Positions 1 to 64,000 of a stretch of 64,000 nt of DNA are shown here, in pieces (within the stretch, counting starts at the first letter, position 1; each line of letters opens with the position of its first letter). The translations under genes were made by a program, and so were the position numbers. The notes under the pieces are model-generated. The model worked only from the letters and a program-made list of their open reading frames with translations, ran no database searches and had not been told where the DNA came from. Location: assembly GCA_963711565.1 (NCBI GenBank), contig CAVQEQ010000002.1, positions 1 through 64,000 of the forward strand, written 5' to 3'. Source of the stretch: an uncultured delta proteobacterium (lineage in GTDB: Bacteria > Desulfobacterota > Binatia > Binatales > Binataceae).

Positions 1-611
1 ACTATCTAGCCCACGGCATCATCGACTCCAACCAGGCCGAAGAGTTTCGAGGAGCGGTCGCCAGACGCGAAAACATCGTGCTCGCCGGCGGAACCGGCTC
101 CGGCAAGACGACGCTGGCGAACGCGCTGCTTCACGAGATAGTCCGCCTCGGAAATCCCAGCGAGCGCTTCATCATCATCGAGGATACTCTCGAACTACAT
201 TGCGACGCGCCTAACGTGATGCAGCTCCACACGACCGTGGCTGCGGATCTCACGTTCCTTACACGCACTACAATGCGAGCGCGTCCCGACAGAATAATTA
301 TCGGCGAAGTTCGCGGCGCAGAAGCACTGGCGCTGCTCAAGGCCTGGAATACCGGCCATCCCGGCGGGGTGACCACAGTGCACGCCAATAGTGCAGCCGC
401 AGCGCTCACCCGACTTGGCAGTCTCGTTCAAGAGGCGGGAGTAGCGCCCCAGCCAGATCTGATCTCACAGACCGTCAATGTTTTGGCTTTTATTGCCCGC
501 ACGCCCAAGGGGCGGCGCGTGACAGAGATGGTTCGCGTTGAGGGCTACGATCCCGCGTTCGGGTTCAAAATCAGTTCGATAGGAGGCCGTCATGAAGTCG
601 ATCATCAGTAG
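1..611 (+). CDS. trbB: P-type conjugative transfer ATPase TrbB (VirB11 family), 5'-truncated by window
   Basis: Frame open from base 3; GGTGSGKT Walker A, IEDTLEL, RARPDRIIIGEVRG, WNTGHPGG. Confidence 0.93.
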   Translation, partial: YLAHGIIDSNQAEEFRGAVARRENIVLAGGTGSGKTTLANALLHEIVRLGNPSERFIIIEDTLELHCDAPNVMQLHTTVAADLTFLTRTTMRARPDRIIIGEVRGAEALALLKAWNTGHPGGVTTVHANSAAAALTRLGSLVQEAGVAPQPDLISQTVNVLAFIARTPKGRRVTEMVRVEGYDPAFGFKISSIGGRHEVDHQ

Positions 612-942
612 GATTCATTCCCGCACAGACCAATGGTTCAGCAAGCTGAGCTACGCAATCGCCGTGGTAACGATTTTGTGGCCTGCGCAAGCCCTCGCGA
701 CCACGGGAGTCGGTACTCTGCCGTGGGACGCGCCGTTAGCGACGATTCAGGGAGACCTGCAGGGCACTGTCGCCCACGCTGCGACAACAATAGCCGTCAT
801 CGGCTGCGGGCTTACCTGGACCTTTAGCGAGCACGGCACTGGCGCGCGGAAAATGTCCGCAGTCGCCCTTGGGGGAGCGGCGGCGCTCGGAGCAACTCAG
901 TTGATGACGGCGCTGTTTCCATTCGCGCCCGCGCTCTTTTAG
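592..942 (+). CDS. trbC: TrbC/VirB2 pilin
   Basis: Signal peptide ending AQALA, LPWDAPL motif, two hydrophobic helices, position after trbB. Confidence 0.88.
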   Translation: MKSIISRIHSRTDQWFSKLSYAIAVVTILWPAQALATTGVGTLPWDAPLATIQGDLQGTVAHAATTIAVIGCGLTWTFSEHGTGARKMSAVALGGAAALGATQLMTALFPFAPALF

Positions 943-967
943 TCAGGCGGCTCGATCAAGTGCAGCG

Positions 968-1300
968 ATGGACACCGAGGTTCAACGAACGCTGATCCAT
1001 CAAGCGCTCACGCGGCCGGTACTACTTGGAGGCGCCGAACGGCGACTCGCGATCCTGAACTGGCTGATAGTCGCAGCGCTGATTTTCGGCGTTGGCCTGC
1101 ATCTATACACGGTCGCGATCGCGACGATCCTAGGCACTGCGGGTCACTGGGCGCTCCGGCAGGCAGCCAAGTTCGATGCCCAACTGAGCGAGGTTTACAT
1201 CCGGCACCTCCATTACCAACGGTACTATCCGCCGCGTGCCGCCATCACCGCCTCACCAGCGCCTGTTCATCCGGCAGTGCCGAGGCTTCGGAAGTACTAG
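968..1300 (+). CDS. trbD: TrbD/VirB3
   Basis: IHQALTRPVLLGGAER, two TM segments, position before the VirB4 gene. Confidence 0.88.
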   Translation: MDTEVQRTLIHQALTRPVLLGGAERRLAILNWLIVAALIFGVGLHLYTVAIATILGTAGHWALRQAAKFDAQLSEVYIRHLHYQRYYPPRAAITASPAPVHPAVPRLRKY

Positions 1301-1309
1301 AGGACAGCA

Positions 1310-3823
1310 GTGATGTTCAAAGAGTTTAGAAACCTTCAGCACAAGTCAGATCGACTCGGAGGTTTTGCAGACCTCCTGAACTACGCGGCGCTCATCGACC
1401 CCGGCATAGCTCTATTGAAGGACGGCTCGCTCCTGGCCGGCTGGCGCTACGGCGGTCCTGACTTGAACTCCGCAAGTCCCGAGGAAATGACGGCTCTCGT
1501 TCATCAGGTAAATGCCGGGCTGGCGCGGTCGGGCGACGGGTGGATGATGAACGTCGATCTCATCCGCAAACCGAGCATCGGCTATCCCGAGGCCGGAGCT
1601 TTTCCGGACCCCATTACGGCGCTGATCGATCACGAGCGGCGCCTTCACTATACGGAGGAAGGCCAGCACTTCGAGAGTCGCTTCGCGTTAACTCTCACCT
1701 GGACACCACCCACCGAGATGCAGTCGCGAGCCGCGGGCTTGCTGTTCCATGGCCGCAGAGCGACCGATTGGGAGGAGACGCTCGACTTCTTCAGGCGGAG
1801 TCTCACCGAAAATGAAGACGCCCTGAGCGCCAGACTTCTCATGCAACGCATGGACGACGTTGCGCTCCTGTCGCACCTGAACTCCTGCATCACCGCACGC
1901 TACGATCCCATCAGGCCGCCTGGTGAGGGTAACTTTCTCGACGTTCTGCTCGGCAATCACGAATTCCATGCGGGCTTCCAGCCCATGCTGGATGATCTTC
2001 ACATTCGCTTGATTGGCTTGACCGGTCTTCCGCTTCACTCCTGGCCTGAAGTCACCGCATTTCTGGATGAGCTTGCGATTGCGTACCGATGGTCAACACG
2101 CTTCATCTTCCTTGATCCGGCCGAGGCTGAACGGGCTCTCCGCATCCAGCGGCGCAACTGGTTCCAGAAGCGCCATGGGCTGTCCGGCATGATCAAACAA
2201 GTGTTCAGCAACGGCGCGTCGCAGAGCTTTGAGAACAAAGATGCGCTGGCTATGGCTGAAGACGCGGACGATGCCCTTGCCGAGGCGAGCTCGAATCGCG
2301 TCCGCTTTGGTTACTACACGAGCAGCATCATCTTGATGGACGAGAATCGTTTGGCAGCCGAGTCCAACGCGAGAGAGATCGCAAAGCAACTCCAGCATCA
2401 TGGCTTCCCTGCTGTCATCGAGCACGTCAACGCGAACGAGGCGTATCTGGGCTCGCTTCCAGGCCACGGCTATCGGAATGTCCGGCGCCCGCTCATCCAC
2501 ACGCGAAACCTCGCCGACCTCATGCCGACTACCAACGTCTGGCCAGGGGAGGAGGTCAACCCCTGTCCGTTCTATGAAGAAAACAGTCCGCCGCTTTCCT
2601 ACGCTGCGACGACTGGCGGAACGCCTTTTCGACTGAACCTGCATGTAGGCGATGTCGGCCATACCCTGATCTTTGGTCCGACTGGTTCCGGCAAATCGAC
2701 GCTACTCGGCCTGTTAACCGCACAGTTCTTCCGCTATCCGAACGCCCAAGTTTTCTGCTTCGACAAGGGCCTATCAGCATTCGTGCTGACCAGAGCCGCC
2801 GGCGGCGATCATTACGATCTTGGAGAAAGTGAAATCTCTTTCTGTCCACTTGCGAATGTAAACGACGATAACGAGCGGATGTGGGCGCAGGACTGGCTGG
2901 AAACTCTGCTCAACTTGCAAGGTGTGACCCTCCTTCCGCAACATCGGAAAGCGATCTGGCGTGCCCTCCAGCTTCTGAGCGATAGCGGATCTGATGCCCG
3001 GACCATAACGGACCTGGTTCGACTGCTGCAGGATCAGACGCTACGCGACGGACTCGACTTCTATTCTCTTCACGGCCCGATGGGCCGTTTTCTGGACGCT
3101 GACCAAGACGTACTCGGCAGCAGCCGCTTCCAGACTTTCGAGATCGAAGCTCTGATGGCGATGGGCGAGAAGGTCCTCCTGCCCGTACTCACATATCTCT
3201 TTCACCGGATCGACCAGCGCCTGGACGGGAGACCAACCCTCATCGTACTAGACGAAGCATGGGTGATGCTCGCCAACGGTGCGTTCGGTGCGAAGATCGA
3301 AGATTGGTTGCGGACGCTGCGCAAGAAGAACGCCGCCGTCGTGCTTTCCACCCAAAGTCTGGTTGAAGTCGCCAATTCCCCGCAGCGCGACGTGATTCTC
3401 GAGTCGTGTCCGACGAAGATTCTGCTCCCCAATCCCGAGGCGCAGAATCCCGTCACCGCAGATCTCTATCGCAAGTTCGGTCTGACCAGCAGGCAGATCG
3501 AAATGCTGTCGCTCGCCGTACCGAAGCGCCAGTACTACTACCTTTCGTCCACTGGGCGGCGCCTCTTCGATCTGGCGCTCGGAGAGGCCACTTTGGCTTT
3601 CATCGGTTCGGGATCGAAGGCGGACATTCTGAAGGCACATCAACTGATCGCCAAACATGGAGATCGATGGGCGAGCGAGTGGCTTCGCACCCGAGGATTA
3701 GGCAATTGGGCAGAATACTGGGAAAGCCGCGATACCAACCGCCGCGCGCCATTCACCAAAATTCTCTCTGTGAACGGAAATGGAAAGCTCCCCAAGGAGG
3801 AACTGCGATGGCACGATGCATAG
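1310..3823 (+). CDS. trbE: TrbE/VirB4 ATPase
   Basis: GHTLIFGPTGSGKS, FDKG, LDEAW, ESCPTKILLPN. Confidence 0.95.
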   Translation: MMFKEFRNLQHKSDRLGGFADLLNYAALIDPGIALLKDGSLLAGWRYGGPDLNSASPEEMTALVHQVNAGLARSGDGWMMNVDLIRKPSIGYPEAGAFPDPITALIDHERRLHYTEEGQHFESRFALTLTWTPPTEMQSRAAGLLFHGRRATDWEETLDFFRRSLTENEDALSARLLMQRMDDVALLSHLNSCITARYDPIRPPGEGNFLDVLLGNHEFHAGFQPMLDDLHIRLIGLTGLPLHSWPEVTAFLDELAIAYRWSTRFIFLDPAEAERALRIQRRNWFQKRHGLSGMIKQVFSNGASQSFENKDALAMAEDADDALAEASSNRVRFGYYTSSIILMDENRLAAESNAREIAKQLQHHGFPAVIEHVNANEAYLGSLPGHGYRNVRRPLIHTRNLADLMPTTNVWPGEEVNPCPFYEENSPPLSYAATTGGTPFRLNLHVGDVGHTLIFGPTGSGKSTLLGLLTAQFFRYPNAQVFCFDKGLSAFVLTRAAGGDHYDLGESEISFCPLANVNDDNERMWAQDWLETLLNLQGVTLLPQHRKAIWRALQLLSDSGSDARTITDLVRLLQDQTLRDGLDFYSLHGPMGRFLDADQDVLGSSRFQTFEIEALMAMGEKVLLPVLTYLFHRIDQRLDGRPTLIVLDEAWVMLANGAFGAKIEDWLRTLRKKNAAVVLSTQSLVEVANSPQRDVILESCPTKILLPNPEAQNPVTADLYRKFGLTSRQIEMLSLAVPKRQYYYLSSTGRRLFDLALGEATLAFIGSGSKADILKAHQLIAKHGDRWASEWLRTRGLGNWAEYWESRDTNRRAPFTKILSVNGNGKLPKEELRWHDA

Positions 3824-4539
3824 CGGCGATGGCGTTAGTCGCTCTTCTTCTCGCGCCTCCGTCCCGGGCGCGCGCGCAATTCGGCGGAGGAACGCAGATC
3901 GTGTTCGACCCGAGCATGTTCGCTCGGCAGCTGCAGCAGCTTCAACAAGAGACCCAGACCGTGCTCACTGAAGCGCAGCAGCTTCAGTACATGATCAGGA
4001 ACACCACCGGCGGTTACGCCGGCGTGTGGCAATCGAGTCAGTCTATGCTCGACGAATTGGGCGGGATCATCCAACAGCAGGGCGGTCTTTCCTATTCGCT
4101 TAGCAACCTGCAGTCGCAATTCCAGCAACAGTTTCCCGGTTACACCGTGCCATCCGATCCGGACCAAGAGGAAGCCAAGAACATCGCCACCACCTTGAAC
4201 ACCCTCAACGGGACTCTGGCGGCAGCCCAAGCGCAAGCGCAAAATTTTGCCAACGAGCAGGCGCAATTTGGCGAGCTCGAAGGTATGAACAAGACCGCTG
4301 CTGGAAATTTGCAGGCAATCGAAGTGGGAAACGAAATCGCCTTGCAGCAGGCGCAGCAGATTCAGATGCTGAGGCAGTTGGTTGTCGCCATGATCAACGC
4401 GCAGAACGTCGTCGCCGCCAATGCAGTCAATCGCCAGGCGGCCGAGGATGCCAGCACCCAACAGTGGCTCAGCGCGGGACCGACTATACCGTTCTCATCA
4501 ACCATGCCGAACAACGGTCTTAACGCCCCTGCCCAATAG
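3808..4539 (+). CDS. trbJ: TrbJ/VirB5 family protein
   Basis: ATG 3808 with AAGGAGG RBS; signal peptide, IVFDP motif, Gln-rich helical body. Confidence 0.85.
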   Translation: MARCIAAMALVALLLAPPSRARAQFGGGTQIVFDPSMFARQLQQLQQETQTVLTEAQQLQYMIRNTTGGYAGVWQSSQSMLDELGGIIQQQGGLSYSLSNLQSQFQQQFPGYTVPSDPDQEEAKNIATTLNTLNGTLAAAQAQAQNFANEQAQFGELEGMNKTAAGNLQAIEVGNEIALQQAQQIQMLRQLVVAMINAQNVVAANAVNRQAAEDASTQQWLSAGPTIPFSSTMPNNGLNAPAQ

Positions 4540-4553
4540 ACGGAAGGCCTCCT

Positions 4554-4895
4554 ATGAAAGGACTCAAGTTTTGCGTACTGGCCGCTTTCCTCTTCCTCGG
4601 AGCCTGCAACGGCAAATCCGACGACACCAGTGCTCCGCTCGCCGCCCTCCAATCTCCAAACGCCGCAGAAAACTACGGAGATCAGTTCTGGAACGACCAA
4701 CTTCAGAGAAAAACGGAGCTTTGGGGAAAAGCGCTCGGATTTTGCCAGCAGGCCGATCACAAGTTCTTAATCAACTGTCAGCCGGTACTGGCAGCGGCTG
4801 CGCCTCGAGTTCCGTTCTCGACGACTATGCCCGCTAACGGCTTAGGCGGCGGACTCGTCCCTATCCCCTCTCCCAACGTGCAAGGGACTCATTGA
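4554..4895 (+). CDS. Lipoprotein, probable entry-exclusion protein (TrbK/EexN-like)
   Basis: Lipobox LGAC, two further Cys, located between trbJ and trbL, C-terminal motif shared with TrbJ. Confidence 0.7.
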   Translation: MKGLKFCVLAAFLFLGACNGKSDDTSAPLAALQSPNAAENYGDQFWNDQLQRKTELWGKALGFCQQADHKFLINCQPVLAAAAPRVPFSTTMPANGLGGGLVPIPSPNVQGTH

Positions 4896-4904
4896 GGATG
4901 TGCG

Positions 4905-5993
4905 ATGAACAACCTCGACAATATCGGTCAGACGTTCCAATGGGCAGGCCAGCGTTACATGGCGATCATGCAGCCCTTCGCTGAGAAGATCTTCTTCGGC
5001 CTGGTAGTCATTGAAATTGTCATAACGTGTGTTCACTTCCTCACGGATCAGGAAGAGCCAACGCGCCTGCTAGCAGAATTTGTAAAGAAATCTCTCGCGC
5101 TCGGCTTTCTATACGCAATGATCGTGAATGCGCCGATGTGGTTCAGCGCAATCATCCAGGGCTTTCAGGAGATCGGGGGGCAAGCCGCCGGGATTCCCGA
5201 CCTTAGCCCGAGCACAGTTTTCAACAATGGCCTTGCGATGTTTCAGACGATCTATCGCGGCTTCGGGAGTTTGGGATGGTTTCACCTCACGATCGCATCG
5301 CTGATTGCTCTCGTCGCGGGGTTGATCATGTTTCTCTCGTTTGCCCTCATCGCCGGGCAAATGCTGCTCGCACTTTCCGAGGCGTACATCGGCGTTGGCG
5401 GTGGCGTGCTGATATTGGGCTTCAGCGGTTCTCGATGGACGATCAAGTTTGCTGAGGGTTTCCTCGGATGGATCGTCGGCGTCGGCATCAAGCTTTTTTT
5501 CATATACCTGCTCGTCGGCGTGGGCATGACGATAATTGCCGGCTGGAACGCTGCCCTAACCGGATGGGCAGTCGCTGACCCTACGCTCCCCCTGACCATC
5601 GCGGGCGGCGCGTTGATCTTCATGCTCCTCGCATGGACGATTCCAAACACCGCCGCATCGATCGTCGGCGGTGCGGTTTCACTCAATCTGAGCCACGCGT
5701 TCGAGGCAGCAGTCGCCGGCTACGGGCTGGGCAGAATTCTGACGAGCCAGAACGCCGCAGGAGTTGGATCGGGCGCCGCATCGCAAGGTGGCCATTCCCT
5801 CGTTGCAAGCCTCGAAGCTGGCGACAAAGCCGCAACTAACGGAGCTCGCTTGGCGTCAACCCATCCGACGGGCCAGATGCCCTTCAGCCGGATGTCCGCT
5901 TCGTCCAGTCCAGCAGGAAACCCAACGGCGACAGTAGGCCGAAATTCGGCCACTCAATTGTCAAAGCACAGCCCTCAGACCTCTCTATTGTGA
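4905..5993 (+). CDS. trbL: TrbL/VirB6
   Basis: Multi-TM protein, LSPS motif, Ala/Gly/Ser-rich tail. Confidence 0.88.
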   Translation: MNNLDNIGQTFQWAGQRYMAIMQPFAEKIFFGLVVIEIVITCVHFLTDQEEPTRLLAEFVKKSLALGFLYAMIVNAPMWFSAIIQGFQEIGGQAAGIPDLSPSTVFNNGLAMFQTIYRGFGSLGWFHLTIASLIALVAGLIMFLSFALIAGQMLLALSEAYIGVGGGVLILGFSGSRWTIKFAEGFLGWIVGVGIKLFFIYLLVGVGMTIIAGWNAALTGWAVADPTLPLTIAGGALIFMLLAWTIPNTAASIVGGAVSLNLSHAFEAAVAGYGLGRILTSQNAAGVGSGAASQGGHSLVASLEAGDKAATNGARLASTHPTGQMPFSRMSASSSPAGNPTATVGRNSATQLSKHSPQTSLL

Positions 5994-6111
5994 GAATCGA
6001 GCGAGTAAAGGACGCTGCGATGTCTCGCGGACCAATCGCCAAAGGCGCTTGAGCCGGCAGACCAAATACGCTAATTGACGTATCAGATAGCGACCAGAAC
6101 CTGGAGTGATA

Positions 6112-6432
6112 ATGAAAGAGGAGCCTACGTTCGGGCGGGCAATCGGCGCCGGGAGAAAGAAGCTCAATCTTAGTCAGAAAGAGTTGGCCGCGCGCATCAA
6201 GAAGGAAGAAGGTGGCGCGATCACGCCGCAGTACCTCAACGATATCGAACATGACCGTCGGAGTCCGTCCTCGGATCAAATGGTTCGTCAGTTCGCCGTT
6301 GTCCTTCAAATAAATCCTGACTACCTGTACTACTTGGCCGGTCGAATTCCGGACGACATCCGTAGGAAGCGGCTGTCGGAACAAGCCGTCGCAACCGGGA
6401 TGATGGCTTTTCGCAAATCTCCGAAATCATAA
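6112..6432 (+). CDS. XRE-family HTH regulator, CapH-like
   Basis: LSQKELA...PQYLNDIEHDRRSP HTH; adjacent to a metallopeptidase and CBASS. Confidence 0.8.
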   Translation: MKEEPTFGRAIGAGRKKLNLSQKELAARIKKEEGGAITPQYLNDIEHDRRSPSSDQMVRQFAVVLQINPDYLYYLAGRIPDDIRRKRLSEQAVATGMMAFRKSPKS

Positions 6433-6447
6433 GAATCGAGGCAGGCA

Positions 6448-7167
6448 ATGGTTCTTCAAGTTCGCGACAGGACAGGTCGCTTCCCGGAGCGTCCCCATTA
6501 CAAACCCGAGGAATTGGATAGCGAATGCGAATCAATAATTGTCGGATACTTGAAAAATCTGCACGGCGAAGCGCGTTTTCCGATCACAACAGATGATCTG
6601 ACAAAACTCATCGAACGAGACGCAGATTCTCTTGATCTTTATGCGGATCTGACGCGGCTGGGGACCGACGTGGAAGGCGTGACTGAATTCCGCCCCGGCC
6701 AAAAACCAGTTGTGAAGATCGCGGCCCCACTTGCAGAAGCAACCAACCGAGAGAATCGACTGCGGACGACGCTGACGCACGAGTATGGACATGTACGGTT
6801 TCATGCCTACCTCTGGGAGATCTATTCTCAGAGCGCCGATCTTCTGAGCAGCAAACCACGCTCTGACGTAGAAATCTGCAAGCGTGATAATCTTTTGTCG
6901 GCGCCAATGTCTGATTGGATGGAATGGCAGGCGGGGTACGCATGCGGCGCCCTATTGATGCCCGTCAGTTTTGTGCGCCGAATCGCGAGTCCGGTTCGGC
7001 ACGCGCATAATCTCTTTGGACCGGTCCCGGCAGAACATGCAGGTGGACGGGCCCTCGTCCAGGCGACGATGGAATCGTTTCAAGTCTCGCGCGAGGCAGC
7101 AGAAGTACGACTCGGTCAACTCGGATTCATTGGTGCAGCAAGGGCCGACCGTTCTCTATTTGATTGA
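6448..7167 (+). CDS. ImmA/IrrE-family metallopeptidase, CapP-like
   Basis: RTTLTHEYGH (HExxH), EWQA...ALLMP, FQVS; directly upstream of CBASS. Confidence 0.82.
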   Translation: MVLQVRDRTGRFPERPHYKPEELDSECESIIVGYLKNLHGEARFPITTDDLTKLIERDADSLDLYADLTRLGTDVEGVTEFRPGQKPVVKIAAPLAEATNRENRLRTTLTHEYGHVRFHAYLWEIYSQSADLLSSKPRSDVEICKRDNLLSAPMSDWMEWQAGYACGALLMPVSFVRRIASPVRHAHNLFGPVPAEHAGGRALVQATMESFQVSREAAEVRLGQLGFIGAARADRSLFD

Positions 7168-7306
7168 TCCAACGTCACCCATCCAATTTAACTTGAAGGA
7201 ACGCGATGTGTGGGCCTGCGATGGTCGTCTTCACAGAGCGGAGACTACGCTAATCCGCTGTTGTGCTTGCGCAGCGCATCTAATTCCTGTAATTTATATT
7301 GGAGTC

Positions 7307-8182
7307 ATGACGACCAATGTGATCGCCGATGAAGCGAAGCTTCCCGACGCAGAATTTGCTGCCGCCTGGGCGTCCATTAAAATCGAGGAAGCCGTCCGGG
7401 AACGGCTGACCGCGCAAGCCCTCTTGGCGCTTACTATTCGAAATAAACTTCCCTTCGAAATCGCTCCTCTTCATGGTCTGATCGTCCTTTCCGGGCAGGC
7501 TGGGACTGGCAAGACCACTTTGGCGCGCGGACTCGCAAATCAGGTGGCGATAGCGCTGGTTCCCAAGAAAACAAGCTTCGTGCAAATCGACCCCCACGCG
7601 CTCATGAGCGCGGCGCATGGTCGCAGCCAGAAGGAAGTTACGAAACTTTTCCAACAAACGATTCCTGAGATCGCTGCGAACGGTCCTATGGTGGTGCTTC
7701 TCGATGAGATCGAAACACTGATCGCTGATCGCCACCAGCTTAGCCTTGAGACGAATCCCGTGGATGTGCACAGGGCGACTGATGCCGCACTGGCGGGTCT
7801 TGACCTACTAACGCGTAAGCACCGAAACGTGATCATCATCGCCACAACAAACTTTCCTAAGGCGTTAGATAGCGCGTTGCTTTCGCGCGCAGATCTGATT
7901 GAACACATCGGCCCGCCGGACAAGGATGCGAGGCAAGCCATAATTCGCGAGGTACTTGAGCATCTAGCCAAGCACTGGCCGGCCATCTCAAACCTCGAGA
8001 AGGACGTGAAGCAATTCGTGCACGAATCGGAAGGACTTGATGGACGGCGGCTTCGCAAAGCGCTGATCGCGGCGGCGGCAACGTCGATCGACACCGCCCG
8101 AGACCCCAACAAGCTAACCAGAGCGCAAATCGTCGCCGCGTTGCGGAGAAGCCGCGCTGGTTATGAGGAGGTATCCGAATGA
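7307..8182 (+). CDS. cap6: CBASS AAA+ ATPase (TRIP13/Pch2-like)
   Basis: PLHGLIVLSGQAGTGKT, LLDEIETL, ETNPVDVHRATDA, SRAD; ATG 7307 with GGAG RBS. Confidence 0.92.
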   Translation: MTTNVIADEAKLPDAEFAAAWASIKIEEAVRERLTAQALLALTIRNKLPFEIAPLHGLIVLSGQAGTGKTTLARGLANQVAIALVPKKTSFVQIDPHALMSAAHGRSQKEVTKLFQQTIPEIAANGPMVVLLDEIETLIADRHQLSLETNPVDVHRATDAALAGLDLLTRKHRNVIIIATTNFPKALDSALLSRADLIEHIGPPDKDARQAIIREVLEHLAKHWPAISNLEKDVKQFVHESEGLDGRRLRKALIAAAATSIDTARDPNKLTRAQIVAALRRSRAGYEEVSE

Positions 8183-8637
8183 AGATTCGGCGGGATATTA
8201 GTTCCATTCCGCTCCGCACGGCGGAAGAGACTTGGTGGACCATCAGGCAGTTGGTGACTGGGCCTGGATCAATCGAAGCCGAACAATTCGACGCGGCAGC
8301 GAGTATCATGGCGTCGCTAACTACGGACGAATCATTTCGGGACGAGCCTCTGATCCTGCTGGGGGTGAGCCATCGACTCGTGATCTACCTGCAGTACGGG
8401 GCAGATGCGCTCGAAGCGGGCGAGGCGGTTGACTCACTGAATTGGAACCCGACGGCAGGAGATTGGACGCTGTACGTACCATGCGCCGCAGAGCAATTCG
8501 CTTGGGTTAAAAAAGCCCTTATGTCCCGCGCACCACGGTTCGTTCTGTTGAAACCTGGCGTCACCGTACCGGAGGGAGACGAGGAAACGGCCAAGTCAGA
8601 AAACGTAGAAATCAATTGGACGGCGTTCGAAAAATGA
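8179..8637 (+). CDS. cap8: CBASS HORMA protein (HORMA3-type)
   Basis: SIPLRTAEETW, GDWTLYVPC...WVKKAL resemble P. aeruginosa HORMA3; ATGA overlap. Confidence 0.85.
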   Translation: MKIRRDISSIPLRTAEETWWTIRQLVTGPGSIEAEQFDAAASIMASLTTDESFRDEPLILLGVSHRLVIYLQYGADALEAGEAVDSLNWNPTAGDWTLYVPCAAEQFAWVKKALMSRAPRFVLLKPGVTVPEGDEETAKSENVEINWTAFEK

Positions 8638-9140
8638 GCACGTTCACTTTCACATACACCCGGACTCACACCTCCGTTTTCGTCGCAGATAACATGCGAA
8701 ACGTCCTCCGCGACGTTGTCATGTGGAGCGGGCTTGATCCGACGAAGCTCATCGATGATTGGAGTGTAATTGGCCAAGCTATCCAGACGTGGCTGCGCTC
8801 GGAAGATCTACTGGAGATCATCATCGAATTTTTCGTGCCGGGGTCGACTAACCTGCGTGGTAGATGGGACTTCCCAATACAGTACGACGGTAGCGGCGGT
8901 GATGACGACATGTGGGTAGCACGCGATCACCTCCGGCGGACTATCGAAAAGGCGGGGCGGCCGCCCGCGAATGCTACTTATCGTATCATCCTCGTGACGC
9001 GGCTTGGGCGGCCCGACGTTTTGGGGATGGTCCCGACCACGCTGCGTTCGACCGAGGGATTTATCAGCCGTACTTCGGGCACCGCCATCGCCACGCCAGA
9101 CATTATGGCGTCGATCAAGTATTGGAGGGCTGCATCATGA
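8634..9140 (+). CDS. cap7: CBASS HORMA protein (HORMA2-type)
   Basis: THTSVFVADN, SGLDP, RWDFPIQY, GRPDV...RSTEG...YWR. Confidence 0.88.
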   Translation: MSTFTFTYTRTHTSVFVADNMRNVLRDVVMWSGLDPTKLIDDWSVIGQAIQTWLRSEDLLEIIIEFFVPGSTNLRGRWDFPIQYDGSGGDDDMWVARDHLRRTIEKAGRPPANATYRIILVTRLGRPDVLGMVPTTLRSTEGFISRTSGTAIATPDIMASIKYWRAAS

Positions 9141-10024
9141 TAAGCGTGGCGGATGCGTTTGAGACATTCAGGCAGCGGCTAGAACTGACCGAGACAGAGA
9201 GTGAGGATGCGCAACGCCGGCACAGCAGCGTTCGCGAATGTATTCGTGCACGGTTTCAAATCGACCGCGACTTTCTCACCGGCTCATACGCTCGGCATAC
9301 GAAAACGAAGCCGCTAAAAGATGTAGATATATTCTTCATTCTAGGTGAAAAAGAGAAGCAGTGGCATAGCAAGAAGCCGAACGAAGTGCTGGCGGCATTC
9401 CAAGACTGTCTGGTGAAGAGCTACGGCCGCGACCAGGTTGAGCAAGGCCGTCGCTGCGTTACGGTTGAATTCCGAAAGAGCTACCAGACAGAAGATCCTG
9501 ACGGCAAAGTCCTGAGTATCGATGCTGTACCCGCGTTTGAAGTTGGGGGTCATTATGAGATTCCGGACCGCGCATTGGGGAAGTGGATACCTTCCGATCC
9601 GGAAATTCATAAAGAAGAGGCCACTGCAAAAAACAAGCAACTGGACGGCAAGTGGGTCCCGCTCGTCAAAATGATAAAGCGATGGAATCGGGAGGCAGGC
9701 AAGCTGATCAAGCCGATGTTCCTCCTTGAGGTGATGGCTCAGGAGCTATTGGATCCTCCGTTCAATAGCTATCCAGATGAGATTCAGAGATTTTTTTCCG
9801 CAGCGCAGTCAGAAATAGAACAAGACTGGCCAGATCCAGCAGGCCTCGGACCTTTGGTCTCCGACCAAATGGACGCGGCCAAGCGTGAAACCGCTAAAAA
9901 GGCGTTCCGTGATGCCGAACGTCTTGCTGTTCAAGCTATGCGCGCGGAGCAGCGGGGTCATGTCGGAGAGGCGCTTGAACTGTGGCGCCAGATATTCGGT
10001 GGCCGATACTTCCCGACGAGCTGA
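9137..10024 (+). CDS. cdnD: CD-NTase, CdnD clade (cyclic oligoadenylate synthase)
   Basis: FLTGSYARHTKTKPLKDVDIFF, DAVPAF, WPDPAGLGP. Confidence 0.93.
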   Translation: MISVADAFETFRQRLELTETESEDAQRRHSSVRECIRARFQIDRDFLTGSYARHTKTKPLKDVDIFFILGEKEKQWHSKKPNEVLAAFQDCLVKSYGRDQVEQGRRCVTVEFRKSYQTEDPDGKVLSIDAVPAFEVGGHYEIPDRALGKWIPSDPEIHKEEATAKNKQLDGKWVPLVKMIKRWNREAGKLIKPMFLLEVMAQELLDPPFNSYPDEIQRFFSAAQSEIEQDWPDPAGLGPLVSDQMDAAKRETAKKAFRDAERLAVQAMRAEQRGHVGEALELWRQIFGGRYFPTS

Positions 10025-10031
10025 GACTAGT

Positions 10032-10808
10032 ATGGCGAACATCGCTAAACGCGAGTCGAGCGCACATGGACAAGATTTTCTGCGGCGTGCTTTCGCGGGC
10101 GTTCACAAGCTGCTTGCTCTTAAGCTTGATCATGCCGCGCAAACCATTACGCACGACGGAGAGCGCGGTGGCGTCACGGAGTCAGCGTGGATTGAAGTCT
10201 TGCGAAGTTATCTACCTAATCGTTATGCCGTGAATAGTGGAATCGTCATTGACAGTGAAGGTCATACGAGCGATCAAATCGACATCGTCATCTACGATTT
10301 GCAATATACGCCCGTACTACTCACCCAAGAGCCCCATCGATATGTTCCCGCCGAGGCCGTTTACGCCGTCTTGGAGGCAAAGCCGAACATCAACAAGCAG
10401 CGACTCGAATATGCGGGTCAGAAAGCGGCCTCAGTGCGTACTCTGAAGCGCACCTCGGTCCCGATTCCTCACGCTGGAGGGGTCTATCCGGCGAAACTGT
10501 TGTTTCCGATTGTCTCGGGGATCGTAGCCGCAGCAGTGGATTGGTCCGACGGATTCGGGGAGAGCTTTCTTAGCGTCATGGCCAGCGACGAGCTTTCTGG
10601 GGACCGCAGGGTCGACTGCGGATGCGCTCTGTCGCATGGAGCCTTTGACACGTTCGCTTCTGAAGGCGGGCTGACCTTTGGCACTCGCGAGGCAGACCTA
10701 GTGTACTTTCTATTTCGACTTCTCGACAAGCTGCAATCTCTGGGAACAGTGCCTGCCATTGATTGGAACGCATATGCTAACGTCCTACGAGTGGAAAAAG
10801 CTGGGTGA
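10032..10808 (+). CDS. nucC: CBASS effector endonuclease NucC
   Basis: YLPNRY, SDQIDIVIYDLQYTP, PAEAVYAVLEAK, LQSLGTVPAID. Confidence 0.93.
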   Translation: MANIAKRESSAHGQDFLRRAFAGVHKLLALKLDHAAQTITHDGERGGVTESAWIEVLRSYLPNRYAVNSGIVIDSEGHTSDQIDIVIYDLQYTPVLLTQEPHRYVPAEAVYAVLEAKPNINKQRLEYAGQKAASVRTLKRTSVPIPHAGGVYPAKLLFPIVSGIVAAAVDWSDGFGESFLSVMASDELSGDRRVDCGCALSHGAFDTFASEGGLTFGTREADLVYFLFRLLDKLQSLGTVPAIDWNAYANVLRVEKAG

Positions 10809-11139
10809 CATTCGAGGATATGCCCTTGCCCTCAGGCCCACTGGATTTCTTCGCAAACTGTCTGAAAGGCAGGCCTAAACCAGAGAGAGAGGTCCATTGA
10901 AGAGGAGCGCTGAGCGATTCTGGAGCTACGCCCAAGCGCGGAGTTGACCGAAACTCAAGACAGGACGTGGTTGACCCGCTTGTCTGGATGTCGGACGTGG
11001 AATCTAAACCGAGGCCAAAGCTTCGGACAGCCCACTGGACGTAAGAATGGACGCCGCCTGAAGAGAAGTCGCATTTTATATAGCAGCCAGCCCCAACGCG
11101 GAAGCGTGCCGCGTATTAGGCGGAAGTAGAGGAGCGACA

Positions 11140-11343
11140 ATGAAGAGCATCGTCGAGTTGATAAACGAACTTAAGGGAGTAGATGATCTACGGTTCGCCG
11201 AGCGATTTGAGCTGGGTTCCCTGGATACCGCTTACTATCGGAGGATCGACTTCGACAATTGGCTGCGGAGATGCGTCGAGCCCAGTCAGCAATTCGTCAA
11301 CATTAAGGAAGCTTGGGACCAGTATGAAAAAAGTTTCGGCTGA
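11140..11343 (+). CDS. Small hypothetical protein
   Basis: GAGGAG RBS, ATG, protein-like composition; no family recognised. Confidence 0.4.
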   Translation: MKSIVELINELKGVDDLRFAERFELGSLDTAYYRRIDFDNWLRRCVEPSQQFVNIKEAWDQYEKSFG

Positions 11344-11436
11344 GCATGAATCCAAATGAGGCGACGTGTAAAAGGGAGGAAACGACGACTTACGGCCTGG
11401 GAATCCGGACACCGAGCAGCGGATCGAATATCGCGG

Positions 11437-12204
11437 CTACGGCTGCTCTACTCTAGAAAGTCTGGGTTTAGTTGGACGCCGTTCGGCGAGGCCCAGCCCC
11501 GCGAAAGCGCAACCGTGGAATACTTGGCACGACGCACAAAGCGGCGCGCGCGCTCTGCAGACTAAAGCTGCGAAGTCGAGAATTGCCCAGTTCACCGAGA
11601 GACAGTTCTCAACGTCCACAACCTCCGCCGCCAGTCTTTGAAGGTAAGGGTCATATCGCAGATCAGCCAGATTCCGCGGGCCGAAGTACCTTTCCAATAC
11701 TCTCGCCATGTTCACGTCTAACAACGGCTGTCGTTCCCCGTGGCAGATCGTCAGAACAGCGTTCGCGATGTACTGACCCACTCCGGCGAGCGCTTCGATT
11801 TCCTCCCTCGTTCTTGGAAAGCGCCCCCCGCGGATCGCCAACTGTTGCGCTAGCCTCTTCAATGAAGCGGAACGGCGACGCCATAAGCCTATCGGTCGAA
11901 GAAAGTTCTTTAATTCTGATTGATTCGTGCGCGCGAGAGACTTCCATGATGGAAATTTTCGCACGAAAGCTCCAAAGAAGAGTGCGACTGTCTCGGCCCG
12001 TGTGCGCTGAAGAAGTGTCTCAGCCACAAGTTTCTGATACGTACTAGCTGCTTTACGCCGCCACGGGAGGTGCTGTCTGCCATTTTTTTCGGCCCATCCC
12101 AGAACGAGCCGACGAAATTCAGCCACTCTCTCCAATGCCAATGATTTTTCGCCCGTACGAGCATTGGCGCTGGATAGGACCAGTCCTCGCGCAGTCCTCG
12201 CCAC
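11437..12204 (-). CDS. HhH-GPD DNA glycosylase with 4Fe-4S motif (Mig/T:G-mismatch-like, MutY/Nth superfamily)
   Basis: LPWR, ETLLQRT, GVGQYIANAV, LDVNMARVLERYFG, C-x6-C-x2-C-x5-C; no MutT-like C-domain; GTG 12204 behind GGAGAAGGA is the preferred start. Confidence 0.85.
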   Translation of the reverse strand: MARTARGLVLSSANARTGEKSLALERVAEFRRLVLGWAEKNGRQHLPWRRKAASTYQKLVAETLLQRTRAETVALFFGAFVRKFPSWKSLARTNQSELKNFLRPIGLWRRRSASLKRLAQQLAIRGGRFPRTREEIEALAGVGQYIANAVLTICHGERQPLLDVNMARVLERYFGPRNLADLRYDPYLQRLAAEVVDVENCLSVNWAILDFAALVCRARAPLCASCQVFHGCAFAGLGLAERRPTKPRLSRVEQP

Positions 12205-12250
12205 GTGGCGCGATCCTTCTCCAAAATGGCCGCGCCCTTCCGGCTTGGCT

Positions 12251-15200
12251 TCAGTGCGCAATGTTCCGGGTTCGCGCAAGATACTTCCTACCAGAATTCG
12301 TGAGCTCCCTACCTTTAGGAGTCATTTGGACGAGGCTGAGCCGTTGGACGAGGTGAGGTTCTACTTCTGTCAGTATTCGATCTCTATCTACGCTGCCTAA
12401 CATGCTGAGCAACCGTTGTTCGCCTAACGGCCCGCTCCTTTCGAGCAGTTCGAGATAATTCACATCGAGATGAGCCAATCCGTTCTCATCGATGCCGCGG
12501 GTCCGACGGACTTCCTCCAAATGGTCGTCAACGGATCGGTCCTGGAATTCGGACACAAGTGCCTCAGTTTCAAGCTCTTTGGCCAACTCAATCGCAATGC
12601 GCGGAACCGATCTTCCGTAACGCGCGATCTTGCTTAGAACCTCAGGTGGCCAAGCGGCGAAAGCGCCAGCGAGCATCTGCGCCACTTCCGCCTCCGTGTA
12701 AGGATGCAAGTACACTTCCGTGCATCGGCTTCGAAACGCGGCGTCCAGTTCGGAACTTCGAGTAGTTGCGAATAGGTGCGTCGCCTGTCCCAAAACGGCT
12801 ACCCTATCATCCAGAACCACGGTACGGTCCCGACTTTCTAGTACGGTTAAAAAACTCTCCTGCACCGCGCGCGCCACGAGGTGAACTTCATCTACAAATA
12901 CGATGAGCGGCGGATATATGAGGCGCGCTTTCCCATACTGCGTCCCCTCTTTCGTCGGCCGCGAATTGGCCTGTTGGAGCTCTGCATCAATTAGCTCGAA
13001 GAGTTTTTCCCGCGAAGTTACTGTTCGCCCATCAACCTTGATGAAAGGAAGCGCCAAAGCAGAAGCAACCCTGCGAGCCAACTCCGTCTTGCCCGTGCTC
13101 GGGTTTCCAACGAATAAGTAGTTCTTGGGAAGGTGGGGCGGTCTTTCGATCAGTGCACGGAGTAGATCCCTCTTTAGAGAATCTACGGCCGGTCGGTTCC
13201 CGATGAACCCATCGAATGCCCTGTTTACGCGTTCTCTGACCTCCACCGGAATCGCCGAATGCGAGGTGGTCGGCTGGGGCAGCCCTGCCTCGACCTCCTC
13301 CTCATGTGTCGGGACTTCGCCAGGCTGCGCTGCGCCGCCCTTCACCGATACAAGCTGAGGTAGCAAGGCACTATGCGCGGGCGCGGTGAGAGGTTCGATG
13401 CCGACAGCTTGCGCAGAAGTTTTTTGACCGCCGCCATCTTGTTGCGACCGTGCGGCTTCGGCAGAACCGCAGAGTTGCCAACTCTCGATTCCTTGATCGA
13501 CCTCAACGGATGGTGAAGTTCGTTCTAGCAATGCCTTCGCATCAGCTCTACAAACCACCAGCGTCTCATCAAGTCCATCGTTGTCGAGGTCTAGTCTCCG
13601 CGAGCTTGGCGACGTATCGAACGCCAACAGGCGTCCTTCCTCGTTGACGATGATCTCGGCGGCCCCCGAGTACACCGCCGCAAGGATTGATTCGTGGCGT
13701 TTCGCCCATTCGTCGCTGGTCCGCCCGGTCACTTGCTCGTCTGCATAGACGCGGATTCCATAGTTCAGGACGTGAGCCAATAACCCTTTCGCGCACACAT
13801 TCCACAGGCCGGTTGGTGGGGTAGCAGCCCAAAGCTTGCGAAGAAAACCGCCAAAACTGCTTGCTTGCTTCAACCAATCGTTCAGGTTCGTTTCGCCTGC
13901 GACAGACTCTCGAAACTTGATCTCTATCGGAGTGATGTAGATCGAAATCTGGCCCGACCCTTCGCCGATGTGGACGCAAATGGCCAAGATATCGCCTCTC
14001 ATGAGTTCCGCGTCGTCACCTAGCAGCGACTGACGCACCTTCCGGAAAAGGCTCGTAAATGGGTCCACTGGAACTAGCACTGCCAAGGTATTAGCAGTTG
14101 CGACGGGAAGGCGGCATTCATGGCGTTGTGTTCCGAAAACGTCTTGGAGTAATCGTGCGCCCAGCAGCACGCCGATCTCACCGCGAGCATGAGTCCCACC
14201 CGACGCGAGCCTTTTCAGTATCGGTATGCCGCGCCGTGACACCTCTCCTAGCACTTCATCTACCGGGGGCGGATTCGCGCTCAGGAGCCTCGTTGCGGCT
14301 TCGACGGTCCGCCTGACTGCACTCGAAGGCTTTGCGAGCTTGTAATAACCAACCCGCTGTTCAGAGATCCCATCGGCGAAAGGGAGTTCGTAGTCCCATA
14401 GATACGAACCATGCACGGGCGCATTGCGTGCGAAGCAAGCCGGATCGATCTCTGCGGAGGAGACGACGACCAAACCCGCTTGATCCAAGCGATTCCCGAC
14501 CGCCACATGATTCGGGGCGAATTCTACAAGCGCCTCGCCATTCTTGCTGGATGCAAGCTCCTCGATCTCTGCAACGCAGGCCGATCCTAGACCTGTAAGG
14601 CCTTCTCCGGATCTCTCGACACTATGGATTCTCGTCTCGCGTATCCACGTTGCCGAGTCCCGATCTGTTCGTATTCTGCTCCCGATCAAGCACCCTTCGC
14701 TCGCGGGTGACCGCAATTCCGCGGCGGAGAGGCGAGGTTCGCGAATACCAAGCTGATCCAGGATGATAGCGTCGAGGTTCGCCGGTAGCTGCTGCTCGTA
14801 GCGGTCATACCACAGGACGCGACCGTCCGAATCCTCCGCAAGATTCGCGAGCTCCTCGTTCCCGGGTTGATCTTCTGGCCGCCTTCCGTCGAACACGTGG
14901 AGCTCTCTTGGCCACGACGGCGGCGTATCAACCGAAAAAACGTCCTGCGACCAGCTTACAATTCCTTCCGAACAAGTGCTCTGGCCTTCCTGTTCTCCCA
15001 CTACGCCCAGACGAAGTACCGATCTGGCGGGAAGCATATTACTGACGTCCTGTAGCGTGCGCTTCGCCTGCGCGGAGGTAAATCCACCCTCGAATCCGCG
15101 TGCTCCCACACCGAAAGTGCGAAGTAAGCTAGCAGCACTGCTCGATCGCAGACGCTCGATCATTCGAGAATTCCAAAGAAGCGACCAATATGGGTCTTCA

Positions 15201-17464
15201 CAAGGAACCGAAATGAACGTCGTCCAAAATGGATCACCACCCCCCCGGAAGATCGGCCATGCGGCTATATCAGGGGAGCGGTTGGGGTCAAGTAAGCCAG
15301 CCAGTGGACATCTCTGACGCAGGCCCGCAGTCAAGAGCTTTTGAGCATTAAACATCCACGCGAGCCTAGCCGGATGTAGGGGAGACAAAAGCATCGCGAT
15401 TGGTTCGCCCCCAGCGGTTGGAGCTCCCGCGGCTGGGTTCGGCTCAGCCTCGAGAATCGCCACACAGTCGAACCACATTGCCGCGGAAGGCTCCGCTCGT
15501 AACCACTCCAAATACGCTCGTAGGTAAGCTTCCGCGCTGCTGGTCAATTCGTCGCGAGAGATTACCTGTTCGACGAGCTTAGTGCGTTCGGTATCGAGTA
15601 TGCGACGAACTTCCTCTCTAGCCGTCCGAACCGCTTCCGGTACTTCGCTGTTTCGAAATCTCGGATCAAATTGCGGTACGAACTGGCCCAGACGCGGATC
15701 CGACCAGTTCAGATCGGCAACGCGCATGACGCTTAGGTCTCCTGCGACGAGGATGGGATGCCAGCTTTCGGAGTTTGATAGGAGCGCAGTTTCGAGCCCG
15801 CGGATCATCCTTTCATGCGGAATCACTGGACTTGGACGTCCTCTCCCCCGCTGGTGGGCAACAACCAATGCTTCGAAGTATGTGCCAGGCGCCTCTCCGA
15901 CGTTTTCTTGAACAGTGACGAGGACTTCGCTCTTGCCGACTTCAACCCCGCCAGCGTCTAGAAATATGAACGTCAACTGGCTTTCCTCTTCAACCGTCAG
16001 AGTTAGGAGCGAAATACCATCTACAACAGGGGATTCTGCCTCTGCCGAGTCCGAGCAGCGGACGACGCTAGTGGCTGGTCCTGAATAGACGTAAACTCGA
16101 TGAGTCCCTGTCGATTCGAGCTCGATCTCCTGAGCCCAATTCGATCCGCTTCTCTCAGGAACAGTTATTCGAGCGGCATTCGGGGATGAAACGAGACCGG
16201 GCGCTTCTAACTGCGCAAGAGATACGAGATCGATTCGGCTGCTCCTAGCACCGCTGTCCTCCGCCTGATACCGCAGCGGGCGATCGTGCGCTGGAGGGTT
16301 AGGATCCGTAAATGAGGTTGGGCTCGCAGACGGAGCGGGCGCCATAAGCTCAACAAGGCGCCTTCGCCCAACGCGCCGGGAGATCGAGAGTCCTTGAAAC
16401 GCCGGAGCGCCTTCGCAAGTGATCTCTAGATCCGCTGCGTCCCGAACGACGACCGGCTCACCCCGCGCCGACGTGTTGAGGTTAATCCGGTTACTGCAGG
16501 TGAGTCTTATCCGGGCCTGAGGTGCGCGCGCGCCGACCTCGTCTAGGAGTTGTCCTAGCCGAGCTTCATCCAAGGTCGACCACCAATCGGGACGAGAACT
16601 CGCCTCTGACGGGCGAAATGCCAGCGTGCGGAGCCTGTTGAATCCACCACCGGACCCGGCGGATTGCTGAAGGTGATTGCGCAATGCCTCCAACGCTGGC
16701 GTCACCTGAGCGCCCGTGGCCGTCGCCTTCAATTCCTCGAACCCCCCTTCGAGCCCACGCTCCTCTAAATACTCGGCCAACTCTACGACGGCCTGATATG
16801 CAGATTGAGGGCTCGAACCGACAGAGCCGGGAGACGGTAAACCGCACGAACGGTATACGGCAACAACCGGAGGTTCACTGAGCGGGAAACCGTTAGTCAA
16901 GTAGCTCAACGCGTCCCAGGGGGCTCCCGAGCGCTTGTCTGTATCCAGACCTTGCGCATCGTGCCAGATGCAATGCAGCGCTTCGAAGATCAAGTTCTCC
17001 GAGATATTAATTCTGGATGCTATCCGCAAGCATAGGCTGTGCATCAGGCGATTCGGAGATTTGGCGCGGCCTTCGAACGCGATCGGTGTCGAGAGCGTAT
17101 CGGTCGCCGTCCGAATCGATTCCGGCCGATCCCACATCTCGGGCTCTACGAGTATAAGTGAGCGCTCGTAGCTGTTACGTGCATTGACTGCGTAGTCCCA
17201 AGTACATGCGCAGCTTCCCAATTGGCCACTCTGAATCCTGGGACTATTCGATATGAGCAAAACTGGAACAGTCAGCGTATCTCCGCCGGCACCGATCAGC
17301 CAATCTGTCGTTCCATCTTTTGTCAGGCGTGCGAACAGCGATTGGAGCGACTTCGCCGACGGACCGCAGACGACGGGCTGAAGCCGGGCGTTCCCGTCCA
17401 CCTGTCGCAGTCGGAGTACGTATTCCTCCAGTTCTTCTTCCAACAGTTCCGCGAGCGAGGTCAT
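12251..17464 (-). CDS. 1737-aa DptH/DndH-like protein with PD-(D/E)xK motif and C-terminal RuvB-like AAA+ module
   Basis: LSPLHP motif, RGDILA...PIEIK, then FIGN, GNPSTGKT, FVDEVH, FATTR, PRIA, EPHL, TPKGRELT. Confidence 0.75.
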   Translation of the reverse strand: MTSLAELLEEELEEYVLRLRQVDGNARLQPVVCGPSAKSLQSLFARLTKDGTTDWLIGAGGDTLTVPVLLISNSPRIQSGQLGSCACTWDYAVNARNSYERSLILVEPEMWDRPESIRTATDTLSTPIAFEGRAKSPNRLMHSLCLRIASRINISENLIFEALHCIWHDAQGLDTDKRSGAPWDALSYLTNGFPLSEPPVVAVYRSCGLPSPGSVGSSPQSAYQAVVELAEYLEERGLEGGFEELKATATGAQVTPALEALRNHLQQSAGSGGGFNRLRTLAFRPSEASSRPDWWSTLDEARLGQLLDEVGARAPQARIRLTCSNRINLNTSARGEPVVVRDAADLEITCEGAPAFQGLSISRRVGRRRLVELMAPAPSASPTSFTDPNPPAHDRPLRYQAEDSGARSSRIDLVSLAQLEAPGLVSSPNAARITVPERSGSNWAQEIELESTGTHRVYVYSGPATSVVRCSDSAEAESPVVDGISLLTLTVEEESQLTFIFLDAGGVEVGKSEVLVTVQENVGEAPGTYFEALVVAHQRGRGRPSPVIPHERMIRGLETALLSNSESWHPILVAGDLSVMRVADLNWSDPRLGQFVPQFDPRFRNSEVPEAVRTAREEVRRILDTERTKLVEQVISRDELTSSAEAYLRAYLEWLRAEPSAAMWFDCVAILEAEPNPAAGAPTAGGEPIAMLLSPLHPARLAWMFNAQKLLTAGLRQRCPLAGLLDPNRSPDIAAWPIFRGGGDPFWTTFISVPCEDPYWSLLWNSRMIERLRSSSAASLLRTFGVGARGFEGGFTSAQAKRTLQDVSNMLPARSVLRLGVVGEQEGQSTCSEGIVSWSQDVFSVDTPPSWPRELHVFDGRRPEDQPGNEELANLAEDSDGRVLWYDRYEQQLPANLDAIILDQLGIREPRLSAAELRSPASEGCLIGSRIRTDRDSATWIRETRIHSVERSGEGLTGLGSACVAEIEELASSKNGEALVEFAPNHVAVGNRLDQAGLVVVSSAEIDPACFARNAPVHGSYLWDYELPFADGISEQRVGYYKLAKPSSAVRRTVEAATRLLSANPPPVDEVLGEVSRRGIPILKRLASGGTHARGEIGVLLGARLLQDVFGTQRHECRLPVATANTLAVLVPVDPFTSLFRKVRQSLLGDDAELMRGDILAICVHIGEGSGQISIYITPIEIKFRESVAGETNLNDWLKQASSFGGFLRKLWAATPPTGLWNVCAKGLLAHVLNYGIRVYADEQVTGRTSDEWAKRHESILAAVYSGAAEIIVNEEGRLLAFDTSPSSRRLDLDNDGLDETLVVCRADAKALLERTSPSVEVDQGIESWQLCGSAEAARSQQDGGGQKTSAQAVGIEPLTAPAHSALLPQLVSVKGGAAQPGEVPTHEEEVEAGLPQPTTSHSAIPVEVRERVNRAFDGFIGNRPAVDSLKRDLLRALIERPPHLPKNYLFVGNPSTGKTELARRVASALALPFIKVDGRTVTSREKLFELIDAELQQANSRPTKEGTQYGKARLIYPPLIVFVDEVHLVARAVQESFLTVLESRDRTVVLDDRVAVLGQATHLFATTRSSELDAAFRSRCTEVYLHPYTEAEVAQMLAGAFAAWPPEVLSKIARYGRSVPRIAIELAKELETEALVSEFQDRSVDDHLEEVRRTRGIDENGLAHLDVNYLELLERSGPLGEQRLLSMLGSVDRDRILTEVEPHLVQRLSLVQMTPKGRELTNSGRKYLARTRNIAH

Positions 17465-19002
17465 CGGCGCGCCTGCTCCCTAGGCGAATTGAATGGATCG
17501 ACTAACACTCGTCCACCGTAGGCATCAGGGCTATCAATTGTCAGCCCGAGTGCAGCAAGGTTACCTATCAGCCGGCCCGATTCTAACTCTTCCGACGCAA
17601 TGCGGATCCCGTATGCGGCCAAGTGTTTCCGCAGGTCGTCTATCGTGGAGGGCACACCGGGTCTTGCAGAACACACGCAGTGGACGATTACCAGCAACAT
17701 GTTAGGACCAGGCTGCAGGAGCCAGATCCGTTGTCTGGGTGATGTCAACGGCGCCAAATAGGCTTGATCATACGAACGCTGTGCCTGATCGAGCGGCGCA
17801 ACTTGACGTGTTACGTAGCGCAAAAATTCCCTGATGTTCTTCGGAGGCCCCTTTTTTCCTGCCGCAGCGCGAGAATTCCTGTCAACCAATTTCTCGCATC
17901 GTTCTTGCAGCCAAGCCTTAGGGCTAGGGGCTACTTTAAACCGCTCGCGGCGTAGGTGCTGGAGGAAATTTACGATTTGAGCTGCACAGCTGCTCGAATC
18001 AGACGACCCGAGCGGCGTAGGCCAACCTACGTTGGCATCGTCCAGCCTGTGCAGCATTAAGTTGAGTCCCAGTCGTGCGCGCACATACCCTTCGAGCGTT
18101 ATGCTAAACGCGCGCTCCGTGTCTCGACCCACCTCCAGAAAAGCTCCGGAGCCGTGATGCGATTCGAATAATATCGCTTCTACCTCAGATTCGGTTGGGA
18201 TACTTCCGTCTCCAAGTGCGTCAAGACTCAAAGACCAGCAGTTCGCGTTAAGGCGGCACAGCCATAGCACTTGAGCGACCGCGGCTAATCTAAGTTCCGC
18301 TTCCAAAACTGCCACCCACTGCTCCCGACTCAATGTGCGCTTTAATCTCAGGACCTGCGGAAGATCGTCTACGAATCGTTCCGCTGGCGCGAAAGGCTCT
18401 TTCCGAATTTCTCGGTGAGCCACGTGCTTCCACTCGCCAAAAGCTGGTGGTCGCGGCCTCTCATTCTTTGGCGGAGGGACCGCAGCCAAGGCTTCCTGCA
18501 AGAACCTCGCGAATACGTCGTCCTCTGACCCAACGTCTAGGGCCTGTGCGAACTCCGGAAGAAGGGCCTCGTACCCGGCCCGGCCTGCACCGGAAGCGAT
18601 ACACGCCAGAATAAAATTACCTGGCGTCCAACGGCCACGCCGGGCACCTAGTACGCCTCCGTGTGCCGCGAGAAACGGCACGGTCGGTGAGAGATTCGGA
18701 AATCGGCTTCTCGGCAGGGCAGGACTGCGGATACAACCGGCATCTCCAAAAAGCCTATCCCAAAGCAAAAGAGGGGCACCGAGAACGTTCTTGCTGGTCA
18801 ACTGGTTCGGCAACTGAGGGATCAGTTCTAAGTCCACCGTCCGATCAGTGTTGGCGCCGGCAAGACCCAGCACGCGGCAAGTAGAGGCGAGCATAACCTC
18901 GCCTGTCGTCCATTCCGGCGCCGCTGGAAACTCGAGAGCAGACTTTTGATAAGACAAATGGTCTTGTTGGAAGGGATGTGACTCGAACTCGGTAACGCTC
19001 AT
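17461..19002 (-). CDS. DptG/DndG-like protein
   Basis: Size and position between DptF-like and DptH-like genes; wHTH-like C-terminus LAAYGI...LGLTIDSPDA. Confidence 0.6.
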   Translation of the reverse strand: MSVTEFESHPFQQDHLSYQKSALEFPAAPEWTTGEVMLASTCRVLGLAGANTDRTVDLELIPQLPNQLTSKNVLGAPLLLWDRLFGDAGCIRSPALPRSRFPNLSPTVPFLAAHGGVLGARRGRWTPGNFILACIASGAGRAGYEALLPEFAQALDVGSEDDVFARFLQEALAAVPPPKNERPRPPAFGEWKHVAHREIRKEPFAPAERFVDDLPQVLRLKRTLSREQWVAVLEAELRLAAVAQVLWLCRLNANCWSLSLDALGDGSIPTESEVEAILFESHHGSGAFLEVGRDTERAFSITLEGYVRARLGLNLMLHRLDDANVGWPTPLGSSDSSSCAAQIVNFLQHLRRERFKVAPSPKAWLQERCEKLVDRNSRAAAGKKGPPKNIREFLRYVTRQVAPLDQAQRSYDQAYLAPLTSPRQRIWLLQPGPNMLLVIVHCVCSARPGVPSTIDDLRKHLAAYGIRIASEELESGRLIGNLAALGLTIDSPDAYGGRVLVDPFNSPREQARR

Positions 19003-19013
19003 AGTCGCTTCCC

Positions 19014-21113
19014 CTAGGCCTCCCGACGGAACTCGAGCTCACCGTTGTAATCGAGCACTAACCTGCCGATCTCTTGTCCGGACTCCCTAAACTCAACCCA
19101 TACCTGACCATCTGCGAGCCTTTCCTTGTCGCGCGATAGGCCAGCCGCGTAACCGTGACGAAGCCGCTCTAGCATCGCTGCCACCCCAGAGGGGAGACTC
19201 CCGTTGGCACAGCCATCTGACCTCCGTCGCAGCGCGACGTACAACTCGAATGTAAGCGGCAGAACGCTATCGCCTACTTCAATACAAGGCATGTCATAAG
19301 CAGGGCGCCCAGGCTTAATGCCCGGTGCTGGCCGCGGACGAATCCCGCTCCTCGGTCCTACAATGATGACGCTTTGCGTCATTCGAGTTTCAGCCTGTCC
19401 AAACGACGAGACCAACGAGCCAGCAAATTGATTGCCTCCCAAAAGATTGGCTACAAGCTGAGCTATTCTTGATAGCCTGCTTTGGTCTCGTAAACTTTCC
19501 TCGTACTCACTTAACAGTCCTTCGTTTGCATGCCTTCCAGCGCTCACCCCGATAATTCGCTTCACCACTGCCGAACTTAAGCGGCGCAAAAATTCGATTG
19601 CAGTTACTGCACTCTGCTTTTCTCGCCCCAAGACGTCCCATTCTTCCTCCGCGCACGCCAGCATCTGGATGAAGCTCTGGCCGAGCTCCGACAATTGCTC
19701 CTTGAATTCATCAAGCCCTTGTCAACATCCCTGCCCAAACTCGTTCTCGATTCGCTTGAGTAAGTCGTTTTCCGAATCACCGCACCACCGAGCCGGGTCG
19801 ATCCACAATCGGTGAACTCCGCGAAGCAAGATCCGAATATGCTTCGAGCTATCTGGTTCGGTGCGCCGGATAGTGTCGCAAACAGCTCGTGTCACCGTCG
19901 CTCCGGCGTTAGATGCTTCCGATCTAACCACGCGCAATTCCTCTTCGGCCGCTAACGTTTGGAACAAACGTTGCGAATACAGGCCACGAGCCAACGGGAT
20001 GATTGCGGTTGCGCGCTGAGCATTATTCGCGGCGTTGCGGTACCGCGACACGAGGTCGTGGACCCACGAACATGGATCCGGATAGGAATCGAAATCTGAC
20101 CACTGTCCGACGATCAGTTCTGCCGTTAGAGAAAACGCATCACGGAAGGACCATCGTTGCCCGGTGGCTAGCTCGCCGCGTCTGAGAATGCGGAAGAGCG
20201 CATCTGAAACCGCCTCGTCGCGAAGCGATTCGGCGTTCTCGCGCATCGGGCACAGCCGTCTCGAGTCGCAATCGTTGCATCGTCCATCCACCTCCCACTC
20301 TTCGACTGCCGTGGCACTCAGGACTATCTCGCTTATGGGCATCCTGCCATCACCGCGCGCCGTCAGGCTCTCAACGTCCAAAGGCCAGCACGTGAAACGC
20401 GGATCGGCAGCCAATGGCCAACACGTTGGTTGGTTTTCCGACAATGCTTCTAAGCCGAGAGCGGTAGCTCGAATGATCTGGTCCAACGCCTCGACAACCG
20501 GACTTCCAGGATATTCGTTGTGCGCCCTTGCTAACGCTCGGGCGAGCAGGCCGCGGTTCGCGCAGCACACGAAGACAGGCAGTTCGCGCTCTGACGAAGT
20601 GACCAAGTCTGCCACGTCCTCTACTAGCAAGTCGGCCGCGTCGGCGATGGCGTTATCGCTGGCCGAAGCGTCCTGAATCAGGGTTAGTCTTCGGATCGTC
20701 AGGCCGAATCGACTCCCGGAAACACCAACATCTCCGCCCGTTATGTTAACCCGTCTCGGCAGCAGCTTCCCGACCCCGAATCTCTGCCGGACGGCTGCAA
20801 CCAACGCGCCGCCGGAATCTAGATTCAAATCGAGCCTCTCCACGAAATCTTGAACCGCCTCCGACTTGCCGTTGCCGGGTCCGCCGATGAGGAAGATCCA
20901 ACGTGGGGCGGTCTCGTCGCCCCCGGCGATGCGAGAAGCTAAATCCCGGAGCCTCACGATGAGCCCAGTTAGAACCAGCGAGCCGATCGGGTTCCCCCAT
21001 CTCGCAAACGGCACACGGACACCGCCACGATCGTGTCCGTGCCAGCCCAGAAGATCTGCTACCCATTCGTTTTTGTTAGCTGGCACGAGCGCGTACCTCG
21101 TCCGATCCGGCAA
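19014..21113 (-). pseudogene. DptF/DndF-like P-loop NTPase interrupted by one in-frame TGA (19722-19724)
   Basis: GGPGNGKS, QDAS, CANRGLL, CxxCx5CP; the 463-aa and 226-aa ORFs share a frame and are joined by GC*QGLDEFKEQL. Confidence 0.72.
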
Positions 21114-22413
21114 CCATCTCGCTCCAAGTTTCCATCAGCACGTATCCCATTACTTCCGCGACAAACGGTGGCATTGCGTTCCCCACCTGGGTGTAGCGCG
21201 GACACTCTCGTTTCCGGCGCATTCCGCCAGTCGTGTATTTTCCCATGAACCCATACCAATCGGGGAAGGACTGCAGCCGCGCGTATTCGCGGACCGTCAG
21301 TATCCGTGGTTCAGAATAATGCAGAAAATCATCTGGCAACGTGGTGAGAGTATGGGAGGGTTTGTCCGGATCAAGGGGCACGATACAGTGCTTTCGAATC
21401 CCCAGACGATCACGGTCAGCCTGCGAAAGGCCAACGCCCTTCTTGCACGTCTTCAGGATTTTCGCGAAGTGGTCGATGGTATCAAGCTTGTGCCTGGGTA
21501 GTCTTAGGCTATTGGGAGCTTTCCCGCCTAACCCGGCGTGTAGCAGCCTCTGGTACGGAGTTTTCGGCCCCTCGTAATCGATCTGATTGAATCTGGGAAA
21601 ATCGTCGCATTCGACAAAATTCTTACCGGTAACCTCCAGGTCAGAGATTGCCTCCCGAGCCGTAACTGCCCTATCGATCGGCAGATCCTTCGATCTCAAG
21701 AACTCAATTCGCTTCGCCGAAACCAGCTGAAAAGGATTCTCCGGTTTGAAATTCGATCCGCGCGTGTCAACGGCGATCACAAACTGCCGTGGGCGCAACT
21801 GGGCGACTCCAAAATCAGAGGCGCTGAGGCATTCATCAAATACTTCGTAGCCCAACTCCTCCAAGCTATCGCGTAATCGCGCCAAAAACGGCCGCGCCGG
21901 TCTCCCGACCTGCGTCCGCCGCTCTTTACGTTTCGTTTTGCCGAATTCTGTAGCGATTCCCTTCACGTTCTCGAAAAGCACTAGTCGCGGCCTGATGGCG
22001 TCTACCATCTCAATGTATTGCTCGAACATGCGGTTCCGCGGATCATCTCGTCGGCGGCGCCCCGCATATGAAAAACCCTGACATGGCGGCCCCCCCGCCA
22101 CGAGGTCGATCTCTCCCCTCAGCTCGCCTAACTGCGAAGAATACTTTTTGAGGAAAGTACTGAGTCGGCAGGATTCCTTCGGAAGCCAGGATGGCCACTG
22201 AAACCGAAATCCGCCAGCGCGATCTATCAAGTTGGATTTGAGTGTCTCGAAGGCGTTCTCTTCTCTTTCAACCGCCAACACTCCTTGCCATCCGGCGGCC
22301 ATGAGTCCCAGCGAGAGACCCCCGCACCCGGCAAACAAGTCGATGAAGGTGGGTCCGTCCGCGATCTCATACCGCGAAACGCGAGCCCTTTCCTGCCCCA
22401 TGTTCCGTTTCAT
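21076..22413 (-). CDS. DNA (cytosine-5)-methyltransferase
   Basis: Motifs DLFAGCGG, GGPPCQGFS, ENVKG, QLRPR, TVREYARLQSFPD, QVGNA; exact start uncertain (22401-22434). Confidence 0.95.
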   Translation of the reverse strand: MKRNMGQERARVSRYEIADGPTFIDLFAGCGGLSLGLMAAGWQGVLAVEREENAFETLKSNLIDRAGGFRFQWPSWLPKESCRLSTFLKKYSSQLGELRGEIDLVAGGPPCQGFSYAGRRRRDDPRNRMFEQYIEMVDAIRPRLVLFENVKGIATEFGKTKRKERRTQVGRPARPFLARLRDSLEELGYEVFDECLSASDFGVAQLRPRQFVIAVDTRGSNFKPENPFQLVSAKRIEFLRSKDLPIDRAVTAREAISDLEVTGKNFVECDDFPRFNQIDYEGPKTPYQRLLHAGLGGKAPNSLRLPRHKLDTIDHFAKILKTCKKGVGLSQADRDRLGIRKHCIVPLDPDKPSHTLTTLPDDFLHYSEPRILTVREYARLQSFPDWYGFMGKYTTGGMRRKRECPRYTQVGNAMPPFVAEVMGYVLMETWSEMVAGSDEVRARAS

Positions 22414-22511
22414 GTCTACGAGTTCTTCACTCAAGATCTGCTCTTCCCCGACAAGCCGACGGCGAGGGACCGACCCGAATCAGGTCGGGGCGCCGAACTC
22501 GCGTGCACTCT

Positions 22512-22982
22512 CTACTGCCGGCCAGCGGCCCTCTCGAACTCGGCGTCGAGTCCTGTCACTTCGTCTGGGTGGATTCTCTTTTTTCGCGCAGCCAAACCCC
22601 GGCTTCCCTCCGACACCAATTCGACCATCACGAACTGCCCCTTACATGGACCCATCACTTCGAGCGCGTGTTTCCTTTCCTCGTTAACGTGGAGGACACG
22701 TCCTTTCTTGCGATCCAGAACAACAAAGAGGCCCCGACTAAGAGGATTGAATCCCATTGCTCGCAGGTCCTCGATCAGATGGCGCGAACGCTGCAGCGAA
22801 AGTCCGCCCCTCTTCAATCGCACCAAATTCTCGAGCTCGGCTATTTCCCGTTCTTCCAGTCGAACTGCAGCGCCCGACTTGCCCGTCCTGCCACGCACAT
22901 CCACGAGTCCCCGCTCAACCCACCCGGCGAGCGTCGAATAAGGGACCTTCTGTTCCCTTGCCAGTTGTTTGAGGGTCGCCAC
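22512..22982 (-). CDS. MerR-like HTH protein, possible operon regulator
   Basis: TLKQLAREQKVPYSTLAGWVERGLV...LKRGGLSLQ. Confidence 0.6.
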   Translation of the reverse strand: MATLKQLAREQKVPYSTLAGWVERGLVDVRGRTGKSGAAVRLEEREIAELENLVRLKRGGLSLQRSRHLIEDLRAMGFNPLSRGLFVVLDRKKGRVLHVNEERKHALEVMGPCKGQFVMVELVSEGSRGLAARKKRIHPDEVTGLDAEFERAAGRQ

Positions 22983-23332
22983 GGCATCATGAACTTTGGA
23001 ACTTGTTCAAGGTATCTTAGGTGTTGAGAGTCTGAAACGCCAGTAATCTTAGGAAGCGAACGGCTCGTCCCGCAGCCGCTTTCAGACCCTAAATGCCGGA
23101 TCTTCCCGACACTGACAGAGATTCCTTGGGGCCTTCGCGAGTCGCCCTGGAGCCTCTGCAAACCGCAGATTCCATTGACACGGCGCCTTCGCTGTGAGCC
23201 GCCCCGCGAGCGCTCCGTAAACTTCGCGTCGCGGCCCCACGCCGCACCCCAACTCCGCCCGCGATCTCCGCTTCGCCGCCGCTCTCATTGGTGGCGTTCG
23301 CTGCGCTAGCAATCCGCGCCAGCCCTCCGGGC

Positions 23333-23512
23333 CGCTTTCGCTCTGTCACGTCCTGCCGCCCGCTCCGCTCGCGCATCTAGAAATCTGCGCACGGCCCTCC
23401 TGTTCGAGGTGTAAGGGCCGCGCGGAAAAAAAGTGGCGCGGTGATGAAAGCAAAGCGCAGCACGCCCTGCCCGATGAACGGGAAGCGGGCGCAAACGAAC
23501 AAGGAGGTTCGT
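23333..23512 (+). promoter_or_regulatory. Nested inverted-repeat leader upstream of ssb, with RBS in a hairpin loop
   Basis: Imperfect arms 23333-23349/23441-23457; inner arms 23389-23398/23414-23423; ACGAAC-AAGGAG-GTTCGT at 23495-23512. Confidence 0.5.
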
Positions 23513-23516
23513 AGTC

Positions 23517-23891
23517 ATGTCAGTTAACAAGGTGATCGTGATCGGCAATCTGGGAGCTAACCCCGACATTCGTGCTCTGCCGTCCGGGCAAAACGTGGCG
23601 AATTTCTCGTTGGCGACCACGGAGCGGTTTACGGACCGCAACGGTGCGAAACAGGAGCGCACCGATTGGCATCGGATCGTTGCATTCGGGCGGCTGGCCG
23701 ATACGTGCGAGCGGTTCCTGAGCAAAGGCCGTCAGGTTTACGTCGAAGGACGGCTTACTACCCGCCAGTACGAAGCCAAGGACGGCAGCGGCAGACGCTA
23801 CCGGACTGAAATCGTGGCGCGGCAACTCCGCCTGCTCGGCAAGCGCGCTGACGCGCCCAAGGCTGAAGCATCCGACGACATCCCGTTTTAG
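23517..23891 (+). CDS. ssb: Single-stranded DNA-binding protein
   Basis: SVNKVIVIGNLGANP, TDWHRIV, KGRQVYVEGRL, DDIPF tail. Confidence 0.96.
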   Translation: MSVNKVIVIGNLGANPDIRALPSGQNVANFSLATTERFTDRNGAKQERTDWHRIVAFGRLADTCERFLSKGRQVYVEGRLTTRQYEAKDGSGRRYRTEIVARQLRLLGKRADAPKAEASDDIPF

Positions 23892-23966
23892 TTCCCCACC
23901 ACGCGACGGGAGAGCCGCGCAAGCGGTTCTCCTCAACCATCCAAACCACAATCGGAGATCACGAAA

Positions 23967-24839
23967 ATGGACGTTTATCAAATCATAACCGACAAGATCA
24001 TCAATCTGCTTGAAAGCGGCGTCGTACCTTGGCGCAGGCCGTGGACCTCAACCGGACTGCCGCGCAACCTTGTCAGCAAGAAGCCATATCGCGGCGTCAA
24101 CGTTTTTCTGCTTTCGGCCTCGAAGCACGTTTCACCGTTTTGGCTGACCTACCGCCAGGCGAATGAACTTGGCGGACACGTCCGCAAAGGCGAGGAGAGC
24201 ACGATCGTCGTTTTCTGGAAGGTCGAAGATTTGAAGCACAGTACCGAAAACCTCGACAACGAACAGACCGAGGAGAAGACGCGCCGGCGGTTCCTGCTCC
24301 GCTACTATAGGGTTTGGAATCTGGAGCAATGCGAGTTTCCGCAAGCCGTGCTCGACAAGCTGCCGAAGATCGAAACGCACGAGCATGATCCAATCGAAGC
24401 GGCCGAGCGAATCATCGCCGGAATGCCAAACCCCTCAGAGATTCAACATACGGGCTCAAAGGCATTCTACAGCCCAATCACTGATCGAATCACCTTGCCA
24501 CCGCGCGAGCTCTTCGCGAGCGTTGAGGAATACTACGCAACGGCTCTGCACGAGACCGTTCATAGTTCAGGAAGTCCGAAACGCCTTGCGCGAGAAGGGA
24601 TATGCGAATCCTCGCCCTTTGGCTCCCCGGTATATTCCAAAGAAGAGATGATCGCGGAAATGGGAGCCGCTTACCTTTGCGCCGAGGCCGGAATCTCAAA
24701 TGCAGTCATTGAGAATCAGGCGGCTTATGTCGCCGGCTGGCTCAGGAAGCTTCGCGAAAATCGTAGGCTCTTGATCAATGCCGCCGCTCAAGCGCAGCAA
24801 GCGGCGGATTATATCCTCCGCAGACTCCGCCTCTCGTGA
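23967..24839 (+). CDS. ardC: ArdC-family ssDNA-binding antirestriction protein
   Basis: VPWRRPW, YRGVN, WLTYRQA, VRKGE, LHETVH, EEMIAEMG, AAYVAGW. Confidence 0.9.
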   Translation: MDVYQIITDKIINLLESGVVPWRRPWTSTGLPRNLVSKKPYRGVNVFLLSASKHVSPFWLTYRQANELGGHVRKGEESTIVVFWKVEDLKHSTENLDNEQTEEKTRRRFLLRYYRVWNLEQCEFPQAVLDKLPKIETHEHDPIEAAERIIAGMPNPSEIQHTGSKAFYSPITDRITLPPRELFASVEEYYATALHETVHSSGSPKRLAREGICESSPFGSPVYSKEEMIAEMGAAYLCAEAGISNAVIENQAAYVAGWLRKLRENRRLLINAAAQAQQAADYILRRLRLS

Positions 24840-24845
24840 TATTCG

Positions 24846-24872
24846 CGGCGCCCGCGCATCGCGCGGGCGCCG
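24846..24872. terminator. 12-bp perfect hairpin after ardC
   Basis: CGGCGCCCGCGC-ATC-GCGCGGGCGCCG between convergent genes; no clear U-tract. Confidence 0.55.
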
Positions 24873-25048
24873 CCGACGAAATTAGTCTCCTTGATCCCTT
24901 AGGAAAAACGGCCGGTCGCCGGCCCAGAAACGGACGCACCGCTCGTATCCGAAACGGATCATTCCAGAACACGCTGAAAAACTGGCATGAATCTAAAATG
25001 TCCACCAGTCTCGTTCTTCCCGTAATATTCGTTCTTGAAGACCGGAAT

Positions 25049-26002
25049 TCACTGACTCGATATCCTCAGGTGAGCGCCGACATACCCAACGAGGATTCGT
25101 TTGGAGACCGGGAAATCGAAAAAGTGAATTCGCGTGTCTCCTCTCTTCAGATGCCATTCAAAGACCCGATACTCGCCATCTGGACATCGAAACCTTCTTT
25201 CATCGCTGTACATATTCAACGTGGATTGACTTTCGCCAGACGCGCTGGGCAGCCCATGAATGTCAAAATTGCCAGTGTCCCACGTTTCACAATAGCATTG
25301 CAGATCTTGGAGCCCCCGCATCACTGCTCTAAAACGTGGCTCGCTCCCTCCGAGAGCCTTTATCTGATTTTCGACTGGCTCACAAAAGTCGAGATTCGGG
25401 AAGAGAGATACTCTATCATCCCACAGTTCGAGCCCACTTGCGGGCGGAGCAGGTTTCTTGCGGTCCAACCATTCAACGTGCACTTCTAAATGAACCGCTC
25501 GGGAAGCGTGCCGCACGCTAAGGATCCGCGTCTCGAAGTCTTCGTTGTTGATCCAGAGCTTTTCAAGGCTTACCGAGTCAACGTTCCATTGGTCGCTAGA
25601 CCGGAAGCTGATCGCGAGGCCATCTATCGAAAAGGCCACTGACAATCCTTGTGCGGGCTGATCAGCACACCTATATTCCACATTCTGAGCGTCGAGTTGC
25701 TCGACCGGGACACAGTCGCTGTAGTCGCTGCGCTTATCGACGAGCGTTTTTATTCGCAAACGTTTTTCGTGGTCTCCGTGATGGTACTCGGCCAGCCAGC
25801 GACCGACAGAAAATCCGGAACTGATCTGCACCTGGGGAAAGTAAGGCGGAGTAACAAGAATCTTCTTTCCCTTGATTCGATGATCGGTGAGAATATTCGA
25901 GAATTCTTCGAGGTACCTTTTCCCACTATTCAAATCTGGCGCTATCGGAGTTGTAGACAATTCATTGAACACCAAGAATACGGTCATTCTAGTTACCGCC
26001 AA
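25049..26002 (-). CDS. Third gene of Menshen-like system (NsnC-like putative effector)
   Basis: Overlaps ATPase gene; C-terminal FEWHLK...RIHF...VGYVGAHL. Confidence 0.65.
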
Positions 26003-27104
26003 GCAGTTGATCTAAACTCCGTTCGATTTCATCGAAGAAGCCTTCGGGCCATTGAGACAGCCTGCCATTCTCGTCAATATTTAATAAGGTCAGGGAAGGT
26101 GAGCTTCCGCCTGCCTCCCATTTGCTGTGATAAAGCGCGACCTTTGACGGATCAACCTTTTGTCCTTGGACGGCTAGCCGAATTCCGTTCAGCACGTGAT
26201 CGCTGTGAGTCTCCAAGAGGATCTGAATGCCGGCCGCGGATGCCCGAGCCAGAAGGTCCCCCATCTTGAGCTGTCCACGGGGGTGAAGATGAGCTTCCGG
26301 ATTCTCAACGATAATTAGACTTCCAGAGTGGGCTGAGAGGACTGAGACAACAATCGGCAACGCGTATGTGATGCCGAAGCCGACATTGGTAGCGCGATAT
26401 TGTGAACTGGCAACCTGCTTCTGTCCCAGAGAATAAGCAACGCTGAATGTCATAAGGTCCATCTCGGAGTAGCGTTTCACGTTCAAGCGCACGCCCGGAC
26501 TTATTTCCGTCATCCATGCCTCCACTTGTGACTGGAGGGTGTTTGAAGTGGCAGTCGGATGGCGTAACCCTCGTAACTCGACGTTTTCCGAGCCAAAGAG
26601 GGAGAGGAAGTGCACTGCGAACTCGCCGCTTGAACCTAATTGGCGGTGATGTCGAACCTCGTAATCGGACATACCGAAAGATGTTCGAGGTCCAATGCGC
26701 TCGGCGCGGAGGTATTGAAATTCGTCCCGGAAGAGGCTCGTGTTCCAGATCTCTCCCGTGTGCTCATAACCATTGACGGCTAGCACATCACTCTCCTCAC
26801 GATAGGCGAATCGCAGCTTAAGATGTGCAGGGAGGTCGTCCTTTAGTTCGAACGCTATTTCGTCGGTATCAGCTTCTTCAAACAGCACGTCCTTGGCAGT
26901 TCCTAGCTCGGCTAGTTTGCCATTGAGTGTCAACCCGACATTTGGTAGCAGATTCTCAAGGTAAGATTGCCTCAACAAAATGAGGGCCTGGATGACGGTC
27001 AACTTTCCAGAACTATTTAGACCGGCGAGCAGAGTCAGCGGCTTAAGGACGACAACTTGTTGTTTGAAACATTTGAAATTGTCTAATTCGATCGACTGGA
27101 TCAT
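25989..27104 (-). CDS. ABC-type ATPase with DUF3696 (NsnB-like); Walker A reads GKLT
   Basis: [41 protein letters not shown]. Confidence 0.85.
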
Positions 27105-28624
27105 TGAAGTGTCTCCTGAATGATCTCCTCGATCTTTGAAAATCGCAGCCGCACTTTTCGAGGGTCACCCGTACCATATGTAATAGCCGACTCGAAATTA
27201 CTGTCGTCGAGCAACGAAAGAAAGCGTTCTCGCAGTTCGTTGCTCTTCTCTTGGAGTCTATCGACATCGGCTGGAGACAAGGTCTCAACATCTGCAGACC
27301 ACACTTCAAACAGAGCGCGATTGACGGGATAACGCCTTGGGTTTCCTCGTTTCTGCTTCCGGAAAGCTAGATCGCCGAAGAGCCGATAGCAATTCACCAT
27401 TGCCGTGCTAAACCGGTGGCGTAGCTTCTGGATCTCCCCATCTGAGGATTGGTTGAGTTCGATCATGCATTGGTTAAGAAAGGTATCGATATTCTTCGAT
27501 TTGTACTCCTGATATGGCGTTCTCATAAAAGCTAGAAGTCTCAGCACACACTCTCGGTCGCCCATGCGGTCGTCGCGAATTCCTTCGTTCGTGGCCGCGC
27601 GGAACTCCGCACTCTCCGCAAGGTCTTGCAAGAGAAGAGCAGCTTTCCCTTGATTAAGAGCGTGGCGGATCTCCTGGCTCGAAAGCGGCAACCCGCCTGT
27701 ATTGATTCTTTTGAAAATGTTGAACTTGACCTCAGGAGGTGTGTTCTCTTGGATCAGAAACACTGTTACTTGTGTTTCTAATATGCGTCTCTGAAGGCTC
27801 CGGGGTAATTGGTCGAACTTCTTTCCAACACATTCGTTCAGGAACTCGAGTCCGCTGAGCGACAAGGTCCTGTCGATCACAAAACTTCTAAGCGTTGAGA
27901 GACGTTGCAGTCCGTCAACGACGAGCCACTTGCTCTCATCACTCCCGTCCATGTAAAACGCGGGCAGCGGAATTCGGATCAGCAAAGATTCGATCAACTG
28001 ACTTTTTGCTTTTGTGCTCCAGATTCCACCTTTGCGCTGAAAGCCCGGAGTCAAATCGATTTCTTTGTTCCGAATGCGATCCATCAGAAGCGAGATCACC
28101 ATGGGCTTGGTATCAACTCGGATCCGCCCCGGATCGAACGGTTCTGTTATTTCGAAACCACCACCAGTGTCTTCTTCTTCGAGCCCCGTGCCGTCCACCT
28201 CCCCCAATTCCTCGCCCCCAGAATCGTCCGTAGAAGTAGTGGTGACTTCCGGAGATCGGTCCGGAGAACTTTCATGAAGAGCGCTATCCTCGATGGAAAT
28301 GTGTTCAATTGTCTGTGGCCCTTCTCCAGATGCCGCCTTTCCTACACTCGTTATCCCGGTACTCCACACAAACCGTGAGGGCCACCCTCGCCGGCCCTCA
28401 ACGAACTGCCCACACCCTTGATCTTGGAGTTTGCGAAAAAGATCTATAATTTCGCGTCAACGGAATTCATGACCTTCGGCTCTAAGGAGAACAAGGATGC
28501 GGTCGACTTTCGTTTCGGACTGATCGCGTTCGCGGCGCGCGGCATGTTCGAAAAAAACTTTGGCCACCCCACTCTCCATGTAGAGTTGCCGAAGCGTGTC
28601 TATATTTGGCGATTTGAAGTCCAT
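27101..28624 (-). pseudogene. DUF262/ParB-like protein (NsnA-like) with N-terminal domain, interrupted by in-frame TGA at 28457-28459
   Basis: PGFQR, LIESLL.RIP, VDGLQR, FKRINTGG; frame extends upstream to ATG 28624 with GGAGAAAGG RBS. Confidence 0.78.
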
Positions 28625-28934
28625 CCTTTCTCCACCCGAGCGTCATCGCAGACTGATTCAGAGAACTGCAAAGAAGAAATAGCGGTTGTAATCAATATAT
28701 CTGATCTGATTGGTGCCACCGCAAAGCTCGTCAGGATCAGCGTCCTTCTCCTGGCTGGCAATGCCCGGATTGCTAGTCCATGCTTTAAGTTAAAGTGAGC
28801 AATTTCATGGCGGATAGTCCGTCAACCGGCTGGAGTGTGAGAACGTTCCGGTGCTTCGCGGTTACCGTTGCCATTCAGGGCAATACTAAACCCGCACGCC
28901 GCGATCGGTTTTTCCAGGTAAAGGACGGATGACC

Positions 28935-29360
28935 TCATCTGGGAAGTTCTCGGTTTGCGTGCTCAGAGGGGCTCACGCTACCAAGAAGATCGATCAGGAA
29001 AGCGTGGATCGTCGTGATTCGGTTTCCTTTTCTGTTCGGATACGTATCGCCCACCGAATCCCCGTCCCTGTCGGTCACAAGCAATGCCGGAACTTCCGCA
29101 CCAAAAAAACAGGCGGAGCGTCGGTTGGTTCCGAGCATTCTCTTTACCTCATAGTGCCTGTAGACGGCGGGCAAGATCGCACGTGAGTAGCGCTCAATGC
29201 GCTCCTTCTCAGTCAAATTCGCGGTATCCACGAACTCGATATCATCGCCTCTCGCCTTAGCCTCTGCGAGCAGGCTGGGGACGTCCTCAATGCCAGCGTT
29301 TCGCTCGCCGTTGAATGGCTGACGTGTCGGGTCCGACGACGAAAAGTAGGTTAGCTTCAC
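28935..29360 (-). CDS. Hypothetical protein
   Basis: Globular-looking 141-aa ORF (FGAEVPALLV, YPNR); no family assigned. Confidence 0.6.
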   Translation of the reverse strand: MKLTYFSSSDPTRQPFNGERNAGIEDVPSLLAEAKARGDDIEFVDTANLTEKERIERYSRAILPAVYRHYEVKRMLGTNRRSACFFGAEVPALLVTDRDGDSVGDTYPNRKGNRITTIHAFLIDLLGSVSPSEHANRELPR

Positions 29361-29479
29361 TTTCGATACGTTAGCACAAGCTATACCCGGTGTACAGGGG
29401 GATAAATCCGAAGTTTAATATGAGGAAGGGGTCTGGCTCATATTAAATGGAGTGTTTATCATGGGACGGACAGTGAGCC

Positions 29480-30679
29480 ATGGTAAACGCAAGTGATCAC
29501 AACAATCGCACGACCAAATTCCCAGCTCGGGCGGGTCGCTATGTAACCCAACCCGCCGGCTACCGGGCTTTCATACCCGCCCCGCTGCCACCCACACCCC
29601 TTGTCCAGCTGGTCGGCGATCTTCAGCGCTCGCTCTCTGAGGCAGACCGTGCTTTGGGCCGCCTGGATGGCTCCGTACTGACCCTGCCGAATCCCGATCT
29701 CTTTGTTTTCATGTACGTCCGGAAGGAAGCGGTACTTTCGAGCCAGATCGAGGGCACCCAAAGTTCATTGCAAGATCTGCTCGCGGCCGAGGCTCACATC
29801 CTCGGTGAGAGCCTTCCCCGCGATGTGGACGAAGTCGTCAACTATGTCCGGGCAATGAATCACGGCCTCGCGCGCTTAGCGGAGCTTCCCGTTTCCGTCC
29901 GCCTGATCCGTGAGATTCATACCGAATTACTGAGGGGCGTTCGCGGGTTGACGCTGACGCCAGGTGAGCTACGGCGTAGTCAGAACTGGATCGGTCCCGG
30001 AGGATGCACATTGGCCGAGGCCACATTCGTACCCCCGCCACCCGCTGAGGTGCCGATCAGTCTGGGCGCGCTCGAAACGTTCCTTCACGACCGGGACGAC
30101 ATCCCGTTGCTGATCAAGATCGGGCTTGCTCACGCCCAATTCGAGACGATTCACCCCTTCCTCGACGGCAATGGCCGTGTGGGCCGCCTACTAATCACTT
30201 TCTTGCTATGCGAGCGGGCCGCGCTACACAAACCCGTGCTGTACCTATCGCACTTCCTCAAGCGCCACCGGCAAGCCTATTACGATCATCTTCAGGCGGT
30301 CCGCGACAATGGTAATTGGGAGGGCTGGCTGAATTTTTTCTTGCGCGGAGTCGCGGAGGTTAGTGTTCAGGCGGCCGAGACGGCGCGCAAGATCCTCGAG
30401 TTGCGCGAAGCACATCGCAGGAACATCACTGACCATCTAGGCCGGGCCGCCGGCAACGGTCATCGGGTACTTGAGCGGCTTTACGAGAGGCCAATCATGA
30501 GCGTCAGCGACGTGCGCAAGCTGCTCGGAACCACCTTTGCGGGCGCCAATCAGATCGTGCAGCGCCTCGTTGATCTCAAAATACTCGCGGAGATCACAGG
30601 GCAGGCTCGCAATCGCCGCTTCCGTTACGACGCCTACGTGCGTCTCTTCGACGAGGAAGCGGACGCACGTAACGCTTGA
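29480..30679 (+). CDS. Fic-family protein (Fic_N + Fic + C-terminal wHTH)
   Basis: EAVLSSQIEGT, HPFLDGNGRVGR. Confidence 0.93.
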   Translation: MVNASDHNNRTTKFPARAGRYVTQPAGYRAFIPAPLPPTPLVQLVGDLQRSLSEADRALGRLDGSVLTLPNPDLFVFMYVRKEAVLSSQIEGTQSSLQDLLAAEAHILGESLPRDVDEVVNYVRAMNHGLARLAELPVSVRLIREIHTELLRGVRGLTLTPGELRRSQNWIGPGGCTLAEATFVPPPPAEVPISLGALETFLHDRDDIPLLIKIGLAHAQFETIHPFLDGNGRVGRLLITFLLCERAALHKPVLYLSHFLKRHRQAYYDHLQAVRDNGNWEGWLNFFLRGVAEVSVQAAETARKILELREAHRRNITDHLGRAAGNGHRVLERLYERPIMSVSDVRKLLGTTFAGANQIVQRLVDLKILAEITGQARNRRFRYDAYVRLFDEEADARNA

Positions 30680-30918
30680 AGGTCTCCTTGCCCGCGAGGA
30701 GTTAGTTGCGAGGATCGTTGGGCAGATGCCGGTCGCAAAATCGCGGATTCCTGATTTCGTTCCTGAAGTGCTGTCCCTATTGTCATGTGTTCGAACTATC
30801 AGGCATCGAAGCATTGCCCGCCGTTCAGTGGCACTTCGACAATCTTCGCGAGATCAACAGGAACAAGAGCGGCACGAGGTCCGCGCAACTGGAGAAGGCT
30901 CTTGCAAGACCCCGCTAA
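30669..30918 (+). pseudogene. Remnant resembling the C-terminus of an AbiEii-type nucleotidyltransferase
   Basis: Two frames give VTLEGLLAREELVARIVGQMP and RGFLISF...LPAVQW; no start or N-terminus. Confidence 0.45.
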
Positions 30919-31007
30919 AAAACCACCTGCGAGAGTGCGAACAAGCGCTCAGGCCGCGTCGATTCTCCGCGCACCGTGCCCTTTGTCTCGTATTCTTTTC
31001 TAACAAA

Positions 31008-31874
31008 CTAAACGCTGGCGAGAGCTCGAATTCCTTGCGACATGCACCTAACGGGTGCGCGTTGACCTAGTGGCTCGCGCTGACTTCGAACGCTCTCCGC
31101 CCAGTCTATCAAGTAATCAGCCATACGACCGAGGTGAGACTCCAACCCCTGGGGAATAGGGTAAGGATCGGACTGGTCAAACGTTCGCAGAGGCGGCAAA
31201 TCTGCTTCGCAAAAGAAGGCTCGGAATGCCTCGCTGTGGAAAGGCTGATCCTTAAGAGTATCGCACCAAAGGTCTTTCTCGTTGACATTTAATTCGAGCT
31301 TCTTGTTGTAATACTCCATGAGGCTTCGAGCGACTCGGCCGTTCCCATCGGGAAGCGGATGGATTAGTAAGAAGGACATGTAGACGAAGGCCAGAAATTC
31401 TTCGGCTTTGCCGGAACGCCTATCTTTTGCGAGTTCATCTGTGGCGCGGTAGAAGTAGGGCAAGACGATTTCGTCAAGATAACCAGGTAGTGAATAGTGC
31501 TCTTCAAACGGATGGATGAAGTTAGCAGGTTTGAAAAGTACGCCGGCAAAACCTAGGTTGTCGGCAGGCAATAAAAGTCGAAGCAGCCTCAGATTTCTTG
31601 CCTCGGCTGCGTCGCGCGGATTCCCGACATCCGCTCCAAGACGGTTCGCTACGGGTAACCGCAAGTAGTGATCGATTCTATGTAGTCGGTGAAATAGAGG
31701 AACCAAAAGAGCCACTGGTAAGAGTGCGACATGCCTAAACAACTGGTCGAACACTCTATGGACGGACGGATGCTGCCTTAGGTTATCTTTTTGAGCTGAT
31801 CGTTTTTTCATAAACGGCCGTTGACGGACAGATAGCCCTACTAACTTCGTTGTCCCATTTCTGAGCTGAAACAT
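31008..31874 (-). CDS. Divergent Fic/Doc-domain protein
   Basis: IHPLPDGNGRVARS; start may be ATG 31811. Confidence 0.75.
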   Translation of the reverse strand: MFQLRNGTTKLVGLSVRQRPFMKKRSAQKDNLRQHPSVHRVFDQLFRHVALLPVALLVPLFHRLHRIDHYLRLPVANRLGADVGNPRDAAEARNLRLLRLLLPADNLGFAGVLFKPANFIHPFEEHYSLPGYLDEIVLPYFYRATDELAKDRRSGKAEEFLAFVYMSFLLIHPLPDGNGRVARSLMEYYNKKLELNVNEKDLWCDTLKDQPFHSEAFRAFFCEADLPPLRTFDQSDPYPIPQGLESHLGRMADYLIDWAESVRSQREPLGQRAPVRCMSQGIRALASV

Positions 31875-31877
31875 TCA

Positions 31878-33353
31878 TCAGTCGCTCGACGGTACATGAA
31901 GCCGCCGCGGTTTGATCCCGACTGGGGCACTGCGGGGAACGACGGCAAGGTCGCGAAGCTTGCTTGCCTCGGAGTTCGCGAACTCGCGCGAGTGCATAAG
32001 TTGCATGCGCTGAAAAGCCTCATGGTCTCCTGCTGAAGGTTGCTTGTGCCACCTACGAACCACGCCTACGATCTCGTCAAGTAGCGCTGCCACCCGAGCG
32101 TCGGTCGCTATTCTTTGGAAAAAATCTCTCGAGCTGCGCGCCTGGTCTTTCAAGTAAGCATGTAGACCGCGCATCAGGAATACGCCGGCGTTGTGATCCT
32201 CAACCTCATCGGCGAACTTAGGCGGCAGCCCTCGGGCATTACCGTTCCCCACCAGCATTCGTGCGGTTCTCGGAAAGTTCAGAGCTGCATATAGGAAGGA
32301 TCGCAACGCATCTTCGTTCTGGCCGAGTTCGAAGAAAGCGAAAGCCGCTGTAAAGCCTGCGTGTGGCTCTTCAAAGAACCCGGCAGCGGATTGGCCGGCC
32401 AGCAACTTCTGCGAAGCGTCAGCGGCCTCTTCCCACCTTAGCGTGTTGAGGTAGACGTTCGCACGGTATCTGGTCGCGGTCCACTCGTCAGCGCACTCGT
32501 CCGCCAGGCGATCGCAGATAACGAGCGCGTCCTCGAAGTTGCCTGCGATGTTCAGCGCGATCGCGAGGTTGCGCAGCCCGCGCATGAAGGGGCGCGTGGA
32601 AAGGTCGCTCCAGTATCGCTTTTTGGTGATGCGTGCGGGGAAGAGCCTGCGACCAAGCTCGACGGTTTTCTTGAAGTGCCGGATGGCCTCATCGACATTC
32701 CACCGCTGCAAGGCTATAAGCCCTAGATAGTTGTAACCTTCAGCGTATCGATCGAAGCAGTCGACGAGGAGCCGAAAGATCGGTTCGGCCTTTTCGTATT
32801 CTCCGCGCTCGTAAAATCCGGCAGCATGTTCCTCGGTATCTGATGGCACCTCGCCACCCCGGAGCGAGAACCTCCAATAAAAGGGATTGTCGGCGTTCCA
32901 CTGGCTCTCCTTCTGATCGCGTGACTTGAGGCGCCAGGTGATCAGATCGGCGAGGTACTCCAGTTCATAGCGGTGTTCCTGAATCAGGTGGGCCGCCGAA
33001 ATGAGGTCCTGCGGATCAGCAAGAATGAGCGAACGTGTGAACGCGCAGAGATCGTTACGGAATCGACTGCGAAGGCGTTCCGACCGATATTCGTAGAGGT
33101 CGGGCAAGGCATCGAGGTTCTGCTCGATGGCGCATCGAATCTCTTTCCAGTCGAACTTGATGTCCGGATACTGACGCTCCAATAGATGGCAAAACCAGTC
33201 GATGCGGCTTTTCTTCCGGCGTCCGAGAACTTCTAACGCCTCAGCTTTAGAGTACAGCGTGAATAAGATCCGTTGCTGGACCTTTCCTGTCCCCGGAGCT
33301 CTCTCTCCGTGAACGATCGCTAGCTGGTTCCCTCTGCGACGAACGTAAGCCAT
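31878..33353 (-). CDS. Tetratricopeptide-repeat protein
   Basis: YAEGYNYLGLIAL...EAIRHFKKTVEL, TRPFMRGLRNLA; start MAYVRRRG. Confidence 0.75.
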   Translation of the reverse strand: MAYVRRRGNQLAIVHGERAPGTGKVQQRILFTLYSKAEALEVLGRRKKSRIDWFCHLLERQYPDIKFDWKEIRCAIEQNLDALPDLYEYRSERLRSRFRNDLCAFTRSLILADPQDLISAAHLIQEHRYELEYLADLITWRLKSRDQKESQWNADNPFYWRFSLRGGEVPSDTEEHAAGFYERGEYEKAEPIFRLLVDCFDRYAEGYNYLGLIALQRWNVDEAIRHFKKTVELGRRLFPARITKKRYWSDLSTRPFMRGLRNLAIALNIAGNFEDALVICDRLADECADEWTATRYRANVYLNTLRWEEAADASQKLLAGQSAAGFFEEPHAGFTAAFAFFELGQNEDALRSFLYAALNFPRTARMLVGNGNARGLPPKFADEVEDHNAGVFLMRGLHAYLKDQARSSRDFFQRIATDARVAALLDEIVGVVRRWHKQPSAGDHEAFQRMQLMHSREFANSEASKLRDLAVVPRSAPVGIKPRRLHVPSSD

Positions 33354-33460
33354 TCTGTTGTGTTCAGCATGTATCACAACACAACAGTCCTGCACAACCC
33401 GATCCCAGGCGCAGATTTGAACCTCAAAAACCGTTACTTCCTGTGCACGCCACCTCCCCC

Positions 33461-33490
33461 TTGACAGTAACTACGGAACTTCCGTAGTCT
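33461..33490 (+). promoter_or_regulatory. Sigma70-type promoter with palindromic operator for the brnT operon
   Basis: TTGACA 33461-33466, TAGTCT 33485-33490, ACTACGGAA-C-TTCCGTAGT 33470-33488. Confidence 0.7.
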
Positions 33491-33495
33491 ATTTG

Positions 33496-33780
33496 GTGTG
33501 CCCAGAATTCGAATGGGACGACAGCAAGGCCGCGAAAAATCTGCTGAAGCATGGAATCACGTTTGCTTTAGCGATTTCTGCGTTCCGCGACACCTTTGCG
33601 GTCGAGTATCCCGACGACCGGATGGACTATGGTGAAGACCGATTCATCCATATCGGTATGGCGGCAGGGCATTTATTGACAGTTGCTTTCACCGAACGGG
33701 CTGACAGCACCCGAATCATCTCCGCCCGTAGATCGACGAAGTATGAAGAAGAAATTTACCACAGCCAAAATCCGCGCTGA
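33496..33780 (+). CDS. brnT: BrnT-family ribonuclease toxin
   Basis: FEWDDSKAAKNLLKHGITF, DYGEDR, RIISARR. Confidence 0.92.
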   Translation: MCPEFEWDDSKAAKNLLKHGITFALAISAFRDTFAVEYPDDRMDYGEDRFIHIGMAAGHLLTVAFTERADSTRIISARRSTKYEEEIYHSQNPR

Positions 33781-36700
33781 CGGCACTGTTGTACGCGTTA
33801 GCCCGGATGGTCGGGAGGAGCCGCTCTCCATGACGGCCATTCCGCCCAAGACGGAAGCCGAGATTGAAGCGGCTGCTGCGGATGATATCGAGAATCCGCC
33901 GCTTTCGCCGGAACAGCTAAAACGTCTCCGACCCGTGCCTCGCGTTAAGACGCTACGCCGTGCCTTGGGATTGACGCAGGAAGAGTTTGCAAGTCGGTAC
34001 GGCATACCCATCGGAACGCTTCGGGATTGGGAACAAGGCCGAACCGAACCTGATCAGGCGGCCCGTGCATACCTCAATCTCATCGCCCGTGACCCGCTAA
34101 CGGCTGCTCGGTCCGCACGGGAGCCGGACTCGGACGGCGCGAGTACAGAACTCCCCACCTTTCAAGTTGGGCAACGCGTGCACTTGAAGGCGTCCTCATC
34201 GCTGCAAGGCGCAGTCATCGAAGTTCGCTCGCGCGCAAGTGGAGGTTTCTACTACAAGGTATTTCATTCCGCGGATCTTGTCCGCGAATACGACGAGGAA
34301 CAGCTTGCGGCAAGTGAGAAGGAGCGCTCTCTAGAGGACGCACTTGTTAGCGGGGAGTTTCTCGACAGCGGTACGTTTCGCGCAAGACTTACGGCCTCGC
34401 GAATCATCCCGCCCAACCTCGACAACATCTATGCGCTGTACGCCGCTCGTATCCAGCACGTTCCATTTCAGTTCAAACCATTGCTACGACTACTGCGTGC
34501 AGACCGTCCTCGCCTATTGGTCGCCGATGAAGTGGGAGTCGGCAAGACTATCGAAGCTGGTTTGATTCTCAAAGAACTAGAGGCACGCCAACGTATCGAA
34601 CGAGTTTTGATCGTGTGTCCGAAGGATCTGACGCAGAAGTGGCGCGCCGAGATGCGCCGGTTCGATGAGAATTTTCAGATCCTTGGCGCGGACCAATTGC
34701 GCTACTGTGTGCGGGAAACGGACTTGGATGGCGTGTGGCCGCAGAATTACTCGCGTTCGATTGTAAATATCGAGTTGCTCCGACTAGGGGAGTACTTGTG
34801 GGGAACGCAGAACGGTCATGTCGAACCAGGGCTCGCGACGCTCCAGCCCTCGCCACGGTTCGATCTCCTGATCGTGGACGAGGCCCATCACCTTCGCAAT
34901 CCGGACACGAACAGCTTTGAGCTTGGGCAGTTCATTTGCGACGTTAGCGAAGCGGTAGTCTTCCTCTCCGCGACTCCGCTACATACTGGGTCTCACAATC
35001 TTTACGCTCTTCTGTCTCTCTTGCGTCCCGAGCTTTTCCCTACAAAAGAGGTTTTCGAGGAAATGCTCGAGCCCAACCCGTATCTACTCCAGGCGATGCG
35101 GCATGTGCGAGCACGTACTCCCAAAGACACCTGGGCATCGGTCGCTGCTGAATCCTTGGACCAAGCGGCGGACACCTCTTGGGGGCGTCGGGTTCTGACC
35201 GGAGAACCTCGCTTTGAAGCTTGGCGCGATAGGCTTTCTGAAAGCAGAACCTTGAGTGACGACGAACGGATCCGCTGCTTAAGAGATTTGGAAGACCTTC
35301 ACACATTGTCTCACGTCGTTAACCGCACGCGGCGACGTGACATCGGCAGGTTTACAATTCGTGAGCCAGCTACAATTGCCGTACCGCATACACCTGAGCA
35401 GGCAAGCTTTTATGCAGAACTCATAGCTTTCCGGCGAGCTGTCCTGAGTTTGCACCTGGACCCTCGAACTGTGGCTCTAGTGGCGACTACGTTGGAGCGT
35501 CAAGCTGCAAGTTGTCTTCCAGCCTTGATTCCTCTGCTCAACGTCTTTCTGCGAACGGGCAGGTTCGCTGGGTCAGCTCTAAGCGATGACGTGGAAGCAT
35601 CCTACGACGAGGTCGCCCTGCCCTCGGACCTCGTAGACAAGGCACATCAATTGCGGCATTTGGCCGCGGGCCTACCGCCTGAGGACCCAAAGCTCGACCA
35701 ACTTGTCTCGATCGTACGAACTGCTATCGAGACCCCAGGCCCAGGAAAGGTTCTAGTCTTCTCGTATTTCCTACACACCTTGAACTATCTGAGGGCGGAG
35801 CTTCAGAAACGTGGAATTCGGGTGGGCTTGGTGACGGGCCAGGTGCCGGACGAGTTGCCGCTACGTTCCGGAGGGGAACAAGTGCTGACAAGGGAGCAAC
35901 TCCGTGGGCGCTTTCGTCTCGCTCGAGAGCATAAGGACGCCCTTGACGTGTTGCTCTCCTCCGAAGTGGGATGCGAAGGACTCGACTATGAGTTTTGTGA
36001 TCGGCTTGTAAATTACGACATTCCTTGGAACCCGATGCGTATCGAGCAACGAATCGGACGCATCGACCGGTTTGGTCAACAAAGCGAGAAGGTCCACATC
36101 TTCAATTTCATCACGCCTGGGACGATAGAGGAGCGGGTCTTCTTTCGGTGCTTCGAACGGCTGGGAATATTCAAGGACACGATTGGCGATCTAGAAGAAG
36201 TACTCGGGGATGTTCTTCAGGACCTTACGAAGATGGCGCTCAATCCGGGTCTGACGCCCGAGCAGGCTGAGGAGAAGGCACGCCAGCTAGCGGACAATGC
36301 CATAAGGCAGGTCGAAGAACAGCGCCGCCTCGAAGATGAAGGCGCGAGCCTGTTCGGATTGGACCCGGGGGCGTGGGAAATCGGAGACATTGAGAGTCAA
36401 GGGCGTTTTGTCGCGCCCGACGAACTCTTTCAGCTCGTGGAAAAGTTCGTCTCGCGATCTGAGCTGCAAGGTAGGCTCACCCGCGACGAGAGTACGCCCG
36501 GACTTGTAAATCTACGTTTGAACAAAGAAGGTCGCGCTGAGGTGATTCAGAGAGTCCGTTCCATCTCCGATGGCACTCGTGCGGGCGATCGCTCTACGCT
36601 TGCCTTTCTTAGGTGGCTGGAAGGCAACGAACCTTACTTGTCCATGACATTCGATCAAAGGACGGCATTGGAGCGGCGAGATCTTCCCTTCGTCACTCCT

Positions 36701-37297
36701 CTTCATGTACTCGCCAAGCTAGCAGCCCTTGACCACATGACGGGTGGACCTTTTGTGTCGCGGCTAAAAATTCGCGAAGAGTCGGTACCTTCCGGTCGTT
36801 TCCTCTTCGTATGCGAGCTCTGGGAAGCTATCGGTGCCCAGCGAGATACAAGATTGCGTGGCTTCGCTTGGGATTTGGAGCGCGGAACTTTAGCGTCCGA
36901 CGTGTCTGCCAACCTCATAAAGCTCTTGAGCCGAACTGCTGATTCATCATCACCACCCGATCCGATCGTCGCCATACATGAGGGACTCGCAGCCGTGGAC
37001 GAAGCCTCACGTGGCAGCCGGCTGGCAGAAATTGAGGATCTAAGGCAGCGGAACGAAGCAGTGATTGCCAGAAAACTCGCCAGTCTCGATGCATACCATC
37101 AGAACCGCCTTGCGAGAGTGGATGCTGAACTTCAGCAAGCGACAGACGAGCGAATCATTCGGATGAAGACTGCAGAACGCGCTCGGATCGAAAGCGACCA
37201 CGAGGAGAAGCGGCGCGAAATTGAAGCGGCCCGCAACGCCGACATCGCCAGTAAGCGAATCGCCGCCGGCGTGCTGGAAATCAACCATGGCAACTAA
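33743..37297 (+). CDS. Fusion: XRE-HTH antitoxin (HigA-like) + SNF2/RapA-type helicase
   Basis: LGLTQEEFASRYGIPIGTLRDWEQGR, then ADEVGVGKT, DEAHH, SATP, EGLD, NYDIPWNPMRIEQRIGRIDR in one frame. Confidence 0.88.
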   Translation: MKKKFTTAKIRADGTVVRVSPDGREEPLSMTAIPPKTEAEIEAAAADDIENPPLSPEQLKRLRPVPRVKTLRRALGLTQEEFASRYGIPIGTLRDWEQGRTEPDQAARAYLNLIARDPLTAARSAREPDSDGASTELPTFQVGQRVHLKASSSLQGAVIEVRSRASGGFYYKVFHSADLVREYDEEQLAASEKERSLEDALVSGEFLDSGTFRARLTASRIIPPNLDNIYALYAARIQHVPFQFKPLLRLLRADRPRLLVADEVGVGKTIEAGLILKELEARQRIERVLIVCPKDLTQKWRAEMRRFDENFQILGADQLRYCVRETDLDGVWPQNYSRSIVNIELLRLGEYLWGTQNGHVEPGLATLQPSPRFDLLIVDEAHHLRNPDTNSFELGQFICDVSEAVVFLSATPLHTGSHNLYALLSLLRPELFPTKEVFEEMLEPNPYLLQAMRHVRARTPKDTWASVAAESLDQAADTSWGRRVLTGEPRFEAWRDRLSESRTLSDDERIRCLRDLEDLHTLSHVVNRTRRRDIGRFTIREPATIAVPHTPEQASFYAELIAFRRAVLSLHLDPRTVALVATTLERQAASCLPALIPLLNVFLRTGRFAGSALSDDVEASYDEVALPSDLVDKAHQLRHLAAGLPPEDPKLDQLVSIVRTAIETPGPGKVLVFSYFLHTLNYLRAELQKRGIRVGLVTGQVPDELPLRSGGEQVLTREQLRGRFRLAREHKDALDVLLSSEVGCEGLDYEFCDRLVNYDIPWNPMRIEQRIGRIDRFGQQSEKVHIFNFITPGTIEERVFFRCFERLGIFKDTIGDLEEVLGDVLQDLTKMALNPGLTPEQAEEKARQLADNAIRQVEEQRRLEDEGASLFGLDPGAWEIGDIESQGRFVAPDELFQLVEKFVSRSELQGRLTRDESTPGLVNLRLNKEGRAEVIQRVRSISDGTRAGDRSTLAFLRWLEGNEPYLSMTFDQRTALERRDLPFVTPLHVLAKLAALDHMTGGPFVSRLKIREESVPSGRFLFVCELWEAIGAQRDTRLRGFAWDLERGTLASDVSANLIKLLSRTADSSSPPDPIVAIHEGLAAVDEASRGSRLAEIEDLRQRNEAVIARKLASLDAYHQNRLARVDAELQQATDERIIRMKTAERARIESDHEEKRREIEAARNADIASKRIAAGVLEINHGN

Positions 37298-40200
37298 TTA
37301 CGACAAGATTAGAGAGGAAAACATTCGGGGATACGGCGAATTTACTCACCATCTTGAGCTTCTCGGGCGACTGTATGCAGACCCCACTCACTTCATTTTC
37401 GAGCTTCTCCAAAACGCAGAGGACGCGGGGGCAAAAAAGGTTAAATTCTCTCTTTATCCGGACCGCTTGGAGTTCCTAAACGATGGCAGATCCTTTACGG
37501 AGGCAGATGTTCACGGAATCTGCGCTATCGGCAAGGGCACCAAAGCTCAAGACCTCACGCAAATCGGAAAGTTCGGGATTGGCTTTAAGTCGGTCTATGC
37601 GCACACCTCTAATCCGCAAATCTACTCAGGCTCGGAGCAGTTTCGTATCGAACACTACGTCCGACCCTATGCAGAGGACCGTCGCTCAGTGCCATCTCCC
37701 TGGTCGACACTCTTCGTTCTTCCATTTCATCAAGCATCGGTTTCTTATGCACAGATAGCAGCAAAGCTAGAACGCCTGGACACGACACCGCTCCTGTTTC
37801 TCAAGAGCCTTCGAGAAATCGAATGGTCGCTCGAAGGCGGACAATCCGGCCTGTTTATCCGCGAGGCCGAAGCTTGTGGTACCGGGCAATTAACCCGCAT
37901 CGTGGCCCAGAGGGGTAAAAAAGAGACAGACGAGGAATGGCTTCTTTTCGCGCGGCAATTGCCCCTAGACGCCTACCCACACGACAGCCTGCTTCCCGAG
38001 CACAAGAAGCTCCGGGTCGAGATCGGGTTTCTTGTCCGACGAAGCTCACCCGATTCCAAAATCACAATCACGCGTATTCCGTCATCGCCGCTGGTCGTGT
38101 TCTTTCCAACTGAGAAGCCCACAAATCTCGGTTTTCTCATTCAAGGTCCGTTTCGTACCACACCGACGCGAGAGAACGTTCCGCCGAATGATCCTTGGAA
38201 TGGAAAACTAGTCCAGGAAACAGCCGAACTTGCGGTGGACGCTCTGAATCGGTTACGCGATGTCGGTTTGCTATCGGTCAGTGCGCTGGAGGCACTTCCG
38301 ATTCACGCCGAAGCCTTCCCCGAAGGAAGCATGTTTCGTCCTATTTTTGACCGGGTCCGCGCGGCGCTCAAAGACGAGCGCCTATTGCCCAGCAACGACG
38401 AAACTTTCACTCCTGCCAAAGATGCCAAATTAGCGAGGGGCGGTGACCTGCGAGAGCTGCTGCCTGACGAGCAACTCCAAGACCTGTATGGTGGCGAACG
38501 CAAATGGAAATGGCTCTCCCATCAGATAACGAAAGATAGAACACCCGGTCTCTGCCAATACCTGACCGAAGAGCTAGCCATCGAAGAGATCGAACCTGAG
38601 ACGTTCGCGCGCAAACTAAACAAACCGTTTCTCGAGCGTCAGTCGGATGAGTGGATAGTTCGGTTCTACAGTTTTCTAAACGAGCATAAGGCTCTGTGGC
38701 GGTCATCCCCCTACGGTGGCGGACCGCTTCGAAATGAAGCGATCATACGACTTGATGACGACTCTCACGTCACACCCTTCCGTGACGGCAACACGCCGAA
38801 GGTGTACCTGCCGACGGCTGAAGGCAGCGACTTACCGACGGTCAAGGGAACGATCACGCAGAATCAAGACGCGGTGAACTTCTTACAAGCACTCGGCCTG
38901 AGAGAACCTGATCTTGTTGCTGAAGTTATCGAGCGAATTCTTCCAAAGTATGCCGAGGGGAAAACCATACCCGCCGATGAACACGCGCGTGACCTCAGGC
39001 GTGTCGTCGCCGCACTAAAGGCCGTTACGCGTGACCGTGCCGCCGCTCTTGTTGAAGCTGTTTTTGAATTTCCGTTCCTACACGCAAGGAACGCCGCTAC
39101 CGCCAGCATAGCGTTTAAGAAGCTCGGCGACACCGAATTCGAGACCGAGACGACAAGGCTCTTGTTCGAAGGCAATCCAGACATTTGGTTCGTCGATGAC
39201 GATTTTTCGAACGATGCGTTTGCCCACGTTGAAGCCTGGGGCATTGTCTCCACTCGAATTAGTCCTTGTGCAATCGGCGCGCAGGGAGATGTTTCGCTGC
39301 AGAACACATGGGGATCGCACAAGCGAGGATTGGGTGGGTTTGATGGTCGATGCGACATCACCGGGCTGGCTCATGCCCTGAAGACCATCACCACCGCAAA
39401 AGCGCGCTGCCTCTGGAACGAAATTCTCCCTGGACACAGTCGCCACATCCGTGGCGTCGTCGAGTCGTCCTCGCGGCAGGACTATCGCGATTCCGAGAAG
39501 ACGATCGAACTGTTGACTACCGGGCGATTCATCACGAAGTCTTCTTGGCTGCCCGGCCCTGACGGTAAGTTTTTTCAAGCTAGCGCTCTTACCTTGGATG
39601 AGTTGCCGGAGGACTTTATCCGGAACTCTGACCTGGCCAGATTTCTCGGCATGAAGCCGACCATACCTTCCAACCTCGACAAGGAGAGTCTGTTCCGAGC
39701 TGCAGGCTTGATGCCCGAGGCCGCCCGTTTCGCGAAAGAGAACACCGACCTGATCGAACGCCTCGCAAAACGCCCCGACCTGCTCGAACAGATCCGCGAA
39801 AAACTTGAAGAGAGCAGGGACAACCTTCAGCACGAAGCGAAGCCTCTGGACTATCGCGCCGAAATCGCCGAAACCTTTTCTCGCGAGGCTCGAAGAAGGA
39901 GCCGACGACACAGATGGTTCGGCTACAACTGGCCCGGTACCAAATCCCGAACGGCGGCGGCAGAAACTACAAGAAGAGATTCAAGCGGCGAAAGGACGAG
40001 AACCGAGGCTGGTCGAACGCTTCACAAGGGTACCGAGAAAAGTTTGGGAGTTGAAAAACGGCGCAGTTCGAGCGTTTCTAGAGGAGCAATACCACGGGCG
40101 CTGTCAAATCTGCGATTTCACGTTCCCCGAGCGTAGCGGGCGCCGATACTTCGAGGGAGTTTACCTAGTGTCGCGTACGCGAGCGCGCTGGATCGACCGC

Positions 40201-40470
40201 GCAGGCAACGTTCTTTGCCTCTGCGCAAATTGCTCCGCGAAGTTCGTCCATGGGGAGGTTCTTGCCGATGACCTCCTGGATCAGATTGACGGCTTTCGAC
40301 CGTCTAAAGAAGGTGGCCCGATCAGCCCGATGCTTCATATCGTCCTGTGTGGAGAATCCACAGATATCCGCTTCACCGAGCGTCACCTTTTGGACCTTCA
40401 GCAACTTGTAAAAGCAAACGGCAATCCAGCAGATCCTGAATTGATTGAGCCGGGGGAACGGCCATCCTGA
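37287..40470 (+). pseudogene. Sacsin/NOV-like GHKL ATPase with C-terminal HNH-like domain; +1 frameshift near 39876-39890
   Basis: ELLQNAEDA, NDG, GKFGIGFKSVY, IQGPFRTTPTRE; second frame gives YHGRCQIC...GNVLCLCANC. Confidence 0.8.
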
Positions 40471-40629
40471 GAATGGCACCAACTACCACGAGATCGCAGC
40501 GAGCCTTTGAGATCCTGGTCGAGGAAAAATCGAACGGTTGTCGAACAGCTCAACGAGTTACCTAGGAGCCGAAGCCTTTGAAAGAGGCGACCACTGCGTA
40601 GCTGATACTGACTAGGCACCTTTCGGGAA

Positions 40630-41610
40630 TCACGATAGGCGACTTCGCCCGTCGCGGTATGGGCGACCGTTCACGCGGCCGTTCGTTTCGTGCCCATCGT
40701 AGTGTTCAAGTCGGCTGTAAATCGTGCGGCGGCCGACGCCCAAAATCTTTGCAGCGCGGACCTTGTTGCCGCCGGCGTATGTGACCGTGCGGCAAATCAG
40801 TTCGTCGACGACATCTTTCATTGAAGAACCCAAGTGAACGATGAAGGAACTGTCCGGCCTCGCGCTCGCCTCAATCTCTGAGGGCAGGTCGCTGAGCGCC
40901 AACTGAGTCGTTTCGGAGACAATTACGGCATGCTCGATTGCGTGTTTCAATTCGCGGATGTTGCCCGGCCACCAGTAGGCGGCTAGGACGTTCAGGCAGT
41001 CATCATCGATGCTCGTGATCCGCCTGCCATGCTTTTCGTTCGTTCTTTGAATGAAATGCTCGATCAAGAAGGGCAGGTCCTCGATACGCTCTCTGAGAGG
41101 CGGAAGATGTACTGAAAAAACCTTCAGCCGAAAGTACAGGTCCTCGCGTAGCAACCCGTCTCGAAGCGCCCGGTCGATCGAACGGTTCGTCGCCGCCAAC
41201 ACCCGCACGTTGACGGGTATCTCTTTCGCACCCCCGATCCGCAGCACCGTTCCCTCCTCAAGCACACGAAGGAGCTTGGCCTGCGTTTCGCATCGCATCT
41301 CCGTAATTTCGTCGAGGAGGAGTGTTCCGCCGGACGTACTCTCGAAGAGTCCCTCGTGCCGACGATCCGCGCCTGTGAACGCGCCCTTTTCGTGGCCAAA
41401 CAACTGGCTCTCGACCAGCGTTTCAGGAATCGCGGCACAGTTGACGGGCATGTACGGACCGTCCTTGCGCCATGACAGTTGGTGAATGAGTTGAGCCGTG
41501 ATCTCTTTTCCGGTCCCGCTTTCGCCAGTGATCAGAACAGGCACATCGGAGGAGGCGATACGTTCGATCAGGCTCATGATCCGGCGCATCGGTACAGACT
41601 GGCCAATCAT
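40630..41610 (-). CDS. Sigma54-dependent activator lacking an N-terminal regulatory domain
   Basis: GESGTGKE, GHEKGAFTGA, LDEI, WPGNIREL, Fis-type HTH; AGGAG RBS before ATG 41610. Confidence 0.92.
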   Translation of the reverse strand: MIGQSVPMRRIMSLIERIASSDVPVLITGESGTGKEITAQLIHQLSWRKDGPYMPVNCAAIPETLVESQLFGHEKGAFTGADRRHEGLFESTSGGTLLLDEITEMRCETQAKLLRVLEEGTVLRIGGAKEIPVNVRVLAATNRSIDRALRDGLLREDLYFRLKVFSVHLPPLRERIEDLPFLIEHFIQRTNEKHGRRITSIDDDCLNVLAAYWWPGNIRELKHAIEHAVIVSETTQLALSDLPSEIEASARPDSSFIVHLGSSMKDVVDELICRTVTYAGGNKVRAAKILGVGRRTIYSRLEHYDGHETNGRVNGRPYRDGRSRLS

Positions 41611-41728
41611 GACGGACTCCTACGCGGATATTTTTCACCATCTCCACGCCACTCCCGCCTGTGGATAAATAGTCGCCCCGGCCTAACACGTCAACAATAA
41701 TTGAGGTATTAGGAGACGATTCCGGCGA

Positions 41729-42358
41729 ATGGGTAAAGCTAAGAAAATGGCTCGCGGCGAGAAATTTCAGTTTGTAGGCTATTATAACTGTCTCGATTTC
41801 GTTAACACGGAGTTCACGGAACAATGCGGACGGCGGATCGACTCGCTCCGGAGTTTCGCCGATCTGATTGATTGGCTTGGCGAATCGCGGCTTCTCAATC
41901 GAGCGCAGTTGCAGAACGCTCCGAAGCTGTGGGGAAGCGGGCATGCTATGGAGCGCATTTTTCAAGACGCGCTCGCCTTGCGCAGGGCGCTGCTCGCTAT
42001 GGCCGAAAAGCTGGCGACACGCCGGCGCGTGCCACGGGAATCACTTGAAGCGATCAATAAGATGATTGAAAAGCGTCCGGCCTGCGTGCTCCAAGCAAGG
42101 CGCTCAGGGCGCTTCGAGGAAATGACGCGCCTTGATTTGAACGAACCCGAGCAGTTGATGGTGCCGATCGCGCAGTCGGCAAGCGATCTGCTCTGTCACG
42201 GAGATCCAGCGCTCGTCAAACGATGCGCCAATCCCGCTTGCGGGACCTTTTTCTACGACACTTCTAAGAATCACACGCGACGATGGTGCAGCACGACCGG
42301 ATGCGGCAATCGGATGCGGGTCGCCGCGCATTATCGCCGGACTCGCGCTCTTGGCTAG
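41729..42358 (+). CDS. ABATE/CGNR zinc-finger protein
   Basis: LDFVNT, CANPAC..FYDTSKN..RRWC...CGNR. Confidence 0.9.
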   Translation: MGKAKKMARGEKFQFVGYYNCLDFVNTEFTEQCGRRIDSLRSFADLIDWLGESRLLNRAQLQNAPKLWGSGHAMERIFQDALALRRALLAMAEKLATRRRVPRESLEAINKMIEKRPACVLQARRSGRFEEMTRLDLNEPEQLMVPIAQSASDLLCHGDPALVKRCANPACGTFFYDTSKNHTRRWCSTTGCGNRMRVAAHYRRTRALG

Positions 42359-42366
42359 CGATCCGC

Positions 42367-43180
42367 TCAGGTCTCTGGCCCTTCGTTTTTAACCTGTAGG
42401 CCATACCTAGCGAGTATGGCCTGTCCCCCCGGTGTTTCGATTCCGAGGCTGGCTCCTCGCCGAAGGCCGCCCGTGTACTGAATCACGTTCCTCGATTTGG
42501 GTATCGCCCAGTCTTCCAGTCGGCGCGTGATGATCATCGTGACCTTGCCAGTCGCCGCTTTCTTCGCCAGTTCGCACGCGAAGAGCCGAGTCCGTTTTGC
42601 GGACGCGAGATGGGGTAGGACCCGATGCTCACGAAAGGAAATGGAGTGGTATGGCACCAACTCCAGCGCCGCCACTCGTTGCGAAAGATCCCGTAGAGCG
42701 TGGAGATAGCGTCCTCCGAACTTAGCATCCGCTATCGCTGTTGCCACCTCACGGAATTTCCCCTCCCACCATGTAAACCCGCTGTGCCAGCAAAACTGTG
42801 GGTCCAAATACAAGAACGGAAACTCCACCTTCGTCAAACGTTGCCGAAGATTTGATTGCAATCGCTGCCTGAATTCTGGCATGCACCATTCGGCGTAGTA
42901 ATCGATGAAATTGAGTCCCGGATTCAGCTGCAGAACGAAAAATATCTGCCCTCGCGAGGTCTCCAGCGTACGGCACCGGAAGCAAGGAGAAGTGAAGGCG
43001 AGGATCTGAGAAAGCGCCAAATCGAGGGCTCAGAACGAACCTGCGAAAGTCATACGTCGGCAAATCAGGTTTGCTCTCTGAGTACTGGGACAACACGGCA
43101 CGATCGTCAGGATGAACGAACGGGGGATTCTTCAAGTCGCACTTCGTCCAAAATTCTACGATCTGTTTGATTTGGCCCAT
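42367..43180 (-). pseudogene. UDG-superfamily (Brig1-like) protein, frameshifted in the homopolymer at 42938-42942
   Basis: Removing one base joins PVPYAGDLARADIF to VLQLNPG...ELVPYHS. Confidence 0.6.
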
Positions 43181-43300
43181 GCTCTCTTCCGCGAGTGTCG
43201 CGGCGATCCTCCTCTTCGTTGGGACCATACCATGCTGCCAGTTCGCGATCGGCGAATGACCGCCATTTTCGTCCATTGACATTGAAGCTGCCGGGGTGTG

Positions 43301-43411
43301 TGTGCCGATTCTGCACATGCACACTTCGCGACCTTGCCGAGGCTCCGAAGCGCACCGACTCCGAGCGCCATCTGCTGACGAACTTCGCCTATTTGGGGCA
43401 CCATGTTTGCA
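43301..43411 (+). promoter_or_regulatory. Sigma54 -24/-12 promoter with candidate upstream enhancer
   Basis: GGGCAC-CATGT-TTGCA 43396-43411; TGTGC-N7-GCACA 43301-43317. Confidence 0.55.
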
Positions 43412-43480
43412 CTCCGAGACTACTCGACAGATGCGGATGTGCGGCGCGGGCGGTCACTTCATCTCTTGGAGGAGCCTCAA

Positions 43481-43831
43481 ATGCCCGAGCTCAAAAATCC
43501 CGAGGCGAAACAGACTGATCAGATTCCCTCGATTCTCGCCGGCTACCTAACGCCAACGAATTTGGCTCAAGCGCTCGGAGTCTCAGAGCGCACGGTAGCT
43601 CGCTGGCATCGTTTCCGAGAGGGTCCACCACGCGTCGAAATCGGGCGCAAAGTCTTCTATCGTCTCGAGTCCGTCAACGCATGGATCGCGTCGTGTGAAC
43701 GCCACGAAGCGAGAGCCGATCGGGTCAGGCGAAGACCGCGCTTGCGCGCGGTCGAGCCGTCACGTGTTTCGGTCTCGATGCAGGGGAACGACGTCGGCGC
43801 GCTTCCGGGACCGAGCGGCAGCCACAATTGA
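43481..43831 (+). CDS. AlpA/excisionase-type HTH protein (recombination directionality factor)
   Basis: YLTPTNLAQALGVSERTVARW..GPP...GRKVFY; GGAGGAG RBS; convergent with integrase. Confidence 0.82.
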   Translation: MPELKNPEAKQTDQIPSILAGYLTPTNLAQALGVSERTVARWHRFREGPPRVEIGRKVFYRLESVNAWIASCERHEARADRVRRRPRLRAVEPSRVSVSMQGNDVGALPGPSGSHN

Positions 43832-44962
43832 AGCGAAACGATTCGTTGCCTGACGCAGCGGATCGTCGGCCAAATGCGCGTAGCGCGCTGTGGTCTGCGG
43901 CTGAGTGTGCCCGAGTAGGCGTCCTACGATGGGAAGCGACATTCCGGACGAGACCAAGTGACTTGCGTAGGTATGCCGGAGGTCGTGAAGGCGCACGTTT
44001 TTCAGATGCGCCAGTTTACAAAGCGCCATCCACACGCGCTTAATTTCCTGAGTCGGTTTGCCGGCCACTTCGCCAGGGAAGAGATAAGGACTGTCGCTTT
44101 TTTCTTTCATAGAAACGAGAAGTTGCACGGCAGGGGCACTTAACGGCACATGTTCGGTACGCTTCTGTTTCGTGTGATGGCTGGGCTTTGTCCAAACGCC
44201 GAGCTCCAGATTAAATTCAGCCCAGGTTGCCGTCAGCGCTTCGCCCTTTCGGGCGCCGGTCAACAGCATTAGACGGATCGCATTTGCAGAGGACTGGTTC
44301 GGATGCTTGTCCAAGGCGTCGCAGAGATGCTCGATTTCTTCGGTCGAAAGCCAGCGGTCGCGCTTCTCCTCGCGATATTTCGGGACTCCCTCGCACGGGT
44401 TGTCCGCACGCCATTCCCAGTGCTTCGCCAGGTTCAGCATTTTGCTGAGGAGCGCGCGGACTCTGTTAGCTTGATACGGCGAATCCTTAAGCGATTGGTG
44501 CAGCTCCTCGACATCGCGACGCTTCAGATCGGCAACCTTGATCTTGCCGATCTTGGGGAGAACGTCGTTACGCGCCATGCTTTCGTTCGACCTAATTGTG
44601 TTCGGTCGCAGATAAATCTTCGCGTGCCGTTCCATGTAATCGTTGAACAGGTCTTCGATTGTCGGCGCTTCGCGACGGTGCTCTTTCTCGGCGAGCGGAT
44701 CTTCGCCCGTGCGAAGACCGCCGCGGAGCTGAATGGCCTCCTCGCGAGCAGCCGCGGCGCTGAGTTCGGGATATCGGCCGATCGTGTAGCGTCGCTTTCG
44801 TTCATTGATCCGATAGTCGAGGACGAAGGAGATTACGGAGTTGGCCGTGATGCGCACGCCGAAGCCAGGAATCTCTTCGTCGTACAAGATGCGGCTTCCG
44901 GTGTGCGGCGCCTTGAGCGAGCGTATGATCTTTTCAGTTATGCGGTCTGCCGATACAGCCAT
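43760..44962 (-). CDS. Tyrosine integrase with arm-binding domain
   Basis: GFGVR...TIGRYP, TGARKGE, HDLRH, LGH...TARYAH. Confidence 0.95.
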   Translation of the reverse strand: MAVSADRITEKIIRSLKAPHTGSRILYDEEIPGFGVRITANSVISFVLDYRINERKRRYTIGRYPELSAAAAREEAIQLRGGLRTGEDPLAEKEHRREAPTIEDLFNDYMERHAKIYLRPNTIRSNESMARNDVLPKIGKIKVADLKRRDVEELHQSLKDSPYQANRVRALLSKMLNLAKHWEWRADNPCEGVPKYREEKRDRWLSTEEIEHLCDALDKHPNQSSANAIRLMLLTGARKGEALTATWAEFNLELGVWTKPSHHTKQKRTEHVPLSAPAVQLLVSMKEKSDSPYLFPGEVAGKPTQEIKRVWMALCKLAHLKNVRLHDLRHTYASHLVSSGMSLPIVGRLLGHTQPQTTARYAHLADDPLRQATNRFASIVAAARSRKRADVVPLHRDRNT

Positions 44963-44964
44963 TC

Positions 44965-45105
44965 TGTGTCACCACTGTGTCACCAAGAAATGTGATCTGA
45001 GTGGCTTTGATTATGACTCCAAATCAGCAGGCTGTCAATGAATGGCGTTGATTTATCAGGCTATAAATGCGGGTGGTCGAATTGTTGTGTCACCACGTAT
45101 CACCA
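44965..45105 (+). repeat. Integrase arm-type direct repeats TGTGTCACCA
   Basis: Copies at 44965-44974, 44976-44985 and 45086-45095, plus degenerate GTATCACCA at 45097-45105. Confidence 0.75.
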
Positions 45106-45123
45106 AATTTCGGTATGGCCAGC

Positions 45124-45170
45124 GATTCGTAATCAGCAGGTCGCCGGTTCGAATCCGGCGGGTTGCTCCA
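45124..45170 (+). other. att site: 3' half of tRNA-Thr(CGT), not an intact tRNA
   Basis: Anticodon loop TTCGTAA, T-arm GCCGG-TTCGAAT-CCGGC, CCA end; no D-arm or 5' acceptor strand upstream. Confidence 0.85.
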
Positions 45171-45206
45171 GTAAATCCTCCGGGCCAAATCTACTGATTT
45201 TCCGCT

Positions 45207-48200
45207 TCAACGAACGAGCGTAGGAATTGGACTCTTGGGATCAGAGGCAGAGATTGAAGTTGACTTGAGGTCAGCCAAAAGGGACTTTGCGGCCAGGAGC
45301 TCCGGGCAATCAGATCCTTCGCCGAACCAATCGTGAATGGGTTCTAACAGACGAAGCGCCTCTGCTTGTCTCCGACTGCCCATGAGCATGCGGCTCAAGC
45401 TGTTCGCCGCGCGCAATTCCAGAGTCTTCGCGCCGCGCTCGCGAGCAATGTCTATAGCCTTCATAAAGCTCTGCTCGGCCTCGGACTCAGCCTTCGCGAC
45501 GTTGGCCGGAGTGGAAGAGCCGCGCGCCACCTGCTTGAGCTTCAATTCGCCGTGAATCCGATGTATTTCAGATTCCACGTATCGCTCATCGTTACGTTCC
45601 ATCACCTCGCGAGCTTCGGCTAGCAACGCCAACGCTACATCGACTTGTCCGAGATTGCCCAGTGCTTCGGCCGTGGCCGATCGAGCCCAGGTATGCGCCA
45701 GCTCGTAGCCGGCGGCTGAATACCCGCCAGGGTTGCCACCGCCTGCCGTCAACTGATCTATTCGTCCCTGAGCTGCCGAACCGATAGCGCGATAAGCAAT
45801 CAGCGATTCCGCGAAGAAAGAAAATCCATACTCTTGGGTAAGTGTCAGGCCTTCGGTGACTACTCTTTCCGCGCCCGCATAGTCGTGGCGCATCGTGTAG
45901 TACATGCCGATCATGGAGAGGCACCATGTGAGAGTGAATGGATATCCCAAGTCGCGGGCAAGGCTGATGGCCTCTTGCGCTTCTTTCTCGGCTTGATCCG
46001 GATAACCAAGAGTCCAAAGTGTCATCGCGTCAAAACAGTGACAACTCACGGCGGGGTCTTGCCCGAATTGAAACGCCAACGCTCGATGCCTTTGCCGATC
46101 GTACAACCCGCGCCCTCGCTCGAAACTAGCGTGCGCTTCGGCGAATTGGCCCTTGAAAAATCGACTGCAGCCTGAGGCCCACGCGGCTTGAATCACCATT
46201 CCTTCATTCTGCATGCGCGGCGCCAGACGAGACATTTCATCGGTATAACTGATCGCCATCTCGTGCTCGCCGCGAACCAGATGGTAACTCCATAGCCCGG
46301 ATAGGACTGAGAAGAGCCTTGGATCATCTTCGAGACCCTGGCATAGCTCGTGAGCACGCCTATAGGTGCTTCCCATTTCGGGCGCATACCACCCTTTGGT
46401 AGCCAGCAGCGCCAAGCCATAATCGAGCTGTATATCCAGTTCGCGCCGCGCTCGCTCTTGTGAGGAGGGCAATACCTTGAGCAGCTCCAACGCATTGTGG
46501 AAATAACGAAGCGCTCCATCGTAAGCACTCTGCTTAAGTGCTTGTTGCGCGGCTAGCGCGAGGAATTGAACAGTCTTATCAGGATCAGCAGCGCGCCCCG
46601 CTTGCCAAAGGTGGTGCGCGAGATTCGCGGCTTGATCCTCGAGAGCATTGGCGTGAACGCGCTCGATTCCGCTGACGACATTGAGATGGAGCCGTTGACG
46701 ACGCGGGGCGGAGAGCTCACTGAGGACTGCACTCCGAATGAGCTCGTGCGAGAACTGGAAGGTCGCCTCCGGGTATCCCAAAGTCGAGTATATGAGACCG
46801 GCCTTTTCTACTTCCTCAACGTAATCCAGCAACGAGTCCGCATCGATGTTAGTCGAGGCCTCGAGCAGCTCGAAGGTGAACGATCTTCCCAGGACCGCGG
46901 CCGGACCCAGGATTTTTCGCGCTTCATTGCTTAGACGGGCCAGCCGCCGTCCTATGACCAGGCGCAGGCTTTGCGGCACGTCGATCTCTGCAAAATTGAG
47001 ATCCCGCCGAAACTCGCCGCTTGCATCGATAAGCTTGCCGCGCTCGACCAGATGACGGAAAAGTTCCTCGACGAAGAGCGGATTGCCGTCGGTACCCGAG
47101 TAGATAAAGTTCACGACCTCATGCGGCGGCTCTCTTCCACTTAGCGCGCGAATCATTTCAGCGACCGCAGTCTGCGGCAGGCCGCGCAGGCTGATCCGCT
47201 CGAGCATATGAATACGCAGCAACTCGTCGAGGGTCCGCGCGAGAGGTGCGGCGGAGTCGATCTCGTTGTCACGAAAGGTACCTAACAACAGAACCGGAAT
47301 GTTTGAGATCGACCGCGCGATATGATTCAGCAGCGACAAGGTCCCTTCATCGGCCCAGTGCAGGTCTTCGAACAGCAGAAGGAGCGGGCCGCTCGCCGCG
47401 GTCCTGCCGAGAAGTTCCAAAACCGCATTGAAAAGGATCCTTCGCGACTGTTCCGGCGAAAGTTCAAGAGGAGGTGGAATCTGCGGGAAAAGGCGGCGCA
47501 GCTGAGGCATCAGGCGAGCCATCTCGCCCGCGTCATCCCCCAGCGCGGCCAGGAAGGCATTCGGACTCGTCGATTGAGCCATCGCGGACTCAAGCATTTC
47601 AACGAACGGATTGAACGGAAGAGCGTTATCGCGATCGTAACAACCGCCGATAAGCGTAAAGAATCCTCGCGCCGAAGCTTCGGCCGCGAACTCGGCGGCT
47701 ATTCGGGTCTTGCCGACGCCGAGTACTCCTCCGATCATCGCCACTCGACCCTCGCCGCCGAGAACCCGCTCCAGCATTCGACGCAGTACCGATCGTTCCG
47801 CTTCTCTGCCGACAAACGTGGTGCGATCGGCGAGCGACTGCACGAGACTGGTTTCGGACCGGGAAAACACTGGCGCAGCGACTTCAGCGCCTGTCGAAGG
47901 CTTGATGGCCTCGTCGAGCGTGAATTGCCAGGTTACCCAAGTCCGTGGATTGGCAAGATAGCAGCTAAACGACCCCGTCCTGATCGATCGACCCAACAGT
48001 TCGCCCAGTTGGCTGTGATGCTCGGAAATCTTCTGCAGCGCGGATTTGATCGCACGGGTGACGTTGAGCCGCGCGCGCTCGGCTGCCGATCCTGCAAACC
48101 GGTCTCGCCCGCCGAGACCAACCGCGCCGGCGATCTCGCGCTGGAGAAAATCAATCTCGGACTCGACCTTGGCGGCGCGCGTTTCGTCACCGCGCTCGCG

Positions 48201-48593
48201 CAGGTCCTCGAGCTCCTCGCGAAGTTCGCCGAGTCTGCGCTGGTATTCCTGCTTCGCTTTGGCGTCGAGCATTTCGCCGGCGTGGCCCAGTCCACCGACG
48301 CTGACGATGGGATCGCCAAGCAGCGAAGTCTTGTCCGCGCTCTTATCTTCGGCGGGGGCGCTGGAGCCAGAACCGCTCAAGAGATCCAGTGAATGGAACT
48401 CTTCGCCGGGATGCTGCAGCAGGCGTTGAATGTAGCCGAGACCCTTGATGTCCTTGAGCGAGAACCTGGCATCGCCGTAGCCGACGGTCCAGTACTCGCC
48501 GTTGCGCGCGAATACTCCCGTCTGCGCGCCGGCAACAGGCTGCGACCTGGGATGGCTTCGAGGCTCGGTTGAGCCGCCATCTTTCTGTGTCAC
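45207..48593 (-). CDS. STAND/AAA ATPase-TPR signalling protein
   Basis: FVGREAE, GVLGVGKTR, FEDLHWAD, GNPLF, FSHELIR, LELRAA. Confidence 0.85.
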   Translation of the reverse strand: MTQKDGGSTEPRSHPRSQPVAGAQTGVFARNGEYWTVGYGDARFSLKDIKGLGYIQRLLQHPGEEFHSLDLLSGSGSSAPAEDKSADKTSLLGDPIVSVGGLGHAGEMLDAKAKQEYQRRLGELREELEDLRERGDETRAAKVESEIDFLQREIAGAVGLGGRDRFAGSAAERARLNVTRAIKSALQKISEHHSQLGELLGRSIRTGSFSCYLANPRTWVTWQFTLDEAIKPSTGAEVAAPVFSRSETSLVQSLADRTTFVGREAERSVLRRMLERVLGGEGRVAMIGGVLGVGKTRIAAEFAAEASARGFFTLIGGCYDRDNALPFNPFVEMLESAMAQSTSPNAFLAALGDDAGEMARLMPQLRRLFPQIPPPLELSPEQSRRILFNAVLELLGRTAASGPLLLLFEDLHWADEGTLSLLNHIARSISNIPVLLLGTFRDNEIDSAAPLARTLDELLRIHMLERISLRGLPQTAVAEMIRALSGREPPHEVVNFIYSGTDGNPLFVEELFRHLVERGKLIDASGEFRRDLNFAEIDVPQSLRLVIGRRLARLSNEARKILGPAAVLGRSFTFELLEASTNIDADSLLDYVEEVEKAGLIYSTLGYPEATFQFSHELIRSAVLSELSAPRRQRLHLNVVSGIERVHANALEDQAANLAHHLWQAGRAADPDKTVQFLALAAQQALKQSAYDGALRYFHNALELLKVLPSSQERARRELDIQLDYGLALLATKGWYAPEMGSTYRRAHELCQGLEDDPRLFSVLSGLWSYHLVRGEHEMAISYTDEMSRLAPRMQNEGMVIQAAWASGCSRFFKGQFAEAHASFERGRGLYDRQRHRALAFQFGQDPAVSCHCFDAMTLWTLGYPDQAEKEAQEAISLARDLGYPFTLTWCLSMIGMYYTMRHDYAGAERVVTEGLTLTQEYGFSFFAESLIAYRAIGSAAQGRIDQLTAGGGNPGGYSAAGYELAHTWARSATAEALGNLGQVDVALALLAEAREVMERNDERYVESEIHRIHGELKLKQVARGSSTPANVAKAESEAEQSFMKAIDIARERGAKTLELRAANSLSRMLMGSRRQAEALRLLEPIHDWFGEGSDCPELLAAKSLLADLKSTSISASDPKSPIPTLVR

Positions 48594-48774
48594 TCAAATC
48601 CCCTCGCTCGACTGGTCGCATCGCTCCTGATTCGACTCGAGACGAGGAATCCTGCAGGTGCGCGTCGATGCCGCCCCCCAAGACAGAACCTTGGGCGGAC
48701 GCTACCATCGTTCTTACACTGATGTAAATCTTTCGGCGGAGTATTACCTGGAAGCAGCGACTACGTGAGGCACT

Positions 48775-49506
48775 ATGGATCCCAAGGGAAAGGTGGCGTT
48801 AATCACAGGCGGCGCGCGAATCGGAAAAGTCGTCGCGGAGGCTCTGGCAAAGCGCGGATGCTCGCTGTCGTTGACCTACCGCGGCTCGCGCGCCGCCGCT
48901 GAAGCGACTGCGCAAGCGGCGAGGGTGGCGGGCGTCAAGGCAACGGTGCTTCGCGCGGACGCGACCAACGAGACTGATATCGTTGCGGCAGTCAACGATA
49001 CGGTGAAGTCGCTGGGACGCCTCGACATCCTGATCAACATGGCCGCCATTTATGAAAAGACGCCGACGCCGAACGGCACTCTGTGGTCCGCTATCCAGGA
49101 CGCGAATGCGAAGAGCGCTTTCATGTATTCGATTCATTCGGCGCCAATCATGAAACAGAATGGCGCGGGACGAATAGTAAGCTTTTCAGATTGGCTGCCG
49201 GTCACGGGGCGTCCCCGCTACAAAGACTACGTTCCGTACTATGTGTCGAAGGCCTCAGTAGCCGCGCTGACCGAGGCTTTGGCGTTGCAGCTCGCGCCGG
49301 AAATTCTCGTCAACGCTATCGCACCCGGTCCGATTCTGGCGCCGCCCGACCTGACAGCCGAAGAAAATGCACAGGTGATCGAGGCGACGCCGTTGGCGCG
49401 ATGGGGAGGCGCGGAGGAAATCGCGAAGACGGTGATGTTCTTCGTCGAGACGGATTTCGTGACCGGCGAATTTATTCGGGTTGACGGCGGCCGTCATCTT
49501 TTTTGA
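48775..49506 (+). CDS. SDR oxidoreductase (pteridine reductase-like)
   Basis: ALITGGARIG, YYVSK, VNAIAPG, VDGGRH. Confidence 0.9.
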   Translation: MDPKGKVALITGGARIGKVVAEALAKRGCSLSLTYRGSRAAAEATAQAARVAGVKATVLRADATNETDIVAAVNDTVKSLGRLDILINMAAIYEKTPTPNGTLWSAIQDANAKSAFMYSIHSAPIMKQNGAGRIVSFSDWLPVTGRPRYKDYVPYYVSKASVAALTEALALQLAPEILVNAIAPGPILAPPDLTAEENAQVIEATPLARWGGAEEIAKTVMFFVETDFVTGEFIRVDGGRHLF

Positions 49507-49518
49507 GAATTTGTAGGG

Positions 49519-50652
49519 CTAGCCCCAGACTTCCTTCGCGACTTCAACCACCAATTCGAGCTTGGCCCGCTGCTCCGCCGCCGAGATGCGATTGCCGGGC
49601 GCAGTGCTCGCAAATCCGCATTGTGGGCTGATCGAGAGCTGGTCGAGTCCGATGAATTTCGAAGCGTCGTCGATTCGGCGCTTGAGTGCGTCCTTCGATT
49701 CGAGTTCAGGAAATTTGCTCGAGACGAGTCCGAGCACCACGGTCTTGTTCTTCGGCACCAGCCGCAAAGGTTCGAAAGTTCCGGCGCGCGGCGTGTCGTA
49801 TTCCAGAAAATAAGAGTCGACTTCGATCTTGTTGAACAGCGTGTCAGCCACGAGGTCGTAGCCGCCCTCGGCGCTCCAATGACTTTGATTGTTGCCGCGG
49901 CAGATATGCATCGAGAGTTGCAGTCCCGCCGGACGCCCCGCAAACGCGCGGTTCATCACGTTGGGATACGTCTCGAGCAGCAGCTGGCGCGGGTCGTCGC
50001 CACGCTTTTGGATCGGCTCCCAGATTCGCCGGTCGCTCAGCGAAGCGAGCGTGGTCTCATCGATCTGCACGTAGGTGCATCCGGCGTCGGCAAGTACCCG
50101 CAGCTCCCGGTGGAACGCATCGACGATATCGTCCCAGAAAAGATCGATGTCGGGATACGCATCCTTGCTGATATTCTCGCGGCCCGCGCGGAAGTGGATG
50201 ATAGTCGGCGACGGTATCGTAATCTTCGGGGTGCGCTTGGTTGCCGCGCGGAGAAATTTGAAGTCGTCAACATGGATCGGAGCATGCCAGCGCATCCGCG
50301 CCTGCACTCGCGGAACGAGTAGCGGAAGCTTATGACCCTCGCGGTCGATGAAATAAACTTCGTCGATCGACGATGGATCGTAGGCGACTGTGCCACCGCC
50401 GAGGCCGCGAAAATAAAAGTCGGAGTAGAAAATCTCGCGGCGATATTCGCCATCGGTGATCGACTGCAGCCCGACGCTTTCCTGGAACGCCACCACCTCG
50501 CGAATCGACGAGTCTTCGATGGCGCGCAATTCTTCGGCGGAGATTTTGCCGGCCGCGCGGTCGGCGCGCGCCTTCAGCAGTTGCGGCGGCCGCAGCAAAC
50601 TGCCGACGTGATCGGCGCGAAAAGGAGGATCGTGTGGTGAAGCACTTGCCAT
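49519..50652 (-). CDS. Cobalamin-independent methionine synthase II family protein
   Basis: RADHVGSLLRP, TDGEYRR, HICRGN, SPQCGFAS. Confidence 0.92.
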   Translation of the reverse strand: MASASPHDPPFRADHVGSLLRPPQLLKARADRAAGKISAEELRAIEDSSIREVVAFQESVGLQSITDGEYRREIFYSDFYFRGLGGGTVAYDPSSIDEVYFIDREGHKLPLLVPRVQARMRWHAPIHVDDFKFLRAATKRTPKITIPSPTIIHFRAGRENISKDAYPDIDLFWDDIVDAFHRELRVLADAGCTYVQIDETTLASLSDRRIWEPIQKRGDDPRQLLLETYPNVMNRAFAGRPAGLQLSMHICRGNNQSHWSAEGGYDLVADTLFNKIEVDSYFLEYDTPRAGTFEPLRLVPKNKTVVLGLVSSKFPELESKDALKRRIDDASKFIGLDQLSISPQCGFASTAPGNRISAAEQRAKLELVVEVAKEVWG

Positions 50653-50668
50653 TGAATTTTCCTGATCG

Positions 50669-52024
50669 CTAGCCCAGCGCGGCTACCCGCGCGACGAGTC
50701 GATCGACGAACACGCCGGCAGATCCGAGATACAAGGATGGGTCGGTGAGTCGATCGATCTCGGCGTCGGGCAGGTGCGGCCGCAACTCCGGATCACTGCG
50801 AAGAGTCGTTGCGAGCGGCACGCCCTCGGCGATCGACCGGTTGCACGCGCGCGCGACCGCAGCCTCGGCGGCGGCACGACCTATCCTGGCTGCGAGCGCC
50901 GTCGCGATTGCTTCCGCCATGATCAATCCGCCACTCAGTTCGAGGTTCCGACGCATGCGCTCAGTATCGACTGTCATACCTTCCGCAATCGAACGAGCTT
51001 GGGCAAGCGCGCCCGCGGTCAGAGCCACGCATTGCGGGATCGCGAGCGACTCGCTTTGCCACGGCCCGGTCGCGCGTTCGTGATCCGCGATCATCGCCTC
51101 AAGCATCACCGGCACCAACGCATGCACGGCGCGAGCGGCTCCGATGATGTAGTCGCTCGCGATGGGGTTGCGCTTTTGCGGCATCGTGGACGATCCGCCA
51201 CGCCCTTCTTCGTGCGGCTCGGACACCTCGCCGACCTCGGTCTGCATCAGCAGAGTTATGTCGAGCGCGAATTTCGACAGACTTCCGCAAATCAATCCAA
51301 GCAGCGCGGCGGCCTCGGCAAAACCGTCGCGCTGAACGTGCCACGGCTGGATCGGAACACCGAGCGCGAGTTCGCGCGCGAATGCTTCGACGACCGCTGG
51401 TCCATCGGCGCCGAGCGCGGCCAACGTTCCTGCGGCGCCACCAAGCTGCACAACAAGGATTCGCGGCGCAGCCTGATCCAATCGCTCGAGGTGATTGAGC
51501 AATGGCGACGCCCAGACCGCGCACTTGAGACCGAACGTGGTCGGAACCGCGTGCTGGAGATGAGTGCGGCCGGCAATTGGCGTGTCGCGAAACTTGGCGG
51601 CGCGATCGGCTAGAGCACGCGCGAGCGCGATCAAGTCGCGGCGCACGATGGCGAACGCCGCGCGCAGTTGCAGGACGAGTGCGGTGTCCAGAATGTCCTG
51701 CGTGGTCGCGCCAAGATGGATGTAGCGGGCGGCTTCGTCGCCGGCGATTCGGCCCAGTTCCTTCACCAGCGCGACAACCGGGTAACCGACGCGGCGTGTG
51801 CTGTCCGCAATGTAGTCGAGGCGCAGGTTCTCGACCCGCGCGGCGCGGCCGATCGCGTCGGCCACCGACGCAGGCACGAGCCCGAGTTTCGATTCGGCGC
51901 GGGCCAGTGCAGCCTCGACATCGAGCATGAACTGTAGATGAGCGTTGTCGGAAAACAGCGCACGGATTTCGTCGGTGCCGTAGAGCGTGCCGAAAATTTG
52001 CGAGTCGGCGGGATTGATGCTCAT
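50669..52024 (-). CDS. pcaB: 3-carboxy-cis,cis-muconate cycloisomerase
   Basis: HLGATTQD, GRTHLQ, SSTMPQKRNP; pca context. Confidence 0.9.
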   Translation of the reverse strand: MSINPADSQIFGTLYGTDEIRALFSDNAHLQFMLDVEAALARAESKLGLVPASVADAIGRAARVENLRLDYIADSTRRVGYPVVALVKELGRIAGDEAARYIHLGATTQDILDTALVLQLRAAFAIVRRDLIALARALADRAAKFRDTPIAGRTHLQHAVPTTFGLKCAVWASPLLNHLERLDQAAPRILVVQLGGAAGTLAALGADGPAVVEAFARELALGVPIQPWHVQRDGFAEAAALLGLICGSLSKFALDITLLMQTEVGEVSEPHEEGRGGSSTMPQKRNPIASDYIIGAARAVHALVPVMLEAMIADHERATGPWQSESLAIPQCVALTAGALAQARSIAEGMTVDTERMRRNLELSGGLIMAEAIATALAARIGRAAAEAAVARACNRSIAEGVPLATTLRSDPELRPHLPDAEIDRLTDPSLYLGSAGVFVDRLVARVAALG

Positions 52025-52593
52025 ACGTCGAAGAACACCGTCTCGTTCTCTCCCTGCAGCACGATGTCGAATCGCAACACGTTGGGCCGTTTCGCATCCT
52101 CGATTCGGGCGACAAGAGTCGAGCGTCGTTCAGGCGCGACAGTGTTCAACACGGCGTCGGCGGCATTCAGCGGATCGCCGGGAAAATAGATTCGCGTGAT
52201 CAGCCGCTTCAACAGTCCGCGCGCAAAAATGGATAGGTTGATATGCGGCGCTTGAAGCATATTGGCGGGACCGGGAACGGAGCCGGGCTTGATCGTGTGG
52301 AAGCGATAACGCCCACGCTCGTCAGTCGCGGCGCGACCGAAGCCATGAAAATCCGGGTCGAGCAGCTTCTCTTGCGAGTCGTCCGGATGATCGTAGCGAC
52401 CGTCGGCGTTGGTCTGCCAGAGCTCGATCATTGCGTCACTCACAGGTGCGGCGTCACCGTCGAGAACGCGTCCCTCGATCGTAACGCGCTCGCCGCGGGA
52501 TTTTGGAGTTACAAGTGATCCTTGGCCCGACTGGATCAGCGCGGGCTTGAAGAATGGGCCGACCGTCTGCGATGGAGTTTGCGGCGGGCTCAT
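52021..52593 (-). CDS. pcaG: Protocatechuate 3,4-dioxygenase alpha subunit
   Basis: TPSQTVGPF, QAPHI, ETVFFDV. Confidence 0.95.
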   Translation of the reverse strand: MSPPQTPSQTVGPFFKPALIQSGQGSLVTPKSRGERVTIEGRVLDGDAAPVSDAMIELWQTNADGRYDHPDDSQEKLLDPDFHGFGRAATDERGRYRFHTIKPGSVPGPANMLQAPHINLSIFARGLLKRLITRIYFPGDPLNAADAVLNTVAPERRSTLVARIEDAKRPNVLRFDIVLQGENETVFFDV

Positions 52594-52594
52594 T

Positions 52595-53305
52595 TCAGTT
52601 CTGCGCCGGGGTGGAGTCGCGGCCGCGCAGTACGAAGTCGAATCGATAACCGAGTGCATATTCGGGAATAGTAACTTCGATATCGAATGTAGCTATCAAC
52701 CGCTCGCGCGCGGAATGGTCGGGGACGCTGTTGTAGATCGGGTCGAGCGCCAAAAGCGGATCGCCGGGGAAATACATCTGAGTAATGAGGCGAGTGGCGA
52801 AGCTCGGGCCGAAAAGACTGAAGTGAATGTGATTCGGCCGCCACGCATTGTGATGATTGCGCCACGGATATGCACCCGGCTTGACCGTCATGAAGCGATA
52901 CGCGCCGTGCTCGTCGGTGACGACTCTGCCGATGCCGGCGAAATGCGGATCGAGCGGCGCGTCGTGCCGATCCTCGGCGTGAGCATAGCGGCCGGCGGCG
53001 TTCGCCTGCCAGATTTCGATCACCGAGTGCGGAATCGCGCGGCCATCTTCATCGAGCACGCGACCCGTCACGATGATTCGCTCGCCAAGAGCCTCACCGC
53101 CGTTGAAGTGCGTCAGATCGTTTTCGCTGTTGGCCGCTGCGAGTACCTCGCGCGCGATGCAAGGTCCGGTGATCTCCGATAGCGTGTGTTCGAGCCTTAT
53201 CGGCGCATGATGCGGCGCGCGCTTGTGGGTGCTCGTGTACGCAGGATGATCGTACTGCGGATGCGCGCCGGGGTTCTCGCGCCGATAGCCGAGCGGCGGA
53301 TTCAT
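52595..53305 (-). CDS. pcaH: Protocatechuate 3,4-dioxygenase beta subunit
   Basis: WQANAAGRY, PGAYPWRNH, WRPNHIHFS. Confidence 0.95.
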   Translation of the reverse strand: MNPPLGYRRENPGAHPQYDHPAYTSTHKRAPHHAPIRLEHTLSEITGPCIAREVLAAANSENDLTHFNGGEALGERIIVTGRVLDEDGRAIPHSVIEIWQANAAGRYAHAEDRHDAPLDPHFAGIGRVVTDEHGAYRFMTVKPGAYPWRNHHNAWRPNHIHFSLFGPSFATRLITQMYFPGDPLLALDPIYNSVPDHSARERLIATFDIEVTIPEYALGYRFDFVLRGRDSTPAQN

Positions 53306-53691
53306 CGCGCGTCCTCTTTCGCCATTTCCTCGAGCACCGATTTTGCGATTCGGAACGCGGAGTTCGCCGCCGGCACACCCGCGTAGACCGCGACTTGCAG
53401 CAGGACTTCCTTTACCTCGTCCGCAGTTGCGCCGGTGTTGCGCGTGGCGCGAACGTGGAGCTTGAGTTCGTCGTGACAGCCGCCACTGGCGAGCAACGCG
53501 ATCGTGATGAGACTGCGTGTGCGATGATCGAGGCCGGGCCGCGTCCAGATGTCGCCCCATGCGTGTCGCGTGACGAGATCCTGAAAGTCTTCGTCGAAGG
53601 TAGTCGCGTTTTCCAGTGAGCGCTTCACGTGAGCGTCGCCCAGGATGCGACGCCGAACCGCCAACCCTGCCTCATATGCTTGATCCTTCAT
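53302..53691 (-). CDS. pcaC: 4-carboxymuconolactone decarboxylase
   Basis: RRRILGDAHV, AWGDIWTRPGL, YAGVPAAN. Confidence 0.93.
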   Translation of the reverse strand: MKDQAYEAGLAVRRRILGDAHVKRSLENATTFDEDFQDLVTRHAWGDIWTRPGLDHRTRSLITIALLASGGCHDELKLHVRATRNTGATADEVKEVLLQVAVYAGVPAANSAFRIAKSVLEEMAKEDAR

Positions 53692-53824
53692 GACGTCACT
53701 CCCGGATAACCGAGCTTCGAGCGATCCAACTGGAAGCTACCGCGCTGAAGCCCGTAACGTCAAAAGGGAATCGACGGGCTATTCACTTTGTAGTAGCTGT
53801 TTGACGAATCGCGGAGGCAAACCT

Positions 53825-54691
53825 ATGAGGCGCGAAGATTTCTCTTTCAACAGTGAAGACGGACTCGAGATTGCCTACTACCGATGGCGCGCTCCAGGGA
53901 AGGCGGCGGGAATCGCACAGATCGCGCACGGCATGGGAGAGCATGCGCTGCGTTATGCGCACGTCGCGGAGTTTCTCAACCAACTCGGCTATCACGTTTT
54001 CGCCAACGACCATCGCGGGCACGGGCGCAGCGCGAAAGGGCGCGAGTCGCTCGGCGATTTCGGCAGTGGCGGATGGAACGGATTGGTCGCTGACATGGCG
54101 ACGCTGACTCAGCTCGCGCGCACACGCGAAGGCGGACTGCCGGTGATCCTGCTCGGCCACAGCATGGGCTCGTTCGCCGCGCAGCAATACGTGCTCGACC
54201 ACAGTGCAATGATCGCGGGACTCGTGCTCTCGGGATCGGCGGCGGTGGACAAGCTCGCTATCGATCCGTCGCAGGACGCCGACCTTACCGCGTTCAATCG
54301 CGGATTCGAGCCGGCGCGCACTCAGCACGACTGGTTGAGCCGGGACCCGGCGGCGGTGGATGCGTACGAAGCGGATCCGCTCTGCGGCTTTGGAATCAAC
54401 AAGAACGCGATGGCGACGCTTATGGCGTCGGCGATTCGGCTAGTCGATCCGGCGGCGCTCGCGCAAATTCGCAAGGACCTCCCGATCTACATTCTCGCCG
54501 GTGACAAGGACCCGATTAATCACGACCTGGAATGGCTCAAGCCGCTGGCCGAGCGATACCGCGCAGCGGAGATCGCGAATGTCAGCGAGAAATACTATAC
54601 GAACGGGCGGCACGAGATGCTGAACGAAACAAATCGCGACGAAGTGCTGCGCGACCTCGCGAGCTGGATTCAGAAGCCGATCGCGAAATAA
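53825..54691 (+). CDS. Alpha/beta hydrolase (lysophospholipase-like)
   Basis: HGMGEH, DHRGHG, GHSMG, RHEMLNE. Confidence 0.9.
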   Translation: MRREDFSFNSEDGLEIAYYRWRAPGKAAGIAQIAHGMGEHALRYAHVAEFLNQLGYHVFANDHRGHGRSAKGRESLGDFGSGGWNGLVADMATLTQLARTREGGLPVILLGHSMGSFAAQQYVLDHSAMIAGLVLSGSAAVDKLAIDPSQDADLTAFNRGFEPARTQHDWLSRDPAAVDAYEADPLCGFGINKNAMATLMASAIRLVDPAALAQIRKDLPIYILAGDKDPINHDLEWLKPLAERYRAAEIANVSEKYYTNGRHEMLNETNRDEVLRDLASWIQKPIAK

Positions 54692-54694
54692 CGA

Positions 54695-55909
54695 TCAGCC
54701 GGCCGCGATGCGGCGCTTGATCATGTCGTCGATCGCGGCTTCGTCATAACCCAGCGAGCGCAGGACTTCGCGCGTGTTCGCGCCGATTTCCGGCGAGGCC
54801 TCAGGCTTTCGCTTCTCGCTGCCTTCGACGAATAAAGGACTGTTGATTGTCTGGATGGTGCCGTGCCCCGGATAATCAACGTCCACGAACGCTCCGGCGG
54901 CGCGCATCTGCGGATCGCTCACCACCTCGGCAAGCATCGGCAGCGGCGCCCATTTGATATCGTATTGCCTGAACTCCTTGCGCCACTCGGCCAGGTCCCT
55001 CGACTCGAACTGCGATTGCAGGATCGCCGAAAGCTCGGCGGCATGTTCGGTGCGCGCGGCGTCGCTCGCGAACATCGGATCGGTCGCCATTTCCGGCGCA
55101 CCGAACATCGTGCACAGCCGCGGAAACTCGTGCTCGGGATCGAGTTGCGCGAGCAGGAACACCTTCGCGTCGCGCGTGATGTATCCGGTCAACAGCGGAT
55201 TGATCGGGGTCGGTCCCGCCAGCTTGGGGAACGTGGCGCCAAGCATCTGCGCCTGAAGATCGCAGCTATGCGCCCACGCTCCGCTTGCCATCAGCGAGGT
55301 CCCGACCTTCGAGCCGCGGCCGGTGCGTTCGCGGTCGTAGAGCCCGAGCATGATCGCGCCGAATAACGCCATCGCAGTCGGATGGTCGCCGATTCCCGGA
55401 CGAGGAGCCCCCGGAGTTCCGTCGCGTCCGATGACGCTGGTCATCAGGCCGGAACGCGCCCAGTATGCGAGCGCGTCGAACGCCGGCAGGCCGGCATCCT
55501 CGCCCGCTTCGCCGTAGCCGGTGAGATGCGCGAAAATCAGCCGATCGTTGATAACGCGCAACTCGTCCCATGTTAGATGGAACTTCGTCAGCAGTTGCGG
55601 CTGGTAATTGGTAACGAAAACGTCGGCGGTTCTGACGAGGCGTAGCAGCGCCTCGTAGCCTTCGGGAGTTCCGAGGTCGAGCGCGACGCTCTTCTTGTTG
55701 CGCCCGGTGAGCACCCAGGCCCAGTTGAGTTCCGACTTCGCCGATCCGGGCAGATGCGGAAATAGGCGCCACAGATCTCCTCCATCGGGGCGTTCGATCT
55801 TGAAGACTTCCGCGCCAAAATCCGACATGACCGTGGCCGAAGCCGGACCCGCTATATACGTGCCGCAGTCGATCACCCTGAGTCCCGAAAGGATTCCGTT
55901 CTTCTGCAT
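54695..55909 (-). CDS. CoA transferase family III (CaiB/BaiF)
   Basis: LSGLRVID, IAGP, RNKKS, GYGEAG. Confidence 0.92.
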   Translation of the reverse strand: MQKNGILSGLRVIDCGTYIAGPASATVMSDFGAEVFKIERPDGGDLWRLFPHLPGSAKSELNWAWVLTGRNKKSVALDLGTPEGYEALLRLVRTADVFVTNYQPQLLTKFHLTWDELRVINDRLIFAHLTGYGEAGEDAGLPAFDALAYWARSGLMTSVIGRDGTPGAPRPGIGDHPTAMALFGAIMLGLYDRERTGRGSKVGTSLMASGAWAHSCDLQAQMLGATFPKLAGPTPINPLLTGYITRDAKVFLLAQLDPEHEFPRLCTMFGAPEMATDPMFASDAARTEHAAELSAILQSQFESRDLAEWRKEFRQYDIKWAPLPMLAEVVSDPQMRAAGAFVDVDYPGHGTIQTINSPLFVEGSEKRKPEASPEIGANTREVLRSLGYDEAAIDDMIKRRIAAG

Positions 55910-56203
55910 CGCAAAACTCCAACGAACGAGATTGCAAACACGTCGTTAGTACAGTGGATCGAGTTCGGCAATCTCCGAAGTGCAGGTTCATTGCATGACT
56001 CTCTGAGCGCCGCAGCGTCCTTCCGCGACCGGTCTCCCTTCACGCGCGCGGGTTAGGGTCAGGTTTGTATGCATCGAGCACGAAATCCGGCTATGCAAAC
56101 CTCTCGCCGCGCCCACTGACGTTCGCGCGTCTCGCCTTGACAATTCCGCGCCATTGCTTGCAGACTCATCCGGATTTCGCCGAACCCTGAGAGGAACATT
56201 CCG

Positions 56204-57061
56204 ATGCGAACAGCTATCGCGCGCGCGCTGATACTGCCCGTCCTGCTGGCACTTCCGTTGGTCAGCGGATGCCAGTCCGAGGCGAAGAAACATCTATACA
56301 AAGCTGAAGATCTGTTCGAAAAGCGCGACCTCGACGGCGCCAAAAAAGAACTCGAGCTGTCGATCAAGGCCGACCCCAACGATCTCGACGCGCACAAGTC
56401 GCTCGCGAACATAGATGAGGCGCTCGGCGACCAGGAAGGCGCCGCTAAGGAATATATGGCCGCCTCGGCGCTCGATCCCACCGATCAGAAGCTGCTCGAC
56501 AAGGCCCGCCTCTACAAGCAGCTCGAGGATATGGCGAATTCGTCGGGCCAGGCGCTCGACAAGATTAAGGCCGGCAATGTCACCGAAGGCGTCGCTCAGC
56601 TCAAGGACATCATCGTGACGACCAGGATTCCGGCGGCCCGCGAGAAAGCGGTGAACGCGCTCTCCGACTCTATCCCGATCATCCAGAAGGTCGGCGACCA
56701 GCAGCTGGCGGATAAAAAGTACGCCGACGCAATTACCACCTACGAGCAGGGAATCCGCGCCGCGATGCTGCTGGCGCGAGCGCACAAGAGCGACACGCTC
56801 GGCCCCGAGGCGGACCCCATGATGCACAGCATCAATGACGCCGCGAAGGCCGCAGGCACCCCCGATGCGAACTTCAAACTGTTCAACAACGTCATCGGCG
56901 ACTATCCCGACGACAAGGTCGCCAATATGGAATTGGCCGGGATCTATCTCAGCAAGACGCCGCCCGACTATGACACGGCCGCCGATCTGGAAGAACGCGG
57001 CGGTGCGCCCGACGACCAGGTCCGCAAACTCCGCGACATGGCCAAGAAGCATCGCAAGTAA
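56204..57061 (+). CDS. TPR lipoprotein
   Basis: Lipobox VSGC, TPR-like helices. Confidence 0.8.
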   Translation: MRTAIARALILPVLLALPLVSGCQSEAKKHLYKAEDLFEKRDLDGAKKELELSIKADPNDLDAHKSLANIDEALGDQEGAAKEYMAASALDPTDQKLLDKARLYKQLEDMANSSGQALDKIKAGNVTEGVAQLKDIIVTTRIPAAREKAVNALSDSIPIIQKVGDQQLADKKYADAITTYEQGIRAAMLLARAHKSDTLGPEADPMMHSINDAAKAAGTPDANFKLFNNVIGDYPDDKVANMELAGIYLSKTPPDYDTAADLEERGGAPDDQVRKLRDMAKKHRK

Positions 57062-57119
57062 CGAGCGTGGTCAATCCTCGCTCGCGACTGCGATGAGCTA
57101 GTGACACAATCGAGGCTCG

Positions 57120-57758
57120 ATGCGCCGGCGCGGCTATATCGCGGTCGAAGGCCCCATCGGGGTTGGCAAGACGAGCCTGGCTCAGGCGCTCGCGCGCGAA
57201 CTCGGCGCGCGCCTGATGCTCGAGGATGCCGACAATAATCCGTTCCTGCCGCGGTTTTACGAAGATCCCGACAAGTACGCATTTCCCGCGCAGCTTTATT
57301 TTCTGCTCACCCGCCACAATCAGCAGCGCGAGCTGAAGCAGCAGGATCTCTTCACGCAGGCGACCGTCGCCGACTACCTTTTCGCCAAGGATAAAATTTT
57401 CGCCGCGATGAACCTCGCAGTCGACGAGCTCAAGCTCTACGACAACGTTTACAAGCTGCTCGACGCCCAGATGGCCAAGCCCGACCTCGTAGTCTACGTG
57501 CGCGCGACCGTCGAGGTGCTCGCCGATCGACTGCGCAAGCGCAATCGCGATTTCGAACGCCACATCAGCTTCGACTACCTCGAGCGCGTGTCCTCAGCGT
57601 ACCGCGATTTCTTTTTCTACTACGACGAGGCGCCGCTGCTGGTCGTCGATACTACGGAAATCGATTTCGTCGCCAACCCCGAAGACCTGGGCGCCCTTAT
57701 CCGCGAAATCGACAACGCCGGCCCCGGCACCCAATACTTCGTCCCCCGCAAGAATTGA
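57120..57758 (+). CDS. Deoxynucleoside kinase
   Basis: IAVEGPIGVGKT, NPFLPRFY, KPDLVVY. Confidence 0.92.
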   Translation: MRRRGYIAVEGPIGVGKTSLAQALARELGARLMLEDADNNPFLPRFYEDPDKYAFPAQLYFLLTRHNQQRELKQQDLFTQATVADYLFAKDKIFAAMNLAVDELKLYDNVYKLLDAQMAKPDLVVYVRATVEVLADRLRKRNRDFERHISFDYLERVSSAYRDFFFYYDEAPLLVVDTTEIDFVANPEDLGALIREIDNAGPGTQYFVPRKN

Positions 57759-57858
57759 GGTGCTGGTCCGGCTTTTGGCTTTATGTGGCTCCTGGAAACG
57801 CGGCTCTTGACATAGGCGAAGAAAGAGCGAAAATGGGTCGCTTCAAGGAGGACATCCT

Positions 57859-58320
57859 ATGGCGACCTGGAATGAGTTCGAAAACGATGCGCCTGACATC
57901 GCGGCTGCGGGACGGCAGATGCTCTACCAATTCGGCGTTGGACTTGCCTTCCTCGCCACGCTCCGAAGGGACGGCGCGCCGCGCCTCCATCCGATTTGCC
58001 CGACTATCGTGGACGGCCACCTCTACGCGCTCATCGGCCCGACACCCAAGCGCGCCGACCTCCGCCGCGACGGCCGCTACGCGCTGCACACCTTCCCTCC
58101 CGTCAACGTCGATGACGAGTTTCTCGTGATGGGCCGCGCGATGTTCATCGACAGCACCGCGGTCGCCGACAAGGTCCGCGCCGACTTGGTCGGGCGCGGG
58201 ATGACCAGCACTAACGATGAACTGGCGTTCGAGTTCCACATCGAAAGCGTGATGCGTGCGAAGTACCCGGGCGGTCACGGCACTTGGCCGCCGAAGTATT
58301 CGATTTGGAAATCGCGCTGA
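57859..58320 (+). CDS. Pyridoxamine 5'-phosphate oxidase-like protein
   Basis: LATLRRDGAPRLHP, DLRRDGRYALH. Confidence 0.85.
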   Translation: MATWNEFENDAPDIAAAGRQMLYQFGVGLAFLATLRRDGAPRLHPICPTIVDGHLYALIGPTPKRADLRRDGRYALHTFPPVNVDDEFLVMGRAMFIDSTAVADKVRADLVGRGMTSTNDELAFEFHIESVMRAKYPGGHGTWPPKYSIWKSR

Positions 58321-58337
58321 TGCTATGACACAAGCCG

Positions 58338-58940
58338 ATGGCGTCGAGAGAAAAATCTCCACAGCTCGCGATTGGCTTTCGCGTCAAGACCGGCCGCGCG
58401 ACCGCAATCGTCATGGCGGGACCGGCATCCGCTCCGCGCCTGTTGTCGCGCAAGAGTTTGCAACTGTGGGATCCTGCGATCTCCGCATCGCATCAGCCGT
58501 GGCACGCCGAGCTCGAGCTGCCGCCCGACGAAAGTGCGCGCGTCGTACCGCAGGCTCTCAAAGCCGTCGAGCGCGTAGCGCTGTCTGCCCTGCGCGAACT
58601 GATCGCGGAAGTCCAGCCGGCCCTGGGCTCGATAGTTGGAATTGCACTCGTCGCCGGCAGCGCCACGGATCCCGAATCGATTCGCAATCCTCACATGCGC
58701 GCGCATGCCCGCGAGGGCCAACTCTTCCCGCAAGCACTCGCCGCGGCCGCCAGGACGATGGCTATCCCGGCAGTCACGCTCGCCGAGTCCGAAGTCTTCG
58801 CCGGCGCCGCCGCGCGCCTCGGCAAATCGCCCGCCGCGATCAAGCTCGCCGTAACTGAATTAGGCCGCGCCGTCGGCAAGCCGTGGAGCGCCGAAGAAAA
58901 GGCCGCCACCGCGGCGGCTTGGATTACGCTAGCCGGCTAA
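58338..58940 (+). CDS. Hypothetical protein
   Basis: Operon position; IGFRVKTGRA, GKPW motifs. Confidence 0.7.
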   Translation: MASREKSPQLAIGFRVKTGRATAIVMAGPASAPRLLSRKSLQLWDPAISASHQPWHAELELPPDESARVVPQALKAVERVALSALRELIAEVQPALGSIVGIALVAGSATDPESIRNPHMRAHAREGQLFPQALAAAARTMAIPAVTLAESEVFAGAAARLGKSPAAIKLAVTELGRAVGKPWSAEEKAATAAAWITLAG

Positions 58941-58987
58941 TCGTTATACTACTTGAAGCCGGGCTACCCTCCGACTGTGAGCCGAGC

Positions 58988-60583
58988 ATGAACATTCTGC
59001 TGTGGACGCTATCCCTGCTGCTTGGCGCGGTGCTGCTGGCCGCGCTTGCGCGCCGGATTAAGGTGCCATCTCCATCGCTGCTCGCGCTGGGCGGAGTGCT
59101 TGTCGCCCTTATCCCCGACGGCCCGCGAATCTCGCTCGAACCTGACCTGGCACTCGCACTGTTCGTCGCTCCCGTTCTGATGGACGCGGCCTTCGACAAC
59201 TCGCTGCGGGATCTCCGCGAGAACTGGATTCCGATCACCAGCCTGGTTTTCATGGCCGTGGCCGTGACCACCGCGGCAGTAGCGCTCGTCGCGCGTTGGC
59301 TCGTCCCCGCTATGCCGTGGCCGGTTGCGATCGCGCTGGGCGCTGCGGTAGCGCCGCCGGACGCCGCGGCCGCGACTGCGGTTCTCAAGGAAGTACGACT
59401 TCCTCATCGCCTCGTCACAATCCTCGAGGACGAGAGCCTGCTCAACGACGCGAGCGCACTGCTCGTCTATCGATTGGCCGTAGGAGCGGCAATCGCTCAT
59501 ACCGGCAACGCGATCGAGGTGACCTCCACCCTGGCATTTATCCTCGTCGGCAGCGTCGCGGCCGGCGCGCTGTTTGCCTTCGCCTACGGCAACATCGTGA
59601 ATCGTTTTTCTGACGTGCCCAGTTCGATCGTTATGCAATTCATCGGCGCGTTCGGAATCTGGATACTGGCGGATCAGCTCGAGCTGTCGGGCGTGCTCGT
59701 GGTCGTGACGGCAGCGGTTATCTTGTCGCGCCGCTCGGCCATTCGCATGCCTGCCGCGGTTCGCGTTCCCTCCTACGCTGTGTGGGATCTCGCCGTCTTC
59801 GTCCTCAATGCGTTGGCGTTCATCCTCGCCGGCCTGCAAATCGGTCCGATTATGGACCGGCTGGCGCATGCGCAACACGTTCACTACGGCATTTTCGCGA
59901 CTGCGATACTCGTCACGGTCATCCTTGCACGGACGGCCTGGGTGATGACCTATAACCTCTCGCTGAGGCTGGCGCGCCGTGTCTTCGGACCGCGTGGTCC
60001 GCGGGCGCTGTCACCGCCGCCGTTCAAAAATGGCGTGCTGGTCTCCTGGTGCGGGATGCGCGGGATCGTGACGCTCGCCGCTGCGCTCGCGTTGCCGGAC
60101 GGCACAGGCGGCGGGCCCGCCTTTCCATATCGCGATTTGATCGTGCTGACCGCTTTCGCGGTGGTGCTCGGCACCCTGGTCGTGCAGGGTCTCACTCTGC
60201 GGACGCTCGTAATGACGTTAGGGCTGGAGGACGACTCGCCCGTCGACAGCGAGATTCGCGCCGGCCGCGTTCAGATATTCAAGGCGGCGCTCGAGAGCCT
60301 GGACAATCGCAACAATGCCGGCCTCGATAATATCGAGACCGACGCGGCGTCCGCCTTTCGACGTGAACTCGAAGAGGCGCTCACACGTATCGACGGCTCC
60401 GCTGGCCGCTCGGAGCGGGAGCATCAAGCCGAGGTCGCCCTTCGCGCCAATGCCAGGACTGCCGCGCGGGAGAGGCTCAATGCGTTGAGGTCCGCTGGGG
60501 CGATCGGCGAAGCGGCTTACCAGGAATTGGAAAAGGAACTTGATCTGATCGAGCTGGACGCCGACGTTCGCAGCCGCTGGTGA
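58988..60583 (+). CDS. CPA1-family Na+/H+ antiporter
   Basis: PPDAAA, ESLLND, GMRGIVTLAAAL, QGLTL. Confidence 0.92.
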   Translation: MNILLWTLSLLLGAVLLAALARRIKVPSPSLLALGGVLVALIPDGPRISLEPDLALALFVAPVLMDAAFDNSLRDLRENWIPITSLVFMAVAVTTAAVALVARWLVPAMPWPVAIALGAAVAPPDAAAATAVLKEVRLPHRLVTILEDESLLNDASALLVYRLAVGAAIAHTGNAIEVTSTLAFILVGSVAAGALFAFAYGNIVNRFSDVPSSIVMQFIGAFGIWILADQLELSGVLVVVTAAVILSRRSAIRMPAAVRVPSYAVWDLAVFVLNALAFILAGLQIGPIMDRLAHAQHVHYGIFATAILVTVILARTAWVMTYNLSLRLARRVFGPRGPRALSPPPFKNGVLVSWCGMRGIVTLAAALALPDGTGGGPAFPYRDLIVLTAFAVVLGTLVVQGLTLRTLVMTLGLEDDSPVDSEIRAGRVQIFKAALESLDNRNNAGLDNIETDAASAFRRELEEALTRIDGSAGRSEREHQAEVALRANARTAARERLNALRSAGAIGEAAYQELEKELDLIELDADVRSRW

Positions 60584-60594
60584 CTCCCGCTGCG

Positions 60595-60888
60595 CTACTC
60601 GTCGAGATCCTTGAAGGCGATCTCGATGTTCTCCGCCAGCTTGAAATCCTTGTCGGTCACTCCGCCCGCATCGTGCGTCGAGCACGAGAACGTCACGCGC
60701 GTGTAGTTGATCGTGATGTCCGGATGATGGTCGGCGCCCTCGGCAATCTCGGCGACCTTCTGCACGAACTCGATGCCGTGCAGGAATTCCTTGAACTTGA
60801 ACATCTTGCTGATAGCGTTGTCCTTGGACTCCCATCCGGGGAGCGCCTTCAGCTTCTGAGCGATTTCGTCCGCGCTGAGCTTCGCCAT
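60595..60888 (-). CDS. Pterin-4a-carbinolamine dehydratase
   Basis: DHHPDI, THDAGGVTDKD. Confidence 0.92.
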   Translation of the reverse strand: MAKLSADEIAQKLKALPGWESKDNAISKMFKFKEFLHGIEFVQKVAEIAEGADHHPDITINYTRVTFSCSTHDAGGVTDKDFKLAENIEIAFKDLDE

Positions 60889-61038
60889 CTTGAGGTCCTC
60901 CGAACAAATTCTGTCGACAGTTGCATCATACCGCACTGCGGGCCCGCGGCGTTATACCCGTCGTGCGCGGCTGTGGTAAAAGGTGGCGGATGCAGACCCG
61001 CAAGCAGGTCGAAAACGTGCACAAGGGACACTGAAAAA

Positions 61039-61488
61039 ATGGCGAACAAATACGTTACCGACGAAGCTCGCAAGCAAATCGGCAAGACCTCCGAGCCGCG
61101 CACTTACGACGTCGAGCGCGGCGCGATTCGCCGCTTTGCCGAGGCGATCGAAGATCGCAATCCGCTCTTCAACAGCGAGCGCGACGCGCGCCAGACGCGC
61201 TACGGCAGCATGATTGCGCCGCCGACGTTCTGCCGCTCGATGGGCGCGCCGATTCCCAACGTCAAGCTCGACATGCCGACGGCACGCGCCCTCGACGGCG
61301 GCTCGGACTGGGAATACTTCGTGCCGATTCGCCCCGGCGACCGTATCACGGTGCAGTCGAAGCTGGTCGACTTGCGCGAGGCCGCCGGCCGCCTCGGCCC
61401 GATGGTTTTCACCGTGGTCGAGACCACTTACACCAACCAGTTCGGCGAGGTCTGCGTCGTTCAACGCTCGACCGGAATCCGCTACTAG
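61039..61488 (+). CDS. MaoC/FAS1-like dehydratase subunit
   Basis: VERGAIRRFAEAI, APPTF, PIRPGD. Confidence 0.85.
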   Translation: MANKYVTDEARKQIGKTSEPRTYDVERGAIRRFAEAIEDRNPLFNSERDARQTRYGSMIAPPTFCRSMGAPIPNVKLDMPTARALDGGSDWEYFVPIRPGDRITVQSKLVDLREAAGRLGPMVFTVVETTYTNQFGEVCVVQRSTGIRY

Positions 61489-61500
61489 AGGATGCGCACG

Positions 61501-61941
61501 ATGGCCAAGCAAATTTATTTCGAAGACGTCGAAGTCGGCACTGAGATCGGCCCGCTCGAAAAAAATCCGACGACGCAGCAGCTCGTCAGGTACGCCGGCG
61601 CGTCGGGCGACTTCTATCAAATCCATTACGACAAGGATTTCGCGCTCGGCAACGGCCTGCCCGGCGTAATCTTGCACGGCGCGTTGAAGAACGCGTTCCT
61701 CGGCCACCTGATGACCGACTTCGCCGGCGAGCTCGGATGGCTGCGCAAACTCGGCGTGCAGTACCGCGGGATGGATCAGCCGGGGACCAAGGTCGTCGCG
61801 CGCGGCAAGGTCTCGAAGAAATACACCGACGGCGGCTACAACCTGGTCGATTGCGAAATCTGGCTCGAGAACGCGAAAGGCGAGAAGACGACCCCCGGCA
61901 CCGCCACCGTCATTCTGCCCTCGCGCGCCGCGAGTCGATGA
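61501..61941 (+). CDS. MaoC-family dehydratase
   Basis: YAGASGDFYQIHYD, ILHG. Confidence 0.88.
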   Translation: MAKQIYFEDVEVGTEIGPLEKNPTTQQLVRYAGASGDFYQIHYDKDFALGNGLPGVILHGALKNAFLGHLMTDFAGELGWLRKLGVQYRGMDQPGTKVVARGKVSKKYTDGGYNLVDCEIWLENAKGEKTTPGTATVILPSRAASR

Positions 61942-61952
61942 GGTAACCCGCG

Positions 61953-62711
61953 ATGCCGATCCGGCGCGAATTTCCGCCGCGATCGCTGAACGCCGAGGCT
62001 CTCAACGAGGGCCGCGTCGATTCGCATTACACCAAGGTGCTGCTGCGCCTGCTCGCCGCGCACGCGATGGCCGAGAAGCTGACGGCGCTCGGCTACCAGC
62101 GCGCGCTCGCGACGCTCGACAATCCCGAGCTGCGCCCAATCGTCGAGAAAAATTTCGCCGAAGAAAAGAAACACGCGCGGCTCATCTACGACGCCCTTGA
62201 AGAACTCGGGATGTCGCAGCAGGCCGCCGACCGCTCGATGGTCGCCGTGCTCAAGGCGCCGTCGTTCGACGCGCCCAGTTACTTCGCCTCGAAGGCCGAA
62301 GGCGAGCTCGACCTGCTGATGGCGTCGCTCAGCCTCGACACCACCGGCCTAATCATGATCGGCGAGAACTACCGCGAGTCGAGCTACGTGCCGCATGCGC
62401 GCGCCGCCGAAATAATTCTCGACGAGGAAGCGGACCACGAAATTTTCGCCTCGCGGCAGCTCGGCGACGCGGTCGATCGCTTCGGCGTCAAGTCGGTCAA
62501 CACCGCACTCCGCCGATGGATCCCGCGCGCGGTGAACTTCTTCGGCCCGCCCGGCACCGGCTTCACCTACGACTGCATCCGCTACGGCCTGAAGTCCCGC
62601 GACAACGAAGAACTCGCCGAGTTATATGTCACGATGCTGTCTAGGCGGTGCGAACAGCTAGGCCTCGAGATGCCCGGGCTTACTGCAGCCTATCCCCACA
62701 CTCTCGCGTGA
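61953..62711 (+). CDS. PaaA/PaaC-like ferritin-fold di-iron protein
   Basis: EEKKH and EEADH (ExxH) motifs, SSYVP, FFGPP. Confidence 0.7.
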   Translation: MPIRREFPPRSLNAEALNEGRVDSHYTKVLLRLLAAHAMAEKLTALGYQRALATLDNPELRPIVEKNFAEEKKHARLIYDALEELGMSQQAADRSMVAVLKAPSFDAPSYFASKAEGELDLLMASLSLDTTGLIMIGENYRESSYVPHARAAEIILDEEADHEIFASRQLGDAVDRFGVKSVNTALRRWIPRAVNFFGPPGTGFTYDCIRYGLKSRDNEELAELYVTMLSRRCEQLGLEMPGLTAAYPHTLA

Positions 62712-62746
62712 CTCCTTCTTACCTCGGCCGTTACACGGGAGAGGCG

Positions 62747-62767
62747 GCCGACCGCATCGCGGTCGGC
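62747..62767. repeat. 9-bp intergenic hairpin (terminator- or REP-like)
   Basis: GCCGACCGC-ATC-GCGGTCGGC between convergent genes. Confidence 0.45.
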
Positions 62768-62815
62768 GGTGAAGGTGCTGCGATCGGAGCAATGTGCGGG
62801 CAGTAAGAGGCCGTT

Positions 62816-63626
62816 TCAGGATCTTACTAGACCCCACTCGATTCGCGTCTGCACGTTGAACGTGAGCATCCCGTCGCGAGCGTAGCGGTTCAGGATCGCG
62901 ATCATCGCGGAGTCGAACTCCTGCGATGCCTTCTCACCCAGATGATCTTCGGACCACGTCGCGCGCGAGTGCTGGCAGCCGAGATAGTCGGCGATGCTCT
63001 GTGAGAACGCGACCGGCGCAGTGATGCGATGACCGAGCGGCTCGAATGCCGGATGCACCAGCAGCGGCTCGGCCAATCGTTCACGCATAGTCCTCCACCA
63101 ACCCCGGGGGCGTCCCTCGTGAGCTGCAAGAAAGTCGATCATGAAGGCCGTCTCTGCGCGCTCCCACGGCGGATCGACGGGAGCGTCGCCGTCGAGCAAG
63201 GCCAGCATCGCTCCGTCGGCCAACGCATCGGCAAAGCGCGGCAGAGTTCGCTCGAGATCCATCCAGTGAATACTCAACCCCGCAACTGTCAGCCCGTATG
63301 GCGGATCCAGTTGAGCCTCTTCTATGGTCGGAATGCATCCAACGGATCTTTGCGCTGTCAGCGCCGGGAAGACGGCGCGCCACTCGCAGCATCGCGTCCG
63401 ACGGATCGACGGCGTCCGCGCGATCGATCCGGTCGATCAGGCCGAGGGTGATTTTTCCGGGCCCGCATCCCGCATCGAGCAGGACTCGTGGTTGCCCTAG
63501 CAGCAACTCCAGCAGCACGTCGTACACTTCCGCCGGATGCGGCGGTCGAAGCAGATAGTTCTCCGCCATCCGCTCGGCGGAAAAGCGGCGCCCCAGCGCT
63601 CGGTACTTGGCGGCCTCGTCGCTCAC
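62816..63626 (-). pseudogene. Class I SAM methyltransferase, frameshift near 63330
   Basis: LDAGCGPG, AVDPSDAM; removing one base joins to TIEEAQL...SIHWMD. Confidence 0.75.
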
Positions 63627-63644
63627 AACTTATTTATCGCTTGA

Positions 63645-64000
63645 TCAGTCGGTGGCGTCGAGCGCTCGCAGAGCGAGGCCGCGCGCGACGGATGTGAACT
63701 CGTCGCCCATGCGGATTCGATCGGCGCCGAAGCGCTCGATGAAGATGCGCCGCACCGCGGGCACGAACGACGACCCTCCCGTCAGGAACACGCTGTCGAT
63801 AGCGTCGGGCCTCAGCGCGACCGTCTTCATCAGCCGATCGACGCATCCGGCGATCTGTTCGAGGTAGCGCGCGATCCAATTCTCGAAATCCGGGCGCACA
63901 ACTATCTTTTCGATCGAAACCGGCGGATCGGAAAACCGGAAGTCCGCCGCTTCCAGCGCGGACAACTCGAGCTTGGTCTTCTCGACCGCGCGAAACAGGA
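63645..64000 (-). CDS. Hsp70-family protein (YegD-like), 5'-truncated by window
   Basis: VFLTGGSSFVPAVR, FTSVARGLA. Confidence 0.88.
   Translation of the reverse strand, partial: LFRAVEKTKLELSALEAADFRFSDPPVSIEKIVVRPDFENWIARYLEQIAGCVDRLMKTVALRPDAIDSVFLTGGSSFVPAVRRIFIERFGADRIRMGDEFTSVARGLALRALDATD

Follow-up and report, generated by a model that had tools for sequence, protein, structure and literature searches.

The closest described analogue of the locus analysed here is the MADS system (mad1-8), in which MAD6-MAD7-MAD8 accompany an m6A methyltransferase, MAD2, and a specificity subunit, MAD5. These three proteins are mandatory in the MADS model as it is described (bioRxiv 2023.03.30.534895), and m6A is reported to separate host from phage DNA (PMC13662399). 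Similar trios are found in DndFGH (DptFGH) and in SspFGH, the latter with SspABCD phosphorothioation as its partner (PMC8092258). In the account given by Rakesh et al. 2024 (PMC10853773), DndF is a derived P-loop kinase with an Asn in Walker B and an optional Zn insert in the lid, while DndH starts with an inactive SWI2/SNF2 P-loop, an HTH and two beta-sandwiches, carries an inactive methyltransferase fold followed by an intact restriction endonuclease (REase) and always terminates in a HerA/FtsK motor. The same account proposes DndFGH as a standalone system, often decoupled from modification modules, and suggests that captured motors may localise defence to their source process in the invader. 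The operon described below pairs a trio of this kind with a C5-cytosine methyltransferase and a RuvB-clade motor; the literature searched describes neither a 5mC-coupled nor a RuvB-bearing FGH form.

The operon and its mobile setting

The window, a stretch of 64,000 nucleotides analysed as a whole, had been read from sequence alone as containing six co-oriented genes, and our ORF check agrees, placing all six at the positions then given, on the minus strand. The first, at 22512..22982, encodes a MerR-type HTH protein (PF13411, E 5.5e-6) and is a probable regulator; its inclusion in the operon did not hold up, as only one related locus (L024) has a homologue and the gene is thus not conserved. 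There follows a C5-cytosine DNA methyltransferase (21076..22434; PF00145 E 5e-49, TIGR00675 above cut-off), the candidate self-marking enzyme. Next comes F (19014..21113), a P-loop protein of ~690 aa resembling DndF, SspF and the MAD6 core, with a Cys-rich insert and one in-frame TGA at 19722-19724. G (17461..19002), of 513 aa, appears from an AF2 model and Foldseek to be DndG-like and mostly helical, with a winged-helix-like C-terminus. H (12251..17464), of 1737 aa, joins an N-terminal portion of 1335 aa (13460..17464), comprising a DndH/MAD8-like core, an eroded methyltransferase-like fold and a PD-(D/E)XK motif, to an AAA+ motor of the RuvB clade that includes a winged helix (12251..13270; PF05491 E 3.6e-11, NF000868 E 3.2e-23), in which AAA and RuvB_C match at ~residues 1450-1729. 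Last is a single-domain HhH-GPD [4Fe-4S] glycosylase (11437..12279; PF00730), whose true start is probably downstream of the listed TTG.

The order and sizes of F, G and H are, as had been noticed, close to those of DptFGH, and both are kept in related loci. Across the DndFGH superfamily the three proteins measure about 500-700, 450-500 and 1700 aa. The G/H overlap at 17461-17464 is genuine, but that between methyltransferase and F at 21076-21113 depends on which F start is chosen. A GTG at 21086 behind GAGG may well be the real start, fitting the N-terminus of the homologues better.

The operon lies in a mobile defence island with CBASS on one side and Menshen on the other. VirB4/VirB6, ArdC and an integrase are found around it, and one relative is carried on a conjugative plasmid; no G relatives were found in viral contigs. 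Such company might indicate an operon that chiefly stabilises a mobile element by post-segregational killing, any anti-phage role being secondary. We consider this very improbable given that its flanking systems and its characterised relatives are anti-phage, although the two roles are not exclusive.

A dndBCDE cluster elsewhere in the host could in principle supply the self mark. This was looked for, and no dnd or ssp modification gene was found: DndC and DndD are absent from the host genome (94.9% complete) and tblastn with SspB/C/D and DndC/D/E queries gave no match. The DndBCDE or SspBCD set of a phosphorothioate restriction-modification system is thus lacking in the host, and DndC/D/E homologues are present in none of 79 related loci; DndD scored above cut-off in one of 10 carrier genomes. 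The sequence-only reading, which recognised neither dnd/ssp nor a classical REase gene, was therefore right on the former, but a restriction-endonuclease motif resides inside H.

F, G and H compared with Dnd, Ssp and MADS proteins

The similarity to DndFGH-type proteins proposed earlier is found both by profiles and by Foldseek, and F, G and H are, on profile and model comparison, distant relatives of DndFGH, SspFGH and MAD6-8. The relationship is clearest for F. The P-loop GGPGNGKS and the CxxCx5CP motif are present as claimed, and Walker A, C-x-N-R-G and CxxCx5CP are conserved across the family, so that F would appear to share the P-loop kinase type and Zn insert of DndF. The PADLOC SspF model matches F only weakly (E 1.3e-5), with matches in 28 of 57 aligned family members (best 1.9e-9). 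With hhalign, F gives 96.5% against the MAD6 core, 95.5% against SspF and 77.5% against the DndF set, compared with 0.3% for a control. It fits the C-terminal core of MAD6; the kinase extension of the latter is missing. When HMMs were run against two canonical DndFGH loci, F alone scored, and a PDB sequence search with the F and G profiles produced no Dnd match.

For G the evidence is structural. Its AF2 model (pLDDT 95) has a single PDB match in Foldseek at E<=0.001, namely DndG (7EXX; E 1.4e-4, TM 0.40/0.45 over 539 columns), and although the match is modest (TM 0.40, rmsd 10.2) the model indicates a DndG-like fold. Its hhalign values are insignificant (MAD7 15.2%, SspG 1.3%, DndG 0.3%), and MAD7 is matched by one of 87 members (E 0.033). 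Relatives of G form 244 clusters at 50% identity. TIGR03237 matched in 0 of 301 genomes of the phylum, but since it also gave 0 in controls the result is uninformative.

The middle of H aligns with the MAD8 set at 90.3% over 602 columns, whereas the full-length profile gives only 10.7% against MAD8 and 5% against SspH; against a 36-sequence DndH alignment the figure is 3.9% (E 0.011), colinear over 230 columns. A model of residues 520-1335 matches class I SAM-methyltransferase folds (best E 3.9e-4); the structural matches listed do not include BpuSI, with which DndH has been matched in the literature. Neither NPPY/DPPY nor FxGxG occurs in the H consensus. The PD-(D/E)XK motif comprises E1096, D1158, E1181 and K1183, the last three invariant in sets of 65 and 57 sequences. 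As modelled, H would thus have the DndH arrangement of inactive methyltransferase fold and then REase. Related proteins show such ties too: HerA-type sister H proteins match DndH models over the motor (E 2e-69), a distant RuvB-bearing H, P0077, matches SspH in the nuclease region (E 1.4e-7), and seven of 77 H matches bear the JGI label 'DptH'.

No full match to an already named system emerged, and none of the four conditions set for refuting the sequence-only reading came true. PADLOC 2.0 and NCBIfam 20 give F, G and H no defence annotation above weak scores, the best hit being that of SspF on F, so such loci have probably been overlooked or mislabelled. TIGR03236-8 find no match, and the NCBIfam MADS models none at E<=0.01 in F, G or H of the window, leaving only remote profile homology to MAD6-8. 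On the other hand, MADS already couples a similarly ordered FGH-like trio to a methylation self mark, in its case m6A, which makes the concept less new than the sequence-only reading implied. What separates the operon from MADS is a single-subunit C5 methyltransferase, the absence of MAD2/3/4/5, a putative T:G repair gene and a RuvB motor.

A RuvB-clade motor and its exchange for HerA

Where DndH is described as ending in HerA/FtsK, and where FtsK-like domains close all four of the SspH-type proteins scanned, the H of the window ends in a RuvB-clade AAA+ domain. Its best PDB matches are all RuvB (E to 2.4e-24), and Walker A/B, sensor I, arginine finger and winged helix all align. The ATPase motifs, which include K1459 in Walker A, are intact and invariant. 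It is nevertheless distinct from housekeeping RuvB, which stands alone and retains a hairpin: TIGR00635 scores 75.6 bits against a cut-off of 299, H motors have a clade-specific insert of 20-24 aa, and in a tree the H-fused motors form a separate clade while housekeeping RuvBs group with support 1.0. The host retains a normal ruvC-ruvA-ruvB on contig C4. The hairpin tip, which is the RuvA-binding part of RuvB, is missing in the H motor, and the hairpin is shortened in 17 of 17 aligned H-fused domains.

Among full-length H proteins of the loci, 35 of 61 have the RuvB-clade motor and the other 26 a HerA-type motor, and the two are interchangeable on the same H N-terminus. Elsewhere, members of this RuvB clade occur as fusions with DndE, in phosphorothioation operons, and with a PD-(D/E)XK domain. 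These fusions, the winged helix and the localising role that Rakesh et al. ascribe to captured motors could mean that the RuvB domain, besides acting as a motor, steers the nuclease onto branched structures of phage or mobile-element DNA, namely Holliday junctions, forks or integration intermediates, 5mC then serving as a second line of protection. We regard this as distinctly unlikely: the tip for RuvA binding is gone, no gene resembling RuvA stood out in these loci, albeit without a profile search, and the interchange with HerA points to a generic translocase role. The junction specificity of RuvAB, moreover, is due to RuvA.

The methyltransferase is a constant companion of the trio. Related loci were collected with H or G queries rather than with the methyltransferase; sequencing runs that contained little of the locus were not taken to indicate habitat. 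The five-gene set without the HTH gene recurs together in MAGs of at least six bacterial phyla. The expected co-occurrence holds in 33 of 33 evaluable loci, where a C5-methyltransferase lies <=3.5 kb from the trio (18/18 RuvB-type, 14/14 HerA-type and 1/1 second-HerA-type). Linkage persists despite shifts in its position, strand and subfamily. Those shifts in position and subfamily, and the decoupling described for DndFGH, could suit a standalone sensor-nuclease triggered by invader structures or nucleotides, the methyltransferase and repair genes being co-selected and not read by the trio. Such independence seems unlikely to us, as retention in every evaluable locus is hard to account for without functional dependence, and as phmmer found no MAD2-like or N6/N4 methyltransferase homologue in any of the 79 loci.

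Candidate methylation mark, glycosylase and proposed mechanism

All 59 locus methyltransferases have PCQ and ENV motifs, and gene linkage suggests that 5mC would be the self mark. Their TRDs are divergent, however, with different subfamilies beside related trios, so that the specificity of the trio would have to change in step; this counts against our preferred explanation. As to the target, no 6-mer is more depleted in the host than GTCGAC (O/E 0.24), but assignment of this motif to the locus enzyme is unproven: depletion is also seen in genomes with no PF00145 match (O/E 0.10, 0.37, 0.57 and 0.68 in four of the same genus, 100 kb each). Values in carriers are 0.14, 0.90, 0.05 and 0.27, and L024, whose TRD is 75% identical, has nine GTCGAC sites in 13.5 kb. 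The host has two more C5-methyltransferase loci and several N6/N4 methyltransferases, one of the latter being matched, at 71% identity, in the non-carrier genome with the strongest depletion.

The same hexamer bears on the TGA at codon 464 of F (19722-19724), across which relatives run uninterrupted. Probably this TGA is not biological but stems from a miscalled GTCGAC in the assembly, because short-read contigs read Arg: two have CGA there, though only one per run and at depth 2.3-2.7. One near-identical run, X1, has CGA, and of its six counted differences the four displayed all restore GTCGAC. The Walker A motif of the adjacent NsnB is GKLT over a GTTGAC; with GTCGAC it would be GKST. In a genome-wide miscall test, 0 of 30 P-loop motifs read GKLT. 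A genuine nonsense codon would leave the system dead in this genome with methyltransferase and glycosylase still working. The TGA does stand in the assembly, CGA support is thin, and gene-splitting TGA in a GTTGAC context shows no genome-wide excess; even so, we consider a dead copy rather unlikely, and it would bear on one copy, not on the family.

The glycosylase is likely a Mig-type enzyme for T:G mismatch repair. Like Mig.MthI it is a single-domain HhH-GPD protein, with Ala at the MutY V45/Mig A50 position in 40 of 40 family members and, by pattern, Tyr at the Mig Y126 position in 30. The MutY C-terminal domain is absent, chains ending 6-69 aa past the Fe-S motif. It differs in having Trp, not Leu, at the Mig L187 (MutY Q182) position in 31 of 40. 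The Mig gene likewise lies beside a C5-methyltransferase gene. Diagnostic residues alone, as has been cautioned, do not fix specificity (PMC2714593). A glycosylase or Vsr is found in 27 of 33 evaluable loci, never both; Vsr, in place of the glycosylase, adjoins seven of 14 HerA-type loci.

The gene set and its conservation, the homologies and catalytic motifs, and the swapping of motors within the family are observed; what the operon does is a matter of proposal. The pairing of methyltransferase, DndFGH-like trio and RuvB-motor nuclease makes it likely a restriction system sparing methylated self, and we give somewhat better than even credence to a restriction-modification-like defence in which the C5-methyltransferase marks host DNA and F-G-H with its RuvB-clade motor attacks unmarked DNA. 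The methyltransferase would methylate a sequence site in host DNA, and G, along with the eroded methyltransferase-like region of H, would bind there and sense whether the site is methylated. If it is not, the RuvB domain would oligomerise and move along the duplex without RuvA, which we propose is dispensable because the motor is tethered to H, and the PD-(D/E)XK domain would nick or cut the invader. F may be a nucleotide-binding regulator or scaffold, and repair of T:G mismatches arising from 5mC deamination would fall to the glycosylase or, in sister loci, to Vsr.

More broadly, there is perhaps an even chance that DndFGH, SspFGH, MAD6-8 and the present family are one restriction machine, re-paired with phosphorothioate, m6A and 5mC marks and with two unrelated P-loop motor families, and that a dedicated defence clade of RuvB translocates without RuvA for several systems, on H, DndE and PD-(D/E)XK proteins. 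Direct profile comparison now ties MADS to the Dnd/Ssp restriction trio, and the published idea of HerA/FtsK capture would extend to an AAA+ motor of recombination origin. The family provides natural RuvB-versus-HerA swaps on one nuclease body. Self/non-self discrimination by FGH is in dispute, being seen as phosphorothioation-coupled or, by Rakesh et al., as standalone, and the single-gene C5-methyltransferase version makes that dispute testable with one point mutant.

The operon and its setting

The six co-oriented genes of the sequence-only reading were recovered at matching coordinates, all on the minus strand. Pfam identifies the first product (22512-22982) as a MerR-type HTH protein, the second (21076-22434) as a C5-methyltransferase (C5-MTase) and the last (11437-12279) as an HhH-GPD glycosylase. 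Between them lies the trio F (19014-21113), G (17461-19002) and H (12251-17464). The 1737-aa H ends in AAA and RuvB_C domains, and no Pfam family matches G or the distal half of F. NCBIfam gave no match for F or G, and RuvB matches all below cut-off for H; for the trio, PADLOC returned only a weak match of F to SspF (E 1.3e-5).

The locus has a GC content of 55-58% against about 61% genome-wide and is placed between two other defence operons, with VirB4, VirB6, ArdC and integrase genes around it. On one side a CapP-like peptidase lies upstream of a type III CBASS operon (6448-10808, plus strand), which encodes TRIP13, two HORMA proteins, cyclase and NucC; on the other is the Menshen operon NsnABC (25049-28369, minus strand). 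Positions 29480-40470 hold SoFic, a second Fic and a TPR protein, then a DrmD-like SNF2 helicase and a sacsin/TmtA-like protein whose C-terminal part resumes in a different frame (39805-40470). VirB4, VirB6, ArdC and a tyrosine integrase, found with an SSB-like ORF (named from sequence alone) in 1310-5993, 23517-24839 and 43760-44962, represent an integrative conjugative element truncated on its left side by the contig start.

F is a single 699-codon frame broken by TGA at codon 464. All aligned full-length relatives are continuous across the site, with Arg in one (locus L024). A sequencing run with contigs at least 99% alike has G at 19724 in a single contig of depth 2.7, so that the codon reads CGA, as it does in a relative from a different study, 11 bases from the end of its contig. 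Of six counted differences between run and window, the four displayed (17747, 19724, 20747, 20748) each restore GTCGAC. Assembly-versus-short-read differences hit the central CG of this hexamer, at 17747, 19724, 20747-20748 and about 27001, and the Walker A GKLT of the nearby NsnB is encoded over GTTGAC. We infer that the TGA is a putative long-read miscall at a modified cytosine. In a genome-wide check, GKLT occurred in none of 30 P-loop motifs, and GTTGAC sites held no surplus of TGA codons that split genes.

GTCGAC is strongly depleted across the host genome (O/E 0.24; other low hexamers are CAGCTG, 0.42, and GACGTC, 0.56), a trend across the genus. It was considered as the target of the operon MTase and set aside as unproven: same-genus genomes without any C5-MTase match are also depleted, and the motif is therefore not assigned to this enzyme. 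Two further host C5-MTases were seen, one on contig C4 (1399803-1401800), after which come ORFs that look HNH-like and Vsr-like in sequence, and one on contig C1 (1042830-1044711), split over two frames and adjoining a 243-aa ORF.

Kinship of F, G and H

The proposed similarity to DndFGH is borne out at the level of folds and profiles. The G model (pLDDT 95) has DndG (7EXX) as its sole Foldseek match at E<=0.001 (E 1.4e-4, TM 0.40/0.45, rmsd 10.2), and F and H 520-1335 match MAD6 core and MAD8 profiles, respectively. Comparison loci from DndFGH, SspFGH and MADS had their identities tested with NCBIfam; three of the four MAD sets were above the MAD7 and MAD8 cut-offs, with L224 below, and the DndF/G set includes the unconfirmed L228. 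With hhalign templates of 3-4 sequences each, F gave 96.5% to MAD6 core, 95.5% to SspF and 77.5% to DndF (control 0.3%), H 520-1335 gave 90.3% to MAD8 across 602 colinear columns and 27.8% to SspH (control 0.0%), and G gave 15.2% to MAD7, 1.3% to SspG and 0.3% to DndG. Against 36 DndH sequences the match of H is weak yet colinear (3.9%, E 0.011). Structural matches of the H 520-1335 model (pLDDT 89.7) include SAM-methyltransferase folds of class I, the best at E 3.9e-4, in agreement with the description of DndH as an inactive MTase plus REase in the available part of PMC10853773; BpuSI is absent from the listed structural matches. D1158, E1181 and K1183 of H do not vary across RuvB and HerA types. 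On these hhalign, Foldseek and motif comparisons, the trio falls within the FGH superfamily as a divergent branch, closest to MADS and Ssp by the measures used, and belongs to no named system.

In a MADS variant (L229, 7907-19001), F is short at 643 aa and lacks the kinase part, and MAD2/MAD5 separate MAD7 from MAD8. The top HMM match to the H family of the window (E 2e-9) is the MAD8-like protein of this variant. P0077, a distant H of 1829 aa, combines a RuvB domain with an SspH-like nuclease region (E 1.4e-7) and is possibly a separate RuvB capture by a different FGH branch.

The RuvB-clade motor and its exchange

The RuvB motor claimed for H was confirmed, the top PDB matches of the H profile all being RuvB. 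Among 65 sequences there is no variation at Walker A (K1459), Walker B (D1525, E1526), sensor I, the arginine finger (R1580), R1622 or the winged-helix GR. When 17 H-fused domains were compared with 11 housekeeping RuvBs, all 17 differed in a 20-24 aa insert ahead of Walker B and in a shortened hairpin at the housekeeping 'IGEGPAARS', the hairpin being the RuvA-binding element of RuvB. In the tree, the housekeeping RuvBs form a clade of their own (support 1.0).

The clade of the H-fused domains occurs elsewhere too. In three loci (L021:6072-12750, L022:998-7670, L023:547-7207) DndE is fused to it, resembling published DndE-HerA fusions, within phosphorothioation-type operons of cysteine desulfurase, DndD-like ATPase and DndC-like PAPS reductase; both of the two scanned have an HNH gene. 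In L020 (7000-10981) it is fused to a PD-(D/E)XK domain downstream of an ATPase of 708 aa, and in L019 (8853-11813) it is a separate protein adjoining an N6/N4 methyltransferase.

FastTree was applied to the N-terminal part of H (58 sequences, four duplicates excluded); in the resulting unrooted tree the HerA types fall in one group (support 1.0). L031 (H at 11650-17253) falls among the RuvB types despite a distinct HerA-like motor, weakly matching mad8 (E 1.9e-17), and would be a secondary motor swap. Because the HerA types group together and L031 lies among RuvB types, at least two motor swaps in the H family are implied.

Partner genes, modification and repair

The best 8000 candidates in the H search yielded 77 proteins including the query, 69 others having RuvB_C and seven lacking it (four of these with PF10412); G relatives form 244 clusters at the 50% level. 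Genomes scanned with the H alignment yielded 23 loci, 18 with H sequence (two partial), in Chloroflexota, Acidobacteriota, Planctomycetota, Gemmatimonadota, Latescibacterota, one alphaproteobacterium and others. In metagenomes, the G alignment led to 220 confirmed stretches, of which the best 80 were used. The 79 loci with G and H left 33 evaluable after removal of duplicates, cut F or motor and flanks below 1.8 kb. All 33 have a C5-MTase no more than 3.5 kb away (18/18 RuvB-type, 14/14 HerA-type, 1/1 second-HerA-type), so that the neighbourhood survey proposed earlier places it consistently near the trio; as the loci share ancestry, this and the following counts are not independent events. 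The glycosylase of the proposed set is present in 16/18 RuvB-type loci (and 1/1 second-HerA-type) but in only 3/14 HerA-type loci, where Vsr stands instead in seven of 14; Vsr is found in 0/18 RuvB-type and 0/1 second-HerA-type loci. Two plasmid matches to the MTase have a like layout, judged by annotation and size only; in one of them vsr follows an 'ATP-binding protein'.

No DndC/D/E or MAD2-like homologues occur in the 79 loci. A dndBCDE cluster elsewhere in the host would have told against the sequence-only reading; the 94.9%-complete genome has neither DndC nor DndD, and tblastn with SspB/C/D and DndC/D/E queries gave zero matches. DndD exceeds its cut-off in one of ten carrier genomes, on a separate contig.

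In the glycosylase both catalytic residues, Glu and Asp, are retained, as is the Fe-S motif, and the MutY C-terminal domain is absent. Compared with MutY and Mig.MthI (reference residues from the available part of PMC2714593), Ala stands at V45/A50 in 40/40 sequences, Tyr at Mig Y126 in 30/40 (by pattern) and Trp at Q182/L187 in 31/40. Vsr replaces it beside sister loci, the two never occurring together (0/79). Its likely role is T:G repair; action on 5mC or A:G is a less likely alternative.

In the available part of PMC10853773, DndH ends in HerA/FtsK, DndFGH is called standalone, cytosine methylases are tied to CxC ABC-ATPase systems, not to FGH, and DndF has NERD and kinase fusions, which the MAD6 layout of MADS fits. 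'RuvB' is not mentioned there (its supplement may include the HerA-type members) or in the available part of bioRxiv 2025.10.09.681413, nor 'Dnd' in those of the MADS texts bioRxiv 2023.03.30.534895 and PMC13662399. The sequence-only reading knew of no RuvB-bearing version, and in mostly non-subscription literature we likewise found no paper on FGH coupled to 5mC, on DndE fused to RuvB or on a DndH that carries RuvB. Methylation-coupled FGH is already known from MADS, so the concept is less new than the sequence-only reading implied. The operon represents a real and conserved FGH-superfamily branch, apparently undescribed so far, with C5 methylation, likely T:G repair and a RuvB-clade motor, and we lean towards a mechanism in which the C5-MTase would mark host DNA and the RuvB-motored FGH would attack DNA lacking the mark.

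Follow-up and report, generated by a model that had tools for sequence, protein, structure and literature searches.

In textbooks, RuvB appears as a motor that cannot work without RuvA and acts at Holliday junctions. HerA/FtsK ATPases form the C-terminal end of every DndH described in PMC10853773, where DndH is built, in order, from an inactive SWI2/SNF2 domain, an HTH, beta-sandwiches, a target-recognition domain, and a methyltransferase-like domain. In the same account, DndG consists of three winged-helix domains, and DndF is characterised by a Walker A motif, an Asn in Walker B, an ND-type motif on strand 2, and an optional Zn insert. The authors of PMC10853773 argue that DndFGH acts stand-alone and does not require a phosphorothioate modification partner, and they propose that the captured motors localise DndH to particular states of invader DNA. 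DndFGH is reported to nick and translocate DNA (PMC11662687). MADS, an eight-gene m6A system whose three-gene core is similar, provides an experimentally tested precedent for guidance by methylation.

The window (the whole 64,000-nucleotide stretch that was analysed) carries a five-gene cassette on the reverse strand, in the order C5 cytosine methyltransferase, DndF-like gene, DndG-like gene, fusion gene, and MIG-like glycosylase. It resembles DndFGH (DptFGH) and SspFGH in the F-G-H gene order and similar sizes, in the DndF-type P-loop features, and in a DndH-like core with beta-sandwiches, a methyltransferase-like fold, and a nuclease with intact residues; relatives of the fusion protein with the same core (sisters) carry tails that PADLOC names DndH or SspH. 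It differs in its C-terminal ATPase, which is a RuvB-type AAA+ module instead of HerA/FtsK, and in its partner genes, which are a C5 methyltransferase and a T:G repair gene instead of the dnd/ssp sulfur genes. MADS differs in having eight genes and an m6A mark; MAD1-5 have no counterparts in the five-gene cassette, which adds the T:G repair gene and the RuvB motor, whereas the HerA tails of the fusion's sisters match mad8.

This RuvB-type variant of DndFGH is apparently undescribed so far. We found no paper on a RuvB-DndH or RuvB-DptH fusion (most of the subscription literature lies outside the coverage of the search) and no description of a DndH with a RuvB motor in the accessible literature, including the accessible parts of PMC8092258, PMC12345140, and bioRxiv 10.1101/2023.03.30.534895. 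The words "RuvB", "Vsr", and "glycosylase" do not occur in the main text of PMC10853773, whose supplement may list such architectures, nor does "RuvB" in the accessible text of PMC12839542 and PMC13662399. The literature matches listed for DndFGH with a cytosine methyltransferase or Vsr included nothing pertinent.

The fusion gene and its DndH-like core

The fusion gene (12251..17464, reverse strand, as are all features below) is a single open frame that encodes a DndH-family protein of 1,737 aa with a RuvB-type motor at its C-terminal end. The original prediction had described only the last 587 codons, and all the motifs that it quoted lie within this one frame. Modeling of residues 1-1070 (75 sequences, pLDDT 90) yielded an N-terminal alpha/beta domain followed by a helical bundle (residues 1-309, 16538..17464), two beta-sandwiches (residues 315-518, 15911..16522), a further domain (residues 529-784, 15113..15880), and a Rossmann domain with the fold of SAM-dependent methyltransferases (residues 790-1047, 14324..15097). 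The AlphaFold model of residues 1050-1737 (69 sequences, mean pLDDT 88) continues with a nuclease-like domain, which a disordered linker connects to a motor of three domains.

The modeled order is the one that PMC10853773 gives for DndH, and the domain of residues 529-784 is named here by its position only, as the counterpart of the target-recognition domain in that paper. When residues 790-1047 were searched with VIA, most of the top 50 rows were SAM-dependent methyltransferases (best Z 10.7); the fold matches of this domain and of the beta-sandwiches are moderate (Z about 9-11). At the SWI2/SNF2, HTH, and target-recognition positions the model has domains of fitting type and order, with no fold match listed. 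These models place the part ahead of the motor in the DndH architecture, and the methyltransferase-like domain is presumed to be inactive, as in DndH. The window protein itself matches neither the DndH nor the SspH profile of PADLOC. Its HerA-type sisters align to the core (HHalign 100%, E 5e-124); their matches to DndH of PADLOC have E values of 1e-62 to 1e-75 and come mainly from the tail, and two or three homologues (P0066, P0071, P0075) match that profile across the nuclease part too.

The domain of about residues 1080-1340 (13445..14227) is predicted to be a PD-(D/E)xK nuclease with a helix-three-strands-helix core, for which an Atlas search returned unnamed clusters only; in the fold searches, the lists of matches were taken up by the motor. 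Residues E1096, R1156, D1158, E1181, K1183, and Q1200 show no variation among the 113 full-length homologues, and the D1158 and E1181 columns are also kept in 58 of 58 HerA-type sisters, so that the catalytic residues of the predicted nuclease are intact as judged by conservation. The linker behind it (residues 1343-1399, 13268..13438) has pLDDT<50 and is predicted to be disordered. The PD-(D/E)xK motif and linker noted earlier ahead of the RuvB module are thus borne out.

Two homologue searches gave 77 and 193 matches, the latter listed for the best 120. The set of 113 full-length fusions comprises the proteins of at least 1,500 aa in P0001-P0069 and P0078-P0145, including that of the window. 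The fusion of core, linker, and RuvB module is kept in at least 113 full-length proteins, and named carriers include Chloroflexota, Acidobacteriota, Planctomycetota, Gemmatimonadota, Nitrospira, alphaproteobacteria, and one Thermoplasmata archaeon. Public annotations cover these proteins piecemeal, as DptH, RuvB, or AAA ATPase. A contig of sequencing run X1, which may be the source sample, spans the nuclease side, the linker, and the motor side without a single difference (13054-13675), and runs X2 and X4 contribute pieces of 95-99% similarity along the operon, with no joints. An assembly chimera, which the original prediction would have checked in homologues and reads, is ruled out because 113 homologues carry the fusion and the X1 contig bridges the junction.

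The RuvB-type motor compared with housekeeping RuvB

The motor module (residues 1405-1737, 12251..13252) has the three parts of housekeeping RuvB, namely an AAA+ domain, a helical lid, and a winged-helix head. In Pfam scans, RuvB_C (PF05491; residues 1660-1729, 12278..12487) matches at 43.3 bits against a cut-off of 24.7, and a general AAA match covers residues 1450-1586; RuvB_N stays below its cut-off of 27 (19.5 bits, or 25.5 with the module alone), and AAA_lid_4 has no match at E<=0.1 in the fusion protein. In the AlphaFold model the lid has four helices, and its sub-profile ranks the genome's own RuvB first (E 7e-4), as does that of the head (E 2.7e-10). The sub-profile of the ATPase part alone scores equally on a ClpA-like protein and on RuvB.

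Further comparisons favour RuvB. In PDB, the 18 highest-ranking sequence matches all belong to RuvB (best E 3e-15), ahead of another family at 6e-7. Foldseek of the motor model gives RuvB an E of 3.6e-19, versus 1.8e-10 for clamp loaders, and VIA gives RuvB a Z of 23.9 (292 residues, rmsd 3.5), versus 17.3 for Lon, the next family. The profile of the fused modules aligns with housekeeping RuvB over 289 columns (HHalign 99.94%). NCBIfam models rank RuvB first, yet far below threshold (82.1 vs 282 and 75.6 vs 299 bits). A generic AAA protein with chance motifs is ruled out by the head domain, the fold, and the profile match, the ATPase part alone being non-discriminating. The assignment to RuvB over a generic AAA family without RuvB_C thus holds; the "complete RuvB" of the original prediction is accurate as regards the domains present, though what it describes is a divergent relative and not a housekeeping RuvB.

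We mapped residue roles from PMC9477746, with numbering transferred via the columns of housekeeping RuvBs and not by direct alignment. The Walker A lysine (K1459), the Walker B residues (D1525/E1526), T1568, the arginine finger (R1580), the sensor-2 arginine (R1622), and R1719 of the head are invariant in 113 of 113 fused modules, and the Walker A Thr is replaced by Ser in only one. Sensor 1 and the signature glutamate of RuvB are kept, and Arg21 of RuvB is probably retained as R1410 (110/113, beside a gap). The signature motif is altered at its aspartate (Asp129 in PMC9477746, where substitution impairs branch migration), which is Ala, Pro, or Ser in 110 of 113; the nearby pair D1546/R1547 might compensate for it, or might not. 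In the head, an arginine that never varies in housekeeping RuvB survives in only 40 of 113 fused modules; the window protein has Met there.

Besides lying behind a 1,340-residue nuclease core, the fused modules depart from housekeeping RuvB on the surface that meets RuvA. The presensor-1 hairpin, which binds domain III of RuvA according to PMC9477746, spans 26 residues in all 113 fused modules and 32 in all 29 housekeeping RuvBs compared. An insert of 21 residues follows the neighbouring helix, which in that structure forms the rest of the RuvA-binding surface. The kept ATPase residues, the short hairpin, and the insert therefore suggest an active motor that has lost RuvA docking. By clustering, no ruvA-like gene recurs near the fusion in 23 fused loci. 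A housekeeping ruvB above the family cut-off is present in 20 of the 23 carrier genomes and in the window's genome, which also has ruvA; its normal ruvAB is located elsewhere.

Exchange and origin of the motors

A search with the core profile returned 610 representatives, and we classified the tails of 153 core-bearing proteins (146 of the best 150 and seven found earlier; four partial proteins of the fused family were left out). Thirty-six have a RuvB tail, 71 a tail of one HerA type, 17 another HerA/FtsK tail (three assigned from Pfam matches, the remainder from PADLOC or visual inspection); the last 29 are truncated. In a core tree of 76 rows, in which every third full-length HerA row was kept, the RuvB label requires six changes. 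The main clade comprises 36 RuvB rows, and three HerA-B rows are nested within it, each at a different point; the cores of L030 and P0291 group with those of the HerA-bearing P0320 and P0332, and the SspH-like P0077 forms a long branch. An AU test rejects a single origin of the RuvB-bearing cores (p 4e-7); it used 24 of the 76 rows, which were picked after seeing the tree and exclude P0077 and the three HerA-B rows.

Individual pairs illustrate the discordance. The motors of L030 and L025 are 57% identical, and their cores have no BLAST match to each other, while the L030 core is 42% identical to that of the HerA-bearing P0320. Conversely, P0203, which has a HerA-type tail, shares 58% core identity with the RuvB-bearing P0204, and their motors are unrelated. 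By these sequence comparisons, motors have been swapped repeatedly on a DndH-type core, with the disordered linker as the apparent region of exchange. The motor swap in a DptH/DndH-type protein envisaged in the original prediction is thereby supported, as relatives carry the same core with HerA/FtsK tails and the histories of core and motor disagree. The RuvB tail extends the "HerA/FtsK capture" rule of DndH to an ATPase class unrelated to those two, and clean swap experiments could use the natural pairs whose cores are near-identical and whose motors differ.

In the motor phylogeny, the fused modules form a clade (100/99) apart from 25 housekeeping RuvBs (100/97), among them the carriers' own, which rules out a recent capture of host ruvB. 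The separation from housekeeping RuvB is thus clear, but the position of the root is not: a mixture-model tree that includes six distant outgroups no longer recovers the module as sister to housekeeping RuvB.

Stand-alone relatives of the module exist, in 3 of 26 genome loci and, by a pattern scan of 2.9 million viral contigs, in 27 viral loci, 11 of which are 39-58% identical to a stand-alone query. The full fusion was not found in the viral contigs, where the two matches are stand-alone forms. We placed 20 of the 27 viral loci in a tree with housekeeping RuvB as outgroup. Nine close viral proteins nest inside the fused clade together with other stand-alone forms; integrases, a methyltransferase, DnaB, and a terminase are among the products encoded next to them. 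Eleven distant ones, on contigs of 36-572 kb, form a sister clade; like the fused modules, they have a short hairpin and the insert ahead of Walker B, and all six that were tested exceed the RuvB_N cut-off. PMC7824862 states that the RuvC of jumbo phages lacks coupling to a RuvB-like ATPase. The simplest reading of these trees is that the motor was captured from a phage-type lineage; we only infer the direction of capture, because support for the fused clade in the viral tree is 85 and the outgroup tree does not fix the root. A broader scenario, which we offer tentatively, would have a RuvA-independent RuvB lineage shuttling between phage and defence: acquired from stand-alone genes of phage type as a plug-in DndH motor, interchangeable there with HerA and FtsK pumps of another ATPase class, and afterwards retaken by temperate phages as a free gene. 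The cassette would then be a widespread 5mC-guided restriction system on the DndFGH chassis, which would thus respond to 5mC in addition to phosphorothioate.

The cassette and its proposed mode of action

The C5 cytosine methyltransferase gene (21076..22434; PF00145, E 5e-49) overlaps the longest frame of the DndF-like P-loop gene (19014..21113; PADLOC SspF, E 1.3e-5). The DndF-like protein has a GGPGNGKS motif, N186, Q147-D148, and C279/C282/C288, conserved in 16 aligned sequences, with QD in place of the ND motif of DndF. The window copy of the cassette may be inactive or mis-assembled, because this gene has an in-frame TGA at 19722-19724, a position that 15 of 15 complete aligned homologues read through. 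Three of the five differences of run X1 were seen, none of them at this stop, and the DndF-like gene of L028 is also split. The gene at the DndG position (17461..19002) encodes 513 aa and fits DndG in size and position; the protein has no family, PDB, or PADLOC match (the latter two with a 45-sequence alignment), mad7 included, and a weak Atlas lead to MAD7, based on language-model features (score 0.93), has a recognition value of 1873, below 2300.

The fourth partner is an HhH-GPD glycosylase (11437..12279) whose true start is probably downstream of the first TTG. It scores MutY and Mig about equally (E 1.5e-32 and 8e-31). In the residue comparison of PMC2714593, with positions mapped via V45, Q42, and S120 of E. 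coli MutY, it shares Ala, Arg, and Tyr with A50, R47, and Y126 of Mig.MthI (here A95, R92, and Y170, each kept in at least 80% of 21 sequences), and like Mig it has no MutY C-terminal domain; a further position is L187 in Mig, Q182 in MutY, and Trp231 in the window glycosylase.

The genome set comprises 26 loci, 23 with the fusion and three stand-alone; L024 is split by an IS21 element and L015 is cut. By clustering, the 23 fused loci include a C5 methyltransferase in 16, a DndF-like gene in 19, a DndG-like gene in 20, and the glycosylase in 20; L030 has divergent F and G copies beyond these counts, and six of the seven fused loci without a methyltransferase are cut by a contig end. For the HerA-type sisters we took the best 80 of 131 loci from metagenomes; 63 of these carry the methyltransferase, 66 carry F, and 69 carry G. 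Vsr fills the slot of the glycosylase there: 30 of these 80 loci have Vsr, four have the glycosylase, and none has both, while tblastn found no Vsr in the 26 RuvB-type loci or the window. Vsr and Mig-type enzymes repair deaminated 5mC. A housekeeping MutY role is disfavoured by the residues and by this alternation; since no MutY above the cut-off was found elsewhere in the window's genome, the glycosylase may still play that part. A link to phosphorothioation is unsupported: dndC and dndD are absent from the window's genome (94.9% complete), and dndC was found in one of 23 other carrier genomes, its absence from the remaining 22 being unproven because many are incomplete.

We favour, with some confidence, a 5mC-guided restriction complex of the DndFGH type, in which a RuvA-independent RuvB ring would act as duplex translocase and the nuclease would cut unmethylated DNA. 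The adjacent methyltransferase would mark self DNA with 5-methylcytosine, and the MIG-like glycosylase would repair the T:G mismatches that arise from its deamination. The DndG-like protein and the target-recognition domain would bind unmethylated sites and anchor the complex, in place of RuvA's part for ordinary RuvB. Six RuvB-type modules would then form a ring whose winged helices grip one duplex strand and translocate it, which would license a nick or cut by the tethered predicted nuclease. This reading keeps the nuclease-coupled translocase of the original prediction, which had not noted the partner genes or the phage-type lineage of the motor. Because a C5 methyltransferase is firmly linked to the cassette, its simple, definable mark could be used to study self versus non-self discrimination by DndFGH-type complexes, which partial phosphorothioate modification has not settled. 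A nuclease-tethered RuvB relative with a short RuvA hairpin likewise allows a direct test of whether the RuvB ring is a general duplex translocase when given another anchor.

The module could instead recognise or remodel branched phage-replication DNA and aim the nuclease there, possibly with the help of host RuvA. In its favour, none of the three RuvB domains has been lost, housekeeping ruvB is present in most carriers and ruvA in the window's genome, and the proposal of PMC10853773 that captured motors localise DndH to states of invader DNA would suit such a sensor. This reading is unlikely, as it is weakened by the uniformly shortened hairpin, by the lack of a recurring ruvA-like neighbour, and by HerA and FtsK pumps filling the same slot of the same cassette; moreover, PMC9477746 describes RuvB heads in RuvAB as gripping duplex DNA and not the crossover, the junction being held by RuvA. 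Nor is it probable, and slightly less so, that the module is a bait that mimics a phage RuvB-like protein and triggers the nuclease upon co-assembly with it or its partner. The viral stand-alone forms within the fused clade and the distant viral sister clade are what such a bait would have as relatives, but the invariant catalytic residues suggest a working motor, the pattern scan found so few viral loci, and the methyltransferase with its T:G repair gene points to site-specific self-marking.

That self-marking would be beside the point if F-G-H were a modification-independent counter-invader system, with the methyltransferase and repair gene as a linked but separate module, which we regard as the least likely of these readings. 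It agrees with the stand-alone action described for DndFGH in PMC10853773 and with the methyltransferase gene having changed side and strand in L017, L022, L025, and L030. The strongest counterpoint to a tight coupling of methyltransferase and specificity is that L030 and L025 have the methyltransferase and glycosylase in common (82% identical) and unalignable F, G, and H cores, which is a poor fit with matched sequence specificity. Against this stand the linkage of the methyltransferase across both motor types and many phyla and, in the window, the overlap of its gene with the longest F-like frame.

The cassette lies within an apparent conjugative defence island together with CBASS type III and NsnABC.

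Other RuvB-like genes

Stand-alone RuvB-like genes from viral contigs and mobile regions (loci L167-L177, L029, L031, and L032) were placed within the fused clade, i.e., among the RuvB-type modules found at the C-terminus of DndH-family proteins, and it is possible that they have a function in counter-defence or recombination. Divergent RuvB-like genes were found on viral contigs of 36-572 kb (L178-L190), and no PHROG annotates these genes as RuvB. The housekeeping RuvB of the host clusters in the tree with that of a Candidatus Binataceae genome (L001 and L150; 100/100).

The same RuvB module is also present in P0077 (1,829 aa), where it is joined to a core of a very different kind; the nuclease region of this protein is SspH-like (PADLOC E 1.4e-7). 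At L024:9803-14420, a fusion gene is split by an IS21 element, and its start is cut off by an HTH-encoding segment.

HerA-type sister cassettes

A search for HerA-type cassettes matched 131 metagenome loci, the best 80 of which (L066-L145) represent a large cassette family comprising a C5 methyltransferase, DndF-like and DndG-like genes, a DndH-family gene with a HerA-type motor, and Vsr. These cassettes are a 5mC-coupled DndFGH-like system that is separate from the RuvB question. A histidine-kinase-like ATPase gene and a receiver-like partner repeatedly lie beside them (9 and 7 of the best 80 of 131 loci), as at L133:3-3298, L069, L070, and L082.

Apparent mobile-element setting and other defence genes of the window

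At window positions 78-5993, 23517-24839, and 43760-44962, assignment by eye gave conjugation (trb-like) genes together with an SSB gene, a gene resembling ArdC, and a tyrosine integrase gene, a set that gives the region the look of an integrative conjugative element. The window also encodes CBASS type III (TRIP13, two HORMA, cyclase, and NucC; 6106-10808), preceded by an HTH and IrrE-like peptidase pair that resembles the CapH/CapP regulators, and three genes matched by PADLOC as NsnA, NsnB, and NsnC (25049-28369). An HTH-fused SNF2-type helicase gene followed by a sacsin-like ATPase gene (33683-40470, named by eye) possibly constitutes a further defence system; the end of the ATPase gene overlaps another frame, a possible frameshift.

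Follow-up and report, generated by a model that had tools for sequence, protein, structure and literature searches.

The question raised by this locus is whether several of its genes have truly been broken by mutation or only appear so in the assembled sequence. The stretch of DNA analysed (64,000 nucleotides, hereafter the window) comes from an uncultured soil bacterium, and three of its genes are interrupted or altered by a substitution in one and the same hexamer. The initial annotation proposed that a single T to C change in each gene restores GTCGAC, that the inner cytosine of this word is 5-methylcytosine (5mC), giving rise either to real deamination mutations or to long-read miscalls, and that the methylase of the island has this word as its target. 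Our analysis makes it probable that the substitutions are errors of the assembly, likely arising where N6-methyladenine in GTCGAC, and in a second palindrome, GACGTC, misled a long-read basecaller.

Substituted sites and the genes affected

The minus strand reads TGT TGA CAA at 19721-19726, AAG TTG ACC at 26998-27003, and CGT TGA CGC at 28456-28461, each corresponding to GTCAAC in the assembly. Sequence, ORF read-through, and homologues bear out the gene-breaking effect claimed for all three. The first places a false TGA in, and thereby splits, a P-loop gene of about 699 aa (19014..21113, minus strand) that stands second in a conserved module of five genes. Read-through at 19724 yields a single 699-aa ORF, and 116 of the 120 homologues listed are 650-749 aa long. 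In the three closest homologues among the matches listed (98, 68, and 70% identical) the stop is replaced by Arg, at a position that varies in more distant homologues (Glu in 66 of the 120 listed). The TGA at 28456..28461 falls at codon 56 of a DUF262 gene similar to NsnA of Menshen (27101..28624, minus strand), which on read-through at 28459 encodes a 507-aa protein with a conserved N-terminal extension; Arg occupies this position in all 120 homologues listed. At 26998..27003 the Walker A motif GKST is turned into GKLT in an NsnB-like ATPase with DUF3696 (25989..27104, minus strand). Three of three plasmid homologues have GKS, not GKL, and these, together with the contigs of one sequencing run (X7), form the basis of the Walker A check. 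Homologues carrying Leu or a stop, named in advance as contrary evidence, were not what we found at 28459 or in the Walker A motif.

The three adjacent genes match NsnA, NsnB, and NsnC at E=3e-139, 6e-117, and 3e-71, and by its gene content the operon is classed as Menshen-like. In the five-gene module, three large genes are accompanied by those for a C5 methylase and a T:G repair enzyme. The P-loop gene of the module had been called DptF-like, a name that profile matches did not confirm: the module gave no match to Dnd or Dpt profiles, only a weak one to SspF (1e-5), and its large gene has AAA+ and RuvB_C at its end, with an atlas DptF cluster match of only 0.89. An identity of the module with DndFGH/DptFGH, judged by DndF/G/H profiles and a HerA/FtsK domain in H, was not supported. 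The Menshen-like operon has the appearance of being dead, as does the five-gene module, yet both are likely intact.

Contigs of three public runs (X1, X2, and X7), which are of low depth and by inference from a short-read platform, were compared with positions 19601-39600 of the window; runs X3, X4, X6, and X8-X15 (shares below 0.1) were left out of the comparison. Contigs at least 99% alike were used, an earlier pass at 90% having been swamped by differences in the ArdC region. Twelve positions differ, and at nine of them, including 19724, 27001, and 29949, the run contigs restore GTCGAC or GACGTC, five as single and four as two double changes. All nine are A>G or T>C, that is, purine for purine or pyrimidine for pyrimidine, and a random change of this kind in the same interval makes one of the two words at 53 of 8926 positions (~0.6%), so that the shared context is real. 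All six differences of X1 (in 44 contigs) and the only one of X7 restore a motif, as do three of the six of X2, one of which (27917) is common to X1; those that do not (20593, 31484, and 37355) all belong to X2. Contig depth is 2.5-4.1, and single-contig differences at depth below 5 may themselves be errors; only 27917 recurs in two runs. At nine sites within the contig pieces listed, GTTGAC or GTCAAC is unchanged, so that not every occurrence of these words is an error.

GTCAAC becomes GTCGAC through A>G at 19724 in X1, at 27001 in X7, and at 27917 in both X1 and X2 (27914..27919, synonymous). The proposed repair is thereby borne out at 19724 and 27001; at 28459 the Arg of the homologues points to a miscall. 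In X1, 29949 T>C restores GTCGAC from GTTGAC at 29947..29952, where a Fic-family gene (29480..30679, plus strand, PADLOC SoFic profile) has Leu for Ser, and 35540 A>G restores GACGTC from AACGTC at 35540..35545, where a SNF2 helicase gene has Asn for Asp. Two sites are double miscalls: GTTAAC at 20745..20750 (20747 T>C and 20748 A>G in X1), with Asn123 in the assembly versus Asp in a 98% identical homologue, and AACGTT at 25759..25764 in the NsnC-like gene, which is GACGTC in X2 (25759 A>G and 25764 T>C). The sites at 20745..20750 and 27914..27919 are absent from the list in the initial annotation, which also recognised neither the second motif nor that the errors extend across the genome. Among its weaker candidates, 29947 is upheld by the change in X1, and the GTTGAC at 41209..41214 (coding strand GTC AAC) is likely a miscall, judging from the like motifs of the genome, five of six of which have Asp, Asn occurring only here. 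The GTTGAC at 39512..39517 is a candidate only.

Genome-wide pattern at two palindromes

The genome under study (G000) consists of four contigs and was compared with relatives in its genus. On the plus strand, GTCAAC occurs 1705 times versus 1296 for GTTGAC, the third most asymmetric of 2016 hexamer pairs, and AACGTC 2222 times versus 1585 for GACGTT, the first. These excesses (409 and 637) put the miscalled sites at no fewer than about 400 for GTCGAC and about 640 for GACGTC; over one-third of the true sites are missing from the consensus. The excess of GTCAAC is present in each of the four contigs, whether the GC skew of a bin is positive or negative, with a ratio of 1.32 as against 0.90-1.12 in 46 relatives, none of which has the GTCGAC asymmetry, including those that are assembled in few contigs and have 1700-2700 GTCGAC sites.

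In orthologues aligned with those of one relative, G017 (562 kb, 85% identity), of the inner transitions of G000 at 150 coding GTCGAC sites, 16 are non-synonymous and 20 synonymous, versus 34 and 110 at 4866 control nTCGAn sites (p=4e-13). Non-synonymous G>A is enriched at GTCGAC (p=4e-21) and at GACGTC, with 15 such changes versus 62 unchanged sites (p=3e-12). It is low at 24 other hexamers tested, amounting to 0-0.04 in near-identical contexts (CTCGAC, ATCGAC, TTCGAC, GACGTG, GACGCC, and others). The error varies in strength with the flank, being highest where C precedes the misread G, and both words share a C-G-A-C local error. The errors occur genome-wide, are limited to the two words, are blind to protein function, and are biased to the arbitrary plus strand. 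A broader motif (TCGA, GTMKAC, CTCGAG, or CGACG) was rejected, as GTAGAC, CTCGAG, and other nTCGAn have no non-synonymous excess or asymmetry. GTAGAC is itself depleted (0.53), its sample being small (46).

A count of premature stops by hexamer context, which had been suggested as a check, gave a divided answer. In a crude and noisy genome-wide count of read-through stops, GTTGAC, with 6 of 446, did not rank with the leading contexts, whereas candidate premature stops in GTTGAC context lie on the minus strand in 14 of 15 cases, versus 846 of 1697 for the others (p=5e-4).

Of all 4096 hexamers, GTCGAC is also the one most under-represented in the genome (observed/expected 0.24). Part of this depletion is real avoidance: this lineage frequently encodes Val-Asp as GTC GAT or GTG GAC, and in three relatives (G003, G007, and G018) the depletion exceeds that of G000 although there is no asymmetry, which rules out artefact as the only cause.

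Candidate writers of the putative marks

A type II system of the XamI/SalI family lies outside the window, on contig C3 at about 1099681-1102289. Its endonuclease matches the whole RE_XamI profile (PF09572, E=7e-112) and has no internal stop; the 526-aa ORF directly downstream is a gamma-class methylase with NPPY visible and Eco57I/N6_Mtase matches, and both ORFs are open. We take the target of XamI to be GTCGAC and the marked base to be A5. The gamma-class adenine methylase of this system would then be the writer of the GTCGAC mark. The pair is kept in six of six other carriers, all of which belong to the half of the genus in which GTCGAC is scarcer (median 173 versus 378 per Mb, p=0.015, with kin that are not independent), a pattern that speaks only indirectly to the target word, and one of which (G002, in 30 contigs) has no asymmetry.

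The island C5 cytosine methyltransferase (21076..22434, minus strand, 452 aa, PF00145 at E=5e-49) is intact and probably not the GTCGAC writer. It is 27% identical to HVO_C0040, an HgiDII-like protein that is itself only a putative GTCGAC enzyme and served as proxy for M.HgiDII. No orthologue was found in 24 relatives searched, four of which have matches of 34-44%, nor in a scan of genome contigs; its closest plasmid relatives are 45-48% identical, and the one inspected sits in the same module. It seems rather unlikely that this methylase writes either of the two marks, GACGTC being the more plausible; if it did, the miscalls would provide the first target site for the uncharacterised five-gene module.

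The mark in GACGTC would have to come from an adenine methylase resembling that of AatII. The best candidate is a beta-class DPPY methylase at C1:499700, an assignment that has weak support: among the carriers of this methylase, G007 has the second and G006 the third strongest asymmetry (z 3.7 and 2.9), whereas G049, G053, and G002 have none and its 75% group is not GACGTC-poor. The methylases at C1:1238109 (with a 90% orthologue in G006 and none in G007) and C1:913095 (no close match in five genomes searched) were rejected. Homologue names, plasmid matches, and NCBIfam gave nothing specific for a GACGTC writer.

Origin of the errors and comparison with known systems

N6-methyladenine in GTCGAC or GACGTC would cause the basecaller to mistake the G that immediately precedes the marked A for an A. 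Reads of the mark-carrying strand would then give A and those of the other strand G, a split to which the orientation bias of the assembly lends indirect support, and GTCAAC would outnumber GTTGAC if the consensus picks A over G more often than T over C in the mirror-image mixture. Failure on both strands would leave GTTAAC or AACGTT. The assembly was probably made from native nanopore reads, as its four contigs and error spectrum suggest. In both words the misread G directly precedes the adenine methylated by SalI- and AatII-type enzymes, which favours an adenine mark over 5mC. It is unlikely that the miscalls stem instead from 5mC placed on the inner C of GTCGAC by the island methylase, as in M.HgiDII. 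C3>T and G4>A are a single event viewed from two strands, and 5mC at C3 fits GTCGAC equally well; methylases of this kind are described (PMC5867850), and the intact island enzyme was missing from the relatives searched just as the GTCGAC asymmetry is confined to G000. Against this, the intact XamI-family endonuclease requires protection of its sites and has its own methylase adjoining, the island enzyme is distant from HVO_C0040, and in GACGTC the misread G lies two bases from the inner C within the same C-G-A-C error, so that the adenine reading covers both words. Of the cause first proposed, then, methylation-linked miscalls fit the contigs, the orthologue counts, and the orientation bias, whereas 5mC written by the island methylase does not appear likely.

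A weakness of the basecaller or polisher at the sequence context, with no involvement of methylation, we consider very improbable: a G-to-A bias reportedly remains in amplified DNA (10.64898/2026.01.14.699587) and the error depends on the flank, but just two full palindromes are affected, near-identical contexts are almost free of change, and relatives with few contigs lack the asymmetry. Fixed deamination of methylcytosine in decaying island genes would yield the expected C>T in a methylatable palindrome, in a lineage that truly avoids GTCGAC, but contigs at least 99% alike carry intact words at 19724, 27001, and 29949, and the double changes GTTAAC and AACGTT likewise revert. Moreover, non-synonymous changes in core genes nearly equal synonymous ones, the bias tracks contig orientation in all four contigs irrespective of GC skew, and none of the 46 relatives is alike at GTCGAC; on these grounds real deamination, the other half of the original proposal, is rejected as extremely improbable. 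That the compared runs are merely sister strains is the least credible of all, even though X2 and X7 come from different samples according to their records and three of the 12 differences (all X2) restore neither motif, as strain variation produces no orientation bias and would hardly place all six X1 differences in two motifs.

Errors caused by N6-methyladenine would most likely be of a kind already known for long reads and not new biology. They matter mainly as a caution on the quality of this reference genome, in which no fewer than about 1050 positions are miscalled, so that stops appear that do not exist and Asp is misread as Asn or Ser as Leu; the defence genes are to be treated as intact. 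A cheap check, validated in G000 only, found both motifs without reads: hexamer counts on the plus strand of contigs are set against those of the reverse complements. The predicted methylome of this bacterium includes GTCG-6mA-C and G-6mA-CGTC.

Comparable to the present case are the nanopore R/Y consensus errors reported by Lohde et al. (10.1101/2023.09.15.556300), in which reverse-complement motif pairs carry A/G and C/T ambiguities that Illumina data lack, and whose RACG/CGTY pattern to our eye resembles the two error positions of GACGTC; the present evidence is at the level of the assembly and low-depth contigs, not raw signal or a PCR control. In R10 reads, G-to-A is described as the main motif-linked error (10.64898/2026.01.14.699587). 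Near 6mA/4mC motifs it reportedly dominates, is SNP-like, and can exceed 50% of reads (10.64898/2026.01.14.699587; PMC11610603), although mismatch patterns cannot yield the type or position of the modification (PMC11610603). GTCGAC and GACGTC are not named in the accessible parts of these two papers, and here more than one-third of true sites is lost. Motif-bound mismatches in the thousands, occurring where a strain has a particular methylase and likewise recognised via relatives, are described for Modpolish (Chiou et al., PMC10687267), with different motifs (GCAGC and GCTGG) in Listeria isolates. Our literature search for GTCGAC and nanopore methylation errors returned no paper on such miscalls and nothing on XamI; supplements of nanopore-error papers may name the two words. 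M.HgiDII-type 5mC methylases (PMC5867850; PMC6329791) have GTCGAC as their target word and, like the island enzyme, belong to the C5 class; the identity of the island enzyme to HVO_C0040 is only 27%. M.AatII reportedly yields G-m6A-CGTC (PMC3287169), and M.SalI is described as a gamma methylase for GTCGAC (PMC3874165). A further parallel is the SalI/XamI type II system (PF09572; PMC3874165), in which a XamI-family endonuclease likewise lies directly upstream of a gamma NPPY methylase and GTCGAC is the word affected; the copy in G000, on C3 and not in the window, has predicted activity and specificity.

Interrupted genes and their surroundings

GTTGAC-type hexamers are present at 19721-19726, 26998-27003 and 28456-28461, and comparison with homologues supports the initial annotation's claim that real genes are interrupted. 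The first gene (stop at 19724) encodes 699 aa when read through with X; 116 of the 120 homologues listed span 650-749 aa. At the stop position, a protein 98% identical to it carries Arg. Profile searches did not confirm the proposed name DptF-like, for which an atlas DptF cluster at only 0.89 is a lead. Read-through of the DUF262 gene gives 507 aa, and all 120 homologues listed carry Arg where its codon 56 is a stop; the ATPase Walker A motif reads GKS in all three plasmid homologues. By PADLOC profiles, the ATPase and DUF262 genes are members of a Menshen-like operon. At its N terminus the NsnA-like DUF262 protein (27101-28624) is extended by about 95 conserved aa, and it also contains an acidic linker; both are found in the 120 homologues listed and lie beyond the PADLOC match.

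On the minus strand, a five-gene module (11437-22434) comprises a C5 methylase, the 699-aa P-loop protein, a 513-aa protein, a 1737-aa protein with AAA+ and RuvB_C at its end, and an HhH-GPD glycosylase. Its gene order is identical in three of three metagenome loci, and a Sinorhizobium plasmid has a similar series with Vsr in last place. PADLOC and NCBIfam have no system name for it, the only leads are DptF/SspF and MAD7, and the accessible parts of PMC10853773 and PMC12839542 give no description; it is possibly an uncharacterised methylation-coupled defence system. Nearby, a CBASS-like operon (7307-10808) encodes a TRIP13 ATPase, two HORMA proteins, a cyclase and a NucC-like nuclease, and 33683-40470 encodes a DrmD-like SNF2 helicase, then a sacsin/TmtA-like ATPase. 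The overlap of ORFs 37221-40136 and 39805-40470 suggests a frameshift, which may again be a fault of the assembly. Conjugation genes (TrbE, TrbL), together with an ArdC-like and a tyrosine integrase gene (1310-5993, 23967-24839, 43760-44962), suggest that the island is an integrative element.

Origin of the substitutions

Part of the stretch is present in fifteen public runs. Contigs of three runs, X1 (0.61 of words shared), X2 and X7, were compared with 19601-39600 at 98% likeness, and all that aligned were at least 99% alike. Judging by 151-base pieces and loose ends, which we take to be transposase adapter, the libraries appear to be short-read. Of 12 differing positions, nine restore GTCGAC (19724, 20747, 20748, 27001, 27917, 29949) or GACGTC (35540 singly, 25759 and 25764 together); 20593, 31484 and 37355, in X2 only, restore neither. 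A weaker candidate at 29947 (Fic) is thus borne out by 29949. All six X1 differences fall inside the two words, the chance expectation for such changes being 53/8926 positions. Contig depth is 2.5-4.1, with 27917 alone seen in two runs, and the listed pieces are 24 of 82, so that the lack of a recorded difference at 28459 is uninformative. Nine further GTCAAC/GTTGAC sites inside these pieces show no change. In 19601-39600, miscalling is shown at five GTCGAC sites and inferred at a sixth, while three more sites are intact.

The source genome shows the same signal throughout. No hexamer in it is more depleted than GTCGAC (0.24 of expected); GACGTC ranks fifth (0.56). Of 150 coding GTCGAC sites compared across 562 kb of aligned DNA (800 kb fetched) from a relative, G017, 20 were unchanged; inner transitions were synonymous at 20 and non-synonymous at 16, and the remaining 94 differed in other ways. 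Control sites gave 34 non-synonymous in 4866 (GTCGAC excess, p=4e-13). GACGTC follows the same pattern. These changes disregard protein function, which indicates error instead of evolution. On the plus strand of the contigs, AACGTC outnumbers GACGTT (2222 vs 1585; first of 2016 hexamer pairs) and GTCAAC outnumbers GTTGAC (1705 vs 1296; third), while the second-ranked and several later pairs overlap the two words. The GTCAAC excess occurs in all four contigs, under either sign of GC skew, and is absent in all 46 relatives (ratio 0.90-1.12); that of AACGTC is weak in two (G007, 1.15; G006, 1.12). Because contig orientation is arbitrary, the plus-strand bias marks the consensus step as its source. 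It gives a minimum of 409 GTCGAC and 637 GACGTC miscalls, 39% and 37% of true sites. GACGTC miscalls (e.g. 35540, 25759-25764) are strongest after C, with a faint echo in G007 and G006.

We are therefore nearly certain that the substitutions are an artefact of the assembled sequence. The initial annotation had offered real deamination or methylation-induced miscalls; methylation-linked miscalls fit the data, and deamination is contradicted by the intact run contigs and the protein-blind changes. In a plain count by context, GTTGAC is not enriched among read-through stops (6/446), an outcome that the initial annotation had named as counting against its reading; this test is noisy, and Arg CGA after xGT is rare (10 intact cases). 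Candidate premature stops in GTTGAC context lie on the minus strand in 14 of 15 cases, as the direction bias predicts. The depletion itself is partly genuine: Val-Asp is frequently spelled GTC GAT or GTG GAC, and several relatives are more GTCGAC-depleted without orientation asymmetry. Across the genus, GTCGAC density varies 18-fold (31-565 per Mb) without orientation bias (G003, G007, G018 and others), a sign of genuine avoidance over the long term; neither G003 nor G007 matches the XamI profile. CAGCTG (0.42), GTAGAC/GTCTAC (0.53) and AAGCTT (0.59) are likewise depleted, but the tests applied to them gave no sign of miscalling.

Candidate methylases

The source genome has at least 12 candidate DNA methylase loci. 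Three are C5, one of them split into two overlapping frames (G000:C1:1042830-1043983; L011:1489-2642) adjoining a GIY-YIG nuclease. On contig C3 (about 1099681-1102289), a XamI-family endonuclease (E=7e-112) lies immediately upstream of an NPPY methylase of 526 aa. XamI presumably recognizes GTCGAC, with A5 as the marked base. The endonuclease occurs in 7 of 47 genus genomes, the six others all being GTCGAC-poor. M.SalI is described as a gamma methylase targeting GTCGAC (PMC3874165), and the M.AatII product as G-m6A-CGTC (PMC3287169). Given these mark positions, the misread G in both words is the base directly before (5' of) the adenine marked by such enzymes. Adenine methylation by the contig C3 system is the probable cause of the GTCGAC miscalls. 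Evidence for the C1:499700 methylase as GACGTC writer is mixed. One candidate methylase has a 61% homologue on small Klebsiella plasmids.

The initial annotation had instead proposed 5mC at the inner C (third base), written by the island C5 methylase (21076-22434). Such a mark is possible, since its type and position cannot be fixed from mismatches alone (PMC11610603); the island enzyme is only 27% identical to an HgiDII-like proxy. As its module ends in a T:G repair-type gene, gene content suggests that this methylase probably marks some cytosine. For the miscalls, an ordinary type II system is the likely underlying cause.

Comparison with known consensus errors

The gene breaks are no feature of the organism. 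The assembly error is confined to two palindromes, is of type G>A or mirror C>T, and is strongest in the local context C-G-A-C; it probably arises from native long reads in which methylation is present and from a tie-break at the consensus step. The main motif-linked error of R10 reads is given as G-to-A (10.64898/2026.01.14.699587), and R/Y ambiguities caused by methylation are documented (10.1101/2023.09.15.556300; PMC10687267). By the three features examined, all shared, the miscalls behave like methylation-associated long-read consensus errors and belong with them. The GACGTC error positions also match, as a resemblance only, the RACG/CGTY pattern left unexplained in the accessible text of Lohde et al. 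(10.1101/2023.09.15.556300).

Follow-up and report, generated by a model that had tools for sequence, protein, structure and literature searches.

In a P-type ICE integrated at tRNA-Thr, the right end of which lies in the 64-kb window (the whole stretch of DNA analysed here), the predicted excisionase gene is quite probably switched on by the element's own sensor-less activator, a palindrome and a -24/-12 box; the trbF region is likely to be under sigma-54 as well. Judging from sequence comparison, a sigma-54 on-switch has likely formed that is undescribed for such elements within the literature searched, where titles and abstract openings gave no sigma-54-driven excisionase or transfer operon; supplementary promoter tables could bear on this novelty. 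The ICE regulators described in the accessible parts of the review literature are repressors or other kinds of activators, none of them sigma-54, and the accessible part of one ICE review (PMC5812530) has RpoN in one reference title only.

The mechanism that we propose is the following. The palindrome, some 110 nt upstream, is the likely binding site of the activator, which would from there open the -24/-12 promoter of the predicted excisionase gene; the product of this gene would trigger excision of the element. As the activator lacks a sensor domain, the switch is likely set by how much of it is present, by way of a sigma-70 promoter with which a DnaA-box-like site and a probable operator for CGNR overlap. 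The trbF box likely places trbF-G-I, traF, traD, the relaxase, the coupling protein and trbB-L under sigma-54.

The features are collected in Table 1. An ICE integrase and att direct repeats at the tRNA gene are present, the two ends of the element being on two contigs. For the T4SS, trb genes and the start of a relaxase were found in this genome; the coupling protein falls in an assembly gap here and was observed in a relative. TrbB and TrbE were identified by profile scan, and the remaining trb genes were named from order and size. The element resembles the Tn4371 and ICEMlSym types in its trb T4SS, TraF peptidase, VirD2-like relaxase with DUF3363, coupling protein and tRNA target; its gene order, however, is a permutation of that in these ICEs, starting with trbF-G-I and ending with trbB-L, and it has different regulators. 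The attL contig was found in run X1, and the attP junction was absent among the contigs, to which the search was confined, of four runs. The cargo next to the CGNR gene had no match at the other activator loci compared and is not common to relatives.

Table 1. Features of the right end of the ICE (positions in the window)
Feature	Position	Strand	Remarks
trbB (cut)-C-D-E-J-K-L	1..5993	+	3' part of the transfer region, which starts with trbF on contig C3
ssb and ardC	23517..24839	+	common to sibling ICE
Sensor-less sigma-54 activator, 326 aa	40630..41610	-	Sigma54_activat from residue 1, lid, Fis-HTH
DnaA-box-like 9-mer (putative)	41660..41668	-	overlaps the activator's predicted start region; 33/34 distinct close loci
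Predicted sigma-70 promoter of activator	41666..41694	-	TTGACG, 17 nt, TATTTA
Inverted repeat CTAAY-N20-RTTAG	41683..41712	.	over the activator -35; candidate CGNR operator
ABATE + zf-CGNR protein	41729..42358	+	predicted DNA-binding regulator; Pfam; accessible part of PMC2954205
Variable cargo, two overlapping ORFs	42367..43324	-	between CGNR gene and palindrome; no convincing Pfam family
Predicted enhancer	43296-43324	.	palindrome TGTGC-N7-GCACA at 43301-43317 plus TGCACAC tail
Sigma-54 -24/-12 box	43396-43411	+	GGGCACCATGTTTGCA; conserved in relatives
G/T-rich leader motif and ribosome-binding site	43430..43474	+	GGAGGAG at 43468-43474
Excisionase-like winged-HTH protein, 116 aa	43481..43831	+	core ~72 aa; HTH_17; tail overlaps int 3' end
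Tyrosine integrase with arm-binding domain	43760..44962	-	convergent with HTH gene; Pfam
Candidate arm sites	44965..45095	.	TGTGTCACCA repeats, three here, two similar at the element's other end
att core, 55-nt copy	45124..45178	+	3' part of tRNA-Thr(CGT); full gene C3:1568621-1568696

A box with correct spacing about 70 bp before the ATG, and a palindrome about 110 bp upstream of the start, had been noted in the first-pass annotation. Both were recovered: the ATG (43481) lies 70 nt after the box, and the palindrome is centred at -113 relative to a start that, by the usual sigma-54 numbering, presumably falls at about 43422. The conserved element is longer than the palindrome first noted. A lone box is weak evidence, as shuffling the window 100 times gave a match in nine cases. 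Genome-wide, GGCAC-N5-TTGC has 37 sites (34 to 50 for other spacings); with no enrichment of the 5-nt spacing, the lone match carried no weight as evidence, and it is because of its conservation that the box is considered real. When 25 distinct sequences were aligned on the palindrome, conservation was 100% in the GGC and TTGC columns, 56 to 72% in the five spacer columns, and 64% on average over the 67 columns from palindrome to box. The distance between palindrome and box ranged from 77 to 195 nt across 49 distinct promoters. Conserved GG-N10-GC contacts, a free spacer and an upstream site some 80 to 200 nt off are thus all found, as in a sigma-54 promoter, and rpoN, its RpoN box intact, is present in the genome. 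The G/T-rich leader motif recurs in 37 of 54 distinct promoters, and the palindrome is the top enhancer-profile site within the ICE. A profile built from these boxes, used to look for further sigma-54 targets in the ICE, gave high scores outside long ORFs to the HTH and trbF boxes only. An IHF site between palindrome and box was present in 1 of 49 promoters and was rejected. The contigs of one RNA run left the promoter uncovered; as one of them covers both divergent genes, this run may be DNA.

Conservation in relatives that carry the activator, a check suggested by the first-pass annotation, could be assessed from three starting points. With the activator as query, 62 loci were returned, of which 11 were dropped for a missing gene start; 23 of the 51 examined extend as far as an HTH-gene homologue, 22 of these with the exact box and all 23 with the palindrome. 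A family-wide set comprised 46 regions (42 with activators of this group, 40 with enough upstream DNA). The exact box was present within 6.2 kb at 36 of 40 activator loci, with a small HTH-like gene next in 35 of the 36, counts that come from relatives not independent of each other. These HTH-like genes fall into five types (four loci without Pfam support), and the cassette of activator, palindrome and box is found beside different integrases, at ten tRNA genes. The distance from activator to box varies from 0.2 to 5.8 kb; that from palindrome to box is fixed within each subgroup. Searching with the motif gave 16 matches among 401 genomes and none for the reversed pattern; nine were in the host family, eight of them beside such an activator and the ninth on a contig that stops after the CGNR gene. 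When the HTH gene was the query, 12 close homologues yielded nine exact boxes and one with a single mismatch, and the sibling type had the box in 26 of 30 cases; the exact box was found before none of 12 distant HTH genes, and the box before none of eight HTH genes adjoining related integrases. Decayed copies of the cassette appear to be common, given that 4 of 40 activator loci have no exact box and that such a box is missing from some stranded close homologues of the HTH gene.

The proposed control of the excisionase-like gene by the ICE itself, through sigma-54 and its own activator, thus passed every comparative test run here. That box and palindrome are chance or neutral inherited sequence, as the shuffles and the genome-wide counts would allow for a lone box, is contradicted by contacts that stay invariant while the spacer varies, by the retention of the cassette across unrelated HTH and integrase genes, and by control genes without a box; as far as sequence comparison allows, this explanation is already ruled out. 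Among the regions fetched, the activator occurs in at least 32 of 165 host-family genomes, and host-family elements with the cassette carry defence cargo. One locus titled as another phylum has the activator and a CGNR gene; its genome gave no match to the composite motif. A viral collection held no close activator (eight distant matches) and no composite-motif match.

Pfam bore out the description of a sensor-less GAFTGA activator divergent from a CGNR gene (41610-40630 on the minus strand, against 41729-42358). The activator scores 223 bits for PF00158 and above the cut-off for a C-terminal HTH_8, and its Walker A and B motifs, GAFTGA, arginine finger and sensor II vary little or not at all among 16 sequences; dN/dS ratios of 0.13 to 0.22 against eight relatives indicate purifying selection. 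PspF and HrpR/HrpS are likewise sensor-less enhancer-binding proteins, with a GAFTGA AAA+ domain and an HTH only. Unlike PspF, the activator stays far below the cut-off of the PspF equivalog TIGR02974 (249 bits against 443.55), no inhibitor gene was identified, and pspA was absent among the neighbours scanned. The proteins most closely related to it come from the host lineage and are of the receiver type (52 to 58% identity). The sensor-less group forms a clade at 0.86 in a FastTree of all rows, and an IQ-TREE of 47 chosen rows nests the receiver-type group within it; an AU test did not reject the sensor-less clade (p 0.48).

The recognition helix, GRRTIY, is AtoC-like; in the nearest relatives of the receiver type it reads SAKTLY or SLKTLY. 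AtoC, which acts at E. coli atoDAEB, shares the domain core, with SRRALMY as its helix against GRRTIY or SRRNLY here. It differs in having a receiver domain, which the activator is without, a kinase partner and a catabolic operon as target; for the AtoC equivalog the activator scored 309 bits against a cut-off of 714. From the accessible part of PMC3118216, the AtoC site ends in TGCACA, like the palindrome here, with half-sites 6 nt apart instead of 5. Covariation of helix and site is drawn from six loci with a non-RR helix, only three of which have clearly altered sites.

Control of the activator would be exerted at its own promoter. TTGAC-N17/18-TA(T/C)TT recurs there across subgroups, and the inverted repeat over the -35 was found in 34 of 34 distinct close loci, against 1 of 25 loci without an intact CGNR gene (using a looser pattern), which makes it a probable CGNR operator. 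The overlapping 9-mer is taken to be DnaA-box-like from the DnaA consensus. Alternatively, a partner protein in trans, with CGNR as the candidate, might hold the activator itself off, and not its transcription, in the way that PspA acts on PspF and HrpV on HrpS. The missing sensor domain and the divergent CGNR linkage in most subgroups would suit such an inhibitor, for which we see a modest chance at best. However, the conserved repeat goes with the CGNR gene, a sibling subgroup keeps the cassette without an intact CGNR gene, no further conserved inhibitor candidate was found, and CGNR zinc-finger proteins are predicted DNA binders (accessible part of PMC2954205). Control through the activator's own sigma-70 promoter fits these observations better; the PspF-like control in trans put forward in the first-pass annotation gained no support, the conserved features being located in that promoter.

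A second sigma-54 box lies 79 to 84 nt before trbF at the other end of the element (C3:1569627, outside the window). All 20 homologues with at least 90% identity have it, as do 29 of the top 52 matches. A search of the 1.5 kb upstream found no enhancer in 22 of 23 cases, and the leader scored low on the enhancer profile. An RNA hairpin in the trbF leader is not claimed, its covariation being weak (17 of 500 shuffles as high, two two-sided pairs). Among genomes with a boxed trbF, an activator was detected in 21 of 34, and ten boxed-trbF genomes chosen as lacking one gave no full-length activator; conversely, one contig (G228:C25) has the activator and a boxed HTH gene, with trbF unboxed. The palindrome is at least 48 kb from the trbF promoter in the integrated element and would be 2.8 kb away in an excised circle. 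Excision might thus bring the only enhancer, which lies before the excisionase gene, near the trbF promoter, so that one and the same activator fires excision to begin with and transfer not until the circle has formed, a scheme that we offer tentatively and hold for doubtful.

What the HTH protein does, and which protein drives its promoter, can be read in other ways. Excisionase identity is predicted from position (a small winged-HTH fold adjoining a tyrosine integrase), from Pfam HTH_17 and from the fold, best matched by RdfS (8dgl, Z 7.3, rmsd 5.0, 62 aligned) and the GIsul2 excisionase (8c3t, Z 7.2, rmsd 2.0, 56 aligned). If the sigma-54 promoter is real, the protein could still be mainly an AlpA- or RdfS-like regulator of later ICE genes and not a directionality factor. 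Both excisionase matches are indeed under Z 8, with MerR-like and BldC regulators within 1 to 1.5 Z; TIGR01764 is not matched by the window protein, the sibling type has an additional 75-residue N-terminal part, and RdfS itself activates promoters (accessible part of PMC5882170). Against this, the best fold matches are excisionases, the sibling type is above the TIGR01764 cut-off, and the HTH gene adjoins the integrase gene and is swapped together with it, so that we judge a mainly regulatory protein rather unlikely; the two roles are compatible with each other. Very improbable, in our view, is a promoter that chiefly silences int through antisense transcription or parked sigma-54 polymerase. 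The window-type HTH gene and int do converge, with a 72-nt overlap, but in other types the two are mostly co-directional behind the same promoter, and the HTH core is under purifying selection.

A host enhancer-binding protein could act at the palindrome, the element's activator being a dispensable passenger. In its favour, 17 Sigma54_activat proteins are encoded by the host, trbF can carry a box in genomes where no activator was detected, and a third, broken cassette in this genome keeps its palindrome and box, no activator gene having been found next to them. Yet the best palindromes of the genome lie only in the element cassettes, its four best enhancer-profile sites being in the three cassettes (the profile was trained on such sites), the activator is linked to the cassette at 36 of 40 loci and under purifying selection, and the helix differs in the nearest host relative; we give this explanation little credence and retain the element's own activator as the switch.

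Element-encoded activators of xis or rdfS are known from the SXT/R391 ICEs (SetCD) and ICEMlSymR7A (FseA), and SetCD also activates int and tra genes (accessible parts of PMC5812530 and PMC5882170). The arrangement predicted here is alike in that an activator encoded by the element turns on the excisionase gene. SetCD and FseA, as described there, are FlhCD-like or made by frameshift, whereas here an ATP-driven AAA+ protein, a -24/-12 promoter and a distant palindrome are involved. In Tn916, the xis-int end comes to lie next to transfer genes from the other end upon excision (accessible part of PMC5812530), the same geometry as here. The Tn916 transfer genes, in that account, are promoterless and reached by read-through, in contrast to trbF with its own sigma-54 box; and since the window-type int faces the promoter, it is the enhancer, not a transcript, that would need to cross attP.

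A sigma-54 promoter is silent until opened by an ATPase, which suits costly, all-or-none excision and mating, and the cassette, a compact circuit of activator, site and promoter, is common in the host family. If the enhancer does reach the transfer promoter only on the circle, it would be delivered through site-specific recombination in a bacterial mobile element, and this would be a new means to order excision before transfer.

The best explanation of the cassette, judged from sequence comparison, is that the element's own sensor-less activator opens the sigma-54 promoter of the predicted excisionase gene, and we consider this quite probable. The first-pass annotation had proposed that the ICE drives its own excisionase-like gene via sigma-54; comparison supports this view and extends it. 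The coordinates and distances it gave for the box, palindrome, activator and HTH gene were all correct on re-checking (see table). A single box is by itself weak evidence: 9 of 100 shuffles of the window yielded one match, and a genome-wide spacing check of the box pattern showed no enrichment of the 5-nt spacing.

The same annotation had suggested looking for both motifs upstream of xis in activator-carrying relatives, and their conservation was borne out. An activator-first search returned 62 loci, 51 of which were examined, and a homologue of the HTH gene was reached in 23. GGCAY-N5-TTGC preceded that gene in 22 of these 23, and the palindrome, with at most one mismatch, was present in all; in two further loci, where the HTH gene is deleted or broken, both motifs are kept. 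The remaining loci stop inside the box (1), or within 2.9 kb and before reaching it (18), or are distant or fragmentary (7). In a palindrome-anchored alignment, the contact columns of the box were invariant and the spacer columns variable. Starting from the motifs, 401 genomes of the class yielded 16 matches to the composite of palindrome and box and none to the reversed pattern. Within the host family, 8 of 9 composite matches adjoin such an activator; five of the seven outside it were fetched, and no HTH-integrase module was found there with the queries used. The HTH-first comparison covered 29 loci of 35 matches: the box was exact in 9 of 12 close homologues (one more had a one-mismatch box), 2 of 5 intermediate ones and none of 12 distant ones. 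For the HTH type of the sibling ICE, the second ICE of this genome, a box was found in 26 of the 30 best loci. Both motifs were absent in 8 of 8 HTH genes beside related integrases.

Features of the ICE and its relatives (positions in C2:1-64000, the window, unless stated)
Feature	Position	Strand	Remarks
trbB-L	start of window
CBASS type III-like cargo	6448-10808		HTH/peptidase-like gene, TRIP13-type ATPase, two HORMA-sized ORFs, cyclase, probable nuclease; scan support for cyclase (NF041117 over cut-off) and ATPase only
Looks like a defence cluster	11437-22434		MutY-like ORF, 1737-aa protein with RuvB-like end, DNA cytosine methyltransferase-like ORF (named by eye)
BrnT-type toxin gene and following ORF	33493-37297		HTH antitoxin-like domain and SNF2 helicase share one reading frame (1204 aa); fusion or lost stop possible
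Activator gene	40630-41610	-	Asn-Gly-rich C-terminal tail after HTH (40630-40700), common to activators, absent from receiver-type relatives
CGNR gene	41729-42358	+	divergent from activator
Palindrome	43301-43317		TGTGC-N7-GCACA
-24/-12 box	43396-43411
HTH gene	43481-43831	+	70 nt past box
att piece	45124-45178		55-nt copy of tRNA-Thr(CGT) 3' part
AAA-ATPase/TPR protein	45207-48593		1128 aa, directly outside att site
trbF-G-I, traF, traD, VirD2-like relaxase	contig C3 part of the ICE
Sibling ICE	C1:1-7203 (reverse), C4:1-59300		inserted in the 5' half of tRNA-Ser(GCT); trb backbone shares 92-94% identity with that of the window; integrase and HTH gene differ; its own activator has 326 aa (57% identity); one box and two palindromes
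Third, broken cassette	C4:59429-60618	-	other side of same tRNA-Ser; HTH gene frameshifted, integrase partial, palindrome and box present; adjacent activator gene not found
Palindrome-trbF fusion (L258 / L145)	G435:C1:21712-22624		HTH gene and integrase gone; palindrome 181 nt before trbF box
trbF leader repeat	L253:2170-2200		GAGCAC-N14-GTGCTC just past predicted start; conserved, weak covariation

By its anatomy the window's element is an ICE. The full tRNA gene that the att copy matches sits close to the C3 contig end; the ICE, of at least 51 kb, therefore starts at C3:1568650, crosses an assembly gap and finishes at C2:45178. In a relative, relaxase, coupling protein and trbB-E adjoin on one strand. 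The host genome has rpoN and 17 Sigma54_activat proteins, and cross-activation between its two ICEs is plausible.

Walker A, Walker B, GAFTGA, arginine finger and sensor II are all conserved in the activator (dN/dS 0.13-0.22). Its recognition helix, xRRxxY, resembles that of E. coli AtoC, whose site is described as ending in TGCACA (PMC3118216); in the closest relatives of receiver type the helix reads SAKTLY or SLKTLY. At least 10 of 12 palindrome positions matched in 23 of 26 loci with two arginines in the helix, and 9 or fewer in 3 of 6 loci with another helix; a helix-palindrome pairing across loci is suggestive only. A common origin of the sensor-less activators was neither shown nor rejected by the tree tests. 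The single-sequence model of the HTH protein (mean pLDDT 64.5) best matched RdfS (Z 7.3) and the GIsul2 excisionase (Z 7.2), with MerR-like regulators close behind. Since RdfS is described as excisionase and transcription activator at once (PMC5882170), both roles are possible for the modelled protein.

A second GG-N10-GC box lies 82-84 nt before trbF, first gene of the transfer region, in both ICEs of the genome; DNA further upstream is unrelated between them. The best 52 of 155 trbF hits were all read: the box stood at -79 to -84 in 20 of 20 homologues of at least 90% identity, and was present in 2 of 8 at about 70% and 7 of 24 at 54-58%; four of the 52 had a variant box at -66 to -68 and 19 had none. 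All 13 chosen loci of a second trb lineage (one among the 52) were boxed. The leader repeat may be an operator or an RNA hairpin. trbF lay 0.3-3.3 kb inside an att site in all 18 loci that were read further than 1.5 kb; among the 31 read to that distance, 7 showed this. The palindrome was absent within 1.5 kb upstream of the trbF box in 22 of 23 loci, the exception being a deletion fusing the two; L258 / L145 is a natural fusion showing the element's two ends adjoining.

At least 48,442 nt separate the palindrome from the trbF box in the integrated ICE; on the circle this shrinks to 2,800 nt (about 4.2 kb for the sibling). In vivo, activation from an NtrC enhancer is reported to be about tenfold with the enhancer 2 kb upstream, falling at 11.7 kb to about 2% of the effect at close range (PMC5696343); Tn916 is described as coupling transfer to excision via read-through (PMC5812530). 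Excision might bring the enhancer close to the trbF promoter and fire transfer on the circle, which we regard as rather unlikely: the att-trbF distance is loosely constrained, and one contig combines the activator cassette with an unboxed trbF. The activator was detected in only 21 of 34 genomes with boxed trbF, and a profile search of 10 picked for having no detected one gave no full-length copy, the assemblies being fragmented. The second lineage, moreover, has a local GCACTA motif, 51-57 nt before the trbF box in 13 of 15 loci (L284-L299) and absent from the window's ICE; it is similar to the tail of the palindrome and may serve as a weak local site for an activator.

The activator might be held off by an inhibitor of the PspA or HrpV type, which is the less likely form of control. 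The DNA upstream of its gene contains a sigma-70-like promoter, whose -35 is overlapped by an inverted repeat in 34 of 34 distinct close loci. In 33 of the 34 a DnaA-box-like 9-mer is present as well; most sibling-type loci have this 9-mer too, at a different position, and several subgroups lack it. We favour control by amount, because the promoter carries the inverted repeat, DNA binding is predicted for CGNR proteins (PMC2954205) and RtcR without its sensor domain is described as constitutive (PMC9879122).

The source genome (4.8 Mb) has three cassettes, and its four top-scoring enhancer-profile sites all lie within them, the profile having been trained on such sites. In one subgroup (L152, L157-L159, L317) two palindromes follow each other back to back with a period of 17 nt, either immediately after the CGNR gene or ahead of trbF, and in some cases no matching box accompanies them. 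A contig titled Acidiferrales, another phylum, carries the activator (75% identity) and CGNR gene (L086), by cross-phylum transfer or binning error. A viral collection search gave no copies of the cassette. A literature search of titles and abstract starts, with most subscription papers outside it, returned no sigma-54-driven excisionase or transfer operon, and an ICE review names RpoN solely in one reference title.

For the host family, 165 genomes were searched for short-frame activators, and 40 fetched regions were read with 6 earlier ones. This activator group occurred in 42 of the 46, 40 with enough upstream DNA; 36 of these 40 had an exact box, followed in 35 by a small HTH-like gene. 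The boxed HTH genes are of five types, the accompanying integrases vary in sequence and orientation, and the att pieces, which lie 1.7-2.4 kb away from the palindrome, represent 10 tRNA genes. The promoter module is retained while its downstream partners are swapped. The parts of the cassette are already known; what would be new is their use as an ICE switch.
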